A DNA stretch of 64,000 nucleotides from an uncultured virus (IMG/VR IMGVR_UViG_2061766007_000378). Taxonomy: Duplodnaviria > Heunggongvirae > Uroviricota > Caudoviricetes. The stretch lies in the IMG/VR virus record IMGVR_UViG_2061766007_000378; one strand, written 5' to 3'. Positions 1 to 64,000 of this stretch are shown in pieces (the first letter of the stretch is position 1; every line of letters begins with the position of its first letter). The position numbers and the translations under genes are program-made. The notes beneath the pieces were generated by a model. That model was not told the DNA's origin. It ran no database searches and saw nothing but the letters and a program-made list of their open reading frames with translations.

Positions 1-141
1 GAATTGAACTTGAACTCTGTGGAATCCTTTCTCAGTAACGTTGTGCGGGATTTCTTTATCTGTGTATCGGTTGATGACCTTACCGTCTTCCGTTACGGCG
101 TGTGTTCCTCGCTGGAGGAACCATCTGTACATGTCAGTCAT
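1..141 (-). CDS. HNH endonuclease, N-terminal fragment (allelic copy of 6364..6740; runs off window)
   Basis: Minus strand reads MTDMYRWFLQRGTHAVTEDGKVINRYTDKEIPHNVTEKGFHRVQVQF, near-identical to the + strand ORF at 6364. Confidence 0.75.
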   Translation of the reverse strand, partial: MTDMYRWFLQRGTHAVTEDGKVINRYTDKEIPHNVTEKGFHRVQVQF

Positions 142-1643
142 TAGTCGCAGTCCTCCATTCTGATTCGAACATCTCTTCGGAATAGTCGATCTTCTGTTCC
201 AATGCTTTCTTCATTCCAATGTCAAGCCAATTGTTTTGGAAAAACAGATGATAGACTACGGTAGAGTTTTGACCGATTCGGTGNNNNNNNNNNCCCTTGC
301 TCCCAATCTTTGTAGAGCGGCATTGAGAAAATAATACACTGATTGTATTCCTGCCAGTTCTTTCCCGTAGAACCGGACGCAAAGTTAGCGAGGATAATGT
401 TCTTCTTCGACCGAAGCTTCTCGTAGTCTTTCATTTCGCAGTAGCGTTCGTAGAATACGAGAGACTTTATTTCGCCACAGTAGACGTCGACGTTATAACC
501 AAGCTCACTGCATATGTCATAGATCTCAAGTAATTCCGGAGTGTAATTATAAAACAGTACGTAGTTGTTTTCATTCTGCTCCAGAAACCGTTTAAGTTCG
601 TTAAGCCGAGAGTTGTCGTACCACACGGACTCTTCCGCGTTTCCCTGAAATCCGATCGACGCCTGACGTGCTCTGAGCCATGCGAGTCCGCTCGTCGTAG
701 CGAAGTATTTCATATCAGGGTAATCCAAGTTCCGGTAGAACGGATTTATGTCTTTCGTCGTTTTGTTTTCCGGGAGAAGGAGTTCTGGATGCGTACCGAT
801 AAGCTGCTCGTTAATAGTTTTTGCGGGGAGTTTCGGATACGAGAACAGGTCGAAACACTTGGTTTGTTTTTGAACGTGGTTCACAAAGATCTGCTCCGGT
901 AAATCGATGACGTCTTTTGACTTAATAGTGATCGCATACTTGTGGATCAGTTCGTAAAGAGTATCTAAGTTTTTGTATCCGACTATCGGCTGCTGATATC
1001 CAAGCAAGCCGGGACGGTTTCCTCTAATACAAAAGGTATCTACGAACTCTCCCTTCGTCATCTTACATCCGAGAAGTTTAAGCTGAGAGTACAAGTCAAC
1101 GAAGCCAGTAGTGAAAGGCGTTCCGCTTGCGAGATACGTGTAGACTGCCGAACCGACGATATGTAAGTTACGATGGATCATTTGGATCGCTTTCGTTTGG
1201 AGACTTTGTAAGTTCTTTATCTTGTGGGATTCGTCGATGATGAGAGCGATGCGTTTATCGACGCACTGTAAAAGGAAGTTAGTAATGCATTCCCGGAGTT
1301 GGACCGAAGTTCTCGCCGTAGTGTTCCGCTTGAACAAGGACTCGTAATTCAGGATTATCATGTCGAGATTTCGACCGTCTCTAATCGTATCTTTATTCGC
1401 GATCCGGTATGGGATCTCGGCTTGTTTTCCCCAATCCCACCATGAAGACGATACTGATTCGTCCTCTGTGGCTTTACTGTTAATCGTAATAACGATTATC
1501 TTATCGCACTTATTCTTTTCCGCGAGGGCAAGACTAACGGGAGTCTTGCCCAAACCGCAGTCTAGAAATAAGCCGTAAGAGCCGCGCGAAGCGGCGGTGT
1601 CTACTATTTTCTTTTGCCAGTCAAACAGCTTATCGTAAATCAA
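134..1643 (-). CDS. SNF2-family (SF2) helicase, interrupted by a 10-N gap
   Basis: GLFLDCGLGKT (motif I), IIDESH (motif II), ASGTP (motif III), C-terminal R-I-H-R-I-G-Q-like motif VI (complete in the copy at 5890); strong RBS before TTG. Confidence 0.9.
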
Positions 1644-1685
1644 CGTTCCTCCTCCTCCTTGTAGTTTGCGTACTTAACGAACAGT

Positions 1686-1910
1686 TCAGCAGGTTCCATA
1701 AGGGTTACCTCCATAGTATTCCTCTTCAGCTTTTTTTCTTATCGCTAAGGCATCTTCAATGGTCTTGAATGCCCCGAGATATTTTTCTTTCCCATCAACG
1801 ACTATGCGAGCTTGATAGTATTCGCTTTTATTGTTTCCGCCAGTCTTATAGACTCCGGGATATCCGGTCTTACTTCTTGGGGTTGCTTCTGTGTAAAACT
1901 TTTTTCTCAT
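1686..1910 (-). CDS. Stand-alone AP2-domain DNA-binding protein
   Basis: SKTGYPGV...YYQARIVVDGKEKYLGAFKTIEDALAIRKKAE matches the AP2 fold pattern. Confidence 0.8.
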   Translation of the reverse strand: MRKKFYTEATPRSKTGYPGVYKTGGNNKSEYYQARIVVDGKEKYLGAFKTIEDALAIRKKAEEEYYGGNPYGTC

Positions 1911-1933
1911 GTCAAGCTTCTCCTCCTATCTGA

Positions 1934-2350
1934 TTAGGCGATTCTCAAAAGACCGCCGAGAGCCGGTTTGATTTGAACCGTTCCGAATTCGGAACACCAT
2001 TCGTCGTCTTTGTTCCATACCCATGCGAATACTCCGAACGAACCGTCACCGACCGGATGTACTGAATATTCTTCATCCTCTTCATACTTGCCGGACCAAA
2101 GCATTGTGTAGAGTTCGCCGAAGTTGGTCATGTTATGAATGACCGCGTAGACGGTTCCGCCGTACTCTTCTTCGACCGCACGGATTTTGTTAACGAGTTC
2201 GGGCTCGTTCTTTTCGTCGACGTAGTAGCCGCCGTATCCTTCGTACATGGTCACAGTGCCTTTCTTATAGGCGTTGAGATACGGCTTGTAGCAGCCGATG
2301 GTTTCAAGGTAACGGATAGCGTTTTGTTTTTGTTGGTCTTTAGTAATCAC
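1934..2350 (-). CDS. Hypothetical early protein
   Basis: 138 aa ORF with RBS and its own CGGCTT-N20-TATAAT promoter. Confidence 0.75.
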   Translation of the reverse strand: MITKDQQKQNAIRYLETIGCYKPYLNAYKKGTVTMYEGYGGYYVDEKNEPELVNKIRAVEEEYGGTVYAVIHNMTNFGELYTMLWSGKYEEDEEYSVHPVGDGSFGVFAWVWNKDDEWCSEFGTVQIKPALGGLLRIA

Positions 2351-2382
2351 AACTGTTTACTTCCTTTCTTTATTGTGCCTTT

Positions 2383-2414
2383 ATTATACTGTATATGATT
2401 TTGATTTCAAGCCG
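2383..2414 (-). promoter_or_regulatory. CGGCTT-N20-TATAAT promoter
   Basis: cggctt gaaatcaaaatcatatacag tataat on minus strand. Confidence 0.8.
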
Positions 2415-2428
2415 GGAAGGGAAGGGGA

Positions 2429-3020
2429 TTATTCATCCCCTTCTTCATCCTCAGAATTCCAGAGATTGTTGGTGAACTCGTCGGCAGAGTCCAACGTATT
2501 CGGTTNNNNNNNNNNGATTCCAGAGATTGTTGGTGAACTCGTCGGCAGAGTCCAACGTATTCGGTTCGAATGCATGCATGACTCCGTCCGGTGTGTAAAC
2601 GTCGGGTTTCTTGTACCATACGATTCCGCAGTTCTTATTGCCCGCGCATTCGTCGGCGTACGCATGCTCAACGATGATGTCGAACTTTTCCGCGATAGCA
2701 CGAATAACGGGAGTCGGCGGAGCCCATGCGGTCCAAAATGAAATGGTATCATGAGGTTGACCGTCTTCGAAGGGTTCGGAGTTGTAGGCGTTCCACTTAG
2801 TGCCCCAGTTTTCGGTGGACCAATCGTACCAGTTTTGGTCGCCGTACTTCTCGCGTTCCTGCTGGCCTAGGGGGCCCTGATAGATGTTGTCCGGCATAGG
2901 AATGACTTTGTTAAAGTCAATGGTTCCGAGTCCATTGGAACCGGCGATGGAAGTAAGAACGGTCTTCAGTTTTTCGTCGTCACAAATGAACGTGACTCTG
3001 TTAAGAACATGATTTGGCAT
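2429..3020 (-). CDS. DUF1281/YubB ferredoxin-like domain protein (gap with ~50 bp duplicated on either side)
   Basis: MPNH..NR, DFNKVIPMP, WYDW...NWGTKWNA, FWTAWAPP signature motifs. Confidence 0.8.
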
Positions 3021-3051
3021 AATGTAAATCTCCTTTTGTTATTGTACTTTT

Positions 3052-3083
3052 ATTATACTGCATATGATTTTGATTTCAAGCCG
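3052..3083 (-). promoter_or_regulatory. CGGCTT-N20-TATAAT promoter
   Basis: Differs by one base from the 2383-2414 promoter. Confidence 0.8.
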
Positions 3084-3087
3084 AATA

Positions 3088-3168
3088 TTTTTTCCCGCCA
3101 CGGGAACCGGCAAAGCCGGTCCCGCTTTGGGAAAGGAAGAATGATATGGATGAATTGGTTTTTGTACT
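3088..3168 (-). ncRNA. Putative small RNA with anti-Shine-Dalgarno segment and GC-rich hairpin
   Basis: Downstream of promoter 3175-3206, no RBS-led ORF, hairpin cgggaaccggc-aaa-gccggtcccg. Confidence 0.35.
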
Positions 3169-3174
3169 GTATTC

Positions 3175-3206
3175 ATTATACCATAGTCGGTTTTAGTTGT
3201 AAGCCG
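3175..3206 (-). promoter_or_regulatory. CGGCTT-N20-TATAAT promoter
   Basis: cggctt acaactaaaaccgactatgg tataat. Confidence 0.75.
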
Positions 3207-3230
3207 GGGTTTGAGATTTTTTTTCTCCTT

Positions 3231-3259
3231 AGCGGAGCCGCCGTTGCCGGCGGTCCGCT
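3231..3259. terminator. GC-rich hairpin after the vWA gene
   Basis: agcggagccgccg-ttgc-cggcggtccgct; no clear U-tract on the minus strand. Confidence 0.45.
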
Positions 3260-3271
3260 TCGGATGTCCGC

Positions 3272-4942
3272 TCACCTGAGCATCCGCTTGAGCGCAGTCA
3301 TGACCTTTTCTTCGAAGAGTTCTGCGTAGTCGCTGCTCACGATGGTGGAGTTTGCTTTCTTGCAGAGCTTCTTGATCCGGTCCTCGTTGTCGGTGTCGGA
3401 GATGATGTAACAGTTCGGATGGTTGAACGCTGCCCATGCACGCTTGTGCTCGTCAAGTCTTTTCAGGTAGTACTGACTCTCGCCGTCGAAGACAACAAGG
3501 TTGTACGTCATGGCCGTAGGATCCTGAAGCCGTTTGTAGATGTCGAAGATCTCGCGACCTAACGCGTTGCCTCCGCCGCACACGATCTCACGCTCGTTCT
3601 TGCCTGCGATCTCCGTGGTCTGTCCGCACTTCACGACGTTCAGCGTGAAGTTAGGAAGCCGACGCTCTATCATCGAGAGGGCCTTGATGATCTCATTGAG
3701 CTTTTTCTGAGATCCTGTAAAAGATCCGGAGACGTCGCAGAACAGGTTGATCCGCAAGCCGACGAACCGGGCGAACTGTCCCTGCGGGTTTTCTTTTTCC
3801 CACCATTTGTAGTTTTCCGGACGGCCTGCTCTGTGGATCAGCTTAGGGTCAAGTTTTCCGGAGTAGGCCGGAGTAGCTCCCGCCGTGCGGCCGCGCTTTT
3901 TGATCGACGCCTCAACAAGCCGGGAGATTTTGCCCGCAAGCTCCGTGCCTTCGTACTGGTGGAACACGCTGTCGATGGCCGCCTTGAGCGTTTCGCGTGT
4001 GTCCGCGTTAAGCTCATTGATGATCGTCTCAAGGTTTTCGGGCGGGATGCGATTGCTCAGCGAAGCCGGACCGTTGGATTTCGTTTTCTGGTCTGTGGTT
4101 TCGTCTTCGGTTGAAGCCGAATCCTCAGAGCCGGTGTCCTCAGTATCCGCACCGTCGGTTGAAGCCGAACCCTCAGACTCATCCTCATTCTTGCCCTCGC
4201 CGTCGTGCGTGCCTTCAGGCGTTCCATTAGGCGTTCCATCAGGCGTGCCCTCATGCGTCTCGCTTTCGTGTGAAGCCGAAGTCGCATTGGTTTCCGTACC
4301 GTTTTTGGTGCCTCCGTTGTTTGAAGCTGAACTATTGTTTGAAGCCGGACCGTTTTGGTTTCCGCTCATAGCTGCGTTGAATACGTCGCGCACTTTGCGC
4401 CAGAACTCGTTCACGTCTTCTATATAGTCGTGGATGGTCTCCCAGTCATCAGTGGCCGCGTTCAGAGCCGCGTGCTTTTTAATGATATCATAGACTTCCT
4501 TGACGAGGTCCGCAGGTCCTTCGCCGTAGCGCACGATATCGTAGAAGAATTGCATGGGTGAAGCCGGAGCTTCAGGCATCGTGTGGTTGTTGATAAGCCG
4601 AACGTTTTTCTGGAAGTCGACGTTCATGTAGAACGCTTTGAGCAGGGTCTCAATGCGCTGGTCTTCGAACACGTTGATTATGTCCGTGACCCGCATGTTC
4701 TTAGGGGTTAAAATCGCGTGGCTGATCTCGTGGTACAGGACGCCGCGAACGATTTCCTCCGCGTGGGGATCGGTCTCGCTTAAGCCGTCAAGCGGGAGCA
4801 TTTTGAAGCCGACGACGATGCAATAGTGCATGGGGTCGTAGTAGCTGTTCTGTCCGGGATCAAGCCGAACGTCGATCTTGTGGCCGAGGTAGTAACCGAC
4901 AGGGAGCGTGCGCATGATGCGTGAAACTTTTTCGAATTCCAT
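3272..4942 (-). CDS. Metallopeptidase-like (HEXXH) plus vWA domain protein, partner of a MoxR-type AAA+ ATPase
   Basis: LYHEISH and FEDQRIE in the N-terminal domain, acidic low-complexity linker, MIDAS DVSGS and VVFDG; RBS before ATG at 4942. Confidence 0.85.
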   Translation of the reverse strand: MEFEKVSRIMRTLPVGYYLGHKIDVRLDPGQNSYYDPMHYCIVVGFKMLPLDGLSETDPHAEEIVRGVLYHEISHAILTPKNMRVTDIINVFEDQRIETLLKAFYMNVDFQKNVRLINNHTMPEAPASPMQFFYDIVRYGEGPADLVKEVYDIIKKHAALNAATDDWETIHDYIEDVNEFWRKVRDVFNAAMSGNQNGPASNNSSASNNGGTKNGTETNATSASHESETHEGTPDGTPNGTPEGTHDGEGKNEDESEGSASTDGADTEDTGSEDSASTEDETTDQKTKSNGPASLSNRIPPENLETIINELNADTRETLKAAIDSVFHQYEGTELAGKISRLVEASIKKRGRTAGATPAYSGKLDPKLIHRAGRPENYKWWEKENPQGQFARFVGLRINLFCDVSGSFTGSQKKLNEIIKALSMIERRLPNFTLNVVKCGQTTEIAGKNEREIVCGGGNALGREIFDIYKRLQDPTAMTYNLVVFDGESQYYLKRLDEHKRAWAAFNHPNCYIISDTDNEDRIKKLCKKANSTIVSSDYAELFEEKVMTALKRMLR

Positions 4943-4972
4943 AATCTTGTTCCTTTCTGTATTGTGCATTCA

Positions 4973-5003
4973 TTATACTGCATATGATTTTGATTCTAAG
5001 CCG
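4973..5003 (-). promoter_or_regulatory. CGGCTT-N20-TATAAT promoter
   Basis: cggctt agaatcaaaatcatatgcag tataat. Confidence 0.8.
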
Positions 5004-5022
5004 ATGAACTTGAGGCCTTGCC

Positions 5023-5879
5023 TTAGAAGGCAAAGCTCTCAAGCACGCTTGCGTCCGCTTTAAATTCCTTGATGACGGACGCGCGGTCCACAATGGGCTC
5101 GGGCAGACTGAAGACCTGTCCGTTGACGACCAAGTTCATAGTGGCGATGATCTTGAAGCCGGGAGCGATGGTGATCGTTTCGCCTTCGAAGTCGAACGCC
5201 GTTTTGTTGTCCAGCAGACCTTGCAGGAAGCGCATGCTCTGCATGGGCAGCAAGTTGAACTCATCGAGTATGTGCGGGCGGCCTGCGATCATGTCATCGA
5301 GTAAAGCCGAATGTTTGAAGACCGGATTGCCGTTGGCGTCGTTAAAGTCGAAGACTTTCAGAAGGTCGTGCGAGTCTTTGGTTTCGTCGCACACGGTCAC
5401 GGTCGCGGTCGGGTACTTGGCGATCGCCTCCGAGCTTTTGCCTGTGCCTTGCGGGCCGAAGTAGATTTCAAGCCGAGAGTTGATTTCCTTGCCCGTGGCA
5501 AGCGCGTTCCCTTCATTGTAAAGCATATCAAATTCGGGGGACTTGAGCTTGTCCGTGATGGCGTCCGTGTCCGGATGGTCGGACAGCATGCAATAGGCGG
5601 TCACGTAGCGTTTGGCCGCTGCGAGCGAGCGCTGACGGATGAGCGTGTTTGTGAAGCGTGCGCTTACCGCGAAATCAAACTCGCTGAAGAATTTCAGCAA
5701 GCCGACGCTGAAGTCGTGCCGTTTCTGTTTGATTTCTTCGGTTACAGTCACGATCTCAGGGGCAGGGACAGGGGCAGAAGCTAAATCCTCAAACGCACAG
5801 GCAGGGGCCCCGGTGATCGGAACTGCCGTTGCGGTAGTGGTAGCGTAAGCCGACGGTCTTACCACACGGGGGGCCCCCC
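5023..5879 (-). CDS. MoxR/dynein-related AAA+ ATPase (5' end lost in gap)
   Basis: Walker A GPQGTGKS, Walker B ILDEFN, IIATMN sensor, LPEPIVDR arginine finger. Confidence 0.85.
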
Positions 5880-5889
5880 NNNNNNNNNN

Positions 5890-6371
5890 CATCTCGGCTT
5901 AACGAACTTAAAAGGTTCCTTGAGCAGAATGAAAACAACTACGTGCTGTTTTATAATTACACTCCGGAATTACTTGAGATCTATGACATATGCAGCGAGC
6001 TTGGTTACAACGTCGACGTCTACTGCGGTGAAGTAAAGTCTCTCGTATTCTACGAACGCTACTGCGAAATGAAAGACTACGAGAAGCTTCGGTCGAAGAA
6101 GAATATTATCCTCGCTAACTTTGCGTCTGGTTCTACGGGAAAGAACTGGCAGGAATACAATCAGTGCATTATTTTCTCAATGCCGCTCTACAAAGACTGG
6201 GAGCAAGGAATTAAAAGGATTCACCGAATCGGTCAAAACTCTACCGTAGTCTATCATCTGTTTTTCCAAAATAATTGGCTTGACATTGGAATGAAGAAAG
6301 CGTTGGAACAGAAGATCGACTATTCCGAAGAGATGTTCGAATCAGAATGGAGGACTGCGACTAATGACTGA
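5890..6371 (+). CDS. SNF2 helicase C-terminal part (allelic inverted duplicate of 134..~615)
   Basis: Protein almost identical to the C-terminus of the first helicase copy; includes QGIKRIHRIGQ. Confidence 0.85.
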
Positions 6372-7054
6372 CATGTACAGATGGTTTCTCCAGCGAGGAA
6401 CGCACACCGTAACGGAAGACGGTAAGATCATCAACCGATACACGGGAAAAGAACTCCCGCACAACGTTACTGAGAAAGGATTCCATAGAGTTCAAGTTCA
6501 ATTCCGTTGGGGCAGCGGAGTAAAGACGCAATGGTTTTACGTGCATAAGCTAGTTGCGACGGCTTACGTACGCAAGCCCTCTCCGGATTACAAGACCGTT
6601 CGTCACATAGACGGAGACAAGAACAACAACTCCGCGGCTAACCTTCAGTGGTGCAGATCGCTTCGCGAAGCGGTTAAGATCGCTCATCAGAAAGAACGAT
6701 ACGACAAAGAGAAGATGAAGACTGCGGCTTGTAAGAAGCTNNNNNNNNNNCCAATTCCGTTGGGGCAGCGGAGTAAAGACTCAATGGTTTTACGTGCATA
6801 AGCTAGTTGCGACGGCTTACGTACGCAAGCCATCTCCGGATTACAAAGCCGTTCGTCACATAGACGGAGACAAGAACAACAACTCCGCGGCTAACCTTNN
6901 NNNNNNNNCCTTGCCGTTGACATCCTCAATAACAGACAGATCGAATTCAACAGCGTACTGGAAGCGTCTCTCTGGTTAAGCACTTCCGGCTTAACCCCTA
7001 ATAAGCAGGCTTCTATCAGAAGTCATTTAAGCGCCGTACTAAAAAGGGCGAAGC
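6364..7054 (+). CDS. HNH homing endonuclease with C-terminal NUMOD1/IENR1 domain (fragmented by gaps and allelic duplicates)
   Basis: YVHKLVATAYV...VRHIDGDKNNNSAANLQWC, then FNSVLEASLWL...SAVLKRAKPSAYGYMW (also at 10189..10419). Confidence 0.8.
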
Positions 7055-7162
7055 CNNNNNNNNNNNNNNNNNNNNNNNNNNNNNNNNNNNNNNNNNNNNN
7101 NNNNNNNNNNNNNNNNNNNNNNNNNNNNNNNNNNNNNNNNNNNNNNNNNNNNNNNNNNNNNN

Positions 7163-7314
7163 AAGACGACGACTTCGACATCTCGGTCGCTCTGTCTGGA
7201 ATCGACATGAACCCGAGTACGGTCCGAGTGTACGACTTCAGCACTCCGAAGGGAAGAGTGTTCGTTGAAGTCTGGCCGGGCGGACATATCAAGATCGACA
7301 AGAGCCAGCTATGA
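7163..7314 (+). CDS. Hypothetical protein, C-terminal part (N-terminus at 10033..10164, minus strand)
   Basis: DDDFDISVALSGIDMNPSTVRVYDF...KSQL*; shares DDDFDISVAL with the 10033..10164 fragment; TGA overlaps the VRR-NUC ATG. Confidence 0.6.
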
Positions 7315-7613
7315 AAACACCGGAAAGAAAAGTCAAAGACGAGATCGCAGCGTATCTCCAGAAGAGATCCTCTGCCGGCGACAAGATATACGGCGAAGCC
7401 CGCGAAGCGGGAGGATACACGTATAAGAAAGGCCTACCGGACATTTGGATCGTCTACAACGGAATCCACCTTGAGGTAGAGATCAAGGGCCCCCGGGGGG
7501 TACGCTCTCCGATGCAGATCAAATGGGAGCAGATCTTTAACCGCTTAGGGATCAGATACTGCTGCGTCTCGTCGGTAGAAGAACTCGATACTATACTGAA
7601 AGGAATGGTTTAA
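7311..7613 (+). CDS. VRR-NUC domain nuclease (Holliday junction resolvase-like)
   Basis: PERKVK, GLPDI, EVEIK, SPMQ motifs. Confidence 0.85.
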   Translation: MKTPERKVKDEIAAYLQKRSSAGDKIYGEAREAGGYTYKKGLPDIWIVYNGIHLEVEIKGPRGVRSPMQIKWEQIFNRLGIRYCCVSSVEELDTILKGMV

Positions 7614-7820
7614 ATGTACGAAACTTTGCGAAGCATCTATCTGAAAACGAAAGAGTATATAAAAATACTGCGCGTTTATACTCACGACCATATCTTACTC
7701 GAAGAGTTAGGAGACGAGGAAAGCATCCGTAAGTACGTCGACGATTTCGGCGATCATCACGTAGATAATTTCCAGTTGCTTCATAACGCGTCAGTATTCG
7801 AGTTCACGTTTTCAGATTAA
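7614..7820 (+). CDS. Hypothetical protein
   Basis: 68 aa ORF abutting VRR-NUC, followed by a hairpin. Confidence 0.6.
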   Translation: MYETLRSIYLKTKEYIKILRVYTHDHILLEELGDEESIRKYVDDFGDHHVDNFQLLHNASVFEFTFSD

Positions 7821-7850
7821 AAAAAAAGGAGGGCAGTATAACTGCCCTCC
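7819..7850 (-). terminator. Intrinsic terminator between convergent genes
   Basis: ggagggcagt-ata-actgccctcc with an A-tract on the left (U-tract on minus strand). Confidence 0.75.
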
Positions 7851-7932
7851 CCAAAACTCAGGAAAAGAAAGAGAAACCCAAGTTTTAATTTATATAAAAG
7901 GAGAAGTTCGGCTTACTTTTTATTCGGCCGCT

Positions 7933-8928
7933 TTAACCCTTTATAGCGTCTTTAATTTCACGGAGAGTATTTATATATTCATCTCTTGCATCCATATATT
8001 TAATAAACATCTCCCGCGTAATTAAATCATGTGCGTAAGCGAACGCTATCCCGTAAAAGTTTCTTGGTCCGTCCATCTCTTCGCTTATCATATCGATATA
8101 CTTCTTAGCAGACGGTACGTCATCCGTAGCGTCGATCACTTTAGCCGGTTTCATACCCTTAAAAGCAAGCTGATTGCCTATATAAGACCAGAATCCGTAA
8201 TTCCGATTCATTTTATCGAAAAAGTCTTTCTCGTACTCTTGCATATAATTTAAAAGTTCGCGAAGAGTTCTGGCTTTAGACTGCATCATTATTTTATTGA
8301 TCTGGATCTTATCGTCATTAGTAAGCCCGAGATCGATCGCTTTCTTTCTGAGAAGATCGTTGACCTGCTCATGATGTTCCGTGGAAAGCTCGGTGAAAAC
8401 TGTTCCGTTCCGATACAGATCTTTGTGAAGCGCTTCGGCTTCTTCCAACGTTTTGACGTTAGCTACGGCTTCTTTCGCCCGTAAGTAATTGAACCATTCT
8501 GTTTTTCCTGATTCGGCTTCTCTGTAGCCTTCGACTTCTTCTTCATAAGAGTCTCCCATTGCTGTTCTTACTCTAACGTTATTAAGCTTATTGTGTAAGT
8601 AAGCCCAAACGGGGTACGCGTTCGTACGGGTAATAAGCCCTTGCACATGGCGCGAAAGATAGTCGAACACGTCGTCTGGATCTTTCCCTCCGAGCTTCCA
8701 AGACTCGACGAACTCGTCGACGGCGTCTTTCGTTTCCGGGTTAACGTACTGCGCGGCTTTCTTTAAGAGAAGGCTCTCAAGCAGTTCTCTCTGCGCTCTC
8801 GTACGGATCGCGCCTTTATAAGTATGAAGAAGGTTGCGTACGCCGTTAAGTCTTTCCGGACTGTCGATACCTTCGACCAATTCTTTTAATTCTTCAAACG
8901 TAAATCCTTTATCGTTTACTTCTACCAT
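7933..8928 (-). CDS. Hypothetical modular protein (possible head cargo)
   Basis: 331 aa; modules separated by TKDAV, MGDSY, VIDAT, IKDAI. Confidence 0.7.
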   Translation of the reverse strand: MVEVNDKGFTFEELKELVEGIDSPERLNGVRNLLHTYKGAIRTRAQRELLESLLLKKAAQYVNPETKDAVDEFVESWKLGGKDPDDVFDYLSRHVQGLITRTNAYPVWAYLHNKLNNVRVRTAMGDSYEEEVEGYREAESGKTEWFNYLRAKEAVANVKTLEEAEALHKDLYRNGTVFTELSTEHHEQVNDLLRKKAIDLGLTNDDKIQINKIMMQSKARTLRELLNYMQEYEKDFFDKMNRNYGFWSYIGNQLAFKGMKPAKVIDATDDVPSAKKYIDMISEEMDGPRNFYGIAFAYAHDLITREMFIKYMDARDEYINTLREIKDAIKG

Positions 8929-8931
8929 TTC

Positions 8932-9771
8932 TCAGATCCTCTTTCCTATGATATACTCTTTGCCGTTGAACAGACACGTAGCGAGGACGCTGTAGTTCGG
9001 ATCCGCGTGGATCAGATTATCGCCGATATAATCCGCGTCGACTGAATCCTCTACCGTGAGAACGTCGTTGTTCTTATCGTACAAGTACACGATGAGCTTA
9101 GACTTCGCGACTTCTTCCGGCTTAAGCTCGGAAGAATCCGGGAGACTCTTGATCAAGGAGTTAAATCTTTCCGCGTCCGATCTCTCGTCTTCACTATTCG
9201 GCTTACTCTCTTCTTCGGCTTCTTCTTCAAGCTCTTTCGCGTAATTGAGCAGACCATCGTAATCGTCGTCGTTTAAGAACTCGGCGTAATACTCGGTCTC
9301 CGTGCGGACGTCTTTCGCGGTTTCGGCTTTATTCCCCCAGCGCAGCTGTCTCGCGGCTTCGGTATAGATCTCATCCGCAATTTTCCCGGAGAGGTCGATC
9401 ATGAGCCTGTCCTCGATCCGGATGTCGTCCAGCGAATCTTTTTTGATCTTTCCCTTGCGGGCTTCCTTCTCTTCCTTCTCGTCGAGACTGACGACCTTGC
9501 GAGAGTAGATCCCGACCCAGTTCAACAGTCGGCTTCCTTGTCTCAGTTCGATGTCCAGCCGTCCTGTGTCCCACACCTTCTGAAGTTCCTCGTCGGTGTA
9601 TTTCAATTGCGTGTTTACGTAGTTCTTAAACTCTTTGTACGCCGGCTTAAGTTCGTTGAATTTTTTAATGGAATACCAAGTGAAAGCGTTATCAATGAAC
9701 GTCCCCAAATAAATTTCAAAGACGTCCGAATTCGACTTAACTTCTTTCGCCTTGTTTACTTTCTTAGGCAT
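8932..9771 (-). CDS. Hypothetical modular protein (possible head cargo)
   Basis: 279 aa with RBS; KKDSL, IEDRL, VEDSV motifs. Confidence 0.7.
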   Translation of the reverse strand: MPKKVNKAKEVKSNSDVFEIYLGTFIDNAFTWYSIKKFNELKPAYKEFKNYVNTQLKYTDEELQKVWDTGRLDIELRQGSRLLNWVGIYSRKVVSLDEKEEKEARKGKIKKDSLDDIRIEDRLMIDLSGKIADEIYTEAARQLRWGNKAETAKDVRTETEYYAEFLNDDDYDGLLNYAKELEEEAEEESKPNSEDERSDAERFNSLIKSLPDSSELKPEEVAKSKLIVYLYDKNNDVLTVEDSVDADYIGDNLIHADPNYSVLATCLFNGKEYIIGKRI

Positions 9772-9799
9772 AGCGATCCTCCTTCGGCTTTCTTTCCTT

Positions 9800-10022
9800 A
9801 ATTATAATACGCGCGTAAGAAACGGTATACTCACGCCTAGAAAAAATTTTTCGCTCGCGTAAGACTTGCGGGCCCGGAGGGGGAGGGGCCGGTAGGGGCC
9901 GGTATGGAAAATTTTTTGGAAAAATTTCCGGAGGAAATCAAAATTAATTTGTTCGCAATTCGGCAACAACTAAAATTCATTTTATTATTTCCCCTCAAAA
10001 AAGGCCCCTAATTCATATATAT
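9800..10022. other. Non-coding region with G-runs, short direct and inverted repeats; possible genome end or packaging site
   Basis: ggggccggta x2, cgcgtaaga x2, A/T tracts. Confidence 0.35.
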
Positions 10023-10032
10023 NNNNNNNNNN

Positions 10033-10164
10033 CCCAGCCAGAGCGACTGAGATGTCGAAATCGTCGTCGTCTCGCGAGAAGAAGGATGACTTCTTCTTTT
10101 TGCCGTCGTCGATACCGAGATGGTACTTACGCCATTCTTCAGGATTGTTAATAGGGTCTAACAT
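10033..10164 (-). CDS. Hypothetical protein N-terminus (allelic to 7163..7314)
   Basis: MLDPINNPEEWRKYHLG...DDDDFDISVALAG with GGAGG RBS. Confidence 0.6.
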
Positions 10165-10188
10165 AGTTTTTCTCACCTCCTGCAGTTA

Positions 10189-10419
10189 TTATACTATGTA
10201 CCACATATAGCCGTAAGCCGAGGGCTTCGCCCTTTTTAGTACGGCGCTTAAATGACTTCTGATAGAAGCCTGTTTATTGGGAGTTAAGCCGGAAGTGCTT
10301 AACCAAAGAGACGCTTCCAGTACGCTGTTGAATTCAATCTGTCTGTTATTAAGGATGTCGACGGCAAGTAGCTTCTTACAAGCCGCAGTCTTCATCTTCT
10401 CTTTGTCGTATCGTTCTTT
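10189..10419 (-). CDS. NUMOD1 C-terminal part of the HNH endonuclease (allelic inverted copy)
   Basis: Matches 6690-6740 and 6909-7054. Confidence 0.75.
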   Translation of the reverse strand, partial: KERYDKEKMKTAACKKLLAVDILNNRQIEFNSVLEASLWLSTSGLTPNKQASIRSHLSAVLKRAKPSAYGYMWYIV

Positions 10420-10471
10420 NNNNNNNNNNNNNNNNNNNNNNNNNNNNNNNNNNNNNNNNNNNNNNNNNNNN

Positions 10472-10835
10472 AGATAATAAAGAAGATAATAAAATGAAAT
10501 ATAATTGTTAACAAATTGCGAACAAATTAATTAGCTCATTTTCCCCCAAAAGTTGTTCTTTAATAGCTTTTAACTTACGTTTATGCACAGGCGCCTACTA
10601 TATTTCGACCCGTTTTGCCGATTATTATTTCGGCCTTTTGAGGTCTGTTTAATAAACTTTTATTTGCGTTTGAAATTAGTTAATCCTGTAAGACTTTACT
10701 AGACTTTTATTATCTTGTTGTTCAACTTCGTAATATATTATTATTTACATTTAATGCGATACGCGCTATAATATTTATAGAATAAAAATTATTTCTCAAC
10801 CGTTACTTTTAATAAACTTTTATTTACGTTTGAAA
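10472..10835. repeat. AT-rich intergenic region with 28-bp direct repeats; candidate origin
   Basis: tttaataaactttTATTT(g/a)cgtttgaaa at 10648 and 10808; agacttt x2 at 10691/10701. Confidence 0.5.
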
Positions 10836-10844
10836 GGAGTAAGT

Positions 10845-11249
10845 ATGAAACTGTTTTTACTGTCGTGCGGGCACGTGCTCAAGCTCGATTCGAAAAAGGA
10901 TAAAAACGGAAATTATTACGAGATCGTGTCCGGTAAGAGACCTATGTGCGACCGTTGCGGGCAAGGATCGGTGATCGACCGCAAGCTGAAGACCCAGTAC
11001 GACGGGCTCGAAGGACGGTTCGCCGTCTGCGGAGAAAAGAAAGTGCGGTCCTCGTGGCTGCTGCCGGGATTCGTCTACTGTCCGGACGAAGAGAACGACC
11101 GGTTCCTATGGTCGAACAGATCGTACGTCCGCGATACGCACGGAAGCCAGCCCGTCCCAGTATCCGACCTTCCCGGCGTTCCGGAAAAGAAACGGAGACC
11201 CCGTACGGAATGGTTCGAAAAGCTTATCGAAAAAGAAAAGAAAAAATAA
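10845..11249 (+). CDS. Cys-rich (putative Zn-binding) hypothetical protein
   Basis: LSCGH, CDRC; AAGGAG RBS. Confidence 0.65.
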   Translation: MKLFLLSCGHVLKLDSKKDKNGNYYEIVSGKRPMCDRCGQGSVIDRKLKTQYDGLEGRFAVCGEKKVRSSWLLPGFVYCPDEENDRFLWSNRSYVRDTHGSQPVPVSDLPGVPEKKRRPRTEWFEKLIEKEKKK

Positions 11250-11282
11250 TTATTCGTTCGGCTACGGATTATNNNNNNNNNN

Positions 11283-11673
11283 GTTGTGCGGTGGCAAAGT
11301 CAAGCGAAGTTATGTGACGGCAAAGCGAAGTAAGGTAAATTTAGGTAATGTATCGGCAAAGCAATGAACCGCAAAGTAATGCAAAGGAAATGCACTGATT
11401 AGATTCGAACAGTAAAGGCAAGGTAATAAGTGGCGTGGTAAAGGCAAGGCGATGCGTGGCGTTGCATAGGCAAAGTGCAGATAAGTTCAGAAAAGTAGAG
11501 GCATAGTATCGACACGTTATGATTGCTATGAAACGTAACGGTGAAGTTTTGTATCGCGACGGCAAAGCAGGGTTTAGTCATGTAAAGGCGAAGAGAGGCG
11601 TGGTAACGGAATAGAATAGAAATGATATGTCCTGTTTAGGAATAGCCCAGTTAGGAACGGTCCAGAAAAGCAA
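11283..11673 (+). ncRNA. 5-nt periodic NGH-NN repeat array; VIPR-like guide RNA array (5' part lost in gap)
   Basis: By hand parse 72 of 74 pentamers have G at position 2 and none has G at position 3; 13 blocks each start with GG (mostly GGCAA) after one extra base; directly upstream of a RAMP gene. Confidence 0.85.
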
Positions 11674-11716
11674 AAGCAAAAAGAAAGAATTAATAACAAA
11701 AAGAAAGGCAAACAAA

Positions 11717-12310
11717 ATGAAAGAAATCAAAGTTAAACTCACGTTTACGGAACCGATCCTCGGTTCAAGCTCCGGCAACCCCGAACTCCATTCTGAGTTC
11801 ATCGCAAGCAAAGCTCCCGACGCAAAGTCGAGAGAAGAAGAAGTTGAAGCTCTCGGTGCCGACGAGGTCGAGAAGAAAGAGATGACTGTGTTCCCGAGAA
11901 CGGAGGACGGAACCCCGTTTATTTGGGATTATCAGATTCGCGGATTCTTCAAACACGCCTGCGGAATGCTGAAGAGTATCGGCGGCGGAAACGAAAGCGA
12001 AAAGATCAAGGCCCACAAGAAAGTCGTTGACGGAATGGTCTTCGTTAAAGAGAGAAAGATTCCGTTTCATTATGACGGTAAGATCGGAAGTCTGCAAAGA
12101 CCGCTTCGCGGACAGACGGCTCAGGGCGAGAGAATCGCTCTTGCGAACAGCGAGATGATCAATGCCGGCGCAACGATCGAGTTCACGATCCAGATCCTGA
12201 AAGAAGACCTTGAAAACGCCATTTATGAATGGCTTGACTACGGTCAGTTCAACGGGATCGGGCAGTGGAGAAACTCCGGAATGGGAAGATTTACATGGGA
12301 AAAACTTTAA
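11717..12310 (+). CDS. Solitary RAMP/Cas7-like RNA-binding protein (Vipr-like)
   Basis: N-terminal strand KVKLTFTEPILGS, helix YQIRGFFKHAC, SEMINAGATIEFTI strand, C-terminal Gly-rich loop GIGQWRNSGMGRF; RBS AGAAAGG. Confidence 0.85.
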   Translation: MKEIKVKLTFTEPILGSSSGNPELHSEFIASKAPDAKSREEEVEALGADEVEKKEMTVFPRTEDGTPFIWDYQIRGFFKHACGMLKSIGGGNESEKIKAHKKVVDGMVFVKERKIPFHYDGKIGSLQRPLRGQTAQGERIALANSEMINAGATIEFTIQILKEDLENAIYEWLDYGQFNGIGQWRNSGMGRFTWEKL

Positions 12311-12675
12311 AGAATAAATTTTTGAACGAACAAAAAGTATTAAACGGAAAATTTAATATTGAATTACATAAACAAACGTTCATTAATTATCTTGAAGTTG
12401 TCGTTCGTAAGGACGGGACGGTTGAATATGCCGTCCCTTCCCATCAAGAAAAGCTGATCGCTATTGCTAATGAAATGGGATATAATAGAGACTGGTTGGA
12501 TAAGAACTGTCCGAGAGAATATTATTTCAATTTCATGCAGTGGATGTGCAATCTAACGGGATGCGTGTCTTTGTGGTTCGACTATAAAATAAGCCCCGAA
12601 CAAGGAAGAACGCCGGAACAGAACAAAGCGATATGGGAGCTTGTTAAAGCAGAAATTTATAAAGGAGCATTTTGA
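12295..12675 (+). CDS. Hypothetical protein overlapping the RAMP gene stop
   Basis: YLEVVVRKDGTVEYAVPSHQE motif; overlap suggests coupling. Confidence 0.7.
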   Translation: MGKTLKNKFLNEQKVLNGKFNIELHKQTFINYLEVVVRKDGTVEYAVPSHQEKLIAIANEMGYNRDWLDKNCPREYYFNFMQWMCNLTGCVSLWFDYKISPEQGRTPEQNKAIWELVKAEIYKGAF

Positions 12676-12676
12676 T

Positions 12677-12935
12677 ATGCTGTATACGAGATATGTCGTT
12701 AAACTGAAAAAGTATCAGGACTTGATTGAGTTCATGGTTCCCGATGGTGTTAAGTCGGAAGCCGCTACCTATCAGCAGGTGAACGCCGAAACTGGAGAGG
12801 CGAACGCGTCGTTAATCATTTTAATAAATGGCGAAGTTCAATTCATCACTCCGATAGTAGAAATCGAAGTTTATCAGAAGAGCGTCGTAAACGTTGCCGA
12901 TAAACCGCATGAAGAAGACACGGATAAAGATCCGG
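12677..12935 (+). CDS. Hypothetical protein (3' end in gap)
   Basis: AAGGAG RBS, open to the gap. Confidence 0.6.
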
Positions 12936-12985
12936 NNNNNNNNNNACTGATCGACCGGAAAAAAGCATGGTCCAATAAATAACGC

Positions 12986-13017
12986 CGGCTTGGGAACGAT
13001 CGCCTTTGCGGTATAAT
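12986..13017 (+). promoter_or_regulatory. CGGCTT-N20-TATAAT promoter of the periodic array (allele A)
   Basis: cggctt gggaacgatcgcctttgcgg tataat. Confidence 0.75.
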
Positions 13018-13023
13018 TAACTC

Positions 13024-13132
13024 GTAAGATACGGCGACAGCATTGTACCGAAATGTTGGGCGATGGCAAAGCGATGCGAAGTATGGCTTCGGCAAAGTAA
13101 AGCGGAGTGTTGCTAGGGCAAAGTAAAGCGAA
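13024..13132 (+). ncRNA. 5' end of the NGH-NN periodic array, allele A
   Basis: agcat tgtac cgaaa tgttg ggcga t ggcaa agcga tgcga agtat ggctt c ggcaa agtaa agcgg agtgt tgcta g ggcaa..., ends at gap. Confidence 0.8.
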
Positions 13133-13142
13133 NNNNNNNNNN

Positions 13143-13418
13143 GACGTCACGGTCTGCTTCGACGAGCCGCTTCTGACGGCGAATCCCGAAGCCGACGAGA
13201 ACGAGACCTTCTGTTATATCGATACGAACAATCTTCCCGAGGTCGAAGAGTTCATCAAGTCTAACGGACTTGGCAAACCGACGAAGATCACTAAGGCCTC
13301 CGGATTCTGTACTTATCCGCTGTACAAAATGAATCTCGGTAAACTGAGAGAGCTGGCCGTTGAAAATTATTACGACAAACGGCAAATCAAAGAACAAAAA
13401 GAAAGCGAGGACGAATAA
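13143..13418 (+). CDS. DUF4313-like protein (5' end in gap)
   Basis: YIDTNN...EEFIKSNGLGKPT...SGFCTYPLY. Confidence 0.7.
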   Translation, partial: DVTVCFDEPLLTANPEADENETFCYIDTNNLPEVEEFIKSNGLGKPTKITKASGFCTYPLYKMNLGKLRELAVENYYDKRQIKEQKESEDE

Positions 13419-13419
13419 T

Positions 13420-13863
13420 ATGGCGGAGCATCATAGCTGGTCGGCCGAAGAGCTAAGACGCCTGGGAGAAAAGAAAGCGAGAGAATGGAAAGCGACGATC
13501 GAAACCAAAGCGAAGACCTGCGCGGGAGAGATCATTAAAGACCTCGATTCGAAACTTCCCGGCTGCGTCGAAAGAGGACTGACGGAAACCGAAACCTCTA
13601 TCTGCATGACCCTGCCGAACTACCGCGGCGATATTCCGCCGGAACAGTTCGTCGCCGCAGTGTACGCGATCCTCGATCCGTATTTCAAAAACCTAGGATT
13701 CAACGTACCGAAACGGAGAGACTACATGTCGACCTACTATCACGTCAGCTGGAAAGAACCGAAGCGGTACAAAGAAGAGGACGAAGCGTTCGAAGTGGAC
13801 GAAGCGTTCGAAGAAGACTTCGAAAACGCTCCTCCCGTATTCTACGAAAAAGAAAGCAAATAA
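13420..13863 (+). CDS. Hypothetical protein
   Basis: RBS-led ORF in operon. Confidence 0.65.
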   Translation: MAEHHSWSAEELRRLGEKKAREWKATIETKAKTCAGEIIKDLDSKLPGCVERGLTETETSICMTLPNYRGDIPPEQFVAAVYAILDPYFKNLGFNVPKRRDYMSTYYHVSWKEPKRYKEEDEAFEVDEAFEEDFENAPPVFYEKESK

Positions 13864-13884
13864 AAGAAAGAGAGAGAAAACAAA

Positions 13885-14673
13885 ATGAGCATGGTCGAAA
13901 CGAGATATTATAACGCTATATGGTACGTGCCGGAAGACGAAACAGAAGCTGACGTCGCACAGGAAACAAGAATACTTTTGCCCGATATGGTCGATCGTAT
14001 TTATAGGGAGATTCTCGTTCCTCCCATTTGCCGGAATAAATTTATTATCACGGACGTTGAACAAGTAAAAAGCACTTCGGTAGTGGTCAGAGGCGTCACA
14101 GGCATAAGAACGGGCTGTGAAAACGTGGTCATTAACTTTTACTTTGTGAAAAAATCGCAGGTACCTAGTTGGATGGTCTGCGAGTATAAGATCAGAAATA
14201 TATACGATCTCGCTGCGATGCTCGCATGCGTTACGTATCAGCCGTCCAATGATACAATCAACGGGATCCATCCGACAGCACATTGCAGTCATCAACCTCC
14301 GAAAGAAGTCCATAGCGGTATGCCTGAAAACGGAGCGTATATCAACATGCGCATGATGGACGAAGGCGACCTCATGGCCAATCGAGAACCGCCTGAAACA
14401 AGTACCAATTTTATAATGACGCTTACGACTAACCTGACAAAAATATTTAACGGAGAAAAAGAGGTACTAAAAAGTATGATCAAATCGGTTACGATCAACG
14501 AGAAAAAGAAAGTTACGACAGTCGTTTTTACAGACGGCGATGTACAGATGGCCAAGTGTTCGAAGAACGACGAGTACGATAAGACCGTCGGTATCAGCAT
14601 CTGCATTGCGGCTCACCTAGCCGGAAGCAAAGAGAAACTGAAAAAATTCGTTAAGGAGATCACGGAGAAATGA
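13885..14673 (+). CDS. Hypothetical protein
   Basis: 262 aa; C-terminal TTVVFTDG...KCSKNDEYDKTVG motif common in phage proteins. Confidence 0.65.
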   Translation: MSMVETRYYNAIWYVPEDETEADVAQETRILLPDMVDRIYREILVPPICRNKFIITDVEQVKSTSVVVRGVTGIRTGCENVVINFYFVKKSQVPSWMVCEYKIRNIYDLAAMLACVTYQPSNDTINGIHPTAHCSHQPPKEVHSGMPENGAYINMRMMDEGDLMANREPPETSTNFIMTLTTNLTKIFNGEKEVLKSMIKSVTINEKKKVTTVVFTDGDVQMAKCSKNDEYDKTVGISICIAAHLAGSKEKLKKFVKEITEK

Positions 14674-14903
14674 CGAATTACGAGCTTGTAAAAAAGATGG
14701 ATCCGTTCGACATGGATAACGTGATAACCAAAACGTTCGAACGCTTTATCCGCGAAGGCAACAAGTCTCCGATGAAATTTCTCGACTGGCTGCTGAGCGA
14801 GGCGGATGAGGACTTGAAAAAATATATGCGCTCTCAGATCGAGTTCACTGACGAAGACCTTAAAGCGCTTATCGATAGGAAAAAAGCATGGTCCAATAAA
14901 TAA
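14670..14903 (+). CDS. Hypothetical protein preceding the array promoter (3' end duplicated at 12946-12982)
   Basis: ATGA overlap; both copies end LIDRKKAWSNK. Confidence 0.7.
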   Translation: MTNYELVKKMDPFDMDNVITKTFERFIREGNKSPMKFLDWLLSEADEDLKKYMRSQIEFTDEDLKALIDRKKAWSNK

Positions 14904-14906
14904 CGC

Positions 14907-14938
14907 CGGCTTGGGAACGAACTCCTTTGCGGTATAAT
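14907..14938 (+). promoter_or_regulatory. CGGCTT-N20-TATAAT promoter of the periodic array (allele B)
   Basis: cggctt gggaacgaactcctttgcgg tataat. Confidence 0.75.
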
Positions 14939-14944
14939 TAACTC

Positions 14945-15053
14945 GTAAGATGCAGCAACGGCATTGTACCGAAATGTTGGGTGATGGCAAAGCGATGTGA
15001 AGAATGGCTTCGGCAAAGTAAAGCGGAGTGTTGCTAGGGCAAAGTAAAGCGAA
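14945..15053 (+). ncRNA. 5' end of the NGH-NN periodic array, allele B
   Basis: Same register as 13024-13132 with 7 substitutions. Confidence 0.8.
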
Positions 15054-15097
15054 NNNNNNNNNNAAATAATTAAAGGCGGAAAGAAAGCGAGCGACAA

Positions 15098-15418
15098 ATG
15101 ACGTTTGAAGAAAAGAAAAAAGCGAACCTGATTTTCACAATGCATAACATTGACGAGAGCCAGCCGTATATATCGATGACGCCGACACAGGGGCCCTCCG
15201 CCGTACCCGTTACGGTAAACGGCGGACTCCCGTGGTGGGATCGATCGAAAAGCAGATACAGAACGGCGGCCGAGCAACGCGAGTACGAGAAAGAAGTCTT
15301 GACTAAAAACGCCGAATATAACGCTCAGCTTGAATTTTCAAATACCGCGTCGGCAAAAGACTTAAAAGACGAGATCAATAAAACAAAGAAAAAATTTAAA
15401 CTGGATGACGGTGAATAA
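15098..15418 (+). CDS. Hypothetical protein
   Basis: ORF in tightly packed + strand run. Confidence 0.6.
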   Translation: MTFEEKKKANLIFTMHNIDESQPYISMTPTQGPSAVPVTVNGGLPWWDRSKSRYRTAAEQREYEKEVLTKNAEYNAQLEFSNTASAKDLKDEINKTKKKFKLDDGE

Positions 15419-15420
15419 CT

Positions 15421-15633
15421 ATGCCGAAGAAATTTAAGCAATGGAATAATGATGAGCACGAAGCGGCTCTTGAACGCCGGCGCGTTAAGATGTATGAAAA
15501 GCAAAAGTACAAAAAGAATTACTACGACGAAGGCGAAGAAGAACTCACGGATACTACGACCAACGAACGAGTTATTGAACTGATCAATAAAGCGATGAGC
15601 GATAATCCGTTGCCTGAACATAAGGAGAACTAA
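15421..15633 (+). CDS. Hypothetical protein
   Basis: ORF in tightly packed + strand run. Confidence 0.6.
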   Translation: MPKKFKQWNNDEHEAALERRRVKMYEKQKYKKNYYDEGEEELTDTTTNERVIELINKAMSDNPLPEHKEN

Positions 15634-15634
15634 A

Positions 15635-16018
15635 ATGGAACAGAAAGATTTGGAAAAGATAGTCAAGATAATTCTTGATAACACTTCGATTAATAAAACC
15701 GGAGAAGCGACGAGACTGATCGTTGAATTGATCAAAGCCGTTGAGAAACCTCCGGAAGTAAGGATAGTCCATGACTATACGCCTTATCCGAACTATATTA
15801 ATGAGCCGAATAAGCTGACTTGGCCCGGATGGGAACCGTTCAGATACGAGCCAACCTGCATGACGGAAACAGCAAAGAACACGCACTGGGAGCAGCCGTG
15901 TTCAACAACTACGGCCACAAATGATTCAAAGGCCGAGAAGAACAAGAGTCTTGGGGAAATTTTCGCTGCGATGGATGAGTCAGAGAAGGCAACGGTAAAC
16001 AAACGAGGCTTCGCATGA
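15635..16018 (+). CDS. Hypothetical protein
   Basis: AAGGAG RBS. Confidence 0.6.
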   Translation: MEQKDLEKIVKIILDNTSINKTGEATRLIVELIKAVEKPPEVRIVHDYTPYPNYINEPNKLTWPGWEPFRYEPTCMTETAKNTHWEQPCSTTTATNDSKAEKNKSLGEIFAAMDESEKATVNKRGFA

Positions 16019-16302
16019 AACCTAAACTCGGTCAGAAAGTTTATATCCTTTACGAAACGTTTATGATTTGCGAAACTGTTGAAATGCTTGGAAAAGACAG
16101 TTTTGCAACGCCGAATATGTTCAGCTCGCTTACAAGAGATGAATACAGACTCCCGATCATGTTTAATGAATACGGTGAAGGATGGTTCAATTCTCTTGCC
16201 GAAGTAAAGAACTATTTGGAAAAGTATGGTGAAAAGCTTGTTAAAATCGATGATGATTATTGGCAAGTAGAAACGGACTGGAAAACAAATGACAAACGAT
16301 GA
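16015..16302 (+). CDS. Hypothetical protein
   Basis: ATGA overlap, GAGG RBS. Confidence 0.6.
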   Translation: MKPKLGQKVYILYETFMICETVEMLGKDSFATPNMFSSLTRDEYRLPIMFNEYGEGWFNSLAEVKNYLEKYGEKLVKIDDDYWQVETDWKTNDKR

Positions 16303-16474
16303 ATTGTCAGAAGTATTCAAAGATTTGATAACCAACCATATTGAACTTGTTGAAAGAAAAAAAGATGGCGCTTGTTATTTCCGAATTAAAGGTTCAAAGG
16401 GCAAGGAAAAGTCTTTTACAAGCCGGTCATTCATGGAGTGGTGGAAACAATACTTTGAGGTTGTTACTCAATAA
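16289..16474 (+). CDS. Hypothetical protein
   Basis: Overlaps previous stop. Confidence 0.55.
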   Translation: MTNDELSEVFKDLITNHIELVERKKDGACYFRIKGSKGKEKSFTSRSFMEWWKQYFEVVTQ

Positions 16475-16514
16475 AATTTATGATTTATAATACCTTACGG
16501 TTTATAAATACCAG

Positions 16515-16607
16515 AGGAGTTAGGTGGCTCAATTATTCGTGAGATGTACATAACGATAAGAGAGTAAAAGTCATCGAGAATTGCCTAAAAAAAGACTCTC
16601 CTCACCA
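16515..16607 (+). ncRNA. Putative structured RNA ending in an acceptor-like stem plus ACCA
   Basis: gaggag/ctcctc-acca terminal stem; inner ttaggtgg/ttgcctaa stem. Confidence 0.35.
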
Positions 16608-16615
16608 ATCAATAT

Positions 16616-16769
16616 ATCAGTAGTGGCGGAAACGGTAGACGCACGATGACGGCAATAAACGGAGTTTGTGAGCGAGTAGTTCAAATCTGCTGGTCTCCAA
16701 GTTCGACTCTTGGGGGCGTCTGGTGACAAATATCAAACTTATGTAAGGTGCAAATCCTTATCTACTGAT
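16616..16769 (+). ncRNA. tRNA-like RNA with a ~100-nt insertion carrying two extra T-arms
   Basis: Acceptor tcagtag/ctactga, D-arm tggcggaaacggtagacgc, T-arm taagg-tgcaaat-cctta. Confidence 0.65.
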
Positions 16770-16775
16770 TTTAAT

Positions 16776-16899
16776 TGTGGTGCTACGAATACGACACATC
16801 CATTGTTTCACCGAGTCCTTAGGGACTCACCGGATATTTGACAGAGGGAATGTGTAGGAAAAACGGCTGTAGTTAAATGGGATTGGAGAACCAGCCACA
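16776..16899 (+). ncRNA. Putative structured RNA
   Basis: tgtggt/gccaca closing stem, acacatcc/ggaatgtgt stem, gagtcc-ttag-ggactc hairpin. Confidence 0.35.
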
Positions 16900-16919
16900 T
16901 TTTGAAAAGGAGATTAATA

Positions 16920-17135
16920 ATGAACGATACAGAGAATCAAACAAACTCAGCAGAGATACTGATAGGAAAAACGATTAAAGAGATTAAAGTCTCAGGCTAC
17001 GGTATTTACTTGAAGACGACTGATGGAATTGTATTGGATTATGATTCTTCTGATGGTGGATATTCTTGTTGGGAAATTGGAAACGCATATGAAGAAGAGG
17101 AGAAAGAGAGGAATGAAAAATGGGAATCTGCTTAA
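16920..17135 (+). CDS. Hypothetical protein
   Basis: AAGGAG RBS. Confidence 0.65.
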   Translation: MNDTENQTNSAEILIGKTIKEIKVSGYGIYLKTTDGIVLDYDSSDGGYSCWEIGNAYEEEEKERNEKWESA

Positions 17136-17518
17136 TGGCAAACAACAGAAAAGGTCCTTTTGAATGGGATATGGGTTATGGTAGTTTCTTCTATCTTCGC
17201 AAAACGGTTGGCGATGCTCTTGCAGACAATGCCTATGAAGCTTGGCTAAAAACTGACGATAAGACACCAAAAGATAAGTTGCATAGATTATGTGAAATAT
17301 TTCATATGCTTGTAGGTGATGCAGTCTATGATTTTTTAACGCAATCCGATTGTGAAGGGGAACTTTCATATAAACAATGTGGATAACTCTACAATGTAAT
17401 TAAGGATATCAAAGTTGATGGGTATTTTGGATACACCAGATGTGCGCATTCATTTGATGATTTTAAGGAATTAATCCGATACTGTTATTCGCATCGGACG
17501 AAATTGGTATGGAGATGA
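17120..17518 (+). pseudogene. Hypothetical protein with one in-frame TAA at 17384-17386
   Basis: Frame stays open for 43 more codons (LYNVIKDIKVDGYFGY...KLVWR) and ends beside the next RBS. Confidence 0.6.
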
Positions 17519-17530
17519 GGAGAAAAGATA

Positions 17531-17962
17531 ATGAACGATAACATTAAAACGCTTTTGGAGTTGATCAACGAAAACCCAGAACTGCCTGTCGTTTGTATGG
17601 TTGATAGCGATGTTGTCTATGAGAATTATGGAAGGTGGATGGCTCAGATCGGACGAAGCGCGGTTAGCGAATTTGTTTTTTATAATGACCGCTTTTATGA
17701 TGACCGGAAAGAATTTACAGAGGACTATTACGACCAAAACAATGAAATTCTTTGTGAGCGATTCGAGTACAATCCGCGTGTATTGTATTCTAATGCACAG
17801 AAGCAATACACGAAAGCGGATATCGAAGCCAATAAAGAAGCAGAGGCGCGTCTTGATAAGTACCTCCACGAAGTTGCCGATCGAGCTTTCAAAAAAGCGA
17901 TCATCGTTTACATCGACATGCCGGATGATGTTGAAGAGTTTTCTGGGGAGGAATTGGAATGA
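17531..17962 (+). CDS. Hypothetical phage protein
   Basis: LLELINENPELPVVCMVD...KKAIIVYID motif; GAGGAG RBS. Confidence 0.7.
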   Translation: MNDNIKTLLELINENPELPVVCMVDSDVVYENYGRWMAQIGRSAVSEFVFYNDRFYDDRKEFTEDYYDQNNEILCERFEYNPRVLYSNAQKQYTKADIEANKEAEARLDKYLHEVADRAFKKAIIVYIDMPDDVEEFSGEELE

Positions 17963-18172
17963 ACGCATTAAAAGCTCGAAAAAAAATATGATGCTGAGCA
18001 GAGTCACAAGGCATACGAAGAGCAAAAACGGAAAAGAGAAGAGCAACTCCGTAATATGACCGAAGAAGAAAGAGCTGCATATTTGAAAGAGGAGGAGCGC
18101 AAAAAGAAAGAGATAGCTTATCTAATTTCATGTATTGGACTAGTAAATTCTACAGGGCCATATAAACTTTGA
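17959..18172 (+). pseudogene. Charged coiled-coil protein frameshifted in an A8 tract (17979-17986)
   Basis: RBS plus ATGA overlap; removing one A restores a ~70 aa ORF MNALKARKKYDAEQSHK...GPYKL. Confidence 0.55.
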
Positions 18173-18186
18173 AAGGAAGGAAAACA

Positions 18187-18405
18187 ATGACGGAGAAACA
18201 AAAGGATTATCTGAAGGCGCTGATAGCTGAGGAACGGGAACACGGAATGTTCGATGTTTCGGATAGTGTAATCTGGGATCTTGGTGGGAAATATTGGGAA
18301 AGTCATTATGATATGATTCCAAATGAAACCGTTAGTAAGGCGATCAAAGTGTTGAAGTTCAGTATTCATCAAAGCAATTGGGCAATCGAACACGGCTATG
18401 AATAA
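18187..18405 (+). CDS. Hypothetical protein
   Basis: MTEKQKDYLKAL start, strong RBS. Confidence 0.65.
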   Translation: MTEKQKDYLKALIAEEREHGMFDVSDSVIWDLGGKYWESHYDMIPNETVSKAIKVLKFSIHQSNWAIEHGYE

Positions 18406-18407
18406 TT

Positions 18408-18494
18408 GCTGGTATGGTGGAATTGGCAGACGCTACGGACTTAAAATCCGTTGCCAATAACGGCGTGTCGGTTCGAGTCCGACTACCAGCACCA
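18408..18494 (+). tRNA. tRNA-Leu(TAA)
   Basis: Full cloverleaf, acgga-cttaaaa-tccgt anticodon arm, long variable arm, GTTCGAGTC, encoded CCA. Confidence 0.95.
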
Positions 18495-18514
18495 AATTAA
18501 GAAGGAGAACAAAA

Positions 18515-18721
18515 ATGATAATTGATTGGCAATCGGTTCGATTTGATAGAGAAAAAGGAATCCCCTTTAATGTCAAAGATCCGACAGAACGAGATGTATT
18601 ACTTATTTGGCTGTATGTTGAATTCGGCGGAGTATGTAATACTGATGAACTTAATGAGATGGCTGATATACTTTATGCTGCGTATTTAAGAAAACATCCG
18701 AAGGAGAACAAAAATGAGTAA
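18515..18721 (+). CDS. Hypothetical protein
   Basis: AAGGAG RBS. Confidence 0.6.
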   Translation: MIIDWQSVRFDREKGIPFNVKDPTERDVLLIWLYVEFGGVCNTDELNEMADILYAAYLRKHPKENKNE

Positions 18722-18968
18722 AGTACATATTACTGTTGAGATGACTGAAAAAGAATATGAAGAATACCAAAAACTTATTACCGGTACTCATAAGTCACAA
18801 GATCTTACAAAAATTTCTATTCATGAGTTTTTTGAAGCACATGGATTAAAAGAAAGCGGGGTTGATAGTGAGTTTAGTGCTATTACAAGAGAAAACATTC
18901 AAACAATGCGGTTCAGCTCAGTTGATGGCAAAACGATTTTGGCAATACAAATGAGGGAGAAAATATGA
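18714..18968 (+). CDS. Hypothetical protein
   Basis: Same gaaggagaacaaaaatga initiation region as the previous gene. Confidence 0.6.
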   Translation: MSKVHITVEMTEKEYEEYQKLITGTHKSQDLTKISIHEFFEAHGLKESGVDSEFSAITRENIQTMRFSSVDGKTILAIQMREKI

Positions 18969-19261
18969 GTTTTGATGTTATTGATCCGAAAACTGGTCGT
19001 TATCCTGACCTCGAAAAAATAGTAAGAACAGAAGATTGGGCCGAAGGACTCTGCTATTGCGATATGGATGGGTTTGCAATAAGCGAGGACGGAAGTTTAA
19101 TTTTGATGGATGAGTGCGGCAATCAAAGAATATGTCCGTCGAATAGGTTTATCGTTAAATGGACCAGAGCCGAAGATTTAATTTATCCGGAAGTTCAAAT
19201 GTTTTATGGCCCGCAAGATTATTATGACGCCGATAGAAGAACAAACAAGGATGAATCTTAA
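18965..19261 (+). CDS. Hypothetical protein
   Basis: YCDMDGFAISEDGSLILMDECGN motif. Confidence 0.65.
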   Translation: MSFDVIDPKTGRYPDLEKIVRTEDWAEGLCYCDMDGFAISEDGSLILMDECGNQRICPSNRFIVKWTRAEDLIYPEVQMFYGPQDYYDADRRTNKDES

Positions 19262-19268
19262 ATAACAT

Positions 19269-19345
19269 TGAGGCGTAGCCAAGCGGTTAAGGCACGAGAC
19301 TTTGACTCTCGTATTACACTGGTTCAAATCCAGTCGTCTCAGCCA
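19269..19345 (+). tRNA. tRNA-Gln(TTG)
   Basis: Cloverleaf, cgaga-ctttgac-tctcg anticodon arm, GGTTCAAATCC, CCA. Confidence 0.95.
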
Positions 19346-19346
19346 A

Positions 19347-19450
19347 GCTGGCATGATAATAGCTTAAAAGGAAAAGCTTTGATGCGTGGGAAGGGATATA
19401 GCATCTGAATAGCCCTTGTTGTTGGTTCGAATCCAACTTGTCATGCTGGC
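19347..19450 (+). ncRNA. tRNA-like RNA with 13-bp acceptor stem and potential pseudoknot in place of the anticodon arm
   Basis: D-arm tagcttaaaaggaaaagc, T-arm gttgg-ttcgaat-ccaac, gatgc/gcatc stem with 15-nt loop, no CCA. Confidence 0.6.
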
Positions 19451-19480
19451 TACTACGTTATCACAAAGGAGAATAAAATA

Positions 19481-19741
19481 ATGGATATAGAAAATATTGT
19501 CCAAATAAACGAAACCAACGATATTATAAATGTTAGCAGCACAAGTAGCATTGTTGATACTTTGCGCATGTTGATAGACGCAACGGTACATGTCGCGGAG
19601 CGAGCTAAATTATCAAAGAAAGATATAATCGATATATTTTCAGAATGCGCAGAAGATATATATTTGCATTCTATAACGATAGAACTTAATAATGAAGTGC
19701 TTGAAAATTTAATGAAAGGAAAAGAAGACGATGGAGAATAG
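19481..19741 (+). CDS. Hypothetical protein
   Basis: AAGGAG RBS. Confidence 0.6.
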   Translation: MDIENIVQINETNDIINVSSTSSIVDTLRMLIDATVHVAERAKLSKKDIIDIFSECAEDIYLHSITIELNNEVLENLMKGKEDDGE

Positions 19742-20015
19742 ATGCGTGTGTTGCGGAGAACTAATCCCAGAAGGTCGACAAGTATGTATGTCTTGTACGC
19801 AAAGGTATTTCAATGATAAGACAAATAAAATTGCCGGATGGATTGAGTTAACTGATCTATATAGTAATGCAAAAATTTTATTTAATTTAAACATGATTGA
19901 GTTTATAAGCGAACCAGATGAGTCGGTAATGCTTAGTATAAACGGACGCACGTATTTTGTTAAAGAAAGCTATAAAAAAATAATCGAAATGATTCAAGCG
20001 GCCTCCCATAAATAA
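19731..20015 (+). CDS. Zn-ribbon hypothetical protein
   Basis: RCVCCGELIPEGRQVCMSC. Confidence 0.65.
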   Translation: MENRCVCCGELIPEGRQVCMSCTQRYFNDKTNKIAGWIELTDLYSNAKILFNLNMIEFISEPDESVMLSINGRTYFVKESYKKIIEMIQAASHK

Positions 20016-20085
20016 TTTGCTTTAAGTTACAGTTTATAACATTATAAGTTATAATAAAATTAAAGTAAATTATAGGAGACGAGCT

Positions 20086-20583
20086 ATGGCTATTAATCGT
20101 TGTAGTTTTGAAGATCGCGAACTTCCAAAAGGTAAAAAAATAAGGTTTAAATACCGGGATATAAATATCGATAAAGATAAACTGATCGATGACGAAGTTA
20201 ATCTTTATAACAGGTTTATGATTACGATCATCGATAAAGTTGCAAATGATTATAATGTTTATAATTTGATTGCAAGCGGAACGCATCCCGGAAAAGACTA
20301 TGAAGTTTTAGCAGATTTGAAAAACAGTAACACAGTGTTTATAGGATTTGCAAAATATCCGACACCAGAACTTGCCGTTATGAATATCAAGAGCGTTTAT
20401 GAGAATAAACTTTTCTACTTGATAAAAGACAACGTTGTTCATTTTACTGAAATGATCGATAAAATAGAAATAAAGTATGTAAACGGTTTATTACATATAC
20501 TTCCAAAAGCATTATTGAATAAACCTGAATACGAACTATACAAAGTTTTATATGAGGAGTTATTAAAAGATACAGATGAGTAA
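20086..20583 (+). CDS. Hypothetical protein
   Basis: AGGAG RBS. Confidence 0.6.
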   Translation: MAINRCSFEDRELPKGKKIRFKYRDINIDKDKLIDDEVNLYNRFMITIIDKVANDYNVYNLIASGTHPGKDYEVLADLKNSNTVFIGFAKYPTPELAVMNIKSVYENKLFYLIKDNVVHFTEMIDKIEIKYVNGLLHILPKALLNKPEYELYKVLYEELLKDTDE

Positions 20584-21235
20584 AGAGTTTCCAATGAATT
20601 TAGCAGAAGATATCCAGCGAGTTAATGGATTTAAGGATCTTGAACTTTTATCGATAGCCATCGAAAAAAATTTAAATCAGACCTTAAAGAAGTTTAACTT
20701 TTCTTGTCCTGATATCGAGCTACTGTTTAATAAGTATAAAGGCGGATATTCTGTCGGCGACCTTGCAAGTATGACTGGAATGAAGGTAATTAATATTAGC
20801 GATAAACTTATGGCCATGTTGATTAACCTTACAAAAAAAGATGCCTTTGATTATTTGATTAGCGGCGAAGAAGTATATAATAAGCTTGAAAAATTAAAAA
20901 TGAATCGTCTCGCTTATTTAAACGCTTATTCATCGATAACCGATCGTATTTCAATAGAAGAAGCAGAAACGCTCGGGATGATCGACGGTAAAGCGGTTAA
21001 GGATAAATTATTAAAACCTTCAGTTAGGTACGATATATTAATTCCCGTAAAAGTATGGGTTATTCTCGTACGTGAAGGAATCACAACGATCGATGAACTT
21101 TTAAAATATTCAATAGACGAAATTAAAGGTTTTAGAGGAATAGAAGAAAAGGATATTAAAATGATTATCGATAGTTTAAAAGAGTTCAGTTCGAAAGCAA
21201 AAGAAGTGGATGAATGGATAAAAAATAATTATTAA
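20576..21235 (+). CDS. Putative transcription factor: sigma-70 region 4-like HTH plus RNA polymerase alpha-CTD-like domain
   Basis: KYKGGYSVGDLASMTGMK (HTH-like); C-terminal VILVREGITTIDELLKYSIDEIKGFRGI (alpha-CTD-like). Confidence 0.6.
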   Translation: MSKEFPMNLAEDIQRVNGFKDLELLSIAIEKNLNQTLKKFNFSCPDIELLFNKYKGGYSVGDLASMTGMKVINISDKLMAMLINLTKKDAFDYLISGEEVYNKLEKLKMNRLAYLNAYSSITDRISIEEAETLGMIDGKAVKDKLLKPSVRYDILIPVKVWVILVREGITTIDELLKYSIDEIKGFRGIEEKDIKMIIDSLKEFSSKAKEVDEWIKNNY

Positions 21236-21302
21236 TTTTTAACGTAAGTATGTTATTTCGGTTCAATCTGTGGTATAATATATTTACACACCCAAAAAGA
21301 AA

Positions 21303-23024
21303 GTGAGAAGAAAAATGGATCCACGCGCCGATAAAATGATTAACTCCGTAAATACATCTGCTCTCCTTGCGCGCTCTTGTGCTGACTGGCGGCCGGTATT
21401 AGCGAAAGAATGTCAGGTATACGTATTCGGTGAAACATATCTTGCAAAACGGTTTGATCAGATCAATTATACGTTTTGCGAGCTTGAAGTCGCTAAACAG
21501 ATATTGAATGATAATTTATACGCATTACTACGGTTTAAATATTTCCCGGTATCAAACGATGAAGTTGAAAAAAGAATTTCTGAAATCGTTAAAGCGTTTA
21601 CGGTAAACCTTAAAACTACTTTGATCAGAGTCAGTCTTGATGAAAACGACGGAGTAGACGTTGTACATTTACTAGATGACGGACAGATAGCTTTTCGAAA
21701 CGGAGTTTATGATTTCTATAAAAATGATTGGGTATTTAAATATGAGATCATTAAAATAGAAAGTACCGGGAATTATATTTATCTTTATGATAGTCATTAT
21801 ATTATTCAGTGGTATTTTAACTTTGAATTCGATCCGCTGCCGATAGATATTAAAGATACGGAGCTTATTGAATTCGTTGAAATGATGCGCGAGCTTGACG
21901 TTTCAAATAGAAACTATTGCTTTGAATTATTATATAATATTTCGCATGATACATTAAATAGATTCAGTTTTGAACGTTTTAAACATTTTTGTGAAATACT
22001 CGGTTATACGATCCTTCAGTCGTTCAGTCAGAATTTTGTTCTTCTTATCGGATCCGGACAAAACGGTAAAAACTCATTGTTCGACGGATGCTTTACAAAT
22101 AGGTTAATACCAAGACCGGCAGCAAACAGTCTCGATGAAATAGAAACTGATAGATTTATTACCGGCGCTCTTGAAAATAAAGCTCATAATATTTTCCTTG
22201 AAACATCTGCAAAAACTTATACTGAATCAAAAATGATCAAAGCTTTGACAGGTTCTATTTACCAAACGATTCAGAATAAGAACGAAAATAAGTACTCCGG
22301 GGTTATTAACTGTAAATATTTGTTTGCAGGAAACGATCAAGAAAAAATAAAGTTTACAGATACGACAACCGGTTTTAGACGTAGAATAAATATTTTTGAG
22401 ATCTTTTATCGTTGGGATTCTGCTAAAAAGTTTATGACAAAAGGAGACTACTACGATACATCTTTTTCAGATTCGTTAAAAGAACTCAAAGATGATATTT
22501 CAAATACAATCGCATATATTTATTTCGGCATGTACGGTATTATGTCAGCGACCGCCAATTTTACAAGAAACTTTAAGTTTAGCTATAATGAATGGCGTAT
22601 GACGTATTCAGATATGGACTTTGATCTTAAAGAAATTCTTGAAAATATCGGGCCTGAAATTATTTTACAGTATATCAAAAAAGATACAAGAAACTACGAC
22701 GAAGCGCATACGTTGTTCTTTGATATGAACGGGGAACGGTTGTATACGTCTGATACGTTGAAAACGCTTGGGTATCATAACTTTGAAGAAATGCTGCGTA
22801 TGTTTGAAGATGAAGAAGCGTTTATTTCATACTTCTCTGAAAATGACGTTTATATTAGCGTACGACAGCTTCAACAAATTTGTAATAATCAAAGCTCGGC
22901 AGTATCGTTTTCACAGGCAATTAAAAAGTTATACTCTATTTCGTCATTTAAAACCGATTTGTATAACAATAAACCGTATTTGAAAATTACATTTGTAAAT
23001 AAGAGGATGAAAATAATAGGATAA
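21303..23024 (+). CDS. SF3 helicase (D5/P4 primase-helicase-like)
   Basis: IAFRNGVYD, Walker A GSGQNGKNS, IKALTG, FAGN, GFRRR; extended -10 TGTGGTATAAT upstream. Confidence 0.85.
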   Translation: MRRKMDPRADKMINSVNTSALLARSCADWRPVLAKECQVYVFGETYLAKRFDQINYTFCELEVAKQILNDNLYALLRFKYFPVSNDEVEKRISEIVKAFTVNLKTTLIRVSLDENDGVDVVHLLDDGQIAFRNGVYDFYKNDWVFKYEIIKIESTGNYIYLYDSHYIIQWYFNFEFDPLPIDIKDTELIEFVEMMRELDVSNRNYCFELLYNISHDTLNRFSFERFKHFCEILGYTILQSFSQNFVLLIGSGQNGKNSLFDGCFTNRLIPRPAANSLDEIETDRFITGALENKAHNIFLETSAKTYTESKMIKALTGSIYQTIQNKNENKYSGVINCKYLFAGNDQEKIKFTDTTTGFRRRINIFEIFYRWDSAKKFMTKGDYYDTSFSDSLKELKDDISNTIAYIYFGMYGIMSATANFTRNFKFSYNEWRMTYSDMDFDLKEILENIGPEIILQYIKKDTRNYDEAHTLFFDMNGERLYTSDTLKTLGYHNFEEMLRMFEDEEAFISYFSENDVYISVRQLQQICNNQSSAVSFSQAIKKLYSISSFKTDLYNNKPYLKITFVNKRMKIIG

Positions 23025-23026
23025 TT

Positions 23027-23740
23027 ATGGCAAAGAAAACAGCAGAAAATCTTCCGGCTGCGAATAATGAGGTTCCCTTTGAAGAATTAAGCGATCTTGA
23101 AAAAGGATATCTTACTCAATTAGAATCCGATCCGCAATATTCATTAGAAGTAGATCCAACAAATAAATATAACATGTCGGAAAAACAAAAGGATTTCATA
23201 AAGTATTACGTCCAGTTTAAAAATGTACCGCTTGCAAGTCAGCTTTGTGATATAACCGAAAAAGAAGGAAAGCAGTATTATTTATCATTTGCCGGCCAGC
23301 AAGAGATCCGCAGGATAAATCTTGCAATGTACCATCGACAATTTTCGGCAAGACTTCTTGATATAAATGAAATCGGCGGTTATCTTTCAAGTATTTTAAT
23401 GGATACAAATGTTGCGATAGCCGATCGTCTTAGTCCGAAAGATAAACTTGAAGTTGCAAAAATGATAATCAATTTAAATGAAATGAAACGGAAAACGATG
23501 TCGAATCCGCTTGAAGCTGAGTATACTGACCTCGGCGCTCAAATGAAAAATCTTTCTGTTAAATCGATTAAACAACTTCTTGATACTGCAAATAATCCGG
23601 ATCCAACGCATGATGATAAAACGGGAGCGATTGAAAAATTAAACGCTGACGGTCACCTAAGCCCGGAAGAATTAGCATATTTAAATACGCTTTCGCTTGA
23701 TCAATTACTTGATTTGATTGAAAAGGGAAATGAAACATGA
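23027..23740 (+). CDS. Possible terminase small subunit-like protein
   Basis: MSEKQKDFIKYYVQ resembles the TerS HTH start; later KDKLEVAKM-type helix. Confidence 0.4.
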   Translation: MAKKTAENLPAANNEVPFEELSDLEKGYLTQLESDPQYSLEVDPTNKYNMSEKQKDFIKYYVQFKNVPLASQLCDITEKEGKQYYLSFAGQQEIRRINLAMYHRQFSARLLDINEIGGYLSSILMDTNVAIADRLSPKDKLEVAKMIINLNEMKRKTMSNPLEAEYTDLGAQMKNLSVKSIKQLLDTANNPDPTHDDKTGAIEKLNADGHLSPEELAYLNTLSLDQLLDLIEKGNET

Positions 23741-23952
23741 ACATTAATAAACAAGCATTCAGTATAACGGGAACTACACTTGAAGATTATCTTACATGGT
23801 GTAAAGCAACAAACCGATTACCAAATTATAAAAAGAGTCGCAATGAGTTTTTTAAACGTGTTATCGATCGTAAAATAACAAGAAACGTGAAAGATAATAC
23901 GTTGATTATTAAAAACTTAAGAAAGGATGAACAAAAAGATGCCAATCATTGA
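23737..23952 (+). CDS. Hypothetical protein
   Basis: ATGA overlap. Confidence 0.55.
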   Translation: MNINKQAFSITGTTLEDYLTWCKATNRLPNYKKSRNEFFKRVIDRKITRNVKDNTLIIKNLRKDEQKDANH

Positions 23953-24148
23953 AAGAGCGCCAAAGGAATACGTCATAAAAGTCTATAAGAAAAAATGTCG
24001 CCGGCCGTTATTTGAAGCTACCGTATCAGATTTAAAATTATTTGATGCATTAATTGATGATCTTAATAGCGGAAAACGATTTATAAAATTTGGTCAGATC
24101 GGATTTTGGGCGAACGATATCGAAAAAATTACGTATGAGCAAGAATAA
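23927..24148 (+). CDS. Hypothetical protein
   Basis: Overlapping ORF in operon. Confidence 0.55.
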   Translation: MNKKMPIIERAPKEYVIKVYKKKCRRPLFEATVSDLKLFDALIDDLNSGKRFIKFGQIGFWANDIEKITYEQE

Positions 24149-24151
24149 GTT

Positions 24152-24183
24152 CGGCTACATATATAATATGAAAGTGATATAAT
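24152..24183 (+). promoter_or_regulatory. CGGCTA-N20-TATAAT promoter
   Basis: cggcta catatataatatgaaagtga tataat upstream of the nuclease gene. Confidence 0.6.
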
Positions 24184-24214
24184 AGGTATAGTACAAAAAA
24201 GGAGAAACAATTGT

Positions 24215-25366
24215 ATGAAATTATCACATTCTAAATTAACTACGATCTTGAATTGCCCTATGACGTATTACTTAAATTATAAGCAAGGCATTTCATTGAA
24301 ACAGGAAAAACCGGCGCTTGCTATCGGATCTGCAGTACATTGGGGTATTGAACATGATACCGATGATCTTACCGAATATTACAAAGAAAACGGTACGTTC
24401 AAGCAACAGAATAATTACGGTCATGATGAGCTTCTTGCCGAATCAATGGTTTACGCTTACAAGAAATATAAGGATGATATTTTTAAAGAGATCCTTAAAG
24501 ATCTTGATACGGGAGAACAGCTTAAACTTATTGATGAACAGCACGAGCTTAATATTGAAGCAAAACTTCCAAGTCACCGTTTTGAAACTCCGCATGATTT
24601 TGTTGGTATTATAGATCTTTTGCTTTTAACAGAAAAGGGATTTATTATTATCGATTACAAGACAAGCTCTCAAACTCCTGATTGGGATAAATATCTTGAT
24701 CAGATTTACCGTTATATTTTCCTTCTGCACTGCGAATTTCCGGATGTCCCCGTTTATAAGATCGGTATTGTTAATCTGAAAAAAACTATGATTCGCCAGA
24801 AAAACGGAGAAAATGAAGAAAGCTTTTTGCTTAGATTAAAGAGAGAATATGATATTAATGAAGATCTTGTTAATACTCATATTTATCTTGCAAATGAGCT
24901 TGATCCGCAGCTTATTAAAGAATATATCGATAATCTTTCGGATATGGCTGATACGGCTCAAATGATCGATAATAATGAAGCATGGTTTATTAATTACGCA
25001 AACGCAAATGGTCAGTATGGCAAATCTCAATATTGGGATATTTTCTATAATACTCCAGATTGTTATTTGCTTTATAAAATCAAAGATACAATTTTTGATC
25101 CGGATGATAACGTAATTCTTGATTCAAGAGACTGCTTACCGATCGACATGTTAACACTTCATAATAAGAACGTTATGAATCATTTTACAGATTTCGAATC
25201 TTGCATACACGATCTGGTTCTTACGGATAACGTTGATCCTGAAAAAGAAAAAATTTATCCGCGGATTAAGGAAAAGTATATCACGGATGATTTACTTCTT
25301 GACAAATACTGGACGACATGGATGCATAAAATTTATGATGACAAAAATATTTTTGAAAAAAATTGA
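24215..25366 (+). CDS. PD-(D/E)XK (RecB-like) exonuclease
   Basis: LSHSKL..CP, GSAVH, GIIDLL...IIDYKT, QIYRY. Confidence 0.85.
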   Translation: MKLSHSKLTTILNCPMTYYLNYKQGISLKQEKPALAIGSAVHWGIEHDTDDLTEYYKENGTFKQQNNYGHDELLAESMVYAYKKYKDDIFKEILKDLDTGEQLKLIDEQHELNIEAKLPSHRFETPHDFVGIIDLLLLTEKGFIIIDYKTSSQTPDWDKYLDQIYRYIFLLHCEFPDVPVYKIGIVNLKKTMIRQKNGENEESFLLRLKREYDINEDLVNTHIYLANELDPQLIKEYIDNLSDMADTAQMIDNNEAWFINYANANGQYGKSQYWDIFYNTPDCYLLYKIKDTIFDPDDNVILDSRDCLPIDMLTLHNKNVMNHFTDFESCIHDLVLTDNVDPEKEKIYPRIKEKYITDDLLLDKYWTTWMHKIYDDKNIFEKN

Positions 25367-25374
25367 ATTAAGTA

Positions 25375-25403
25375 TTTACAAATTCAATTTTATATGTTAT
25401 AAT
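25375..25403 (+). promoter_or_regulatory. SigA-type promoter
   Basis: TTTACA-17 bp-TATAAT with TGn extension. Confidence 0.65.
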
Positions 25404-25445
25404 ATGTAATGTAAATACTTGCGTAAGAAAGGGGGTAACTGATTA

Positions 25446-25802
25446 TTGAAAGTAAATGTGTTGACCAAAAAAGAACTTGATTTTTTGAACGATAAGTATT
25501 CATTTACTATTAGCGGTAATGACGTAGTGGTTGAATGTAATAATCTGAAGCGACGGATATTGCATAGCGCAAACGAATCATTTTCATTAAACACGCAGAT
25601 CAGGCGAATAACTATTACAAAAGAAACTATAAGTTTATGGAAAAATATCTTCAAAGATCAATATTCATTGCTTGATGTACAAAATGCAATGAATTCTCTA
25701 CTGGTAACTTACCAGCCAACATCAGTCGAAAACATTCAGCAAGTACTGAAAAACGAATCAGTAGAAATCAAAAAAGAAAAAAGAAAGGATAGTTCGTTAT
25801 GA
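25446..25802 (+). CDS. Hypothetical protein
   Basis: GGGGG RBS, TTG start. Confidence 0.55.
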   Translation: MKVNVLTKKELDFLNDKYSFTISGNDVVVECNNLKRRILHSANESFSLNTQIRRITITKETISLWKNIFKDQYSLLDVQNAMNSLLVTYQPTSVENIQQVLKNESVEIKKEKRKDSSL

Positions 25803-26842
25803 AAAAAATTAAAATGGGACTTTATGGAGAACCCGGTGTCGGTAAATCTGTTTTTGCATGTGGGGCGCCACGGCCCTTCTTCATCTGTACTGACGGTAAC
25901 TACGACTGGCTCGAAGACTTCGGTGCTAAAGATGAGGATCATGTACAGGTGTTTTCTTGGGAACAGGCAAAGAAAGAATTTACAAGAGACTTCAGCAACT
26001 ATGATACGATCGTCGTAGACTTGCTTGAAGACCTGTTTAAGATGTGCGAATACGAATATTGCGTACGCAACAAGCTTTCGCATATAAGCGATCAGGGCTA
26101 TGCTAAGGGCTATGATTCAACAAGAACCGAATTCGTAATCGAAATCAGTAAGCTTTTGAATCTTGACAAAAACGTAATTCTTATTATGCATGGCATTACA
26201 ACGTTTCCGAAAGACAGGCGCGGTGTTGAATTTACAAAGTACGCCCCGTCGAATAGACTACCGGATAAAGTTGCAGATCAGATCGAAGGCCGCGTAAGAT
26301 ACTTTGTCAGAGCTTATGCTGCAACCGAAGAAGATGCCGAAGGCAAATTGATCACTAATCGTTATCTGTCATTGTCGCCGGACGGAACAACTGAATATGG
26401 TATTACAAGAGGACTCGTAGGATCTTACCCGAGAGAAATTCCGCTTGATTGGGATACATTTTATAATGTAGTAATCAATGCGTCTCCTACACAGTCAAAA
26501 CCGGAAAAACATGTAGATATTCCTGAAATTCCGAAGCTCGTAGAGAATCCTGCACCGGCAGTTGCCAATGAAGAAAAACCGGCTCGCGGAAGAAGAGCTG
26601 CAGTAAAACCGGCAGAAGCAACAAAAGAAGAACCGGCAGAAAAGACGGCAACTTCTGCAGAAAAAGTTATTGAAGCTCTAAAGCAGAAAATGAATGAAGA
26701 AGCAGAAGTTGAAGCACCCCCTGCTCCTGAAGTACCGGCAGCTGAAGAAAAGAAACCCGTTTCTCCGGCAACCGGATCCGTAGATAACAATGAAAAGCTC
26801 GCTGCAATTAAAGCAAGACTCGCAGCGCTTAAAAATAAATAA
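25799..26842 (+). CDS. Sak4-like (AAA_24) ssDNA-annealing ATPase
   Basis: LYGEPGVGKS, YDTIVVD, VILIMH; Ala/Glu/Pro-rich tail. Confidence 0.85.
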   Translation: MKKIKMGLYGEPGVGKSVFACGAPRPFFICTDGNYDWLEDFGAKDEDHVQVFSWEQAKKEFTRDFSNYDTIVVDLLEDLFKMCEYEYCVRNKLSHISDQGYAKGYDSTRTEFVIEISKLLNLDKNVILIMHGITTFPKDRRGVEFTKYAPSNRLPDKVADQIEGRVRYFVRAYAATEEDAEGKLITNRYLSLSPDGTTEYGITRGLVGSYPREIPLDWDTFYNVVINASPTQSKPEKHVDIPEIPKLVENPAPAVANEEKPARGRRAAVKPAEATKEEPAEKTATSAEKVIEALKQKMNEEAEVEAPPAPEVPAAEEKKPVSPATGSVDNNEKLAAIKARLAALKNK

Positions 26843-26858
26843 AGAGAGGTAATTAATT

Positions 26859-27407
26859 ATGGCAGAAACAAGCATTAATTTTGATAGTTTAAACGCGCTA
26901 CTTAGTAAAGTAAATCTTGATTCGATCACAGCTGATTCTACCGGCGGCTATGACGAATTAAAAGACGGTTACTATCTTTCCGAAGTTGAAAAAGCAGAAC
27001 TTACGGTCAGTAAAAATTCCGGAAATCCGCAAGTTGCGATGACGTTTAAAGTCGTTGAAGACGGCCTTGGATCTTATATCGACGAACGCGGTTTTCAGAA
27101 ATACGCAACAATCGAGCATACAAAGAATCGTAAGATTTTTAAGTATTACCCGCTTGTTACAGAAAAAGACGTCAATCGTTTCGTTTCCGACATGCTGAAA
27201 TTTGAAGGCGATACTCCCGGCGAACCCGTTCTTCCGAAAGAAGCGTTTACAAGAGCTGAGTTTATTGAAGAATCTATTGAAGCGCTTCAGGGCCTTAGAC
27301 TTTATGTTCAGGCATCAACAACCGTTAAGAAAGGGACGGAAGAAAAGCAGACATGGTATAATCTGATTTCGTGGACCAGAGCAACTCAGTTTAATCTTCC
27401 GGTATAA
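26859..27407 (+). CDS. DUF669-like single-stranded DNA-binding protein
   Basis: YDELKDGYY...AELTVSKNSGNPQVAMTFKV, downstream of Sak4. Confidence 0.7.
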   Translation: MAETSINFDSLNALLSKVNLDSITADSTGGYDELKDGYYLSEVEKAELTVSKNSGNPQVAMTFKVVEDGLGSYIDERGFQKYATIEHTKNRKIFKYYPLVTEKDVNRFVSDMLKFEGDTPGEPVLPKEAFTRAEFIEESIEALQGLRLYVQASTTVKKGTEEKQTWYNLISWTRATQFNLPV

Positions 27408-27410
27408 ATT

Positions 27411-28307
27411 ATGAACGCACTTGAAACAGTGGAAAACATTTTAAATAATCCATATCTTACGAATGCAGGATTAAAATTTTGTTTAGTAAGCAAAGATAAA
27501 GTCCCGTATCGTATTGATGGAGAAATGGCACGACCGAATAATGAATCTGATTTTGTAGATTTAGATTCATTATTAATCGATGACTTGGTAAATTATGCCG
27601 GCGTTGGCATATCAATACAAGCGTCTAAGATATGCGCGATAGATGTTGACCACTGTTTCAAGGTTCCTTTTGATGTTAATAGCGGAGACGAACGGGCAAG
27701 CAATATATTAAGACTTTTTAAACCCGTTACATATTGCGAGTTTAGTTTTTCTGGTACAGGATTACGTATACTTTTTAGGCATGATATAATTGATTCATAT
27801 TCAAAATCATATTATATTAAAAATTCAAAATCTGACATTGAATATTATCAACCGGTAAAAACCAGTTTTAGATACGTAACTTTAACCGGCAAATCGATTA
27901 ATTCAATTTCGATTAACAATTGTAATACAGATACTCTTATTCAGTTCTTAAATACATATATGCTAAAACCGGTAAGAGTTTCTGTTAAAACAAATGATCT
28001 TACAGAAAATAATAAAAAATCAATTGATTTGTTATTTGAACTTGTTAAGCATCATTATTTGATTAATATGAATTTTCAAAATGTTTGGTTTTCTCATGCA
28101 CCAGGAAGTAACGCCGATGAATCGGAAAAAGACTTTTTCTTACTTAGCTATATGTATGCACATATAACTACCGATAAAGAAAAATTAAAAGAATTGTTTG
28201 AACGTAGCCCGTATTTTAAATCAAAAGATTACGTGCATCGTAATAAATGGGAATATAATAATTTCAGATATTATAATTATATTTATGAAAGATTAAGCGA
28301 GGGCTGA
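27411..28307 (+). CDS. Primase-polymerase (AEP, NrS-1-like)
   Basis: CAIDVDHC, EFSFSGTGLRI, RYVTLTG, DESEKDF helical-bundle motif. Confidence 0.8.
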   Translation: MNALETVENILNNPYLTNAGLKFCLVSKDKVPYRIDGEMARPNNESDFVDLDSLLIDDLVNYAGVGISIQASKICAIDVDHCFKVPFDVNSGDERASNILRLFKPVTYCEFSFSGTGLRILFRHDIIDSYSKSYYIKNSKSDIEYYQPVKTSFRYVTLTGKSINSISINNCNTDTLIQFLNTYMLKPVRVSVKTNDLTENNKKSIDLLFELVKHHYLINMNFQNVWFSHAPGSNADESEKDFFLLSYMYAHITTDKEKLKELFERSPYFKSKDYVHRNKWEYNNFRYYNYIYERLSEG

Positions 28308-28308
28308 T

Positions 28309-28641
28309 ATGAATAATTCGGATTTTACAAAAGTAGTTGAAGATCAGTTAGATTACTGTAAATCTTTATTGATCGACAAATCAAAAGAATATGATTTTGG
28401 GAGTGATCGTTTACATAGCTTTAAAGTAGCTGCGGATCTTCTTAAATCAACCCCAAAGGAAGCTTTACTTGGATATCTTACAAAACATATAATCAGCGTA
28501 TACGATATGTGTAAAAGTAATGAGCGATTTCCTATTGAAAAATGGGATGAAAAAATAACGGATTGTATTAATTACTTTCTGTTATTAAAAGGACTTATTG
28601 TCGAAGAACATATTTCACGCGGGGTGCCTGCGCATGAATAA
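28309..28641 (+). CDS. All-helical nucleotide-modification-associated / MazG-like protein
   Basis: KSKEY...DRLHSF...KH...EKITDCINY pattern. Confidence 0.55.
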   Translation: MNNSDFTKVVEDQLDYCKSLLIDKSKEYDFGSDRLHSFKVAADLLKSTPKEALLGYLTKHIISVYDMCKSNERFPIEKWDEKITDCINYFLLLKGLIVEEHISRGVPAHE

Positions 28642-29389
28642 AATAGAAGTAAAAATATTAAATCCGGAAGCCGTTGAAGAAGCATCGAAAATGATGGTAT
28701 GCGCGGCAAGACTTACTCAATCTGGGCATAAGATCAAAAATATGCAAGACTTTATTGAGCTTTATAATAAACCGTATAAAGAATCAACGAAGCAAGCGAT
28801 GAGTAATCTTTCTCATAATACGATCAAACGTTTTTCTACAATCAATGTTGTAATTACCGGAGCGTCAAGAAGATTCTTAGCTCAGATTACAAGGCATCAA
28901 GCCGGTATTACGTTTATGTCAGCAAGTCTTCAGTATTCGGATTATAGTAATTCGTCAGACTTTTGCGTTCCGTATTCTATCCTTGAACAGGGTGACCAGT
29001 ATATAGATCCATATATTACGTCCTGTAAAAAAGCGATGCAGAATTATGAAGCGGCAATAAAATGTGGCGTCGATCATGATGCTGCCGGATATATGGCCCC
29101 GCAGGGACTTCGTAATATATTGATTATATCGGCAAATCCTCTTGCATGGATGCAGATGATTTCTGCAAGAGTATGCCGGCGTAATACAAAAGAAACCCAA
29201 TACGTTATGCTTAAAATATGGGAAGAGCTTTATAAGCTTGATCCTATTATGTTTAGCTATAAAAATTGCGGGCCAAAATGTTGTAATGAAGGATCTTTCT
29301 CATGTGGTAATCCGCTTAATGGAATGACGCCGGAAGAAATTTTACGAAAGGATTTTCCATTATTTTATGAAAATAAAATTACTGAATAA
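28634..29389 (+). CDS. thyX: FAD-dependent thymidylate synthase
   Basis: SRRFLAQITRH...SASLQY, AAGYMAPQG, RVCRR motifs. Confidence 0.85.
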   Translation: MNKIEVKILNPEAVEEASKMMVCAARLTQSGHKIKNMQDFIELYNKPYKESTKQAMSNLSHNTIKRFSTINVVITGASRRFLAQITRHQAGITFMSASLQYSDYSNSSDFCVPYSILEQGDQYIDPYITSCKKAMQNYEAAIKCGVDHDAAGYMAPQGLRNILIISANPLAWMQMISARVCRRNTKETQYVMLKIWEELYKLDPIMFSYKNCGPKCCNEGSFSCGNPLNGMTPEEILRKDFPLFYENKITE

Positions 29390-29777
29390 CGCTAAACCGC
29401 CTAAAAAACAGAGGCCAGGAGACTGCGGCTGGGATCTCTATCTTAACGAAGACGTTACTATGCCGCCCCATGAAACGACAGTTGTTGATACGAATATCTG
29501 TCTTGAAATACCGAGTGGTTATGTCGGGCAACTTGCTATAAGAAGCTCGATTGCGATGCAGGGATTGATTCTTCAGAATCCATTGATCGATTCTAATTAT
29601 CGTGGTCAGTTCAGATGTATTTTCTATAATGCAACAGATAAACCGATGAATTTCAAAAAAGATGAACGGATCTGTTCATTATACTGTTTCCCGTATTTAC
29701 AAGAAGATCTTGTAATTGTTGATGAATTATCTGCAACCGACCGTGGTGATTCTTGGAATGGAAGTTCTGGAAAATGA
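29367..29777 (+). CDS. dut: dUTP diphosphatase
   Basis: GWDL, RSS, IDSNYRG, RGDSWNGSSG motifs. Confidence 0.9.
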   Translation: MKIKLLNNAKPPKKQRPGDCGWDLYLNEDVTMPPHETTVVDTNICLEIPSGYVGQLAIRSSIAMQGLILQNPLIDSNYRGQFRCIFYNATDKPMNFKKDERICSLYCFPYLQEDLVIVDELSATDRGDSWNGSSGK

Positions 29778-31555
29778 AACTCATAATTTATGATCTTGAA
29801 ACTTATCGATATGATTTTTTATTCGGAAGTTTAATATTAGAAGATGGAAAAGAAACCGTATATCAAACTTGGGATATAAATGATATTAAACAGTTTTATA
29901 ATGATCATAAAGACGATTCTATTTTTATCGGATGGAACAGTAAATATTACGATAACATTGTACTTGAAGCAGCAATAAACGGCAAAGATCCGTATTTAAT
30001 GAGTAAGAAAATAATTGAAGACGACCACGGAATATGGTGCCATCTTCGGTTTTATACTTATGATGCAATGAATACGGGATTTGGTAATATGTATTCATTA
30101 AAATTAACTGAGTTGATATCCGGTAAATCGATTGATACAACGGAGGTTGATTTTGATGTAGATAGAAAATTAACCGAAGATGAAAAACGTAAAGTAGAAA
30201 AGTATAACCGATCGGATTTATATCAGACGCTTTATAATTTTAAAGTCGTTTACGACCAGTTTGAGTTAAGACTTGGTATTATAAAAGACTGGAACCTTGA
30301 TCTTATGAAGTGTCTTGATATGACCGGGGCTCAAATCGCGGCGGAAGTTCTTCAAGCGAAAAAAGATCCTTCACTTGAATATAAACCGATTAAACCAAAA
30401 ATATATGATACGTTACGTCTTGAAAATAAAGATGCTATTGATTTTTATTTGACAGAACAATTCCGTGTACAAGGCGCATATCGTATTATTAAAATAGGAA
30501 ACGCTGAGCTTAAACTTGCTGCAGGCGGTATTCATCAGGCCATCAAGCATTGTTATTATCCTCGCTTACTTTATTTGGATGTCAGCGGATATTATAATCT
30601 TGTGGAAATAAACTTAAACCTATTTTCAAGAACGATTTCTCCAGAAGGCGTTAGAAGATACATTATGATGTATGAACAGCAGCTTGAATTGAAGAAAATC
30701 GATCCGTCAAGTCCAAAACGTAAGCAGTTTAAAACGTTGTTATTATCTGTTTTTGGTGCGCAAGGACATGAAGGATCTCCGTTTTATGATCCATACGTTT
30801 GTAAATTGATACCAATAACTGGAGAGTTATTCCTTCTTGATTTGCTTGAAAAAATATGCGATCTATGTACTATTGTACAATCTAATACCGATGGTATTAT
30901 GATCCATCCAAATTCCGATGAAGATGAAAAAGAAATATTACGAATCCTTGACGATTGGCTGAAACGGACCAAATTTGTTATTAAGCCTAAATATATTTAT
31001 AATTTATATCAACGCGATGTAAATAATTATATTTATCAAGATGAACATGGTAATATCGAAACAAAAGGCGAAATTAAGAATTATGAATTTTCAGATGCAT
31101 CTTATGCTTCAGGAGATAATTTCAATTCAAAAGAGCCGTCGATAATTGCCAAAGGATTAGTAGAATTTCTTATCAATGAATCAAGTCCAGAAGAAACAGT
31201 CGAAAAATATAAAACTGATTTACGGTTATTCCAGTATGCATGTAAGAAAGGGGGATTTAAGTATTTAACGTACGATACTACATATTTTCCTAATATGGAA
31301 ACAAGTAGTTATCAGATCCAAAGCCCGTCAAGAGTATTCGCATTAAAATCAGACAACCAATCTGGAATGGTTTATAAACACGGGATTAATAAAAAATCCG
31401 GGGTTGAAAGTAAAGCAAAAGTTTCAAATCTTCCAGATAGTGTATTTGTGTATAATAAAGATATCTTGAACGCTTATGAAGAACTAAAAGATAAAATCGA
31501 TTATTCTTATTACATAGATAAAATCTATGATAAGATAAATAAATTTATAGGATGA
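29774..31555 (+). CDS. Family B DNA polymerase with 3'-5' exonuclease
   Basis: YDLET, GWNSKYYD, YNRSD (exonuclease); DVSGYY, KTLLLSVFG, SNTDG (polymerase). Confidence 0.9.
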   Translation: MKLIIYDLETYRYDFLFGSLILEDGKETVYQTWDINDIKQFYNDHKDDSIFIGWNSKYYDNIVLEAAINGKDPYLMSKKIIEDDHGIWCHLRFYTYDAMNTGFGNMYSLKLTELISGKSIDTTEVDFDVDRKLTEDEKRKVEKYNRSDLYQTLYNFKVVYDQFELRLGIIKDWNLDLMKCLDMTGAQIAAEVLQAKKDPSLEYKPIKPKIYDTLRLENKDAIDFYLTEQFRVQGAYRIIKIGNAELKLAAGGIHQAIKHCYYPRLLYLDVSGYYNLVEINLNLFSRTISPEGVRRYIMMYEQQLELKKIDPSSPKRKQFKTLLLSVFGAQGHEGSPFYDPYVCKLIPITGELFLLDLLEKICDLCTIVQSNTDGIMIHPNSDEDEKEILRILDDWLKRTKFVIKPKYIYNLYQRDVNNYIYQDEHGNIETKGEIKNYEFSDASYASGDNFNSKEPSIIAKGLVEFLINESSPEETVEKYKTDLRLFQYACKKGGFKYLTYDTTYFPNMETSSYQIQSPSRVFALKSDNQSGMVYKHGINKKSGVESKAKVSNLPDSVFVYNKDILNAYEELKDKIDYSYYIDKIYDKINKFIG

Positions 31556-31564
31556 GGTAATATT

Positions 31565-31966
31565 ATGGCAAATTTTAATCTTGAATCTGGTATCGCAAAA
31601 CTTTATGAGTTAAAGACAGAAATCGAAAGAAGTATTGAAAACCTTGAAACGCTTGAAAAACAATATGACGCGCTTCATGACTTGGTTGAATCAAGTGATA
31701 AAAAGGATTCACTTCCTCCCCCGTTCCTTGATGGGTTAAGTTCTTATAAACAGGAAACCATTACACAGAGGGCAAAACTTTCTGATCGTTTATCGTATAT
31801 TAAGACACTTATCGATAAGTATGAAAAGAAAGACCATGACGGTCGTCTTGTTGATACGATCGTTACGCTTGCTATGGCTTCGCTTGGGATAATCGGAGAA
31901 CCTCAGGAAGCTGAAGAAGAAACAGAAGAAGCTGCTGAAGAAGCTACCGAAGAAAAAACAGAATAA
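31565..31966 (+). CDS. Coiled-coil hypothetical protein
   Basis: GAGG RBS, acidic tail. Confidence 0.65.
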   Translation: MANFNLESGIAKLYELKTEIERSIENLETLEKQYDALHDLVESSDKKDSLPPPFLDGLSSYKQETITQRAKLSDRLSYIKTLIDKYEKKDHDGRLVDTIVTLAMASLGIIGEPQEAEEETEEAAEEATEEKTE

Positions 31967-31972
31967 AATAAT

Positions 31973-31991
31973 GGGGTAGATTTTCTACCCC
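31973..31991 (+). terminator. Hairpin, possible terminator before the terminase
   Basis: ggggtaga-ttt-tctacccc followed by ttatt. Confidence 0.55.
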
Positions 31992-32006
31992 TTATTGTGC
32001 TTTAAT

Positions 32007-34049
32007 ATGCAAGATTATAGAAAGATAACGCCTTTACAAAAAATTTTATATCGTGAGCTTTATAAGAAAGATTTCTATGAGTTTACGAAGGCATTCTGGG
32101 AATGCGCAGATCCTGCGCCGCTAATCGATGGAATATTGATTCAGATTTACTGTGAGATCTTTCAGTACATGTGTCGGTGGTGGATTCCTTATGAGCCAAA
32201 AGAGATTGATGTACCGGAAATATCAGATGATATAGACGTAATCAATGTAACGGCAAATCCATTAGTTCACAACTGTAACATCAATATTCCGCCGTCGCAC
32301 TCTAAATCAATGGTTCTAAATGTTCTTGCCGGATGCTGGATTTGGATCAATCAGCCGTTACAAGTGGCATCAATTTCTCATACCGGTGATTTAGCGATAA
32401 CGATGAATAAGAAACGGCAGAATCTTTTGAATTCGGAGAAATTCAAATTTTTCTTTCCCGAGATCGAACTTGTTACAAACACGGCGTACTCTCTTGAAGA
32501 TTCTCGCGGTGGAGAACTGTACTCCATTAACCGTAACGCTATGACAGGTTACCATGCGAGTATCATCATTAATGATGATATTACGAACGCTCGTGTGGCT
32601 AACAGAGATAAGCAGGAGAACCAGAACGCTTGGGATTACTTCCGCGATACAATGCCGTCTCGTATATCGGATCCGTCAAAGTGTGCGATCCTTAATATTC
32701 AGCAGAGACTTGCGCCGAACGATATTACGGGTCATATTTTAAATGACGCAAAGTTGAGCGCTCAGTACAACTTTATTACGCTTCCGGCTATTTTTGAGAA
32801 AACAACTTATGTCGTACTCCCAATTTCTGGCAAGGTGATCTGCTTTGAAAAGGGAAGCTATCTATGGCCAGAACGGTTTGGAAATTACGAGGGCCTTCGC
32901 GAACAGGTCGGTGAATCTGTTTTTCAGACGCAGTATTTACAGAAGCCCGTTGCATCCGATCGTACAATCATTAAGGAAGAAATGATTATCGAGAAAGATG
33001 GTTGCGATGTTCCCGATATTTCTCAGGCAGATATGGTCTATGCTTCCCATGACTTCCCAGTTAAAGACAAAGATAGTTCTGACTTTTTGGGTTCCGTTCT
33101 CGGCTACAGAGTTGGAACAACGCTCTATATTCGGGATTGTCTTGAAAAGAAAATGGCGTTCATTGCTTCCGTTGAGTATGTCAAGAACCTTGATAACGCG
33201 TATCGAGGAATCGTTCAAATCATCGAAGACAAAGCGAACGGTACTCCGATAATTGAGCAAGTGTCGGATGAAGTTGCAGGAGTTCAAGCATTTCAGCCGG
33301 GAACGCAATCAAAAATGCAAAGACTTGAATCGGCATCGATTTATATGGCTGCTGGTAATATCGTTCTTATTAGATCTAAGTTTAATAAATTAACATCCGC
33401 ATATGAATTACCGGAATCACTAAAAACACTTAGGCAGCGATTGCTCGCGTTTCCGTTCCTTGAACACGACGACGTGGTTGACGCATTCAGCCAGCTCGTT
33501 CTATTTGTCTTTATGGATCGGCGCTATATGGTCTATGGGAGATCATTTACGGAATACAATGTTGTTGATTGTACTCAATCGCAATACAAGTGTAACTATT
33601 CAACTACTTTCTTTAATAAAGAAGGTGATATTTGGAAAGTTGTTGATATCGGCGTACAATATTCTGAAGTAACTCGATTAATCGTTTTACGTGAGACTTT
33701 ATTTAAAGCGTCATTACAAAATGGATTAAAGAAATTAAAGGAATTCTCTCCCGATAAGAATGTCTTTATTGACGGATCCGCAACGGACGCTTTGACTGGC
33801 ATTTACACCGATGACGTTACGATTGAGCGGTATTCTGAAAGTGATTTCGGGCAGTCCGTAGCGCAACTTAATTTGGCATTTGCAAACAAAAAGATATTGG
33901 TCGATCAGAATTGTAAGCTCTTGAAAGCAGATATTGACAACTTTAAGTACGACAAAACAAAAGAAGGGCAAGCAAAGTTCAAGACTGAAAAGGACGGATA
34001 TATCGCTTGCTTGCGTAGTGCTATTAAGTATTACGGTGGTATTAATTAA
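32007..34049 (+). CDS. terL: Terminase large subunit
   Basis: INIPPSHSKS P-loop, IINDD Walker B, IQQRL, FQTQYLQKP, IEDKANG, HDDVVDA nuclease motif. Confidence 0.9.
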   Translation: MQDYRKITPLQKILYRELYKKDFYEFTKAFWECADPAPLIDGILIQIYCEIFQYMCRWWIPYEPKEIDVPEISDDIDVINVTANPLVHNCNINIPPSHSKSMVLNVLAGCWIWINQPLQVASISHTGDLAITMNKKRQNLLNSEKFKFFFPEIELVTNTAYSLEDSRGGELYSINRNAMTGYHASIIINDDITNARVANRDKQENQNAWDYFRDTMPSRISDPSKCAILNIQQRLAPNDITGHILNDAKLSAQYNFITLPAIFEKTTYVVLPISGKVICFEKGSYLWPERFGNYEGLREQVGESVFQTQYLQKPVASDRTIIKEEMIIEKDGCDVPDISQADMVYASHDFPVKDKDSSDFLGSVLGYRVGTTLYIRDCLEKKMAFIASVEYVKNLDNAYRGIVQIIEDKANGTPIIEQVSDEVAGVQAFQPGTQSKMQRLESASIYMAAGNIVLIRSKFNKLTSAYELPESLKTLRQRLLAFPFLEHDDVVDAFSQLVLFVFMDRRYMVYGRSFTEYNVVDCTQSQYKCNYSTTFFNKEGDIWKVVDIGVQYSEVTRLIVLRETLFKASLQNGLKKLKEFSPDKNVFIDGSATDALTGIYTDDVTIERYSESDFGQSVAQLNLAFANKKILVDQNCKLLKADIDNFKYDKTKEGQAKFKTEKDGYIACLRSAIKYYGGIN

Positions 34050-34052
34050 ATT

Positions 34053-34086
34053 GAACCCCTGAGTAATTCAGGGGTTCTTTTTTTTA
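34053..34086. terminator. Intrinsic terminator between convergent replication and virion blocks
   Basis: gaacccctga-gtaat-tcaggggttc followed by a T-run. Confidence 0.8.
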
Positions 34087-36562
34087 CATTTGTTTCCAAT
34101 ACTGAACCATGTCGATCACTCCGCTGTTGTTGATGGTGATCGTGTTGGAGGTTTCCTCCATTGTCTCGAGGGCCAGGAGCGCGGCTCCCATAGCGGAGGA
34201 GGTTATGTCTGTCCAAACAGGAGAGGAGAGGGGATAGTAAAGCATAACGCCAGATTGGTCGTTTCCAAAGGTCGTTGGATTGGTATATGCGAGATTCTTG
34301 ACTTGCACCTCGTTCCCGTTTAGTATTGCACAATGCAGGTCGTATGGGTCGTCATTTAATTGCGCCGCTGATGCTTTGATGTAATTCGTGCAAAGAATAT
34401 CCCCTACCGCGCTTGACGATACATAGGCAACATTGTTGAGGGCTGCGTAAAACTTTTTAGACGCAGAGCTATATGACCACGAACGAGTTGACAAGTCCAA
34501 TCTCCCCACCTGTTGCTTTAACATCACCCTTCCGAACGCCGTTCCTGCAACGAACGCATCTCCGTCACTTGCAATGAATGTATCATCCACAAGGTTATAG
34601 AAGCCGACCGCATCGTCCGACTTGCGTTTGCAAGGAACGAGGTCATAGACGAGCGTTGCATTGTCCCAAATCTTGCAGGAGTATATATTCGCCTTGATGT
34701 ACTGAATGGACGGTCTTGTACCGTAATGCAGGCAGAACAGGTACAGGTTGCCGCTTCCATATGAAGATTCCGAGGATGCGCCGACACTATACGATGTTCC
34801 GTTTACTCGCATATATCTATTGCCGTAAACATTCGATGCTTCGACCCTTGACCGCCCAATCAATCCTGTGATAGAGGCAGGCGTTGCGGTGTTGCCATAG
34901 CCGATATAGAGTTGCGTGTTGCCATTGACATTATTGATATTAAACCAATTTCGGCAATACGGTTCGCTTACATTCTGAAAGCCGATGATACAAGCGGAGT
35001 CAGTGTTCGTGTTTGTCTTTTCGATGTCAATATCAATCTTGAAGCCGTTGTCGAACGAACGCCCTGTGCTGATATACTGTGACCCCGTTGCCTCAACATA
35101 GAGTAGTCGTTGATAGCCGCTCGGAATGTCGGAACAGTTGACATATAGCTCGTCCTTATCTGTCAATCCTGCGAGGTAAACGCTTGCGGAGTTGGTATCT
35201 TGTCCGTCCGTGATTGAAATGAGCGTTGAGTTGACGATAGGCACGGGATAGTTCGGGCTCGGCGTGGCTTCCGTTCCCTCCGTAAATGTAACGGCATTCC
35301 CGTCTTGGTCTGTCGGAGTGAGCCAGGATGCAAGAGTCAAGGGAGAACCGGCGGTGAAAGGCGCAACATAAGAATTGCCAAGTTGATACTGTATTATCAG
35401 CCCATCTAATGCTGCCTGCGCCTCGGCAAGTGTTGTAGTCGTCGAAAAGCCGAACCATATTTGAGTTTGGGATGCGCCCGTTGCGTAAGTCCCTATATGA
35501 GCGGCGGATGACCAGTCGTCAACGAGTTGAGTCCACCCACCATTATTTAGCAGGGGAATGTTAGTATATCCGCCGTATCCATACATATTGGCAGGGNNNN
35601 NNNNNNNNNNNNNNNNNNNNNNNNNNATCTGTATATGATCTCAAGAGCGACACATTCGCTGCCGCAATTGTAAGGACGCCGACTTTCCTCGTCCCTCTGC
35701 TATTACTTGCCCACTCATCATATACGCTTCCAGCGCTTCTCAAATCAACGCTGACGGTCTGTCCGCCGAGCGTGATGGAGGAGATGGAATGAATTGCTCC
35801 TGTGGTGTAGGCAACATAGTCAGCAAAGAACGGATAGTCTGCCAAGAACGCGGATACTGTCGCAGGTTCGTTGCCTGCGCCGTAGATGGTTGTCAAGTCA
35901 ACAAGCATTACATTTTTGATGAGTGTTGAATCCCATCCACCACTTCTGTTGTCGCCTATGACAATAGCACCGCTTCCGCTCGTTTGAGTAAAAGTAAATA
36001 TGACTTGTCTTGCTTGCCAATCCGTTGTTGCGGCACTCGTTCCGATAGTTTGGTTGCTATCCTTTGTGTACATAATGTATGTGCCTGTGTGAGCAGATGA
36101 TTGCTTGATAGCACAGAGAAACACATACTTATGCCCGTTTACGAATGGAATGTATCTCTGCGTAATTCGCCCATATTGTGCCGAAGCGGTAAAGGTTGCT
36201 ACATTATCGCTTGCTGTCAATGTTGAGGTCGAGGCATCCCAATTCGATGTGCCTACAAAGTCCCCATTGTGAATAAGTTGGTTATATACCTTGCTCTTGC
36301 CTTGACAGGTATATTTCGGCACGCTTGCCGCCGCCTGCGTGGAGTTGCCTTTTGCAAGGATGGAGATGATTTTTTGATGCAACGGATTGAGCAGAGTTCC
36401 AGATACAGATTCTGCTATTTTACCAAAATCATAAGTTTCATGATTAATAACATCAACGAGTTTAGAAATTGGAGAATCATTTGGCCCGTATTTTGTTATT
36501 TCATAATAACCAGATGGAGATTTTGAAGTATTCAAATGTACCCTAGTACAGATTTTATTCAT
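34084..36562 (-). CDS. Tail fibre / receptor-binding protein with lectin/CBM-like modules (probably one gene split by a 30-N gap)
   Basis: NQLIHNGDF CBM-like module, YVEATGSQYISTG...DLVPCKRKSD...GFYNLV module, LQYQL/LYYPL repeats. Confidence 0.7.
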
Positions 36563-36565
36563 ACA

Positions 36566-37108
36566 TTAATCTCCTTGCAGAGTAATCGTATAGGTATCGT
36601 ATCCAAGTTCTTGACCGTCTTGATTTTGAGTTACCGTCCATCCCTGAGCAAATTTTACCCAACCGCTAACATTAACTCCATTATTCCAATATGTGTATTC
36701 CCATCTATAAGGGGCAATGCTTCCGCTTGTAACTGTAACATGAATAACTTTCCCAGATGTTCCTTCTCCGTCAATAACTTCTACAACGGCATCAACATTG
36801 ACCAAATTTTGATCAGGAAGATCACTACAAGTAAGTTCTCCAAGGTAAACTTTTGCTGCGACCGCGCTTGCATCGCTATTAACTGAATCGCAAAACTGTT
36901 TGATCGTTCCGTCGATTACCCAGCTTGAATTAAATGGAAGATATGTTTTAATGGCATAATTTGTTCCGTTTACTCCAATTCCGGCAAGAGCAGCTTCATT
37001 TCCGCTAAGCGTAGGATTTGCATCAACTTCAGATCCAATATCCGTCATAATTGCGGAAAATGTAAACGTTCCAAGTGCGTTTGTAACTACAATACTATCT
37101 TTTGACAT
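36566..37108 (-). CDS. Virion-associated hypothetical protein
   Basis: Shares the ANPTLxGxEAxLxG motif with 39336..40193. Confidence 0.6.
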   Translation of the reverse strand: MSKDSIVVTNALGTFTFSAIMTDIGSEVDANPTLSGNEAALAGIGVNGTNYAIKTYLPFNSSWVIDGTIKQFCDSVNSDASAVAAKVYLGELTCSDLPDQNLVNVDAVVEVIDGEGTSGKVIHVTVTSGSIAPYRWEYTYWNNGVNVSGWVKFAQGWTVTQNQDGQELGYDTYTITLQGD

Positions 37109-37120
37109 CGTTAATCTCCT

Positions 37121-37948
37121 TTATACGTTAAAGAGTTTAAAGACAAATCTTAAAATCGCATTAAAGATCGTCGCAAAGAATTTGCCGATCCTTGTGTTAT
37201 ACGGTTTCTTTATAGGGGTATTTGACTTGTCATCGGCAATTCCCCATGCTTCACGAATGGGAGCATCATACGGGAGAATTGCATTTCCGCCTTTCCCCCA
37301 CAATAAGCCCCAAGAGTTACGAATGAGCCAACCGTTTTCGTCCCATCCGTAAATGATCATACAGTGACCACCGCCTTTATTGGAAAGCGAATAGGTTGAT
37401 TCAAGGATCCCATCCTTGTTGACTTTGAAATCAGAATACCAAGCAATCGCAAAGACAACGGGGCCGTCGTTCATAAGTGCCGTCTTGATCTCTTCTTCGG
37501 TCGTTACTCGATAATATTTTTCGAATCTGCTCTTGCTTCCCTCTTCAAAATATTTATCAGCAATTTCTTCAAAAAGATCGATAGCTTTCGGAACTTCAAC
37601 ATTAACGGGAAATTCGATTCTTGCAATATCTCCGTACTTGCAGGCCATTTTAAGAGCGTCACGGACGATCATACCCTTTCCCTTATTAACGGATTCTCTG
37701 CGGTTTCCGTAAATATATCCCGTACTCATGGCATCATTAACACCAGCAAGGGCATTATGGTACTCAATTGTTTCAGCAAGCGCATGAGCCACGCAAGAAC
37801 ACACTGATCCTTGATTCTTGACTTCACAGATATTCAGTTTGAAAGTGTCAGGGAAAAGTTTTTCAACGGAAGCAATACGATAATCTCGTAAGTCTTTCTC
37901 TGAAAATACAGCCCCGAGAGAACTGTTAAGCGGAAATGTGTCTTTCAT
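37121..37948 (-). CDS. Papain-family (C1) cysteine peptidase
   Basis: VKNQGSVCSCVAHA, GGHCMIIYGW, WLIRNSWG catalytic motifs. Confidence 0.9.
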   Translation of the reverse strand: MKDTFPLNSSLGAVFSEKDLRDYRIASVEKLFPDTFKLNICEVKNQGSVCSCVAHALAETIEYHNALAGVNDAMSTGYIYGNRRESVNKGKGMIVRDALKMACKYGDIARIEFPVNVEVPKAIDLFEEIADKYFEEGSKSRFEKYYRVTTEEEIKTALMNDGPVVFAIAWYSDFKVNKDGILESTYSLSNKGGGHCMIIYGWDENGWLIRNSWGLLWGKGGNAILPYDAPIREAWGIADDKSNTPIKKPYNTRIGKFFATIFNAILRFVFKLFNV

Positions 37949-38702
37949 TGATTGATCCTCGTTTGTATTTTTCTTTACAGTTTTCATTGTATTTAATTAT
38001 AGATTCAATTAGCGGTGCATCTTTTGACAACGCTTGTAAATCTTTATCAAAACAATGACTTTTCCAATAAGGATGATCTTCATATACAAAAGTATGATAC
38101 GGACTTATTCTAGGATCCATTAAGAGTAATTCTCTAACTTCAGAATAGTTTACTCCAAATTTTTTAGATAGTTCCCAAAACTGAACAGATAGAGAAACCT
38201 TTGCAGCCAAAAAAACATTCTCCATATACTTGGAAAGTTCTGCTGTAGTAGAATCTGTAAAACAAAACTTATGGCTGCCATTATAAACAGATTGAAGTAA
38301 TTGTGCTACAGATTCTGTATCCTTTTTATCTCCGCCAAGAATTGTAAAATTGAAGTCTATAGTTTTATTATCGCTATGCTGAGTAACCCCGTAAAACTCC
38401 GGAGAAAACACGATTCGTTTGTTAAACTCTTTAATCAGGGATTCTGTAGTTCCAGGGAATACCGTAGATCGAAGAATTATTATCCCGCAATTAGTTTCAG
38501 ATATTGCCGATCTGACCTGCGTTAGATCACAACTTCCATCAGGCAAAGAAGGAGTATCAACTGCAACAAATGCAAAGTCATAATAATCGGTTTTATTATT
38601 GTATCCTTTATAAGGGTCATAAATATCGGGAGATAAAACTTTATATTCTTCATAAAGTTTCTTCCCTATATTTCCGTAACCAACTATTAAAACTTTACTC
38701 AT
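37926..38702 (-). CDS. UDP-glucose/GDP-mannose dehydrogenase family protein (short form)
   Basis: IVGYGNIG, VAVDTP, RSTVFPGTT, SPEF, AELSKYMEN, HCFDKD. Confidence 0.85.
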   Translation of the reverse strand: MSKVLIVGYGNIGKKLYEEYKVLSPDIYDPYKGYNNKTDYYDFAFVAVDTPSLPDGSCDLTQVRSAISETNCGIIILRSTVFPGTTESLIKEFNKRIVFSPEFYGVTQHSDNKTIDFNFTILGGDKKDTESVAQLLQSVYNGSHKFCFTDSTTAELSKYMENVFLAAKVSLSVQFWELSKKFGVNYSEVRELLLMDPRISPYHTFVYEDHPYWKSHCFDKDLQALSKDAPLIESIIKYNENCKEKYKRGSINERHISA

Positions 38703-39336
38703 AGTACCACTTCTCGAGTTCCTTAAAATGCTCTTTCATTAATTTAATTAACGCATAATATTCTTTGTTCGTTAAACGATCATAAGTAACGTTAAGGCTA
38801 TTTAAATAATCAATGAAAAAGGGACTCCTTCGGCTGTGTGTCGTTTTATTAAATAAGCTTGTATCCATATCAAGGTGTTGGACTAAACATGGCCTATAAT
38901 CAAGAACTTTAAGATTCAATTCTTTAACTGCTCTTGTTTCAAGTATAGAATAGACACCGTGTGATTTATCAAAATCTTGCGGATACTGTTCCATTTTTTC
39001 AGCAAGTTTTAATCCAACACCTTTTGGATAGTATGTACATTGATTCCAACGAATAGATTGTCTATACCCAACTTTAATGTAAATCCCTGCGTCACTAAAG
39101 AAATTAATAATGTCATTGTTATATTTTTCTATAACCGCACACACTTCTTTTTCAAAGTTGTTGCACAAAACTAAATCATCTTCAAGGAGAACAAAAGGTT
39201 CTCCACCCGAATATTTTAAGGAATCAATAAAATGATTAATCGGGTCTTTTTTATAATCAGTTAATAATTGATAATTAATCTGATTATATGATTCATGGAG
39301 TTTTCTATTTGGTATATTTCTTACCAAAAACAGCAT
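38695..39336 (-). CDS. GT-A glycosyltransferase (GT25-like)
   Basis: VLLEDDLVL and PCLVQH motifs. Confidence 0.65.
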   Translation of the reverse strand: MLFLVRNIPNRKLHESYNQINYQLLTDYKKDPINHFIDSLKYSGGEPFVLLEDDLVLCNNFEKEVCAVIEKYNNDIINFFSDAGIYIKVGYRQSIRWNQCTYYPKGVGLKLAEKMEQYPQDFDKSHGVYSILETRAVKELNLKVLDYRPCLVQHLDMDTSLFNKTTHSRRSPFFIDYLNSLNVTYDRLTNKEYYALIKLMKEHFKELEKWYYE

Positions 39337-40193
39337 TATGCATACTCACTAAATGTGAATGGAAGTTCTGGAATATTTTCAGTGACTTTAATATATCCTG
39401 TCTCGGCTTCAGAGCCATCTGTGCATCTATAGAGTATGCAATTATAGAATGGTCCCGGATAAGCTATGGGAGAATCACCACCACTGGGGAATTCGTGTAG
39501 CAAAAAACCAATGGTATTACTAAAATACATATTCCCTGTTGTATCAAACTTAACATCAAGTAACGCCCCGCCAAAATGGTTGTCATTAGAGTCACTCAAG
39601 TAATTTGTACAAGTTGGATAAAATGCTATTTCAAAATACTTATCCTCAGATGTTGTGTCATACCCATGTTCTTGGGCAAAAGTTTCGCACCAAGAAATAA
39701 AAGTGTCGTCGCTAGTATTAAAACCAATGATACAGGATGGCATGGTAGCAATGACATCATCAATATCGACTAAATCCATCAAGGTAATATGTGTTGCTGC
39801 TCCGCTTCCACCAGAAGGAATCTTATACTTGGTCTCACCAACCTGAAGTCCGGTAAGATCTGCTTCTGTTCCAGCAAGCACCGGGTTAGCAACAACAGTA
39901 GTTCCAGCATCGACTTTATACTTTGTTTCACCGACCTGGAGCCCAGTGAGACCAGCTTCTGTTCCGGCAAGAGTAGGATTAGCAACAACAGTGGTTCCGC
40001 TGTTGTCATCTACGAATTTAACACCGCCTTGCCCATTTGCAGCCATAAGCTTTCCATCGGCAGTATTCCCAGTATCAATCTTATTCGATGCAACGGGAGC
40101 ATTTACGGCGCCATTACCATTCAGTCTTGCAAATCCATCATCATTATTGGAGGCGTCGTTTTCAAAGAATCTCTTGAGGTCTGAGTTTTTCAT
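39336..40193 (-). CDS. Virion fibre-like protein with tandem 31-aa repeats
   Basis: GTTVVANPxLAGTEAxLTGLQVGETKYK twice. Confidence 0.65.
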   Translation of the reverse strand: MKNSDLKRFFENDASNNDDGFARLNGNGAVNAPVASNKIDTGNTADGKLMAANGQGGVKFVDDNSGTTVVANPTLAGTEAGLTGLQVGETKYKVDAGTTVVANPVLAGTEADLTGLQVGETKYKIPSGGSGAATHITLMDLVDIDDVIATMPSCIIGFNTSDDTFISWCETFAQEHGYDTTSEDKYFEIAFYPTCTNYLSDSNDNHFGGALLDVKFDTTGNMYFSNTIGFLLHEFPSGGDSPIAYPGPFYNCILYRCTDGSEAETGYIKVTENIPELPFTFSEYA

Positions 40194-40251
40194 TTCATTA
40201 ATCTCCTTAAAGTTTTAGTTTACTCTGCCCGCATTAACGAGCAGAGATTAT

Positions 40252-43200
40252 TTAACATTTTTTCCATCCGTCAGCCGTATAGATGACCGCAACGCAACGT
40301 TTCCATCCGTCAGCAGTATAGATATACGGAGTAACGGTTTTCCACTGGCCATCGACATAAATCTTTGTGTTCGAAACATTCAGAGTTGTCAATGATACAG
40401 TTCCTGAGGCACCGTTGTAGTTGCTCGTTCCTGCAACGGAAATCGTCAACGTACAAGATCCTCCCCAATAAGCACAAGTAAGAACGCCCGAAGAATTAAT
40501 CGTTGCTACGGAACTATCACTGCTTGCATATGCAATCGTGCCGAAGTTAGCACTTGCAGAGAAAGTAACCGAGCTGTTCGAATTCCTCGTATAAGAAGTG
40601 GTGTTCCCGCTTGTTCCTGTCCACGATACGCTTACAGGGCTTGTAATGGTAATTGTAACGTTCGCCTTATTGATCGTTACCGTTCCCTTATAAGTCGCTG
40701 CAAGGCTGTTACAATTCGTCGTATCGACGGCATCGACTTTGTACCAAATGTAATAAGTTCCCGTATTTGTACGTTTAATGGGATTATCTGTTACCCATCC
40801 AGACGAAGGAGCAGTCGTTCCGTTCGTTCCAAGAGCGAACTTCAAAGTTCCTTTGCCTGTCGTACTTCCGGGATTTACAACAGTACCTGAAGCGAGATTT
40901 CTCTCACTACCATTATACGTCATAGTTGACGAAAGTGTAACCGTTGCGGACAAATTAAACTTATTAATTGTTAAAGTCGTCGTTGGATCTGAAGGAAGCT
41001 TATAGTTACTATTACTCAATGTCGTAACAGTAACTGTCTGCGATCCTGCGTTCGTCCGTTTATTACCTGTTATGCCTGTTACCGTACAGGTATCACCTGT
41101 GATGATCGAACTTGAGGCAACAGAACATGTGACAGTCTTTTCGGTTCCATCATACGTCCAAGTGTGTGTTCCCCAAGAAAGCGTGACCGTCTTCTGTGTA
41201 ATCGAAATTGTGTTCGAGGCACTCGAAGGCAACTTATAGTTACTATTACTTAGAGCGGTGGCCGTAACGGTAGACGATCCAACATTTGGGCCAACGGAAT
41301 TACCAGTGTAAGTCGTAACAGTACAGGTGTCGCCTGACATAACGTTCGTACAAGTTGCTGATGTGGAGTGCGTACTCTTATCGTAAACCCAAGTGAGCGT
41401 TCCCCAAATAAGGGATACTTCCCGCTGATTGATGGTAAGTGTCGCAGTCGTTCCGCTTGAAGGCAGCTTGTAGTTAGAATTACTAAGACCAGTCGCCGTT
41501 ACAGTCTGAGAACCAGCATTTGTACGCTTGTTATTAGAAAGCGTAACCGTACAAGTATCTCCCGTAATAAGAGATCCTGCTGTACAAGTAACCGTCTTTT
41601 CTGACTTATCGTAAGTCCAAGTATGCGTCCCCCAAGAAAGTGTCACTGCTTTTTGAGTAATGCTAATCGTTGTACTNNNNNNNNNNACCCGTGTAAGTCG
41701 TAATGGTACAAGTGTCGCCAGACATGACATTCGTACAAGTCGCTGATGTAGAGTGTGTACTCTTATCGTAAACCCAAGTGAGCGTTCCCCAAACAAGGGA
41801 TACTTCCCGCTGGTTGATGGTAAGAGTCGTGNNNNNNNNNNNNNNNNNNNNNNNNNNNNNNNNNNNNNNNNNNNNNNNNNNNNNNNNNNNNNNNNNNNNN
41901 NNNNNNNNNNNNNNNNNNNNNNNNNNNNNNNNNNNNNNNNNNNNNNNNNNNNNNNNNNNNNNNNNNNNNNNNNNNNNNNNNNNNNNNGGTATGAGTCCCC
42001 CAAGAAAGTGTCACTGCTTTTTGAGTAATGCTAATCGTTGTACTAGCACTTGAAGGAAGAGCATAGTTGCTATTGCTTAAAGCCGTCGCTGTGACCGTAG
42101 AGGAGCCTATGTTCTTTCCTACGCTATTTCCGCTTAATGTGACAGTACATGTATCTCCACTAACAAGATTGCTTACAGAGCAAGTTGTGGAGTGCGTAGA
42201 GCCATCATACGTCCATGAGGTTGTTCCCCATGAAAGCGTGGCGGTCTTAGCCGTAATCCTTAACGTGTTAGTCTTTGCAGAAGGAAGCTTGTAGTTTCCA
42301 TTACTCAAAGACGAAGCGGTAACGGTTGCCGTTCCAACATTCTTTCCTACGGAGTTTCCTGTAAGAGTTACAGTACAAACATCACCCGAAACAAGGTTGC
42401 CGGGATTACAAGTCGTGCTATGAGTATTGCCGTCGTAAGTCCAGCTAAGTGTTCCCCAAGACAGAGTAACTTCTCGCTGATTGATCGTAAGAGTCTTTGT
42501 CGTACTCGTAGGAAGCACATAATTACTGTTACTCAGCGAACTTGCAGTTACCGTTGCTGTTCCAACATTGGCGCCAACTGAATTCCCTGTAAGTGTGACC
42601 GTACATGTATCGGATCCAACAAGGTTTCCTGCAGTACAGGTCGTGCTGTGTGTTGCTCCGTCATAAGTCCATGTAACAGTTCCCCAAGAAAGGGTTACTT
42701 CACGGCGAATACAGAAAACCGGTCTCGTTTTTGTTGCAATCGAGCAAGTTGTAGTTCTAGCAGCCGTAGCGGTAATCGTATCTGTAGAAGTCCCAGAATA
42801 AGCCGTACCAGTAATAGTTGATCCACTTATAGAAGTATAATTTCCAGTTGTAGCATACGACAAAGATCCTGTCGTTCCGTGAGAAGCCGTTACAGTAGCC
42901 GCAACAGAAAGGGTTGAACCATAAGTTACACCTTCAGTAGTATTATTGAAGGAAATCGTCTGAGCGTTTTTCTTTACGGTAATCGTAAAGTCTTTCGCAA
43001 CTTGATAATGGTTCGTATCGCCGGGATCCGTAATCGTACAAATAACACTCTGATTCGTATCATTTGCAGATGACATCGCACCGCAAGTAACGACCGCTCC
43101 GCTGATTGTCGAAGCCGTTGTCGTTCCATTCGTTTTTATTGCATAAGTGCAAGTGCCTGTATGTGCAGAAACATACGAGGAAAGCGTTACTGTTTGTGTA

Positions 43201-46200
43201 GTAAACTGAGCAACAGATGTTGAACTTAATGTCAGAGCCGCTGCGATCTGTGAAATAGAAATCGTTGTTGTTTTTGTTGACGGGAGTTTATAGTTAGAAT
43301 TGCTTAGTGCGGTTGCAGTAACAGTTGCCGATCCAACGTTTGGGCCGACAGAGTTTCCGCTCAAAGTAACCGAACATGTATCTCCGCTAATGACATTACC
43401 TGCCGTACAGGTTGTGCTATGGCTACTCCCATCATAAGGCCAGGAAGTCGTTCCCCAATTTAAAGTAACCTCTTTTGCAGTTACATAAAGAGTAGTAGAT
43501 AAGCCAGATGAAGGAAGTTTATAGTTAGCATTAGTAACATCAGTTGCTGTTACCGTTGCCGATCCTACAGCAGCTCCAACAGAGTTGCCGCTTAATGTAA
43601 CAGTACAAGTATCTCCTGAAATGACATTTCCTGCAGTACAAGTCGTTGAATGTGTACTCTTGTCATAAACCCAAGATGTTGTACCCCATGTAAGAGTAAC
43701 TTCTCTTTGACTAATCGTCAAAGTTGTCGTAGTTCCTGATGGAAGTTTATAGTTTCCATTAGACAATCCTGTCGCAGTAACAGTCTGTGAGCCTACATTT
43801 GTTCTCGTATTATTCGAAAGAGTTACCGTACATGTATCGCCGTTTATAAGTGATCCGGCAGTACAGGTTACAGTTTTCTCCGTCTTATCATAAGTCCAAG
43901 AATGAGTACCCCAGCTAAGCGTAACCTCTTTCTGTGTAATACTAATTGTTTTAGTATTTGAAGAAGGTAACACATAGTTGCTATTACTAAGCGAGCTAGC
44001 TGTAACAGTAGCAGAGCCAACATTCTTTCCTACAGAGTTTCCTGTAAGTGTTGCAGTACAAGTATCTCCCTGTATTAAAGAGCCAACAGTACAAGTTGTA
44101 GAATGCGTAGCACCATCATAAACCCAAGTTACCGTTCCCCAAGTCAGGGATACTGTTTTCTGCTGAATGTACGAGCTTGTTCCGATATATGTGGCCGCTT
44201 TATCATTATGGTTAGCATCTCCAACAATCTTCCACCAAACATAACGTGTTGTTCCGCATGTTTTCAGTGTAGGCCTGCTTGTACTCCAAGAACCTCCTGT
44301 GGCGGAAGTAGATGATGTACTTGCATAATACTGAGCCGTACCACCTACGACATTTGTTGCCGATGAGCAGATATACTGATCTGTGCCGTTATAAACGGGT
44401 CTTACATAAGTCGGAGCAGTTCCCGAAGAATTCGCTTTGTTAATGGTGATTGCACCATCTTGATAAACAAAGTCATAGTTATCAGCCACGCCACCATCTG
44501 CAGTTGTTGGAACGGGGCTTGAAGAAACGGGAGTGCTTGATGTGTACGTTGTGCTTGCTATCGGAGCCGTTGTCAGATTCGAAGCACTTTCACCCGTAAC
44601 AAAACCTGAGTAAGAAACAGAAAGTGTCGGCTTCGCATCACCATAAGTGACTGTATGACTGCTTGCCGTAACGGTTAAGAATTTCTTTGCAATATAAGAT
44701 ACAGAGCCAACATAAGCAGGATCTTTATCCGTATGATTGCTATCGCCCGTTATCTTCCACCAAACATATCTGTTAATCCCACAGCTCGTAAGCGTAGGCC
44801 TTGTCGTAGACCATGAGCCGCCCGTTGCAGAAGAAGACGATGTGCTTGCATAGTAAGAAATCGTACCGCCCGTGCAAGATCCAGTCGTACAAATGTACTG
44901 TGCTGAACCGCTGTAAGTTGGGGTAGCATTTGTGGGAGCTGTGTAAGTCGGAGCAACTTTTGTTACATCAAAACTATAACTAGTTGATCCATTAAGGTAA
45001 TTTGTAGTAGCTGCAACATATACATATACTGCTGTCGATCCTACTTTAACACCCGTAATGGTATTGTCAGCATTTAAGGTGGCAATCGTTGTATCGTCAA
45101 TATCAAAACTAATTGTACCGCCCGAATCTGCGCTTGCCTGAAGTGCGTTAGTTGTAGTCTGTCCGTATCCTACACTCGTTGGTTTCTTTATCCAAGTAAT
45201 TGTCGGAGCCTTTTTGTTAATAGTAATTGAACCATTAACATAAGTGACAGAATAGTTTGTGGGAGTAGATCCTGCGGTAACGGTAACGGCTACAGGGCTT
45301 GAAGAAACGCTTGTAGTTGACGTGTAAGTTGTGCTTGCAGTAGGAAGTGTGCTGAACACTCCAGCTGCCGTATCTGAACCCTTGAAACCGGAATAACTTA
45401 CACTAACAGTCGGCGTTGCATCTCCATAAGTTACTGTATGTGAACTACCTGTAACAGTAAGTGCTGCCTTACCGATCGCTTTAGAACCGAGATAATGGTT
45501 ACTTGTATCGACAGTATAGTTTGTGCTATCATTCAGAACTGCCTTATACCAAACATAGTAAGTTCCCGCATTAACGGCTGTAATAGCATCAGAGGAATGC
45601 CATGTAGTAGGAGCGGAAGATCCTGAAGAACCAAGACCGATCTTAAATGTAGCACCCGTCGTGTCTGAAACAGAACCGTTACTTGCAAGCGTTTTGTCTG
45701 TTGCAGTATAAATCAGCGTTGCTGTATTGATCGTAGGAGCTGTGATCGTAATCGACTTCTGATTGATCGTTACGGAGCCTTTATATGTGGCAGATTTAGA
45801 CAGACAGTTTGTAGAATCAGCCGTATCTACCTTGTACCAAACATAATAAGTTCCTGCATTCGTACCCGTTGGAATGCTCGTAGACCACCCGCTTGTTGGA
45901 GCGGTTGTCCCATTTGATCCAAGCGCATAATACAGGGTTCCCTTACCAGTTGTGCTTCCAGGATTTATAACAGATCCAGAAGAAACGAGATTTCTTGCGC
46001 TCGTGTTATACGTCATTGTAGACGCAAGTGTAATGGAAGCATCGAGCTGATACTGAGAAATGACCGTATTAAATGTAACGTGGTCGGAATCTTGATGGCT
46101 GCTGTCACCGACGATATAAGCCTCAATATTATATGTGCCAGCATCACGTGCCGTTGGTATATCTTCAGAATATACACCCCAAGTTCCGCCAGAATGTCTT

Positions 46201-47405
46201 GACCTATACTTTACAGTACCTTGAGACGTTGTGCCTTCTGTAGAAATCTCTTTATAGTTACCATTATAAGTAGAGTTATTAGAAGTAGGCTGAGTCGTCC
46301 ATGTAGCTTTTGATTTACCTGTAATCGTTACAGTTACATAGCCGATATATCCACTCGATCCGTTACTCGTTGAAACATGGACGTAGTAAGTCGTGTCAGA
46401 TGAGCTTGAACCAGTACCAGTCGCAGATGCATAACCAGAAGAATACCCAGATGTAGGCATACTCGAAGTCGTCGTTACTTTATAATAAAATGTCTGCGAA
46501 CTTGAATATGTGGCGTCGGAGCTTAATAATTGCTGAGCGGAACCCGTATAAACAAGACCAGTTCTAGTTGTGGGTTTCCCGTAGAAATATCCATAGCCAT
46601 TTCTAGAACGAGAATTATAAGTAGTATTTGAAGCCGTACTTACTGTTACAGTTCCTAGTCCAGCAGAGTTTTTAGACAAGTAAACATAAGCACCACTACG
46701 GCTATAACTATCAAGGCTAGATCCCGAAATAGACCATGTGAGCGATGAATATGTTGAATAAGACGAAATGGTGATGGTTTTTGTTTCACCAGTCCACCCA
46801 CGAACAGTTGACGGGCTTAACGTCCATGTCGGGGTATTTTTACTAACTGTAATCGTACAAGTTTGTGTACGGGAGTTATAACTACTATTACCAGCAGCTG
46901 TTACAGTTAATGTAGCAGAACCTGAGGAAACCCCCGTGATTGTACCCGAACTATTAACGGTAAACTTCGATGTGGACGAAGATGAATAAGTTAGAGTTCC
47001 ATAAGTAGCTCCATTTATTAATCCTGATCCACCCAAAGTTGATCCTACATAAACTGTACCATTACTAAGCGTCCAAGTCTGATCGGACTTGCCTCCCGAT
47101 ACTGTAATCGACTTTGTTGCGTACGTTACATTCGACCAGGTCGTACCGTTTGTAGAACCCTGAATATAGACGTACAGAGTTTCTGAACCAGCTGCAGAAC
47201 CTGTTACGCTAAAAGTCGTTGTAAAATCATCTTTAGAAGAATATCCAGTTCTATAAGTCGGGCTAACAGATGCTTTGGAGTTAGCGGTTCTCGCATAAAG
47301 TCTATAAGAGTTATACCCAGACCCAAACTCACCTGTGGCAGTTATTGTTATCGAACTGCCAACATTTACCGACGAAGAACCCGATAATGAAATGGAATCA
47401 GCCAT
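40252..47405 (-). CDS. Giant Ser/Thr-rich Ig-like/MBG-repeat virion adhesin (~2300 aa, broken by gaps at 41677 and 41832)
   Basis: Ig group 2-like modules (YSSSSTSKFTVNSSGTITGV), MBG-like VTYGDAxPTxSVSYSGF, about ten ~77-aa VTLSWGT..WTYD..TCT..GDTC..SNY.LP repeats. Confidence 0.85.
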
Positions 47406-47433
47406 TTTCTGTACCTTTCTTTTATAACAAATC

Positions 47434-47460
47434 GGGGATTAATTTATTCAATTAATCCCC
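47434..47460. terminator. Intergenic hairpin
   Basis: ggggattaatt-tattc-aattaatcccc. Confidence 0.55.
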
Positions 47461-47468
47461 TCTTTATT

Positions 47469-47714
47469 TTATTGAATTACGAACACGATCTGCCCGACCG
47501 TTCCCGCAGAAGTAGGGACGCTTGTGGCGTATGTCACTCCACTTGTCGCAACCATCTTGTCAAGAGTGATTGGGCCAGTCATTGTACCGCCAGCTTTCGG
47601 AAGTGCCGCGTCTGCGGTTGATTGGGCTGTGCTTGCAGCGCTTCTAGCCGTTGCATCCTTGATGTTTCGGGCAGAAGATTCGCCCGGAACTTTTATTTTA
47701 CTAATGTCTGCCAT
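47469..47714 (-). CDS. Small fibre-associated protein
   Basis: MADISKIK...IKDATAR, ALPKAGGTMTG fibre motif. Confidence 0.7.
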   Translation of the reverse strand: MADISKIKVPGESSARNIKDATARSAASTAQSTADAALPKAGGTMTGPITLDKMVATSGVTYATSVPTSAGTVGQIVFVIQ

Positions 47715-47726
47715 AATGGTACCTCA

Positions 47727-49124
47727 TTACGAACTGTATGTACATTCGGTCTTAGTGTAACTAATTGTAGTTGTATCAGTAGAAGTAAACGTGAAGGAAC
47801 CAACAGAAGCAGAAGAATTCACGGAACTTACATATCCAATTCGTCCGGTTGCAGTAGCATCTTCAGATGTAAGCGTTGCTGCATTAAATGTTACAGTAGC
47901 CGTATTAAGTCCAATGGTAGTATATGCAGCAGTCTTATCGAAATCAAGACCTGTGTATGCGTCATTAGTATTAAAGTCAATCTCCTTATAAACAGAAGCA
48001 GTGGTAGGAGTTGGATAACCCTTTACATACGGACCACCTGCAGACCAAGTGGCCGATGCAATGAAAGCTGTTCCACTTGTACTCGTTGTATCTGCGCCAG
48101 TAAATGGACTATAAGAAGTTGTACTAAGAGAATTCAATTTATTTGAGTCAAGATAACCAATAACTAGTGTCTCATCATTTACAGTTGCTGAACCAATTAC
48201 ATCTGTATTTGCCATTGAATCTGTAAAAGTTTTGAAGTTTTTACTTGTATTAAAAGCATAAAGAGTGCTAGTTGTGAGATATTTTGTTGTCGGTGTCCAA
48301 GAGGGAGCGCCTGTATTCGGGGTTCCAAGAGCAGTAATAGCGTCGACCTTTTCTGTAGTAGAACCAGAACCAGCGGCTTTAATACTCTTAACAAATGTAT
48401 CCGTAGTTGTTTGGGAACCAGAGCCAGTCTTTAAACCAGTAACAAAGTTAGTAGTTGTAGAACCAGAGCCAACGGCTTTTAAACCAGTAACAAAAGTTGT
48501 TGTTCCACTAAGAGAACCACCACTAAAAGCAAGATATTTTGTCGTAGGACTAACGGTCGCGGTTGCACCAGAAGGCCTATCGTAAGTTACTTTTGTTGTT
48601 TTATCATAATAAACATGAGAAAGATATGCAAGAGCGCCAAAAGTACCTGTAGAACTACCAAATTCTTCCCATTTTGTTCCATCAAAAAGGAATTCCTGTG
48701 CAACTCCGCCGCTTGCCTGATAAATTACCAAGTCTCCATTTTTAGCGCTATAGCTATTTCCATTTATAATAATGGGGTTTGTTGTAGCACCATCACTAAG
48801 TGGAGTTGTAGTAAATCCAACATATCTAATCGGGCGACCAATGGCACCGGCAATATCTTCCCATAAATCGCCAAAATTTTTACCAATTGTAATACTTTTA
48901 ATTACACCGTCACTTAACAGAGTTGCCGCACTTTTTGTGTTACTTGCAGCAATTGCGCTAAGAACAACATAAAGTACATCACCTGACCAAAACATATCAT
49001 ATTTACGATATGCGGTAGATGTTGCAAATATAGGAGCTGTTACATTGTTTACACCTCTAAAGATTGGGTCTTTAATCGTATAAGTATTCGAGTTTGGTAA
49101 TGTAATTTGACTTATATTAGCCAT
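47727..49124 (-). CDS. Thr/Gly-rich fibre protein
   Basis: MANISQITLP...IKD N-terminus like 47469; FVTGLK repeats. Confidence 0.7.
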   Translation of the reverse strand: MANISQITLPNSNTYTIKDPIFRGVNNVTAPIFATSTAYRKYDMFWSGDVLYVVLSAIAASNTKSAATLLSDGVIKSITIGKNFGDLWEDIAGAIGRPIRYVGFTTTPLSDGATTNPIIINGNSYSAKNGDLVIYQASGGVAQEFLFDGTKWEEFGSSTGTFGALAYLSHVYYDKTTKVTYDRPSGATATVSPTTKYLAFSGGSLSGTTTFVTGLKAVGSGSTTTNFVTGLKTGSGSQTTTDTFVKSIKAAGSGSTTEKVDAITALGTPNTGAPSWTPTTKYLTTSTLYAFNTSKNFKTFTDSMANTDVIGSATVNDETLVIGYLDSNKLNSLSTTSYSPFTGADTTSTSGTAFIASATWSAGGPYVKGYPTPTTASVYKEIDFNTNDAYTGLDFDKTAAYTTIGLNTATVTFNAATLTSEDATATGRIGYVSSVNSSASVGSFTFTSTDTTTISYTKTECTYSS

Positions 49125-49137
49125 ACTATTAATCTCC

Positions 49138-49518
49138 TTAATTTCTATTTAAAGTCAAAATTTCTTCTGATACAGTAGAAGAATCATAATTTAATTTGTT
49201 ATTCCAGAATTCTTTTTCTTGTAGAGTAACATGGATATCAGTGTTATTTATGTGGTCAATAATTAATTGTGCATCAATATCACTAACAAATGGTAAATCG
49301 TATAATGTTGTTTGCCCGTCTCCGATTTTAATCCCAGGCACATATTGTCTTATAATTTGTCCCGTATCTGGATTAACGGTTTCTTTAATGTTTTTATCTT
49401 TATAAATAATTATTTCACCATCAAATGGAATAAATTCTGGTTCAATAATCCTCCATCTCGCAACCGTATCAGTTGTACTTCGAATTCTTGAATTAAAAAT
49501 TTTTGTAATATCTGCCAT
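49138..49518 (-). CDS. Fibre/baseplate-associated protein
   Basis: FIPFDGEIIIY...IKIGDG...LPF and HINNTDIHVT..EK..WN motifs. Confidence 0.65.
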   Translation of the reverse strand: MADITKIFNSRIRSTTDTVARWRIIEPEFIPFDGEIIIYKDKNIKETVNPDTGQIIRQYVPGIKIGDGQTTLYDLPFVSDIDAQLIIDHINNTDIHVTLQEKEFWNNKLNYDSSTVSEEILTLNRN

Positions 49519-50234
49519 TATGAACCGCCTCCCATAACAGTAGAGGCATTACCGCCATAAATTAAAATTGTTCCATTTAAATCATTTTCAAGCTGGGTAA
49601 GTCTTTCATCAACAGCATCAATTTTTTCAAGCGGAATCTCAATCTCGTCTAGAATCTCTTGTGCTCTGTCTGCACTCGCTTCTGCCGATTCAGCAGATTC
49701 CGTAGCTGTTTCAACTGCTTCCTGAGCTTGTTCAAGAGCTTCTTGTGCTTGTTCAACCGCTTCAGTCGCTTCTTCAAGAGCTGCATCCGCATGCTCGATC
49801 GCATTATCCATGTATTCCTTATATTCGTTGAATAGATCCGTCATGTCATCTATCCAACTGTCATAAGGATCGGGAGGATCGCCTGCGTCAGAAAGTGTCT
49901 TAACAACTTCGATCATCAACAAAGCAGACTTAGCAAGCATTCCGCTTTGATTTGAATATCCCAATTCAGCATAACCGATTCCGCACTTTGACGTGTCCGT
50001 GTTGCTTACAACCCACGTTGCAATGTTTTCTTCGGATGTGATAACAATGGGATACGGATATGAATCCCCGCAGCGTTTAGCAATCAATGAAACGCTTGCT
50101 TCGCCGTAAGTTTCTTGCCAAGCTGAAAAATCAAATTGAATCTTAACGGCATCGTTTTCTGCAAAACGACCGATTCTTAATCGCTGGGGGTTTAACTCCC
50201 CGTCAGGAGCAATTTTTACATTATAAACAATCAT
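49518..50234 (-). CDS. BppU-like baseplate protein with coiled coil
   Basis: IGRFAENDA..FD..W, WVVSNTDT..G.G..EL; paralogue of next gene. Confidence 0.6.
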   Translation of the reverse strand: MIVYNVKIAPDGELNPQRLRIGRFAENDAVKIQFDFSAWQETYGEASVSLIAKRCGDSYPYPIVITSEENIATWVVSNTDTSKCGIGYAELGYSNQSGMLAKSALLMIEVVKTLSDAGDPPDPYDSWIDDMTDLFNEYKEYMDNAIEHADAALEEATEAVEQAQEALEQAQEAVETATESAESAEASADRAQEILDEIEIPLEKIDAVDERLTQLENDLNGTILIYGGNASTVMGGGS

Positions 50235-50681
50235 TTACTGCTCCTCTATATTATATTCTCCTTTGACCGTAGACAAGAAAAAATCTTCATTTTGCGCATT
50301 TAAATCACCAGATCCGCAATTTATTTGCCCTATTGTCTCAATCGTATCAAGAATAATAAACTGCATCATTGCCGATTTTGCAAGAAGTTGATCATTATGC
50401 ATATAATGAAGTTCAAGTAATGCAGTCCCCGTTTGAGCCGTATCAGAATTTGTAAGATCCCATATAACTAAGTTTTCTTCACGAACGGGCGTTATTTGAT
50501 ACGGTTGGGAATCTTCCGGGCGTTTAATAAGAATGATTACGTCATTTGTTCCATAAATCTCTTGCCATGAAGAAATGTCAAACAGAACTCTTTCTGCCTC
50601 ATTTTCATTGTATCTTGCGAGCCGAATACTGGCAGGAGTTAATTTGCCCGTAGGAGCAATTTTTACATTATATATAAGCAT
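50235..50681 (-). CDS. BppU-like baseplate protein
   Basis: Paralogue of 49518..50234 (MxxYNVKIAPxGxL). Confidence 0.6.
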   Translation of the reverse strand: MLIYNVKIAPTGKLTPASIRLARYNENEAERVLFDISSWQEIYGTNDVIILIKRPEDSQPYQITPVREENLVIWDLTNSDTAQTGTALLELHYMHNDQLLAKSAMMQFIILDTIETIGQINCGSGDLNAQNEDFFLSTVKGEYNIEEQ

Positions 50682-50707
50682 TTATTGTTCCTCCGGGCAA
50701 ATTTAAT

Positions 50708-52639
50708 TTATTTATGGTAAATAACTTTTAAACCTTCGTCGCCATAATGGTCATATAACCAATCGGCAGCTTCTTTTTCAGATTTATAATCGTAATAGCC
50801 TTGTGCCCAGATCCCATCATTAGGATTATATCCGGCGCCAACAAAATAACTATTAACCTTTGGACGGAAACCGACTATAAATTTACGACCGTTTTCATTT
50901 TCATAAATCGTAACTACTTCATAACCTTGATGGGTTTTTTCCATAAACTCATTATCGTCTTTAATCTCTTTACCATCAACGTTTTCATTGAAATACTTTA
51001 CATAGAATTCATAATCATGCTCAGGTTTACCGTTTAAGAAACTCTTGATTCTTCTTCTGAGATCTTTTTCAGAATATGCAGCAAACGCGATATCGTCTTC
51101 ACCGACAAATTCTTTACCGGATTTATCTTTTACCTGATAGCAAACGGCATACACATCGGGATCAAATTTTTTGTAATCAATCGCTGCATTTACATCAGCA
51201 TCTTTGAAGTGTTTCTTTTCGGACGGATTATTTTTAAGATAATCTTTTACGCACTTAACGGCGACGCCGATATCTTTAAACGTATCCGTAATCTTATGAG
51301 CAACATCTTCAAACGAAACGGGCCAATCTTCAGAATAAACGATTTCGTCAACAAGTTCTTCGTTAACTTCTTCGGGAACTTCGCCGGTCTTGAGATATTC
51401 AAGATACTTTTTCTGCTTAACAGTTTCAGTCATTTCATCATGAATTTTATCGAGTGCTTCTTTGTCTTCAGAAGTAAGAACCATATCTTCATCATCGCGA
51501 TACTTATCCATGATAGCTTGTTCTTTGCCGAGCAGATCTTCATATTTTATTTCAAGCGCTTCAAGTTCATCATCAATATTAATATCGTCAAGAGAGTCAG
51601 TTGCGATATAATGAGGATATTTGCCTTCTGACATATCTTTGAGTTTCTTTATTAATGTATCAAATGATTTTTTAGCGTTATAATGGTTGACCTGCTGATA
51701 CTCTTGGAATCTTTCAAGGAGTTTATCAAGATCAAGTCCAAGTTTATCGGCATAAAATTTAAGCTGCGGCATCCAAGTACCGTCAAAACCCTTAACGGGC
51801 AGACCTCTTGAATCTTTACCTGTTTCAAGCAGATGACGACCAGCTTCGATTTCACTGTTATGAACGATGCCGTAATAATGAACCATTTCGGAATACATCT
51901 TCTTGTTTTCTTTATTTTCATTATTTACACGCTTGATTTCGGCCATAATCTCATCAAGACGTTCCTGCTCTTTCTTTTTAAGCGGCCTACGTTGCATAAT
52001 GCCTCTTAATTGACGCAGCTCTTCTTGCATTTCTCTGCTAAGCTGTTCATCTTTACGAGTAAGATCCTGTCCTCTGATATATTCTTTCTGTGCGGTATTA
52101 TACTGAAGTCCAGGTTCATTATAAACTTTTTTGGGATCCGGTAAACTAAGCGATTCATTTATAGCTTTACCGGTTTTAGGATCAGTACCGCTTTCAGTTG
52201 CGCCTTCAACTACATTTTGAGTAGTCATATAATTTTTTTCAAATTCGATCGGATCCATCCAGCCCTTTTTATATTCTACAAAATCATAATGATCAAGAAC
52301 ATAAATCGCGTCGTCATCAGCATTATAATGAATAATCATAACGTCGCTGGGATTAGCATCGTTATGAGTGCTCGGATAAATACCGGTAATATTACCTTTT
52401 TCTTCGTCTACGCTTTTCCTATTCTGGGCAATAGTTTTTGCAGATGCTTTACCGTAATCTTCAGCATAAAATTTATCAAGGTTATCGGAAATATCCTGCT
52501 CAGTAAAAATACCCTTTTTGAGGTCATCTTTCATATAATAACCAACTGATAAAGACTTTACTGTATCTACAGAATCTCCGATCTTTACAGCGCCGTAAGG
52601 CGTCATAGTATTCTTTTTGCTGCGTTTAAAAATGGCCAT
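50708..52639 (-). CDS. Modular acidic protein, putative head cargo polyprotein
   Basis: Modules separated by IGDSV, ATDSL, FKDAD, IKDDN; C-terminal WAQGYY domain. Confidence 0.65.
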   Translation of the reverse strand: MAIFKRSKKNTMTPYGAVKIGDSVDTVKSLSVGYYMKDDLKKGIFTEQDISDNLDKFYAEDYGKASAKTIAQNRKSVDEEKGNITGIYPSTHNDANPSDVMIIHYNADDDAIYVLDHYDFVEYKKGWMDPIEFEKNYMTTQNVVEGATESGTDPKTGKAINESLSLPDPKKVYNEPGLQYNTAQKEYIRGQDLTRKDEQLSREMQEELRQLRGIMQRRPLKKKEQERLDEIMAEIKRVNNENKENKKMYSEMVHYYGIVHNSEIEAGRHLLETGKDSRGLPVKGFDGTWMPQLKFYADKLGLDLDKLLERFQEYQQVNHYNAKKSFDTLIKKLKDMSEGKYPHYIATDSLDDINIDDELEALEIKYEDLLGKEQAIMDKYRDDEDMVLTSEDKEALDKIHDEMTETVKQKKYLEYLKTGEVPEEVNEELVDEIVYSEDWPVSFEDVAHKITDTFKDIGVAVKCVKDYLKNNPSEKKHFKDADVNAAIDYKKFDPDVYAVCYQVKDKSGKEFVGEDDIAFAAYSEKDLRRRIKSFLNGKPEHDYEFYVKYFNENVDGKEIKDDNEFMEKTHQGYEVVTIYENENGRKFIVGFRPKVNSYFVGAGYNPNDGIWAQGYYDYKSEKEAADWLYDHYGDEGLKVIYHK

Positions 52640-52656
52640 AGGAATCTCCTTATAGA

Positions 52657-53148
52657 TTATTCAATATTATTTGTTCCCGGAATAGGATAACTTGTAACAA
52701 CAAGGATAGATGGAACTGCTTTTGTTTTATAAAGCGCCATAAGCTGCGCTCCGTATGAACTTTGATTCCAGAACATTGCTTCTTGAGAATCGAGCATGGT
52801 TCTTGAAAGATCATAAGTTTTATTGAATCCGCCGATCGTAGCACTTACCATAACGCCTTTGATAGCTCCACCGCCTGCAATTTCACTAAGGGAATCACCG
52901 GCGGGAGCTTGCATTTGCTGCGATATAAGCGTTGCATAATGCGCGATGCAATAACTCATTGCAAGCTCCCAGTCTGTTCCAAAAATAGAATAGAATATGT
53001 GTGCGTCTGCAATCGGATACAGCTTGTTAAAATAACGCTGGCCTTCTGGCGTGCCCATAAAATTAGCAAATTGCGGCATCCAAAAAGTGAAATCTTCAAT
53101 CGTAAATTCAGGATTTTTCTTATCAAGTGTAATGCCTATAATTGCCAT
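52657..53148 (-). CDS. Head-tail adaptor (DUF4054-like)
   Basis: [20 protein letters not shown]. Confidence 0.75.
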
Positions 53149-53160
53149 AATATGTACCCT

Positions 53161-53517
53161 TTATTTTTTTAACGCCTCGAGCTCTTTAAGGTGTTCTTTT
53201 TCTTCATCAAGAATATGAGAATAAACCTCTTTACGCTTGTCATCATCCGTTGCTTTAATTGCCTCGGTGTATTCATCAATAGCTGTTTTTTCACTATTAA
53301 TTAATTTATCAAGCCAATCAACCGAATCTTTCTGAAGCTTAATAATGTTATTAATTCTTGCAGGAATAACTTTTTCCAAGTTACATTTATCACAGCACTT
53401 GCCGTAATCTTTAACCGGAAAAGGATTATTACCATAACCCTCATAAGTTTCACCGCAAATACAACATTTATTCTTGGTGTTTTCTTTTGCGTCTTTTATA
53501 ATATGAAAAATTTTCAT
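53161..53517 (-). CDS. Zn-finger plus ferritin-like half-domain protein
   Basis: CCICG..GNNP.P...CCDKCN; SEKTAIDEY...EEKEH. Confidence 0.7.
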   Translation of the reverse strand: MKIFHIIKDAKENTKNKCCICGETYEGYGNNPFPVKDYGKCCDKCNLEKVIPARINNIIKLQKDSVDWLDKLINSEKTAIDEYTEAIKATDDDKRKEVYSHILDEEKEHLKELEALKK

Positions 53518-53519
53518 AA

Positions 53520-53759
53520 TTATTTGTATCCTTTAGATTCAAGATTTCTTACTCTGGACTCAATATCACGTTCCCAAAATTTATGCTCGTCTAGTGTTTG
53601 CCGTATATAAAGGATATCTGTTTCGATCTTAGCAAGTTTTGCTGACATATCGCTGTTATCTTTTACTTTATTACGACCAAATGCAAGCCAACCGAAAATT
53701 ATACTGCATATAACCCCAGCTGCCGCAATAACTGCTGTAACTGCATTGAAGATTTCCAT
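53520..53759 (-). CDS. Holin-like membrane protein (one TM plus coiled coil)
   Basis: N-terminal hydrophobic helix, then KIETDI...RVRNLE. Confidence 0.55.
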   Translation of the reverse strand: MEIFNAVTAVIAAAGVICSIIFGWLAFGRNKVKDNSDMSAKLAKIETDILYIRQTLDEHKFWERDIESRVRNLESKGYK

Positions 53760-53773
53760 TATTACTTGCCGCC

Positions 53774-54079
53774 TCACTTCTTTAAAAGGTTCCAGTGTGA
53801 TACAATCTCCGTAATAATTTTAGAAATCGTGCTAACAATCAAAGAATATGGGATCTGTAAACTTTCACACTTTTCTTTAATAGCATCAAGAACATACTGT
53901 TTTTTCTCTTCACCATGCCCTTGCGGCCATCTTTCTTCAGCTTCGATCATTGCAATTTTTACAGTTTCAAGAATTTGGGATACCCAATGATTTTTTACTG
54001 CAACATAGATCCAATAAAAAAGGATTGCCGCTCCAAGCGCTGTAATAATTACAAGCTCAACAATTTCAGTAGTTGACAT
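53774..54079 (-). CDS. Holin (LL-H-like)
   Basis: N-terminal TM, AMIEAE...GEEKKQYV motif. Confidence 0.65.
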   Translation of the reverse strand: MSTTEIVELVIITALGAAILFYWIYVAVKNHWVSQILETVKIAMIEAEERWPQGHGEEKKQYVLDAIKEKCESLQIPYSLIVSTISKIITEIVSHWNLLKK

Positions 54080-54083
54080 ATAA

Positions 54084-54569
54084 TCACCCCTTTAATGTCG
54101 GACTATACAGGATCTGGCCACAAGTAAATTCCCAGGACTGTTCAGCCGCAGTCTGGCCGAAAGTCTGATCGGGAATTTTAACAATGAAGCAATCATTACA
54201 AGTAATATATTGTGTTGCCGCTTCATTATTAAGAACGGGATTAATGGTGATTGTGATACCGGTCGTGGATTCAATATCGGCAGATTCAAATGCAGAACAG
54301 ATCTGAATAAGACGAATGACCGTATCGGATACCTGACGAATATTAATTCTTACGATACCGGTTTTATCAAGATTCTTATTATGAACCCAAGATCCGGTGG
54401 GATCCGCTTCAGTAGTCCAAAGATTAGAATTACGGGTTACCGAAATTTCACCGACGCAAGAACCTGTCCCATTTTTACCGGGACCGCCGATCGTAATAGT
54501 TTCTGCTTCACTATTACCGATTGCAGGAACGGTAAGCGTTGCCTGATAATCGGCAAGCGAATAGCGGCT
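54084..54569 (-). CDS. Tail tube protein (start in gap; missing from the ORF track)
   Basis: Manual translation SRYSLADYQATLTVP...EADPTGSWVHNKNLDKTG...KIPDQTFGQTAAEQSWEFTCG; follows the sheath gene. Confidence 0.75.
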   Translation of the reverse strand, partial: SRYSLADYQATLTVPAIGNSEAETITIGGPGKNGTGSCVGEISVTRNSNLWTTEADPTGSWVHNKNLDKTGIVRINIRQVSDTVIRLIQICSAFESADIESTTGITITINPVLNNEAATQYITCNDCFIVKIPDQTFGQTAAEQSWEFTCGQILYSPTLKG

Positions 54570-54619
54570 TNNNNNNNNNNNNNNNNNNNNNNNNNNNNNN
54601 NNNNNNNNNNNNNNCCTCC

Positions 54620-55762
54620 TTAAAATACTTCGCCGTTTATAACGATCTTTCTGATACTATAACTATCAGCAAGAAGGATATAAATCTTTGGCAGTTGATG
54701 AGCAGCACGTTCTGCAGGAGTAAGACTTTCAAACGGAAGAATTACTACTTTATAACCAGAATTCAATACTGTATTTGTATCAATTACTTTATAGCCCTCA
54801 TAATATAATGCAGGATCAGACCAAACTTTTGTAGTAGAAAGATATCCGTTATTTACATAACGATTAAGTTCCTGTACAATAGCATTCAAAATGGTGTTCA
54901 ATCCGGATGCATCATATCTGATTTTATTTTCAAGAACCTGAATAACAACGGAAGTAAGCGTTTGCTGAATTACAAGCAGCATAAACTGATTTGTAAGATC
55001 ATATCCTGCAGTATCATTACCGCCGATATTTTTAACTCTATCAATCAGTTTCGTATCAATATTCATATCATAAGCGATTGCTTTCTTTACAAGAGCATCG
55101 CTATCAAAAACATAATATTTACTATTGGTAGGATCATTCTCATAATTTTCAGTTGTAAACATATAATCCTGAGTTGAATTATAAGAATATACGTCTATCG
55201 CAGTGTAGTAAGCAAGAATCGATGCACCAATACCTTGGCTACCGAGCTTAACTACATAATTTTCAACTTTAATCGCTGCGTCAATGTTTCCATATTCAGC
55301 TTCAGTCATTTCAGAAACGAAGATCTTTTGCATAATAGGTTCATTTGCAGCAATCATTTCGTTATTATATGCCTGAGCAATAGCTCTAAAAACAGATTCA
55401 GCAGTCGGGTTAGCATTATCAGAATCAGCAACAAAGCCAACCATAATATATTCCATCGGCAGATTACGTAATTCAGTAAGAACAACGGATGTTGCCGGAG
55501 TAGTAATATCAATACTATTAACAGTTACTACGTATAATTTACGGCCAGCATTTCTGAAAAATGCTTCAATATAATCCTGAATGCCAGCAAGATAAGCAGT
55601 TTCTCCGGAAAAGCTCGGGGCCTCAGTAAGAGATTTATAACTTACAGATGTTGCATCTGCTTTATAATGGATAACTACTGCAGTATCTCTTGTAGCATTC
55701 GCATTTATCTTAATCGCATGATTAATTGCGATTTGTACAAAGTTCGTTAATTTTACACTCAT
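54620..55762 (-). CDS. Tail sheath protein (DUF3383-like)
   Basis: FVQIAI start, KIRYDASG, ERAAHQLP...SIRKIVING end. Confidence 0.75.
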   Translation of the reverse strand: MSVKLTNFVQIAINHAIKINANATRDTAVVIHYKADATSVSYKSLTEAPSFSGETAYLAGIQDYIEAFFRNAGRKLYVVTVNSIDITTPATSVVLTELRNLPMEYIMVGFVADSDNANPTAESVFRAIAQAYNNEMIAANEPIMQKIFVSEMTEAEYGNIDAAIKVENYVVKLGSQGIGASILAYYTAIDVYSYNSTQDYMFTTENYENDPTNSKYYVFDSDALVKKAIAYDMNIDTKLIDRVKNIGGNDTAGYDLTNQFMLLVIQQTLTSVVIQVLENKIRYDASGLNTILNAIVQELNRYVNNGYLSTTKVWSDPALYYEGYKVIDTNTVLNSGYKVVILPFESLTPAERAAHQLPKIYILLADSYSIRKIVINGEVF

Positions 55763-55797
55763 TTCAAATCTCCTTCAAAGCTGGATTCTTGCTTAGA

Positions 55798-56355
55798 TTA
55801 TGGATGAGTTTCAACATGGCTAACAGGTTCAACCGTTATACCAGATGGAACACTAAATACTCCAGGGCTGTCTAATATTCCAGTATTAAACCTAACTTTA
55901 AGATGTAACGTCATATCGCATCTTGGCCAGATTGTATTATTGATAAACTCATTTATCGCCGTCGGAAAAGAAATGCCGTTAATAAATACGCCTTTTCCAC
56001 GCATTTTCATTGCGACATCTTCCGTTTTAAACCGCATTAAAATTTCTTGTGAAACTTTATGAGCGGCATTTCCATAGATTTTTAGATTGAAGCTCATTGA
56101 TGAAAGCGACGAAACGGATCCATCTTCTTCGTATGTAACGAAGTTATCTTGATTATCATCTTCAACAAGCTCGAAAATTATAAAACAATCAGTTAAATTA
56201 AACGATGCAGATTGAGAAGAAGAAAGAATTTTAGAAAGATCGGGGCCGCGAGCTGAGGCGGCATTCATTATACGATCAAGACTTATGCCGGTCTGGGTGC
56301 CTAATTCCGGTCGTACTTCGCGTATAATATCTTCATATGTTATTGATTTAATCAT
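55798..56355 (-). CDS. Neck / tail terminator protein
   Basis: Position; LKIYG, EFINNTIWPRCD motif. Confidence 0.6.
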   Translation of the reverse strand: MIKSITYEDIIREVRPELGTQTGISLDRIMNAASARGPDLSKILSSSQSASFNLTDCFIIFELVEDDNQDNFVTYEEDGSVSSLSSMSFNLKIYGNAAHKVSQEILMRFKTEDVAMKMRGKGVFINGISFPTAINEFINNTIWPRCDMTLHLKVRFNTGILDSPGVFSVPSGITVEPVSHVETHP

Positions 56356-56765
56356 ACCAAAGTAGCTCCGTTAAGATAAGCAAGATACTCTTGGAAATCA
56401 TGATAATCATTAAGATTTACCATAGTAAGAGTCGCTTCCCGTACGCCCCATTCGTCATAATCATGCACCCCATCAACGTGGAGCCACCGATTCTTATAAA
56501 ATATAAAATCTCCTTTATCTATACGATATAGGCTCTTACAATAGAAATCATATTTAAGACTTTCGGTATTACCGGACGTTGATAAATTTAGCGTACTTTC
56601 TCGCGGTTGAAGAGATCCGCGAATAGTAGTTTTCTTAAATGTGTTTATTCTTCTTCCAAGATCGTCTAAATTACTTGAAACGATCGGGTACCAATCATAG
56701 TCAAATGCAAACCATTCGATGGCCTCATAAAAATATGTTGGATCTACTACATGGTTTTGCGACAT
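56352..56765 (-). CDS. Head closure protein
   Basis: IRGSLQP, GDFIFYKNRW...DYDEWG. Confidence 0.6.
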   Translation of the reverse strand: MSQNHVVDPTYFYEAIEWFAFDYDWYPIVSSNLDDLGRRINTFKKTTIRGSLQPRESTLNLSTSGNTESLKYDFYCKSLYRIDKGDFIFYKNRWLHVDGVHDYDEWGVREATLTMVNLNDYHDFQEYLAYLNGATLV

Positions 56766-56780
56766 TTTAATACCCTTTCT

Positions 56781-56832
56781 TAAAAAGCGGGCCAAACTTA
56801 GACTAAACTTGTAGTCTCCATTTAGCCCGCTT
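56781..56832 (-). terminator. Terminator-like stem-loop after the major capsid gene
   Basis: aagcgggccaaa/tttagcccgctt outer stem with inner agacta/tagtct hairpin; U-tract on minus strand. Confidence 0.55.
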
Positions 56833-56845
56833 AAGTTATACGCCC

Positions 56846-57955
56846 TTAGGCCTCAGCTGTGAAGTCCCAGTAGCTTACGATACCAAGCTCAGCGGAGCTG
56901 GTGTTATAAGGCATCTGGATTTCAGAAACCTGACCAACAAAAGCGGTCGTGTAAGCCATCTTATCGATGTTCGGCAGGGTGATGTAGTGCTGAATCGGAT
57001 ACGGAATATCGATACGAACAAACTGTTTGTTCTTACGATATGCAACGATACGACCGTGACCACCGACGCCAAGAGTATTCAGATCTTCACGTCCTTCAAT
57101 CGTAAGCTTCAGATCCTTGCCAGACTGAGCCATGCCAAGGTTATGAGCCAGAATGAATTCGTAAAGGTTGCTGGAATACAGAGGCGAGAAACGAGAAACA
57201 AGGTCTCTCATCATCCAAGTCGGAACAAGGAAGGTATCCGGAAGGATCTTCACGTTCTGGTTGGATTCTGCCAAATAGGTTTCGAATACGCCGTTAATGA
57301 ATGCAACAACAGCTGCATCAGACAGACCTTCGAAGCCCTTACCAGTTGTGCTGGTATTAGTAACGGTGCTCACCATTACGTTATCGGCATTGAACATGCC
57401 CTTGTGACCAGCAACGCCAGTGTAAGCGATCTGCTGAACGAAGAGGTCCCAACCAGCAACGATTGCATTCTGGTAGATGTCCTGAATGCTCTTCTGCAGC
57501 GTCAGTTTCTTCATCTTTTCCAGTTCAACGAACCGCAGGTCGTACGCAACTTCGTATGTAAACACGTTAACTCTACGCTGATCCATAGAAGCGTTAACGC
57601 GCGGGATATAGTTGGCATTATTGCCGACAAGGTTACGGGCATTGTTCATAATGCCGGCCCAGTCAACAGTATAATACTCAACATAATCTACGAAACCGCC
57701 GCCGGTTTCAAACGGGATATCTTTTTGCCATGTAACGAAGTACATAGGCTCATAAAGATCCTTATGAAGTTTAGCAAGGGTTGTAGAAAGGAATGCAAAA
57801 TTTGCATCATGAACAGCCGTATCATTAATAACGGCTCTCTTTGCACGAGCACCGTAGAAATCAGAAACAGACACCACACTTCCGCGTTTTGCGGCCGGGA
57901 CTGCATCTACGAAAAAGCTCTTCTCAACTTTGGTAGGTGTAAAAAGTTCACTCAT
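56846..57955 (-). CDS. Major capsid protein (DUF2184-like, HK97 fold)
   Basis: LYEPMY, IAYTG...GMFN, PDTFLVP, GRIVAYRKN; biased codon usage. Confidence 0.85.
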   Translation of the reverse strand: MSELFTPTKVEKSFFVDAVPAAKRGSVVSVSDFYGARAKRAVINDTAVHDANFAFLSTTLAKLHKDLYEPMYFVTWQKDIPFETGGGFVDYVEYYTVDWAGIMNNARNLVGNNANYIPRVNASMDQRRVNVFTYEVAYDLRFVELEKMKKLTLQKSIQDIYQNAIVAGWDLFVQQIAYTGVAGHKGMFNADNVMVSTVTNTSTTGKGFEGLSDAAVVAFINGVFETYLAESNQNVKILPDTFLVPTWMMRDLVSRFSPLYSSNLYEFILAHNLGMAQSGKDLKLTIEGREDLNTLGVGGHGRIVAYRKNKQFVRIDIPYPIQHYITLPNIDKMAYTTAFVGQVSEIQMPYNTSSAELGIVSYWDFTAEA

Positions 57956-57969
57956 TGTTTCGATCCTCC

Positions 57970-58479
57970 TTATTTAATAACAATCTCTGCTACGTAAACA
58001 GGAGCAAGATCGGTTCCCTTGTTTTCGTAAACGCCAGTGAAATACCAGCCAGGAACATCAGTTGCATTTGCTGTACCAGAAGTAGTAAGAGCTCCGGTTG
58101 CGAGCAGGCAAGCAACTTTTGCGCCGTCTTTAATGTTGGCCACAGTTGCGCCAGCATCAATACCGACAGCAATATAACCATTCAGCAGAAGGTTGATTGC
58201 TTCTCCGGGTTTCGTAACAACTTCGTAAGACGGGCCAGCAGGATACTGCGTAGCCAGTTTTACATTTGTGCCGAGCAGAATGCCGGCGATATCAGAAACG
58301 GCAGAAATGGCGGTAGTAGGAACAGCGTATTCACCCTGAGTTGCGCCATAGACAAGCACATCACCAAAATGAGCATCTGCGGAGCCACCAAGCAAGCCGC
58401 CCTGAACATTGTACTTATCAGAAACTGTCGGGTAACCTTTGATCAGTTTCCGAATACTTTTCTTAATGATCAGACCCAT
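57970..58479 (-). CDS. Head decoration (cement) protein
   Basis: Immediately upstream of the capsid gene; GEAINLLLNGYIAV. Confidence 0.7.
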   Translation of the reverse strand: MGLIIKKSIRKLIKGYPTVSDKYNVQGGLLGGSADAHFGDVLVYGATQGEYAVPTTAISAVSDIAGILLGTNVKLATQYPAGPSYEVVTKPGEAINLLLNGYIAVGIDAGATVANIKDGAKVACLLATGALTTSGTANATDVPGWYFTGVYENKGTDLAPVYVAEIVIK

Positions 58480-58481
58480 TG

Positions 58482-59039
58482 TTATTTTCCTCCGTAATAT
58501 TTTGCCCAAGACTGAGCGATTTCATCATCAATAGCAATAGAATCATCTGTATCTACTGCTTTGGTTTCAATAGCACCAAAAGATTTCTTGGAATCATGAG
58601 TTTTGGCATCACCAATAACTTCTTCAGATTCTTCAATTTCTTCTGTTTTGTCATCTTCAGGAATTTCAAGCAGGTCTTCATCGGAATCTTTTTCTTTTGC
58701 GGGGAGACCTTCGAGCTCTTCCTTTACTGACTTTTCATCCAGCTCTTCGTCGAGATCTTCTTCATCATCGTCTTTTTTGCCGGATTTCTTTTCGCCGACA
58801 AGTTCCAGAAGAGCATCTGCTTTCTTCAGGAGTTTTCTAATCAGCTCAAGTTCTTTGTCAGACAGCGCCTTCGTAACAGCATCTTCACAGGATCCGTCTT
58901 TTGCACATGTATCTTCGCAAGATTCGTCTTTTGCGCATGCTTCTTCGCCAGTTTTAAAACGAAGCTGCTGCGGATCTTCAGAATCTTTTGTACGACGGAG
59001 CGGTCTTTTTTCATCAGTATTAATAATTCTGAATTTCAT
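58482..59039 (-). CDS. Scaffold-like acidic protein
   Basis: Acidic, many KD/ED/GD/HD-S/A motifs; upstream of decoration and capsid genes. Confidence 0.6.
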   Translation of the reverse strand: MKFRIINTDEKRPLRRTKDSEDPQQLRFKTGEEACAKDESCEDTCAKDGSCEDAVTKALSDKELELIRKLLKKADALLELVGEKKSGKKDDDEEDLDEELDEKSVKEELEGLPAKEKDSDEDLLEIPEDDKTEEIEESEEVIGDAKTHDSKKSFGAIETKAVDTDDSIAIDDEIAQSWAKYYGGK

Positions 59040-59185
59040 TAGAANNNNNNNNNNNNNNNNNNNNNNNNNNNNNNNNNNNNNNNNNNNNNNNNNNNNNNNN
59101 NNNNNNNNNNNNNNNNNNNNNNNNNNNNNNNNNNNNNNNNNNNNNNNNNNNNNNNNNNNNNNNNNNNNNNNNNNNNNNNNNNNNN

Positions 59186-59639
59186 TTCTTAAATCATATA
59201 GATACTTATTTTCATCATTAACCTGCAAGATATTTGAAAGAGTTGCATTTGAAATAAGCGTTATTTCTATCTGATTTTTAATGTGGTCTTCAATCGGAAT
59301 AGACAATTTTTTCAATTTTTGTTCAATTGTTTTCTTTGTCCATCCTTTTTCAAAAACCCCAATAAACGCTTCGTCTATAAACTTATTAATCACTTCATTT
59401 GCCCATAGAACGCATTGTTTTAAAATTGGCCGCGGAGGGATAGTCATCGTACCGAATTCCGTAAAGTACATAACTTCACCGAGAGTCATAGTAATTTTTG
59501 TTACTGTATCGTCGGTATTTAAAATACTAACTTCTGCCGGAAGATGACTATCATTTAAAAGACCGAATTCTATTTTATAGTTATTGAGCGTATCAAAAAC
59601 TTCAATTTGTTTAATCAAAGCTTTGATTTCATTAACCAT
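59186..59639 (-). CDS. Tail-completion/neck protein (3' end in gap)
   Basis: EFGTMTIPPRPIL motif. Confidence 0.65.
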
Positions 59640-61703
59640 TTATTTCGCCTTTCTCCACTGATCATATACGTATTCATAATCTGAACCGATTATATCAGCC
59701 AGCTTTTTAAAGCAGCGTTCACGAATGCCAGAGTCATTAACTCCAAGAGTTTTATAAACATCTTGACGAGCGTCAAGCGCATTAAAGAGATCCATAAAAG
59801 TTACGCCGTCTTTTATATCATTTCCAAGATCATCTGTCGGAAAAGTTTCGCAATACCATTCTTTGATCTTCATAGACGGGGTATCGTCATTAGAATCTTC
59901 AGTAAGCGCAGCTTTATCAATCGATTTTTCATATCCTTCAAGTTCTTCTTTAAGCGCTTCATAAAGTTTGCGGCGCTGTCTATTATAATCTTTCTTAAAA
60001 GGATTTTTTTCGATTGCATCCTCGTTTTCTCTCTTAATCCGTTTGATCTGTTTTTCGATCTCTTTCTTCCCTTCTTCGTAAAAATATTTAGAATAATCGG
60101 CATCTGACAGTTTTGCTTTTTCTACAATAGGATCAGAACCCATAACAACAATATCTTCACGATTAAGATCCGTATATTGGATCAAGTATTCAACGATTGC
60201 TTCAATAGAATCGAAGTTATTAAAATTATTAATCAATCTTGCGTTCTGAATCTTCGCATTATAATTACCGATCGGCGTACCGTAATAAGAGTCGTTCTTT
60301 TTATAGATTACGTATTTGTTTGCTGAATCAGTAACCGTAGGAGCAGTAAATTTTACTTTGATCCATTTATACTTGCCATCTTTGTTTTCTAATGCTTCAG
60401 CTTCTTCTTTTGAAAATTCAGGAGCATCTTTAGAATACATGTACTGAGCTTTGCCATTACCAATATAAAACAATGCTTTATTATCATCAGTCATTGTATC
60501 GTCGGCATAGATGATATATTTTTCATTGTCTTCAATTTTTACATCTCCAATATCATAACCTTCAACAAACGTAAGTGGCTCGCCATGGGATTCAATCGCT
60601 TCTTGGCAATACGGACAGAGCCAACCAAGATTTACTTCTTTACGACAGTCTGATTTGGGATATTCTTCATCGCACCAAGCGCATTTTATAGTTTCTTCAT
60701 CATTATCTGTTATACGGCTATCTTCAATGGGCTGCTTTCTTCCGATAAAATAAGCATTTACTTCGTTTACTTTCCAGTCATCAGTAGCATAGAGAGAAAC
60801 CATAAACATATCGCTATAACCGTCAAGACTAAAATAATAATCTTTTCTATGTGCTCCGTCAACATCATACCATCCATCAATTTTCTCACGGATCGGTTCA
60901 TATCCCATTGCTTTAATGGGATCAATAACTTCATTAATATCGGCGTCATGATCCATAAATTTAGATACGGCGCTGAGATATTTACTAAGTTTTCTTTTTT
61001 CAGCTGCGGGTAACATAGCAAGCTTAGTATCTTTCATATCTCGTTTCTCCCAATAAGAATTTGCAACGGCAAACCGCTGTTTTCTGTCAGGGTATTCTTT
61101 CTTAGTTTCTTTCATAAAACGAGCAAGAAAATCTTTTCTGTTTTCACCTTTACGAGGATTAACGTCTTCGATTTTTGATTTGCTATCAATTATCTTTGCA
61201 ATTCCTGCTCGTCCTTCTTCGCATAATGCGATATGGTTACCACGGATATTAATCTGCTCGGGGTTATCTCCCTTAGTAATATCGCAATCATATCCGCAAG
61301 AAAGTTCGGTCCGAATTCCGTTTTCAATGTCATCTATTGTTTGAGCATCAGTGATAACAAGATCGCCGATCATTACGTCTTGCCCATTAAATTTTCCTTT
61401 ACGAATATTTCTCGTATGACCAACGGCATATTCAGAATAATTATCCGGGCCGACGTTTTCATCGGGATGTTCGATCGTAATCGGTTTATCTTCAAATGAC
61501 GCAAGAGCTTCTGTAGAGAATACCTGTTCGGGTTTTCTTTTCACTTTTATAAGTCTGTCTTCTCCATCAAAATCTTCATAGATTTCAGACATTAAATAAT
61601 CCTGTTCACCTGTACGAGCAAGGATTGCATCTTGACAAATCAAATATCCTTCTGGCGTCTTTGACTTATGCTCGCTAAGTTTTTCTTTAATAAGTATTCT
61701 CAT
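59640..61703 (-). CDS. DUF2213 prohead protease fused to a chain of cargo modules
   Basis: TPEGYL, ARTGEQDY, PITIEHP, ELSCGY, NHIAL..GRAG; then ~500 aa of small domains. Confidence 0.85.
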   Translation of the reverse strand: MRILIKEKLSEHKSKTPEGYLICQDAILARTGEQDYLMSEIYEDFDGEDRLIKVKRKPEQVFSTEALASFEDKPITIEHPDENVGPDNYSEYAVGHTRNIRKGKFNGQDVMIGDLVITDAQTIDDIENGIRTELSCGYDCDITKGDNPEQINIRGNHIALCEEGRAGIAKIIDSKSKIEDVNPRKGENRKDFLARFMKETKKEYPDRKQRFAVANSYWEKRDMKDTKLAMLPAAEKRKLSKYLSAVSKFMDHDADINEVIDPIKAMGYEPIREKIDGWYDVDGAHRKDYYFSLDGYSDMFMVSLYATDDWKVNEVNAYFIGRKQPIEDSRITDNDEETIKCAWCDEEYPKSDCRKEVNLGWLCPYCQEAIESHGEPLTFVEGYDIGDVKIEDNEKYIIYADDTMTDDNKALFYIGNGKAQYMYSKDAPEFSKEEAEALENKDGKYKWIKVKFTAPTVTDSANKYVIYKKNDSYYGTPIGNYNAKIQNARLINNFNNFDSIEAIVEYLIQYTDLNREDIVVMGSDPIVEKAKLSDADYSKYFYEEGKKEIEKQIKRIKRENEDAIEKNPFKKDYNRQRRKLYEALKEELEGYEKSIDKAALTEDSNDDTPSMKIKEWYCETFPTDDLGNDIKDGVTFMDLFNALDARQDVYKTLGVNDSGIRERCFKKLADIIGSDYEYVYDQWRKAK

Positions 61704-61724
61704 ACCTTACCTCATTTATAATAA

Positions 61725-63416
61725 TTATTTTTCAGATTCTTTTACAATAGAAAACTTATTTTTCGGTGCCTCTTCATGTTTATAAACTCTTCTAAACCCA
61801 TCGCTATTGCTTTTAATGTTTTTAATCAATTCATCACAAAGCTTATATAAACGATCATAAGGACCAAATGCTTCTCCAGTATCTTTATCTAAAGCATAGA
61901 ATCCGTCTTCATCAAAATCAATTTCAAATGGACCAATTTCATAAGTTTTATGATATTTAAAAAGCTTAGTAAGCCATTCGATATCTTTTAATTCATCAAT
62001 CCATTTCTGCTTTACTTCATTTTGATGATTAATCGGATTTATATCTTTTGCTTTAGAATCAGCAAAATTATATGTATTATATTCATTAATCATAAAATTT
62101 TTAAGCTCATCAATTGCTTCTTTATGATTATTAAAAAAGCTTTTAATGTGATTCCCATCATGATATACCCTTATCATGGTTTTTGGATCAATTTTTAAAA
62201 TTTCAAATGCGAAATCTTCATATGGATTTCCGATCATAACAACTTTTTTTTCTGGAAAATCATATGTGTAAACAAAATCTAACCCTTCTGCTACAGTATC
62301 AAAATCATATTGTTCATCCGATTTTAAAGGTTCAGAATCTCTAACTTTAGAATCCTGTAAGCTCTCATAATATTCATAATCATCCGGTTCTTCTTCACGC
62401 AGAGACGCTAACGGAATATCGTAAATATCGATCTGTTTATAACCGAGAGCGTTCAATACGCTGTCAAGGTTATCAGTATCATGACCAAGCTCTTCATCCT
62501 TATAAGTAACGAGGATCGCCTGTTTACCGCCAATAGTTACTTTCATGATCTTAAAATCAGCGGGATCGTCGCCGTATTTTTCCCACTCTTCCTCTTCAAT
62601 GACTTTGGCGTATTCAGGATCATCGGCCTTTAATTCAACAGCGTTTTCTTTAATATCATTAAGCGCTTCTTCAAAGCTGATATAGTCACCGGCCGGATCC
62701 ATCCATACATCGTCCGGATCGATTTCAAGATCGGTCCTATCAGAATATACTGCAAGTTCATAGCTTTCGGGATAGCTACCTTCCCAAGGACCGGTATAAC
62801 GGCCGGGATCATAACTAACGATTTTAACGGAATCTTTTGTCTGATTTTTTCTACGCATAGCGGTCTCCTTTTTATCTTCTTCAATTGTTTCTTCTGCTTC
62901 ACTGTACGTATCGGCAGATGCAAAGAACTTACGATTTTTCAGGATTTCAAAATGACCTTTAACTCTATTAATAATATAACTGTCTTCAGTCTCATCGATA
63001 GAATCTTTTGTTAAAATCTTTTTCTCATTCAGGTCAATTAATGCATGGCGTTCATACCTATCAAGAAGTCTCTTTGATTGATGCTTATCGGCGTCATCAT
63101 ATTCATCAAGAGCACATACACAAATGTTTCTAAAAACAACGTCATAGTATAATTTTCCGTCTGCGTTCTCGTCTTCAAAATCTCCTTGATCAATACCCTT
63201 CATAACGTCATCTATTGTAAGATCAAAAATCTTATCGAGAAGCGGTTTTACGTCTTCAAAAGTTACATCTTTGTATTCCTTTTCAAGGCCGCAAAAATCA
63301 AGATAGTTATTATTATATGTCGAAAGGTTTTCAACGACTTCATAACTTCCGGCAAAATACCTCCAACCGTTATTGTCAAACATAAATTCAACCACGGATT
63401 TGTATGCCATGTTCAT
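61725..63416 (-). CDS. Modular acidic protein, putative head cargo polyprotein
   Basis: TKDSI, TEDSY, TKDSV, LQDSK, VRDSE, FADSK separators. Confidence 0.65.
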   Translation of the reverse strand: MNMAYKSVVEFMFDNNGWRYFAGSYEVVENLSTYNNNYLDFCGLEKEYKDVTFEDVKPLLDKIFDLTIDDVMKGIDQGDFEDENADGKLYYDVVFRNICVCALDEYDDADKHQSKRLLDRYERHALIDLNEKKILTKDSIDETEDSYIINRVKGHFEILKNRKFFASADTYSEAEETIEEDKKETAMRRKNQTKDSVKIVSYDPGRYTGPWEGSYPESYELAVYSDRTDLEIDPDDVWMDPAGDYISFEEALNDIKENAVELKADDPEYAKVIEEEEWEKYGDDPADFKIMKVTIGGKQAILVTYKDEELGHDTDNLDSVLNALGYKQIDIYDIPLASLREEEPDDYEYYESLQDSKVRDSEPLKSDEQYDFDTVAEGLDFVYTYDFPEKKVVMIGNPYEDFAFEILKIDPKTMIRVYHDGNHIKSFFNNHKEAIDELKNFMINEYNTYNFADSKAKDINPINHQNEVKQKWIDELKDIEWLTKLFKYHKTYEIGPFEIDFDEDGFYALDKDTGEAFGPYDRLYKLCDELIKNIKSNSDGFRRVYKHEEAPKNKFSIVKESEK

Positions 63417-63511
63417 ATACCTCGCTTATAAAGTTTCTATTTATATTGTATATTAANNNNNNNNNNNNNNNNNNNNNNNNNNNNNNNNNNNNNNNNNNNN
63501 NNNNNNNNNNN

Positions 63512-63896
63512 AAGAAATATTAATTGTTTCATTATATACAGTATCAATATCTGCATAAAATGAATACACATGCGATTTCTGATCAACGGACGATTTATAA
63601 TTAATAATCGATCTAACCGCTGGGTGAGCATTAATAATATTTACGATTGCCGCGTCATTAATAGCTTTATTTCTTATCTTATTAAATAACGGCAACCCGT
63701 AATTAATACTATACCAAAGCTCACCCTGTATAATGCCAAGACGTGCGGTAAGCGATTTGCTCACCATTTCGGCATTATTTTCAATATAGTTTTCAGCCGG
63801 AAGTTTTCCGCCCGTTTCGGTATTCTTTCCACAGCTTCCGAACCAAACGATATTATAAGATCCGTCTTCCTGTTTAATAATATTCCTACACTTCAT
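63512..63896 (-). CDS. Baseplate wedge protein (gp25/DUF2634-like; 3' end in gap)
   Basis: LTARLGIIQGELWYSINYGLP...DIDTVY. Confidence 0.7.
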
Positions 63897-63906
63897 ATTT
63901 TACTCC

Positions 63907-64000
63907 TTAGGTAAATACGCCGTACCTGAATCCAGGTTCGTTCTGATGGCTATAATCCGGATCAAACGTATATTCATATTCACCCGTATATTCTGTATCG
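63907..64000 (-). CDS. C-terminal fragment of an upstream gene
   Basis: ...DTEYTGEYEYTFDPDYSHQNEPGFRYGVFT* then AAGGAG RBS of next gene. Confidence 0.5.
   Translation of the reverse strand, partial: DTEYTGEYEYTFDPDYSHQNEPGFRYGVFT

Follow-up and report, generated by a model that had tools for sequence, protein, structure and literature searches.

A promoter-associated hexamer as a probable oriented array of putative binding sites within four genes of an uncultured phage

Enrichment, exactness and strand polarity characterize the hexamer CGGCTT (AAGCCG on the complementary strand) in the window, which is the whole 64,000-nt stretch of DNA analysed here, and its coupling to predicted promoters extends over three phage genomes, the window and two relatives. 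Within the window, the distribution of the hexamer points to an unusual oriented array of putative binding sites, on one strand, within the coding sequence of four genes. At a rough probability of 0.4, the in-gene copies would be halves of promoter sites, retained in a single orientation for the reader of the promoter element.

Distribution of the hexamer and order of the scaffold

The window holds 74 copies of AAGCCG/CGGCTT, against 26.3 +/- 5.1 in dinucleotide-preserving shuffles (n=100; none reached 74). The two clusters and the genes and signals associated with them are as follows.

3078..5852, minus strand: cluster A, 23 CGGCTT (AAGCCG on the plus strand), sense to the AAA5 gene and g565
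7909..9790, plus strand: cluster B, 13 CGGCTT, antisense to g331 and g279
5023..5879, minus strand: AAA_5 (MoxR/CobS-like) ATPase gene (AAA5), 5' end cut by the contig end
3272..4969, minus strand: g565, 565 aa, with HExxH peptidase-like N-part and DxSGS vWA-like C-part
8932..9771, minus strand: g279, 7/7 sense AAGCCG opportunities used
7933..8928, minus strand: g331, 4/6 sense AAGCCG opportunities used
222..1643, minus strand: SNF2-type helicase gene, mid-block, 3/8 opportunities used
7826..7852, minus strand: terminator-like hairpin (12 pairs and a T run) at the end of the g279-g331 operon

A recount reproduces what a sequence-only reading of this DNA had reported for both intervals, with 23 AAGCCG on the plus strand and none on the minus strand at 3078-5852, and 13 CGGCTT with no AAGCCG at 7909-9790. 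Its estimate of less than one copy per interval by chance also agrees with base composition, which gives 0.55 per 3 kb against the 23 observed, and the sparseness it described from 11 to 64 kb stands, with its figure of about 20 copies becoming 23. The copies fall in all three frames, as it had noted, and are translated as RL, xGF/xGL and [SP]A[SYL] in the sense direction (3272-4969 and 5023-5892) and as EAE/KA/KP at 7933-9771. Not all lie within genes: in cluster A three sites are downstream of g565 (3078, 3113 and 3201) and one precedes its start (4998), and cluster B starts within the 5' leader of g279 (9785) and continues into the untranslated stretch that follows g331 on its 3' side (7909). 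The sites of cluster B point against the genes that hold them. Gaps between sites are irregular, ranging from 17 to 527 bp; helical phasing was considered and set aside as not robust, the best value for cluster A being p 0.0013 at 11.3 bp among 26 periods, with none for cluster B.

The window is a gapped scaffold of 19 pieces, and the proposal that 1-5879 is inverted relative to 5890-10022 is borne out by independent contigs from other studies. Inverted repeats with 96% identity pair 295-611 with 5892-6208 and 1-283 with 6222-6504. Contigs from runs X1, X2, X5 and X7 join 7163/7201 to 10033/10074, and also 6690/6740 to 10369/10419, in both cases on opposite strands. A 26,050-nt contig of another study (X5) is colinear with the reverse complement of 10472-11272, the reverse complement of 7163-10022 and then 336-5879. 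Among the sequencing runs listed as carrying the stretch there is no RNA run. Once de-duplicated, the true order gives a 9.3-kb block in which 44 CGGCTT share a strand and 2 occupy the opposite one, which upholds a strand-polar DNA signal regardless of gene direction, cluster A being sense and cluster B antisense to its genes; after the block the polarity is mixed (6 versus 16). Density reaches one site per ~120 bp and is confined to this ~9-kb block, in which the array operons AAA5 + g565 and g279 + g331 lie either side of the helicase-nuclease operon. Farther on, 13143-15053 comes before 11283-12935. The block had been placed near a probable genome end, a position contradicted by a relative's contig, which continues for 15.7 kb after 5879 and, in the opposite direction, beyond 11272. 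The loose end of 30 bases that follows 5879 has no second place within the window.

Selection on the hexamer within coding sequence

Enrichment survives shuffles that preserve codon usage, one of the two results on which the earlier proposal of a DNA signal had been made to depend. With 2000 synonymous-codon shuffles per gene, g565 has 14 copies versus 1.59 (reached in 0/2000), AAA5 5 versus 0.56 (0/2000), g279 7 versus 1.92 (0/2000) and g331 4 versus 0.90 (2/2000); the frame used for AAA5 was one base off at the N gap, and the in-frame stretch 5023-5877 gives the same picture. Among hexamers seen at least four times, CGGCTT deviates most from expectation in each of the two gene sets, with z 12.5 and 6.1. 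Synonymous opportunities are used in 30 of 41 cases (73%) in the four genes, including 5/8 in AAA5 and 14/20 in g565, compared with 18/238 in the rest of the window (Fisher p 6e-19). Opportunities in the opposite orientation are used in 0/12 (p 5e-6), and none of the 18 one-mismatch variants is enriched. On the 20.5-kb rightward replication contig there are no sites in promoter orientation and 8 in the other, and the sense opportunities are used in 0/55. An excess of AAGCCG on the sense strand is also seen in many of 70 distant loci (10-16 versus 0-3), where it is probably a coding-strand effect.

The protein sequences are shifted as well. Places compatible with the motif number 20 in g565 and 21, 12 and 16 in its closest relatives P0001 (97%), P0002 (71%) and P0003 (55%), in which motif use is judged from the protein sequence alone, versus 2-7 in 16 distant homologues. 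Half of the motif-compatible places of P0003 are absent at the matching positions of the window's g565 protein. For AAA5, protein-level opportunities number 8 here versus 2 in the complete relative G001.

The N-terminal 96 aa of g279 show 79% identity to a relative's 280-aa protein, and this part is conserved in about 70 proteins with variable C-parts. As a reader of the hexamer g279 gained no support; its model has a pLDDT of 78, no PDB fold matches at E<=0.001 and all Atlas leads are below 0.9. Profile scans gave no family match for g331.

The promoter class, its occurrence in relatives and candidate readers

CGGCTT is the invariant upstream part of a predicted promoter class, CGGCTT-N20/21-TATAAT. 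TATAAT lies downstream of 7 of the 74 hexamer sites of the window (spacing 20 in six, 21 in one) and of 14 of the 18 forward sites of G001 (spacing 20 in eleven, 21 in three), and four promoters of the class are found in G002:C1. One-mismatch boxes at 20/21 spacing number six in the window, mostly inside genes, and two in G001. The promoters predicted in the window are the following.

4972..5003, minus strand: N20, before g565
3175..3206, minus strand: N20, after g565
3052..3083, minus strand: N20, reading TTGAAA-16-TATAAT, before g189, in a 53-nt repeat
2383..2414, minus strand: N20, before g138, in the same 53-nt repeat
10188..10220, minus strand: N21, after the HNH gene and before a gene starting MLDPINN, on a contig flipped in the scaffold
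12986..13017, plus strand: N20, with a 94%-identical variant copy at 14907-14938
14907..14938, plus strand: N20, the variant copy of 12986..13017

In all three genomes the predicted promoters face early and replication genes, and the structural module has none. One stands upstream of the g565 homologue in each genome, and in the relatives they precede AAA5, the g565 homologue, primase, exonuclease and others. The promoter at 3175..3206 leads into a stretch of ~80 nt that ends in a strong hairpin (-28.9 kcal/mol, z -4.1), and the hairpin itself holds CGGCTT (3113). Judged by spacing and by direction towards genes, the class is predicted to be of sigma-70/sigma-A type with an added upstream box, in which CGGCTT would comprise CGGC and the first TT of a -35-like hexamer, 16-17 bp before a TATAAT that often has an extended TG. 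Among 70 distant loci, the pattern is found at least three times only in L004. The accessible part of the literature yielded no account of CGGCTT phage promoters or of over-represented strand-specific phage hexamers.

The source phage is uncultured and comes from the cattle gut. Its relative G001 is complete at 73.5 kb, with a capsid protein 74% and a terminase 62% identical. G001 has, at the corresponding position immediately ahead of and around AAA5/g565, 11 sites within 3 kb, among them four tandem promoters that follow each other at ~100 nt with no ORFs and a pair of bare direct repeats. It has almost no copies outside promoters, and its AAA5 and g565 homologues have none. In G002 the in-gene array is weak, with opportunities used in 1/8, 2/5 and 2/3. 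Since it is absent in G001 and weak in G002, the in-gene array is dispensable for the promoter class. Further relatives were sought with limited return. No nucleotide match to cluster A or B is present in the phage collection, tblastn with g565 gave no match, and the terminase search gave matches all below 60% identity. Single-protein scans of viral contigs gave no match for g565 and g279 and only G001 for AAA5, and scans of metagenomes found no closer relative, only one contig equal to G001 and one weak fragment.

A candidate reader is encoded close by.

1689..1910, minus strand: P0191, 74 aa, stand-alone AP2-like protein, predicted DNA-binding, with homologue matches to Pfam AP2

The AP2 protein named in the sequence-only reading exists, and is probably AP2-like by transitive homology. 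P0191 itself has no Pfam match at E<=1; of its 943 homologues, five of the ten tested match Pfam AP2 (PF00847), four above the cut-off, and among solved structures its sequence agrees best with an AP2 domain of WRI1 (E 0.011). In G002:C1, tblastn at E<=10 detected no AP2 homologue. The GCC box AGCCGCC is reported to be the target of plant AP2/ERF domains (PMC7593309). This box and the complement of CGGCTT have AGCCG in common, and P0191 may be considered one candidate for reading the hexamer. PHROG scans (14, 24 and 38 ORFs) named neither a sigma factor nor MotA, AsiA or any further transcription regulator, and Pfam scans (14, 27 and 18 ORFs) named neither MotA nor AsiA, the scans covering the genome as far as 5879 on that side. 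Readings of the motif as a Spo0A box, a MerR-type long-spacer promoter or an archaeal TATA/BRE were dropped, as flanks or spacers are not conserved.

Possible roles of the in-gene copies

Under the preferred reading, promoters of the class would drive early and replication genes, and in this lineage the exact hexamer would have been multiplied, in promoter orientation, inside the AAA5 + peptidase/vWA and g279 + g331 operons by synonymous and even amino-acid changes. The in-gene sites carry the identical exact hexamer found in the promoter box, from which we infer that bare sites are bound by the same reader; lacking a -10 box, they should bind it without starting transcripts. The reader may be the RNA polymerase of the host together with its sigma factor, a phage-encoded factor such as the candidate P0191, or both. 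What the array achieves can be suggested in outline: it would most likely serve as an oriented landing pad or sink, either concentrating the reader beside the early promoters or titrating it as genomes multiply, with an effect on the timing of expression. A plain sink needs no single orientation, yet the orientation is strict, so some directional partner is missing from this model. Tentatively, then, four genes have been recoded at both the synonymous and the amino-acid level to hold ~35 co-oriented bare half-promoter copies, an array that may capture or titrate the transcription machinery or an AP2-type protein and so set the timing of infection.

An unlikely alternative has the sites act on moving RNA polymerase and not on the search for promoters. 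A bound reader would be a polar roadblock, or the non-template hexamer would load or pause a factor in the manner of ops-RfaH, and just these two operons would be attenuated or timed, cluster A by way of transcripts running rightward and cluster B by way of collision with g279-g331 or their antisense read-through. Strict polarity, with 0/12 opportunities used the other way round, exact-word recognition (0/18 variants), the limitation of sites to a pair of transcription units, untranslated ends (9785, 7909 and 3113) among them, and avoidance of the motif on the sense strand of replication genes (0/55; 0 versus 8) are all in keeping with such a control, as is the absence of a T run after the 7826-7852 hairpin on the plus strand, which makes rightward read-through into cluster B possible. 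However, the fixed 20-21 bp to TATAAT indicates that the hexamer takes part in initiation, ahead of where the transcript would begin, and no NusG/RfaH-like or Q-like gene was named in PHROG and Pfam scans. The filling of whole transcription units, leader and trailer included, would suit a signal in RNA, with CGGCUU in rightward RNAs and AAGCCG in the g279-g331 mRNA serving as target of a sequence-specific RNase or RNA-binding protein, or pairing the two sets of mRNA; the two operons do carry complementary words, with flanks TTCGGCTTC/GAAGCCGAA common to 3 + 3 sites. Yet inter-operon complementarity does not go beyond the word (shared 10-mers 12 versus 11 in the control, 11-mers 2 versus 5), a single DNA strand is the simpler rule (44:2), and a separate account would be needed of why 25 promoters have the hexamer at -38..-33, before the point at which their own transcripts would begin. 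An RNA-level role is given little weight.

The same low probability attaches to a Chi-like or translocase-orienting word that would restrain the AddAB/RecBCD of the host or direct the entry or packaging of DNA, much as the sequence-only reading had proposed. This short, exact and asymmetric word is indeed strongly polar whichever way the genes run, and GAAGCCG, one base from the S. aureus Chi, is frequent (10/23 in cluster A). The proposal fails to account for the exact hexamer that precedes TATAAT by 20-21 bp in the predicted promoters of three related phages (7 + 14 + 4). The block is internal and not at an end; the mixed polarity outside it means that there is no genome-wide orientation (44:2 in the block but 6:16 after it); G001 is almost without copies outside promoters; and a candidate host bin (2.0 Mb, holding G002:C1 and linked as host by binning alone) has 1998 copies versus 2083 of a reversed-word control. 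Least probable, and largely refuted, is that the copies have no function of their own and are a by-product, whether of horizontal transfer out of a donor richer in GC, local composition or duplication within the sequence. GC3 is indeed higher in the block (0.46-0.72, with AAA5 at 0.72) than in replication genes from 20 to 34 kb (0.23-0.41), and six g565 sites fall on [SP]AS triplets where the sequence is of low complexity and partly repeated. But shuffles that keep each gene's codon usage still leave 14 versus 1.6, equally GC3-rich neighbours carry no hexamer (opportunities used: c8_139 0/2, g167 0/3, g189 0/2), one-mismatch words are not raised and the opposite orientation is unused, and in the subclade the amino-acid sequence is itself shifted towards the word.

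Known systems resemble the array in part. T4 MotA-box middle promoters and class II activator promoters, in which the box of a factor takes the place of the -35 element or adjoins it, likewise join a sigma-70-type -10 box to a clade-specific oriented upstream box at fixed distance and serve a temporal set of phage genes. The MotA box is centred near -30, 11-13 bp from the -10 box, whereas the box here has only 6 exact bases and ends 20-21 bp before TATAAT; assignment to the T4 type was rejected on this spacing, MotA and AsiA also not being named in the scanned ORFs. We know of no promoter class with dozens of bare boxes in coding sequence. Chi, KOPS and SRS are likewise short, exact, asymmetric, strand-polar and tolerated in all frames, but they extend over the whole host replichore at about one per several kb with no tie to promoters, whereas the word here occurs once per ~120 bp in a ~9-kb phage block and is part of a promoter. 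At P1 incA/incC and at E. coli datA, which serves DnaA, clusters of sites in the same orientation flank a gene and also overlap a promoter, and are thought to soak up a DNA-binding protein. In such iteron arrays for titration or handcuffing, an initiator binds direct repeats of 9-22 bp that lie outside coding DNA; the 6-bp unit here is scattered through four genes by synonymous and non-synonymous recoding, and a placement in that class was rejected given its length, its mostly genic position and its irregular gaps. In phage T7 the asymmetric EcoP15I hexamer recurs along one strand and is missing from its complement, genome-wide, which is read as escape from type III restriction. Here the strand bias is a local one and the word is actively enriched; as both orientations occur outside the block, type III escape was rejected. 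Phage phi29 has a handful of Spo0A boxes and parS-like sites in or near genes, overlapping early promoters and bound by known host proteins, compared with about 45 exact copies here for a putative reader.

If the preferred reading is true, an oriented in-gene array of promoter half-sites would be a previously undescribed kind of cis-acting element. Selection seldom rewrites coding sequence so that a regulatory word recurs as often as every ~120 bp, and here this is measurable, the amino-acid sequence being shifted beside the 73% synonymous usage. The link to promoters turns an odd k-mer statistic into a testable question about the reader and the purpose of one-strand, non-firing copies, and opportunity usage offers a simple sequence test by which comparable hidden arrays may be sought elsewhere. 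For this uncultured gut and rumen family of ~70-kb myoviruses, the predicted class provides a first promoter model.

Scaffold structure and true gene order

The window consists of 19 pieces scaffolded with gaps and belongs to an uncultured myovirus; none of 50,697 phage records matches it at nucleotide level. The sequencing runs containing it are bovine-gut metagenomes from several studies, and the sequence is therefore not an artefact of a single assembly. Identified genes include:

54620-55762, tail sheath
56846-57955, major capsid protein
31995-34049, large terminase
elsewhere in the window, DNA polymerase, primases, exonuclease, Sak4-like annealase and ThyX

The proposed inversion of the first contig relative to its neighbour is confirmed by inverted copies at 1-611 and 5892-6504 (96% identical) and by contigs of four runs joining, on opposite strands, 7163/7201 to 10033/10074 and 6690/6740 to 10369/10419. 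A 26,050-nt contig from another study comprises rc(10472-11272), rc(7163-10022), the HNH/helicase junction and 336-5879, then extends 15.7 kb past 5879; the hexamer-rich block is thus internal, not near a genome end as the sequence-only reading had supposed. Together, the joins from independent runs and this contig give the true order as AAA5 > g565 > g189 > g138 > AP2-like > helicase > HNH > gene X > VRR-NUC > orf68, followed by < g331 < g279, a divergent region, 10472-11272, 13143-15053, 11283-12935 and 15064 onward. The four genes of most concern are:

5023-5879, minus, AAA_5 ATPase gene (AAA5)
3272-4969, minus, 565-aa peptidase/vWA-like gene (g565)
7933-8928, minus, g331
8932-9771, minus, g279

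The scaffold order is also wrong in 10023-15063, where run contigs put 13143-15053 ahead of 11283-12935. Strain-variant duplicates (94-97%) occur at 12947-13142/14868-15063 and 6499-6645/6752-6898, and adjacent pieces overlap by 50 bases (2456-2505/2517-2566). The gene for an HNH_3 homing-type endonuclease, which comes immediately behind the helicase gene (6364-6801 plus 10189-10419, minus), is split across two pieces. Genes for tRNA-Leu(TAA) (18408-18494) and tRNA-Gln(TTG) (19269-19345) lie amid small early ORFs. For the RNA polymerase alpha C-terminal domain, the C-end of a 219-aa protein (20576-21235) scores 24.0 bits, barely above the Pfam cut-off of 23.8, and the protein has no blastp match at 1e-5 among ORFs of G001, a complete relative. 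The structural module (37121-38702, 41763-47405) holds a papain-family (Peptidase_C1) protein, a fragment-like UDP-glucose dehydrogenase ORF and an 1880-aa protein with MBG (YGX) repeats. GC3 is 0.72 in AAA5, 0.69 in g565, 0.5-0.65 until about 16 kb, and 0.23-0.35 in the replication genes at 20-31 kb and much of the structural module of the same phage genome; G001 is 28% GC throughout.

Excess and polarity of CGGCTT

A recount reproduced the strand-polar clusters. AAGCCG occurs 23 times on the plus strand in 3078-5852 (cluster A) and 13 times on the minus strand in 7909-9790 (cluster B), with no copy on the opposite strand of either; the remaining 53 kb holds 23 copies, and local base composition predicts 0.55 per 3 kb. 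Both clusters share one DNA strand after flipping, as had been claimed: in true order the 9.3-kb block carries 44 CGGCTT on its top strand and 2 on its bottom strand, sense to cluster A genes and antisense to cluster B genes. The hexamer is indeed read in all three frames, and the excess is not a codon effect, persisting against 2000 shuffles that preserve the protein and each gene's own codon usage. Fourteen copies in g565 (1.59 expected) and seven in g279 (1.92 expected) were each reached in 0/2000 shuffles, and four in g331 (0.90 expected) in 2/2000. In each of the two gene pairs no hexamer stands out more than CGGCTT (z 12.5 and 6.1), its orientation relative to sense being opposite in the two.

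Opportunities, i.e. all places where the protein permits the hexamer by synonymous codon choice, were also counted.

Opportunities used/possible
g565: 14/20
AAA5: 5/8
g279: 7/7
g331: 4/6
the same four genes, opposite orientation: 0/12
five genes between the clusters: 5/16
41 other genes, CGGCTT: 9/155
41 other genes, AAGCCG: 9/83

By Fisher tests on this usage, the excess has p 6e-19 and the orientation p 5e-6. Of the 18 words one mismatch away, none is raised, so the unit is the exact hexamer. Across 15064-35596, 20.5 kb of rightward replication genes, sense CGGCTT is absent (0 vs 8 AAGCCG; 0/55 sense opportunities used). This may reflect avoidance of the promoter word, and fits a word with consequences where placed.

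The amino-acid sequences have shifted towards the hexamer as well. Counted at protein level, hexamer-compatible places number 20 in g565, 21 in its 97% relative, 16 and 12 in relatives of 55% and 71% identity, and 2-7 in 16 more distant homologues; the AAA5 protein has 8 vs 2 in G001. Half the places of the 55% relative are not common to the window's protein, a pattern suggesting that density was selected, not that positions were inherited. Another word, AGCTGG/AAGCTG, is locally in excess in distant g565-family relatives (10-14 copies per 3 kb, <1 expected by base composition; loci L005, L008, L010, L012, L013, L015, L022, L025, L027).

A predicted promoter class in the window and two relatives

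Three 53-nt intergenic repeats read, on the gene strand, CGGCTT, 20 bases, TATAAT and then a ribosome-binding site:

2362-2414, minus, before g138
3031-3083, minus, before g189
4951-5003, minus, before g565

TATAAT lies exactly 20 or 21 bp downstream of 7 of the 74 CGGCTT copies in the window. Read with a 16-17 bp spacer, the word is CGGC plus the TT opening a -35-like hexamer (TTGAAA, TTACAA, TTGCTA, TTAATT). In 3085-3206 (minus) a promoter of this class has no ORF behind it; its predicted RNA of ~80 nt would finish with a strong hairpin (-28.9 kcal/mol, z -4.1) with the hexamer in its top, and may be a small RNA or leader.

A distant homologue search with a g565 alignment returned 70 viral loci. 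One, L004, has AAGCCG nowhere but 11 copies of CGGCTT, every one between genes and patterned as TTAACGGCTTA-N17-TGATATAAT. L004 belongs to G001, a true relative with a complete 73.5-kb genome whose ends overlap (identities to the window: capsid 74%, polymerase 72%, terminase 62%, AAA5 56%) and whose gene order matches the window's, down to the leftward pair behind the helicase. Such promoters account for 14/18 forward copies in G001; just 2 copies lie on the reverse strand, and just 2 promoters have a one-mismatch box. Eleven copies fall within a 3-kb stretch immediately ahead of and around AAA5/g565, the neighbourhood of cluster A. Among them, at 69040-69500 (L004 7960-8420), four tandem promoters ~95-100 nt apart, with no ORF between, are preceded by two bare direct repeats, CAACGGCTTACAAA, 17 nt apart. 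G002:C1, another relative (68.6 kb, capsid 73%), carries four such promoters, before AAA5, the g565 homologue and primase. In the window and relatives all are oriented towards early and replication genes; none was found before structural genes. Sequence comparison of the three genomes gives good support to a predicted promoter function for the hexamer as an exact, oriented DNA word.

Intragenic copies and candidate readers

Multiplication of the hexamer within four genes on the same strand is real and selected. No -10 box follows the intragenic copies when spacings of 17 to 23 are allowed, and the copies show no helical phasing. We favour, tentatively (probability about 0.4), an oriented array of non-firing promoter half-sites, at which the copies would bind whatever reads the promoter word without firing. 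Control of elongation by the sites is a distinctly weaker candidate, and a role at the RNA level is improbable. Longer complementarity between the two operons was also considered; the intragenic copies are not part of any. Equally improbable is a Chi-like signal: in the 2.0-Mb bin containing G002:C1, a candidate host by binning, the hexamer is not over-represented (1998 vs 2083 for the reversed-word control). The promoter pattern occurs 3 times there outside the phage contig, and the two counts argue weakly for a phage-specific reader and against host Chi. An excess without function is the least probable reading.

Pfam and PHROG scans of window ORFs, which on one side reach only to the contig end at 5879, named no sigma factor or known appropriation protein. 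The AP2 protein of the sequence-only reading stands in part: the 74-aa ORF at 1689-1910 has no direct Pfam match, but 5/10 tested of its 943 library relatives match AP2 (4 above cut-off), and the solved structure closest to it in sequence is an AP2 domain of WRI1. A single AP2 domain suffices to bind a short GC-rich box. The GCC box of plants, AGCCGCC (PMC7593309), has AGCCG in common with the complement of CGGCTT. A 47% homologue is present in G001 and none was seen in G002:C1; the AP2-like protein is thus only a lead as candidate reader.

The N-terminal 96 residues of g279 are 79% identical between window and G001, and its predicted model has no fold match. Across ~70 proteins of 158-473 aa (P0121-P0190) this head (~96 residues) keeps 65-93% identity and the C-terminal parts are unrelated, an arrangement of constant head and interchangeable tail. 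Bins titled Methanobrevibacter and Roseburia faecis contain one copy each.

Opportunity usage in G002 is low (1/8, 2/5, 2/3), and G001 has no dense intragenic array. Since both relatives lack the dense array, it is a lineage-specific addition to a common promoter code.

Follow-up and report, generated by a model that had tools for sequence, protein, structure and literature searches.

What kind of element is the array of five-base units that precedes a small phage gene, and why does its phase slip by one base at intervals? Both questions arise at 11293..11679 (+) of the window, by which we mean the whole 64,000-nt stretch analysed (IMG/VR record IMGVR_UViG_2061766007_000378). The window is a phage genome with genes for a DNA polymerase, a primase, the terminase large subunit, the major head protein, the tail sheath, and a head protease, and the public runs that contain the stretch are, by their records, bovine gut metagenomes. 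An earlier note made from the letters alone had proposed that the slips either split a multi-guide transcript or change the skip pattern on the target, and that this grammar could define a distinct subtype. The system with which the locus is compared here is VIPR, a relative of CRISPR that silences DNA under RNA guidance and was described in 2026 (10.64898/2026.04.26.720920). As set out in the text of that preprint, VIPR is phage-borne and consists of a lone Cas7-like protein, Vipr, and vrRNAs built of GGY/NN pentamers; it silences rival elements via a gapped code with a 1-nt skip, typically has an accessory vap gene next to vipr, and also occurs with the alternative repeats YNNNG and NNNNG (10.64898/2026.04.26.720920). 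The accessible text of a further paper reports the motifs WGT/NN and TGH/NN (10.64898/2026.10.21.760802).

The main vrRNA array is composed of about 75 five-base N-G-H-N-N units in 13–14 blocks of 5n+1 nt. The blocks start at 11293, 11319, 11355, 11386, 11417, 11443, 11469, 11500, 11540, 11561, 11587, 11608, and 11639 (+). These starts had been named in the earlier note together with lengths of the form 5n+1, and cutting the sequence there bears out both: 13/13 starts are GG (GGC in 9, GGA in 3, and GGT in 1), and the blocks measure, in order, 26, 36, 31, 31, 26, 26, 31, 40, 21, 26, 21, 31, and 35 nt, that is, 21–36 nt plus one of 40 nt. The 40-nt block at 11500 contains a 4-mer, TGAT, and is parsed as 24 + 16. 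The last block, at 11639, is 36 nt long with base 11674 included, and the array continues to ~11679. Each block has GG(C/A/T) at its start and N-G-Y-A-A plus one base at its end, and the junctions between blocks mostly read G-T-A-A-(A/C) followed by G-G-C-A-A.

The phase was also read with a strict parser, into which nothing was built except a G every 5 nt and a penalty for 4- or 6-nt steps. The parser divides the array into 74 units, of which 61 are 5 nt, 12 are 6 nt, and 1 is 4 nt long, with the lattice G present in 97% of them. Its score of 82 compares with a mean of 9.5 in shuffles (sd 2.3, max 20, n=300), and the next-best scores in the window, 24, belong to two further, small arrays of this type. 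The one-base slip was said always to come just before a GG pentamer, and the parse agrees: GG follows 12/12 six-nt steps vs 12/60 five-nt steps, a placement with a hypergeometric chance of 1.8e-7, and a looser parse gives 12/13 vs 12/61 (Fisher 1.3e-6). The relaxed NGH motif likewise holds. Among the 48 internal pentamers, position 1 is A in 23, C in 4, G in 11, and T in 10; position 2 is G in 46/48; and position 3 is A in 15, C in 14, T in 19, and never G. Folding of the array RNA does not surpass that of shuffled sequence (z +1.29; 90/100 shuffles fold at least as well), and this lack of structure above chance indicates that it has no hairpin tails of the sort found in the Escherichia phage SUSP1.

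The gene downstream, vipr (11717..12310, +), begins 38 nt after the array end on the same strand and encodes a stand-alone 197-aa RAMP protein. By its AlphaFold2 model (pLDDT 80.4, pTM 0.75), the product is small, Cas7-like, and of the Vipr kind. The best Foldseek match in PDB is type VII Cas7 (8z4j_J, E 2.1e-8, TM 0.57), after which rank chains of Csm3, Cmr, and Cas7-11; the model has 196 PDB matches at E <= 0.001. The sequence gives sub-threshold matches to Cas7, Csm4, and Cas6 models at the RAMP G-loop region only, a PDB sequence-profile search returns type VII Cas7 at just E 0.06, and neither Vipr nor its two neighbours have a family above threshold in Pfam, PHROGs, NCBIfam, or PADLOC. Homologues of Vipr are numerous: a word-indexed search yielded 6836 proteins at E <= 0.001, which form 1773 clusters at 50% identity, and at least 575 IMG/VR viral stretches carry relatives. 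The GenBank phage relatives, 51–60% identical, are MT835513.1, MT835520.1, MT839334.1, and MT835477.1, and no others; all four are unannotated uncultured phages from human faecal samples, and no cultured phage with this Vipr clade is present in the GenBank phage records. We also aligned a 22-sequence family alignment by hhalign with the presumed SUSP1 Vipr, a 195-aa ORF annotated as hypothetical (KT454805.2 28474-29061(-)) and chosen by locus layout; the match is weak, with 175 colinear columns, 23% identity, E 0.001, and a probability of 21%. The locus thus shows the VIPR traits of a lone RAMP protein, a same-strand 5-nt G array, and a phage genome, with no conserved accessory vap gene beside vipr. 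As the best explanation, we take 11293..11679 for the guide-RNA array of a VIPR system carried by this phage.

To see the grammar beyond one locus, we collected homologous loci in two rounds. The first comprised 42 viral loci with Vipr relatives 56–73% identical, and the second, via alignment of distant family members, 80 further loci with relatives 42–70% identical to the window protein. Arrays were detected by a G-only lattice, as requiring a pyrimidine at position 3 missed most homologous arrays. With duplicates removed beforehand, 104 arrays were counted, 37 distinct ones from the first round (window included) and 67 from the second. Counts by a lenient parser were excluded: it overran into coding sequence, where a G in the first codon position looks like a 6-nt step. 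A G-lattice array adjoins vipr in 42/42 first-round loci, where the opposite strand reads equally as a C lattice, and 65/67 second-round arrays lie on the vipr strand with a G anchor.

The strand and the neighbouring gene bear on whether a guide array is present at all. The repeat might act at the level of DNA, as iterons or a packaging signal, or be a cryptic coding region; a five-base period alone is no proof of an RNA role, and the repeat is overlapped by mechanical ORFs. Coding is ruled out, however, by a period of 5 that slips by one base, and against a DNA-level repeat stand the strand and anchor of the 65/67 arrays, the RAMP gene adjoining in all 42 first-round loci, and the match to the published VIPR anatomy. 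We regard this explanation as extremely improbable.

The grammar is shared by these arrays. In the first round (37 arrays), GG restarts follow 344/363 six-nt steps vs 472/2178 five-nt steps, four-nt steps number 10, and 326/336 blocks are of 5n+1 length; in the second (67 arrays), the corresponding values are 758/822 vs 1185/4769, 48, and 768/803. Over all 104 arrays, 1102/1185 six-nt steps (93%) restart at GG vs 1657/6947 five-nt steps (24%), and 1094/1139 blocks are 5n+1, with modal lengths of 26, 31, and 36 nt. Six-nt steps outnumber four-nt steps 20-fold (1185 vs 58). The comparison across homologues that the earlier note had called for thus finds the slips not randomly placed. A logo of 363 junctions gives, for the last unit, any base, G (1.00), C (0.90), A (0.72), and A (0.74), and then any base, and for the first unit of the next block, G (0.95), G (0.99), H, A (0.61), and W. 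Hence the family consensus is N-G-C-A-A-N before the junction and G-G-H-A-W after it. Exceptions exist: about 7% of six-nt steps lack the GG restart, including 0/5 restarts in locus L045, and loci L091 and L044 have anchors other than the G lattice. Where other loci show blocks of more than 8 units, these look like artefacts of parsing, with imperfect lattices. The suggestion of a distinct subtype was overstated, the grammar being a property of a very large Vipr clade and not of a single locus.

Closely related arrays reveal what the blocks are as units of change. A 29.5-kb contig of run X4, from a related strain in another sample, covers 11283-12310 with 39 substitutions and a single indel, the absence of 26 nt after 11442. 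We place the missing block at 11443..11468 (+); as 11417-11442 and 11443-11468 are alike (period 26), which of the two the strain lost is ambiguous, and the net difference is one block. Alignments of related arrays, made in three groups, give the same picture. L038 is without one 31-nt block, and L027, L029, L032, and L041 are without blocks 2-5 of L021; the other indels are of 5 nt, or consist in a duplication of 6 nt from which a new 6-nt block arises. Between L009 and L011, blocks 1-5, 8, and 10 are colinear and 85–100% alike, and blocks 6, 7, 9, 12, and 13 are at the ~60% background, so that block identity is bimodal. With respect to a CRISPR-like polarity of new blocks, the replaced blocks are 5' in one group and internal in another.

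Variable columns in related arrays amount to 60/234 at position 1, 23/234 at position 2, 51/234 at position 3, 59/234 at position 4, 63/234 at position 5, and 8/33 at the extra base. Position 2 alone is protected between related arrays. The eight best-supported array substitutions from runs X4 and X5 include five at position 3, four of which are C/T exchanges.

With the rule kept in 104 arrays and variants differing by whole blocks, the slips appear to be functional boundaries that divide a multi-guide array, as the earlier note had supposed. Its other proposal, that a slip changes the skip pattern on a continuous target, finds no support. Under that proposal a filament would cross the junction, the extra base would be one more skipped base, and the guide would read a single long target. 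Deletion, insertion, and replacement affect a block irrespective of the blocks beside it and would leave a continuously read target scrambled, and near-fixed letters occupy the first and last unit of each block, where guide letters should vary. We consider a continuous guide very improbable.

The leading blocks of L036 (3602-3720) are near-identical to those of L019 (3602-3720), a member of another array group, from which we conclude that guide cassettes are exchanged between otherwise different arrays. Such exchange is what one would expect if the 5n+1 spacing merely recorded array growth by recombination of G-bounded cassettes and had no role in the RNA. That history alone seems quite improbable to us as the source of the spacing, for GG is kept at 93% of 1185 junctions, and the preceding G-C-A-A is kept too, among proteins down to 42% identity. 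Indels preserve the register by involving whole blocks or 5 nt, and a slip of the opposite sign is scarce, with 58 four-nt steps against the 1185 six-nt ones. Together, the conserved junction, the register-keeping indels, and the rarity of four-nt steps point to selection on the junction itself.

What, then, would a junction do? In the SUSP1 complex, according to the text of its description, one repeat is bound per Vipr protomer, the thumb and the G-loop cradle G2, and a pocket in the following protomer receives Y3 (10.64898/2026.04.26.720927). Since turnover in the arrays proceeds by whole blocks, which are gained, lost, or swapped, a block most likely represents a single tail-less guide; we hold it probable, with some reserve, that a block is one such guide of 4–8 units and that a junction is the end of one Vipr filament and the start of the next. 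By comparison with SUSP1, each Vipr protomer would bind one unit, gripping its G and the H after it while the variable letters face the DNA. The six-base junction would break the five-base register, and a filament could for this reason not cross it. In the Y-N-N-N-G frame, the extra base may correspond to the first G of the last repeat, a position that is relaxed here; the leading G of GG would close the upstream guide and double as the first letter of the downstream guide, an overlap of one base. Sharing one nucleotide between G-bounded guides makes their start-to-start spacing exactly 5n+1. The precursor is probably co-transcribed with vipr, and is probably split at each junction, the products being short ribonucleoprotein filaments for the silencing of rival phages.

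The precursor could instead stay uncut as one long RNA, on which the six-base steps just separate successive Vipr filaments; a dozen short filaments per transcript would then act jointly, for example at several sites of one rival genome. The grammar, the logo, and the block turnover are accounted for equally well by an uncut RNA, and tethering would give avidity to very short guides. No nuclease or ribozyme is apparent at the junctions, Rfam over 10000-13000 giving one chance-level miRNA match and nothing else, and the array lies in the apparent 5' leader of vipr. The legend of fig. S18, by contrast, mentions 'individual processed vrRNAs' for the staggered arrays, in which guides overlap by 1 nt (10.64898/2026.04.26.720920), and the junction G-C-A-A-N-G-G is conserved in sequence as well as in length, which suggests a recognised site. 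We judge an uncut precursor unlikely, while giving it real weight.

By the published NN rule, a guide of 4–8 units specifies 8–16 bases, a seemingly small number for specificity. A bolder idea would ease this constraint, namely that the freed first G of GGY has become a third guide letter and that the G shared at a junction yields competing guide sets from one transcript. If so, the code would have three contiguous target bases per 5-nt unit, and guides of 4–8 units would specify 12–24 bases, not 8–16; a cut would assign the shared G to one neighbour only, and neighbouring guides would be alternative products of one precursor. Position 1 indeed varies as much as positions 4 and 5 do, in its composition as well as between related arrays (60/234 vs 59 and 63). 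Position 3 is nearly as variable (51/234), and supporting targets number 0 in 289 kb. We find the idea improbable.

These 289 kb comprise the window and 36 distinct loci after masking of the arrays, a database too small to decide on guide function. Target patterns were derived from 37 arrays, in one search from the 289 blocks with 5 units or more and in another from the 235 with 6 units or more, and were matched exactly or with 1–2 mismatches, under NN with skips of 0–3, NNN with skips of 0–2, HNN, and reversed reading. Under no rule did targets in these 289 kb exceed unit-order shuffles, a size too small for the result to count against guide function. For NN with skip 1, there were 52 exact matches vs 47–79 in shuffles, and 147 with one mismatch vs 159–198.

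We also inspected the surroundings of the array. A sigma-70-like promoter match, TTTACA-17 nt-TATAAT, lies at 10744..10772 (+); it fits the consensus, and nothing but the consensus, at 11/12 hexamer positions and is a candidate transcript start for ORF134, the array, and vipr. ORF134 (10845..11249, +) is a cysteine-rich protein of 134 aa without a Pfam, PHROG, NCBIfam, or PADLOC family, and with 0 relatives in the 42 homologous loci it is not a conserved partner of vipr. Upstream of ORF134 is a 33-nt direct repeat (10648-10680 and 10808-10840, 91% identical), which is A/T-rich, has an RBS-like GGAG at its end, and resembles a duplicated regulatory or translation-start region.

The two small arrays detected by the parser belong to a 196-nt direct repeat whose copies, at 12947..13142 (+) and 14868..15063 (+), are 94% identical. 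Each copy has a TTGGGA-16-TATAAT promoter-like site (12990-13017 in copy 1, 14911-14938 in copy 2) followed by a small array of the same grammar, with 26-nt blocks led by GGCAA. That of copy 1 occupies ~13023-13132, and that of copy 2 (14944-15053) consists of three 26-nt blocks and the beginning of a fourth. Judged from their sequence, the repeats are extra guide cassettes with putative promoters of their own, 0.7 and 2.6 kb downstream of vipr. Runs of 10 N stand at the edges of all three arrays (11273-11282, 12936-12945, 13133-13142, and 15054-15063), with 14 other N runs in addition. The first of these covers the sequence directly upstream of the main array, and in both copies of the 196-nt repeat the N runs hold an equal relative position. 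Owing to these runs, the true array ends, with the leader and a possible terminator, are unreadable.

Tandem- and direct-repeat scans around the locus detected no CRISPR repeat-spacer array, and Pfam and PHROGs detected 0 Cas families in the 12 neighbouring ORFs. Eight neighbouring window proteins have no relatives in the 42 homologous loci, and no conserved vap was found next to vipr; the sole gene family common to 37/37 distinct loci is vipr. A phage HTH regulator, cI/Cro-like by sequence motif, is located within 3 kb of vipr in 23/37 distinct loci, so the VIPR loci of this clade often adjoin a temperate-phage immunity region. Farther upstream, at 7311-7613 (+), a 100-aa ORF matches phrog_93, endonuclease / Holliday-junction resolvase (E 1.3e-11), and has a sub-threshold VRR-NUC match in Pfam. 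Contigs of the metatranscriptome run X12 contain a 154-nt identical piece in vipr (11789-11942) and short A-rich partial matches, and none on the array. A joint in run X5 that skips 11423-11699 was disregarded, as it occurs in one contig, has a 30-nt side, and falls in repetitive sequence.

Among known systems, the staggered VIPR arrays are the closest in layout. They too have a lone small RAMP gene in a phage, flanked by a non-coding 5-nt array with a fixed G and variable letters, and the 1-nt overlap of G-bounded guides in the fig. S18 legend predicts the 5n+1 spacing found here. The present array would fit this layout of tail-less abutting guides whose neighbours share one nucleotide. The likeness is drawn from that legend, and equating the array with the staggered layout rests on arithmetic. 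The terms 'staggered' and 'hexamer' are absent from the accessible texts of the other VIPR papers.

The type II VIPR system of SUSP1 shares a ~195-aa Cas7-like protein, colinear by the weak profile match, a phage-borne locus, and a 5-nt repeat with an invariant second G. The SUSP1 locus comprises vipr, vap1 next door, and four vrRNAs, whereas no conserved accessory gene is found here. In the published texts its guides are uninterrupted strict GGY-NN runs of 9–16 repeats, each followed by a structured 3' tail with a pseudoknot (10.64898/2026.04.26.720920, 10.64898/2026.04.26.720927); the SUSP1 arrays, read directly for contrast, are likewise uninterrupted GGY-NN runs, each with a structured 3' tail. 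With an N-G-H motif, guides of 4–8 units, and no tail, the main array of the window lacks the guide layout of type II. At about half the length of those already characterised, its guides raise a question of specificity.

More distant are the Cas7 backbones of class 1 CRISPR systems (type VII Cas7, type III Csm3/Cmr4), which include the best structural matches of the Vipr model and likewise place one protomer per fixed guide step, with bases flipped out at each step. They differ in a step of 6 nt instead of 5 nt, and here the guide itself is the tandem repeat; they differ also in that this locus has neither a repeat-spacer array around it nor a Cas family among the 12 neighbouring ORFs.

As the published texts and the fig. 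S18 legend already contain VIPR as a kind of system, the relaxed repeat, and the staggered tail-less layout, the locus is no new kind of system. The texts of the VIPR preprints, figures excluded, do not contain the G-C-A-A-N/G-G logo (slash at the junction), the six-base step, the 4–8-unit guides, or the block-wise turnover, and these are details of a known architecture. They supply a clean rule, backed by counts, by which tail-less VIPR arrays can be split into guides, namely a six-base step at G-C-A-A-N/G-G and blocks of 5n+1, and target prediction for this very large clade of gut and rumen phages requires such a rule. Its arrays evolve by whole-guide turnover, like the turnover of spacers in CRISPR arrays.
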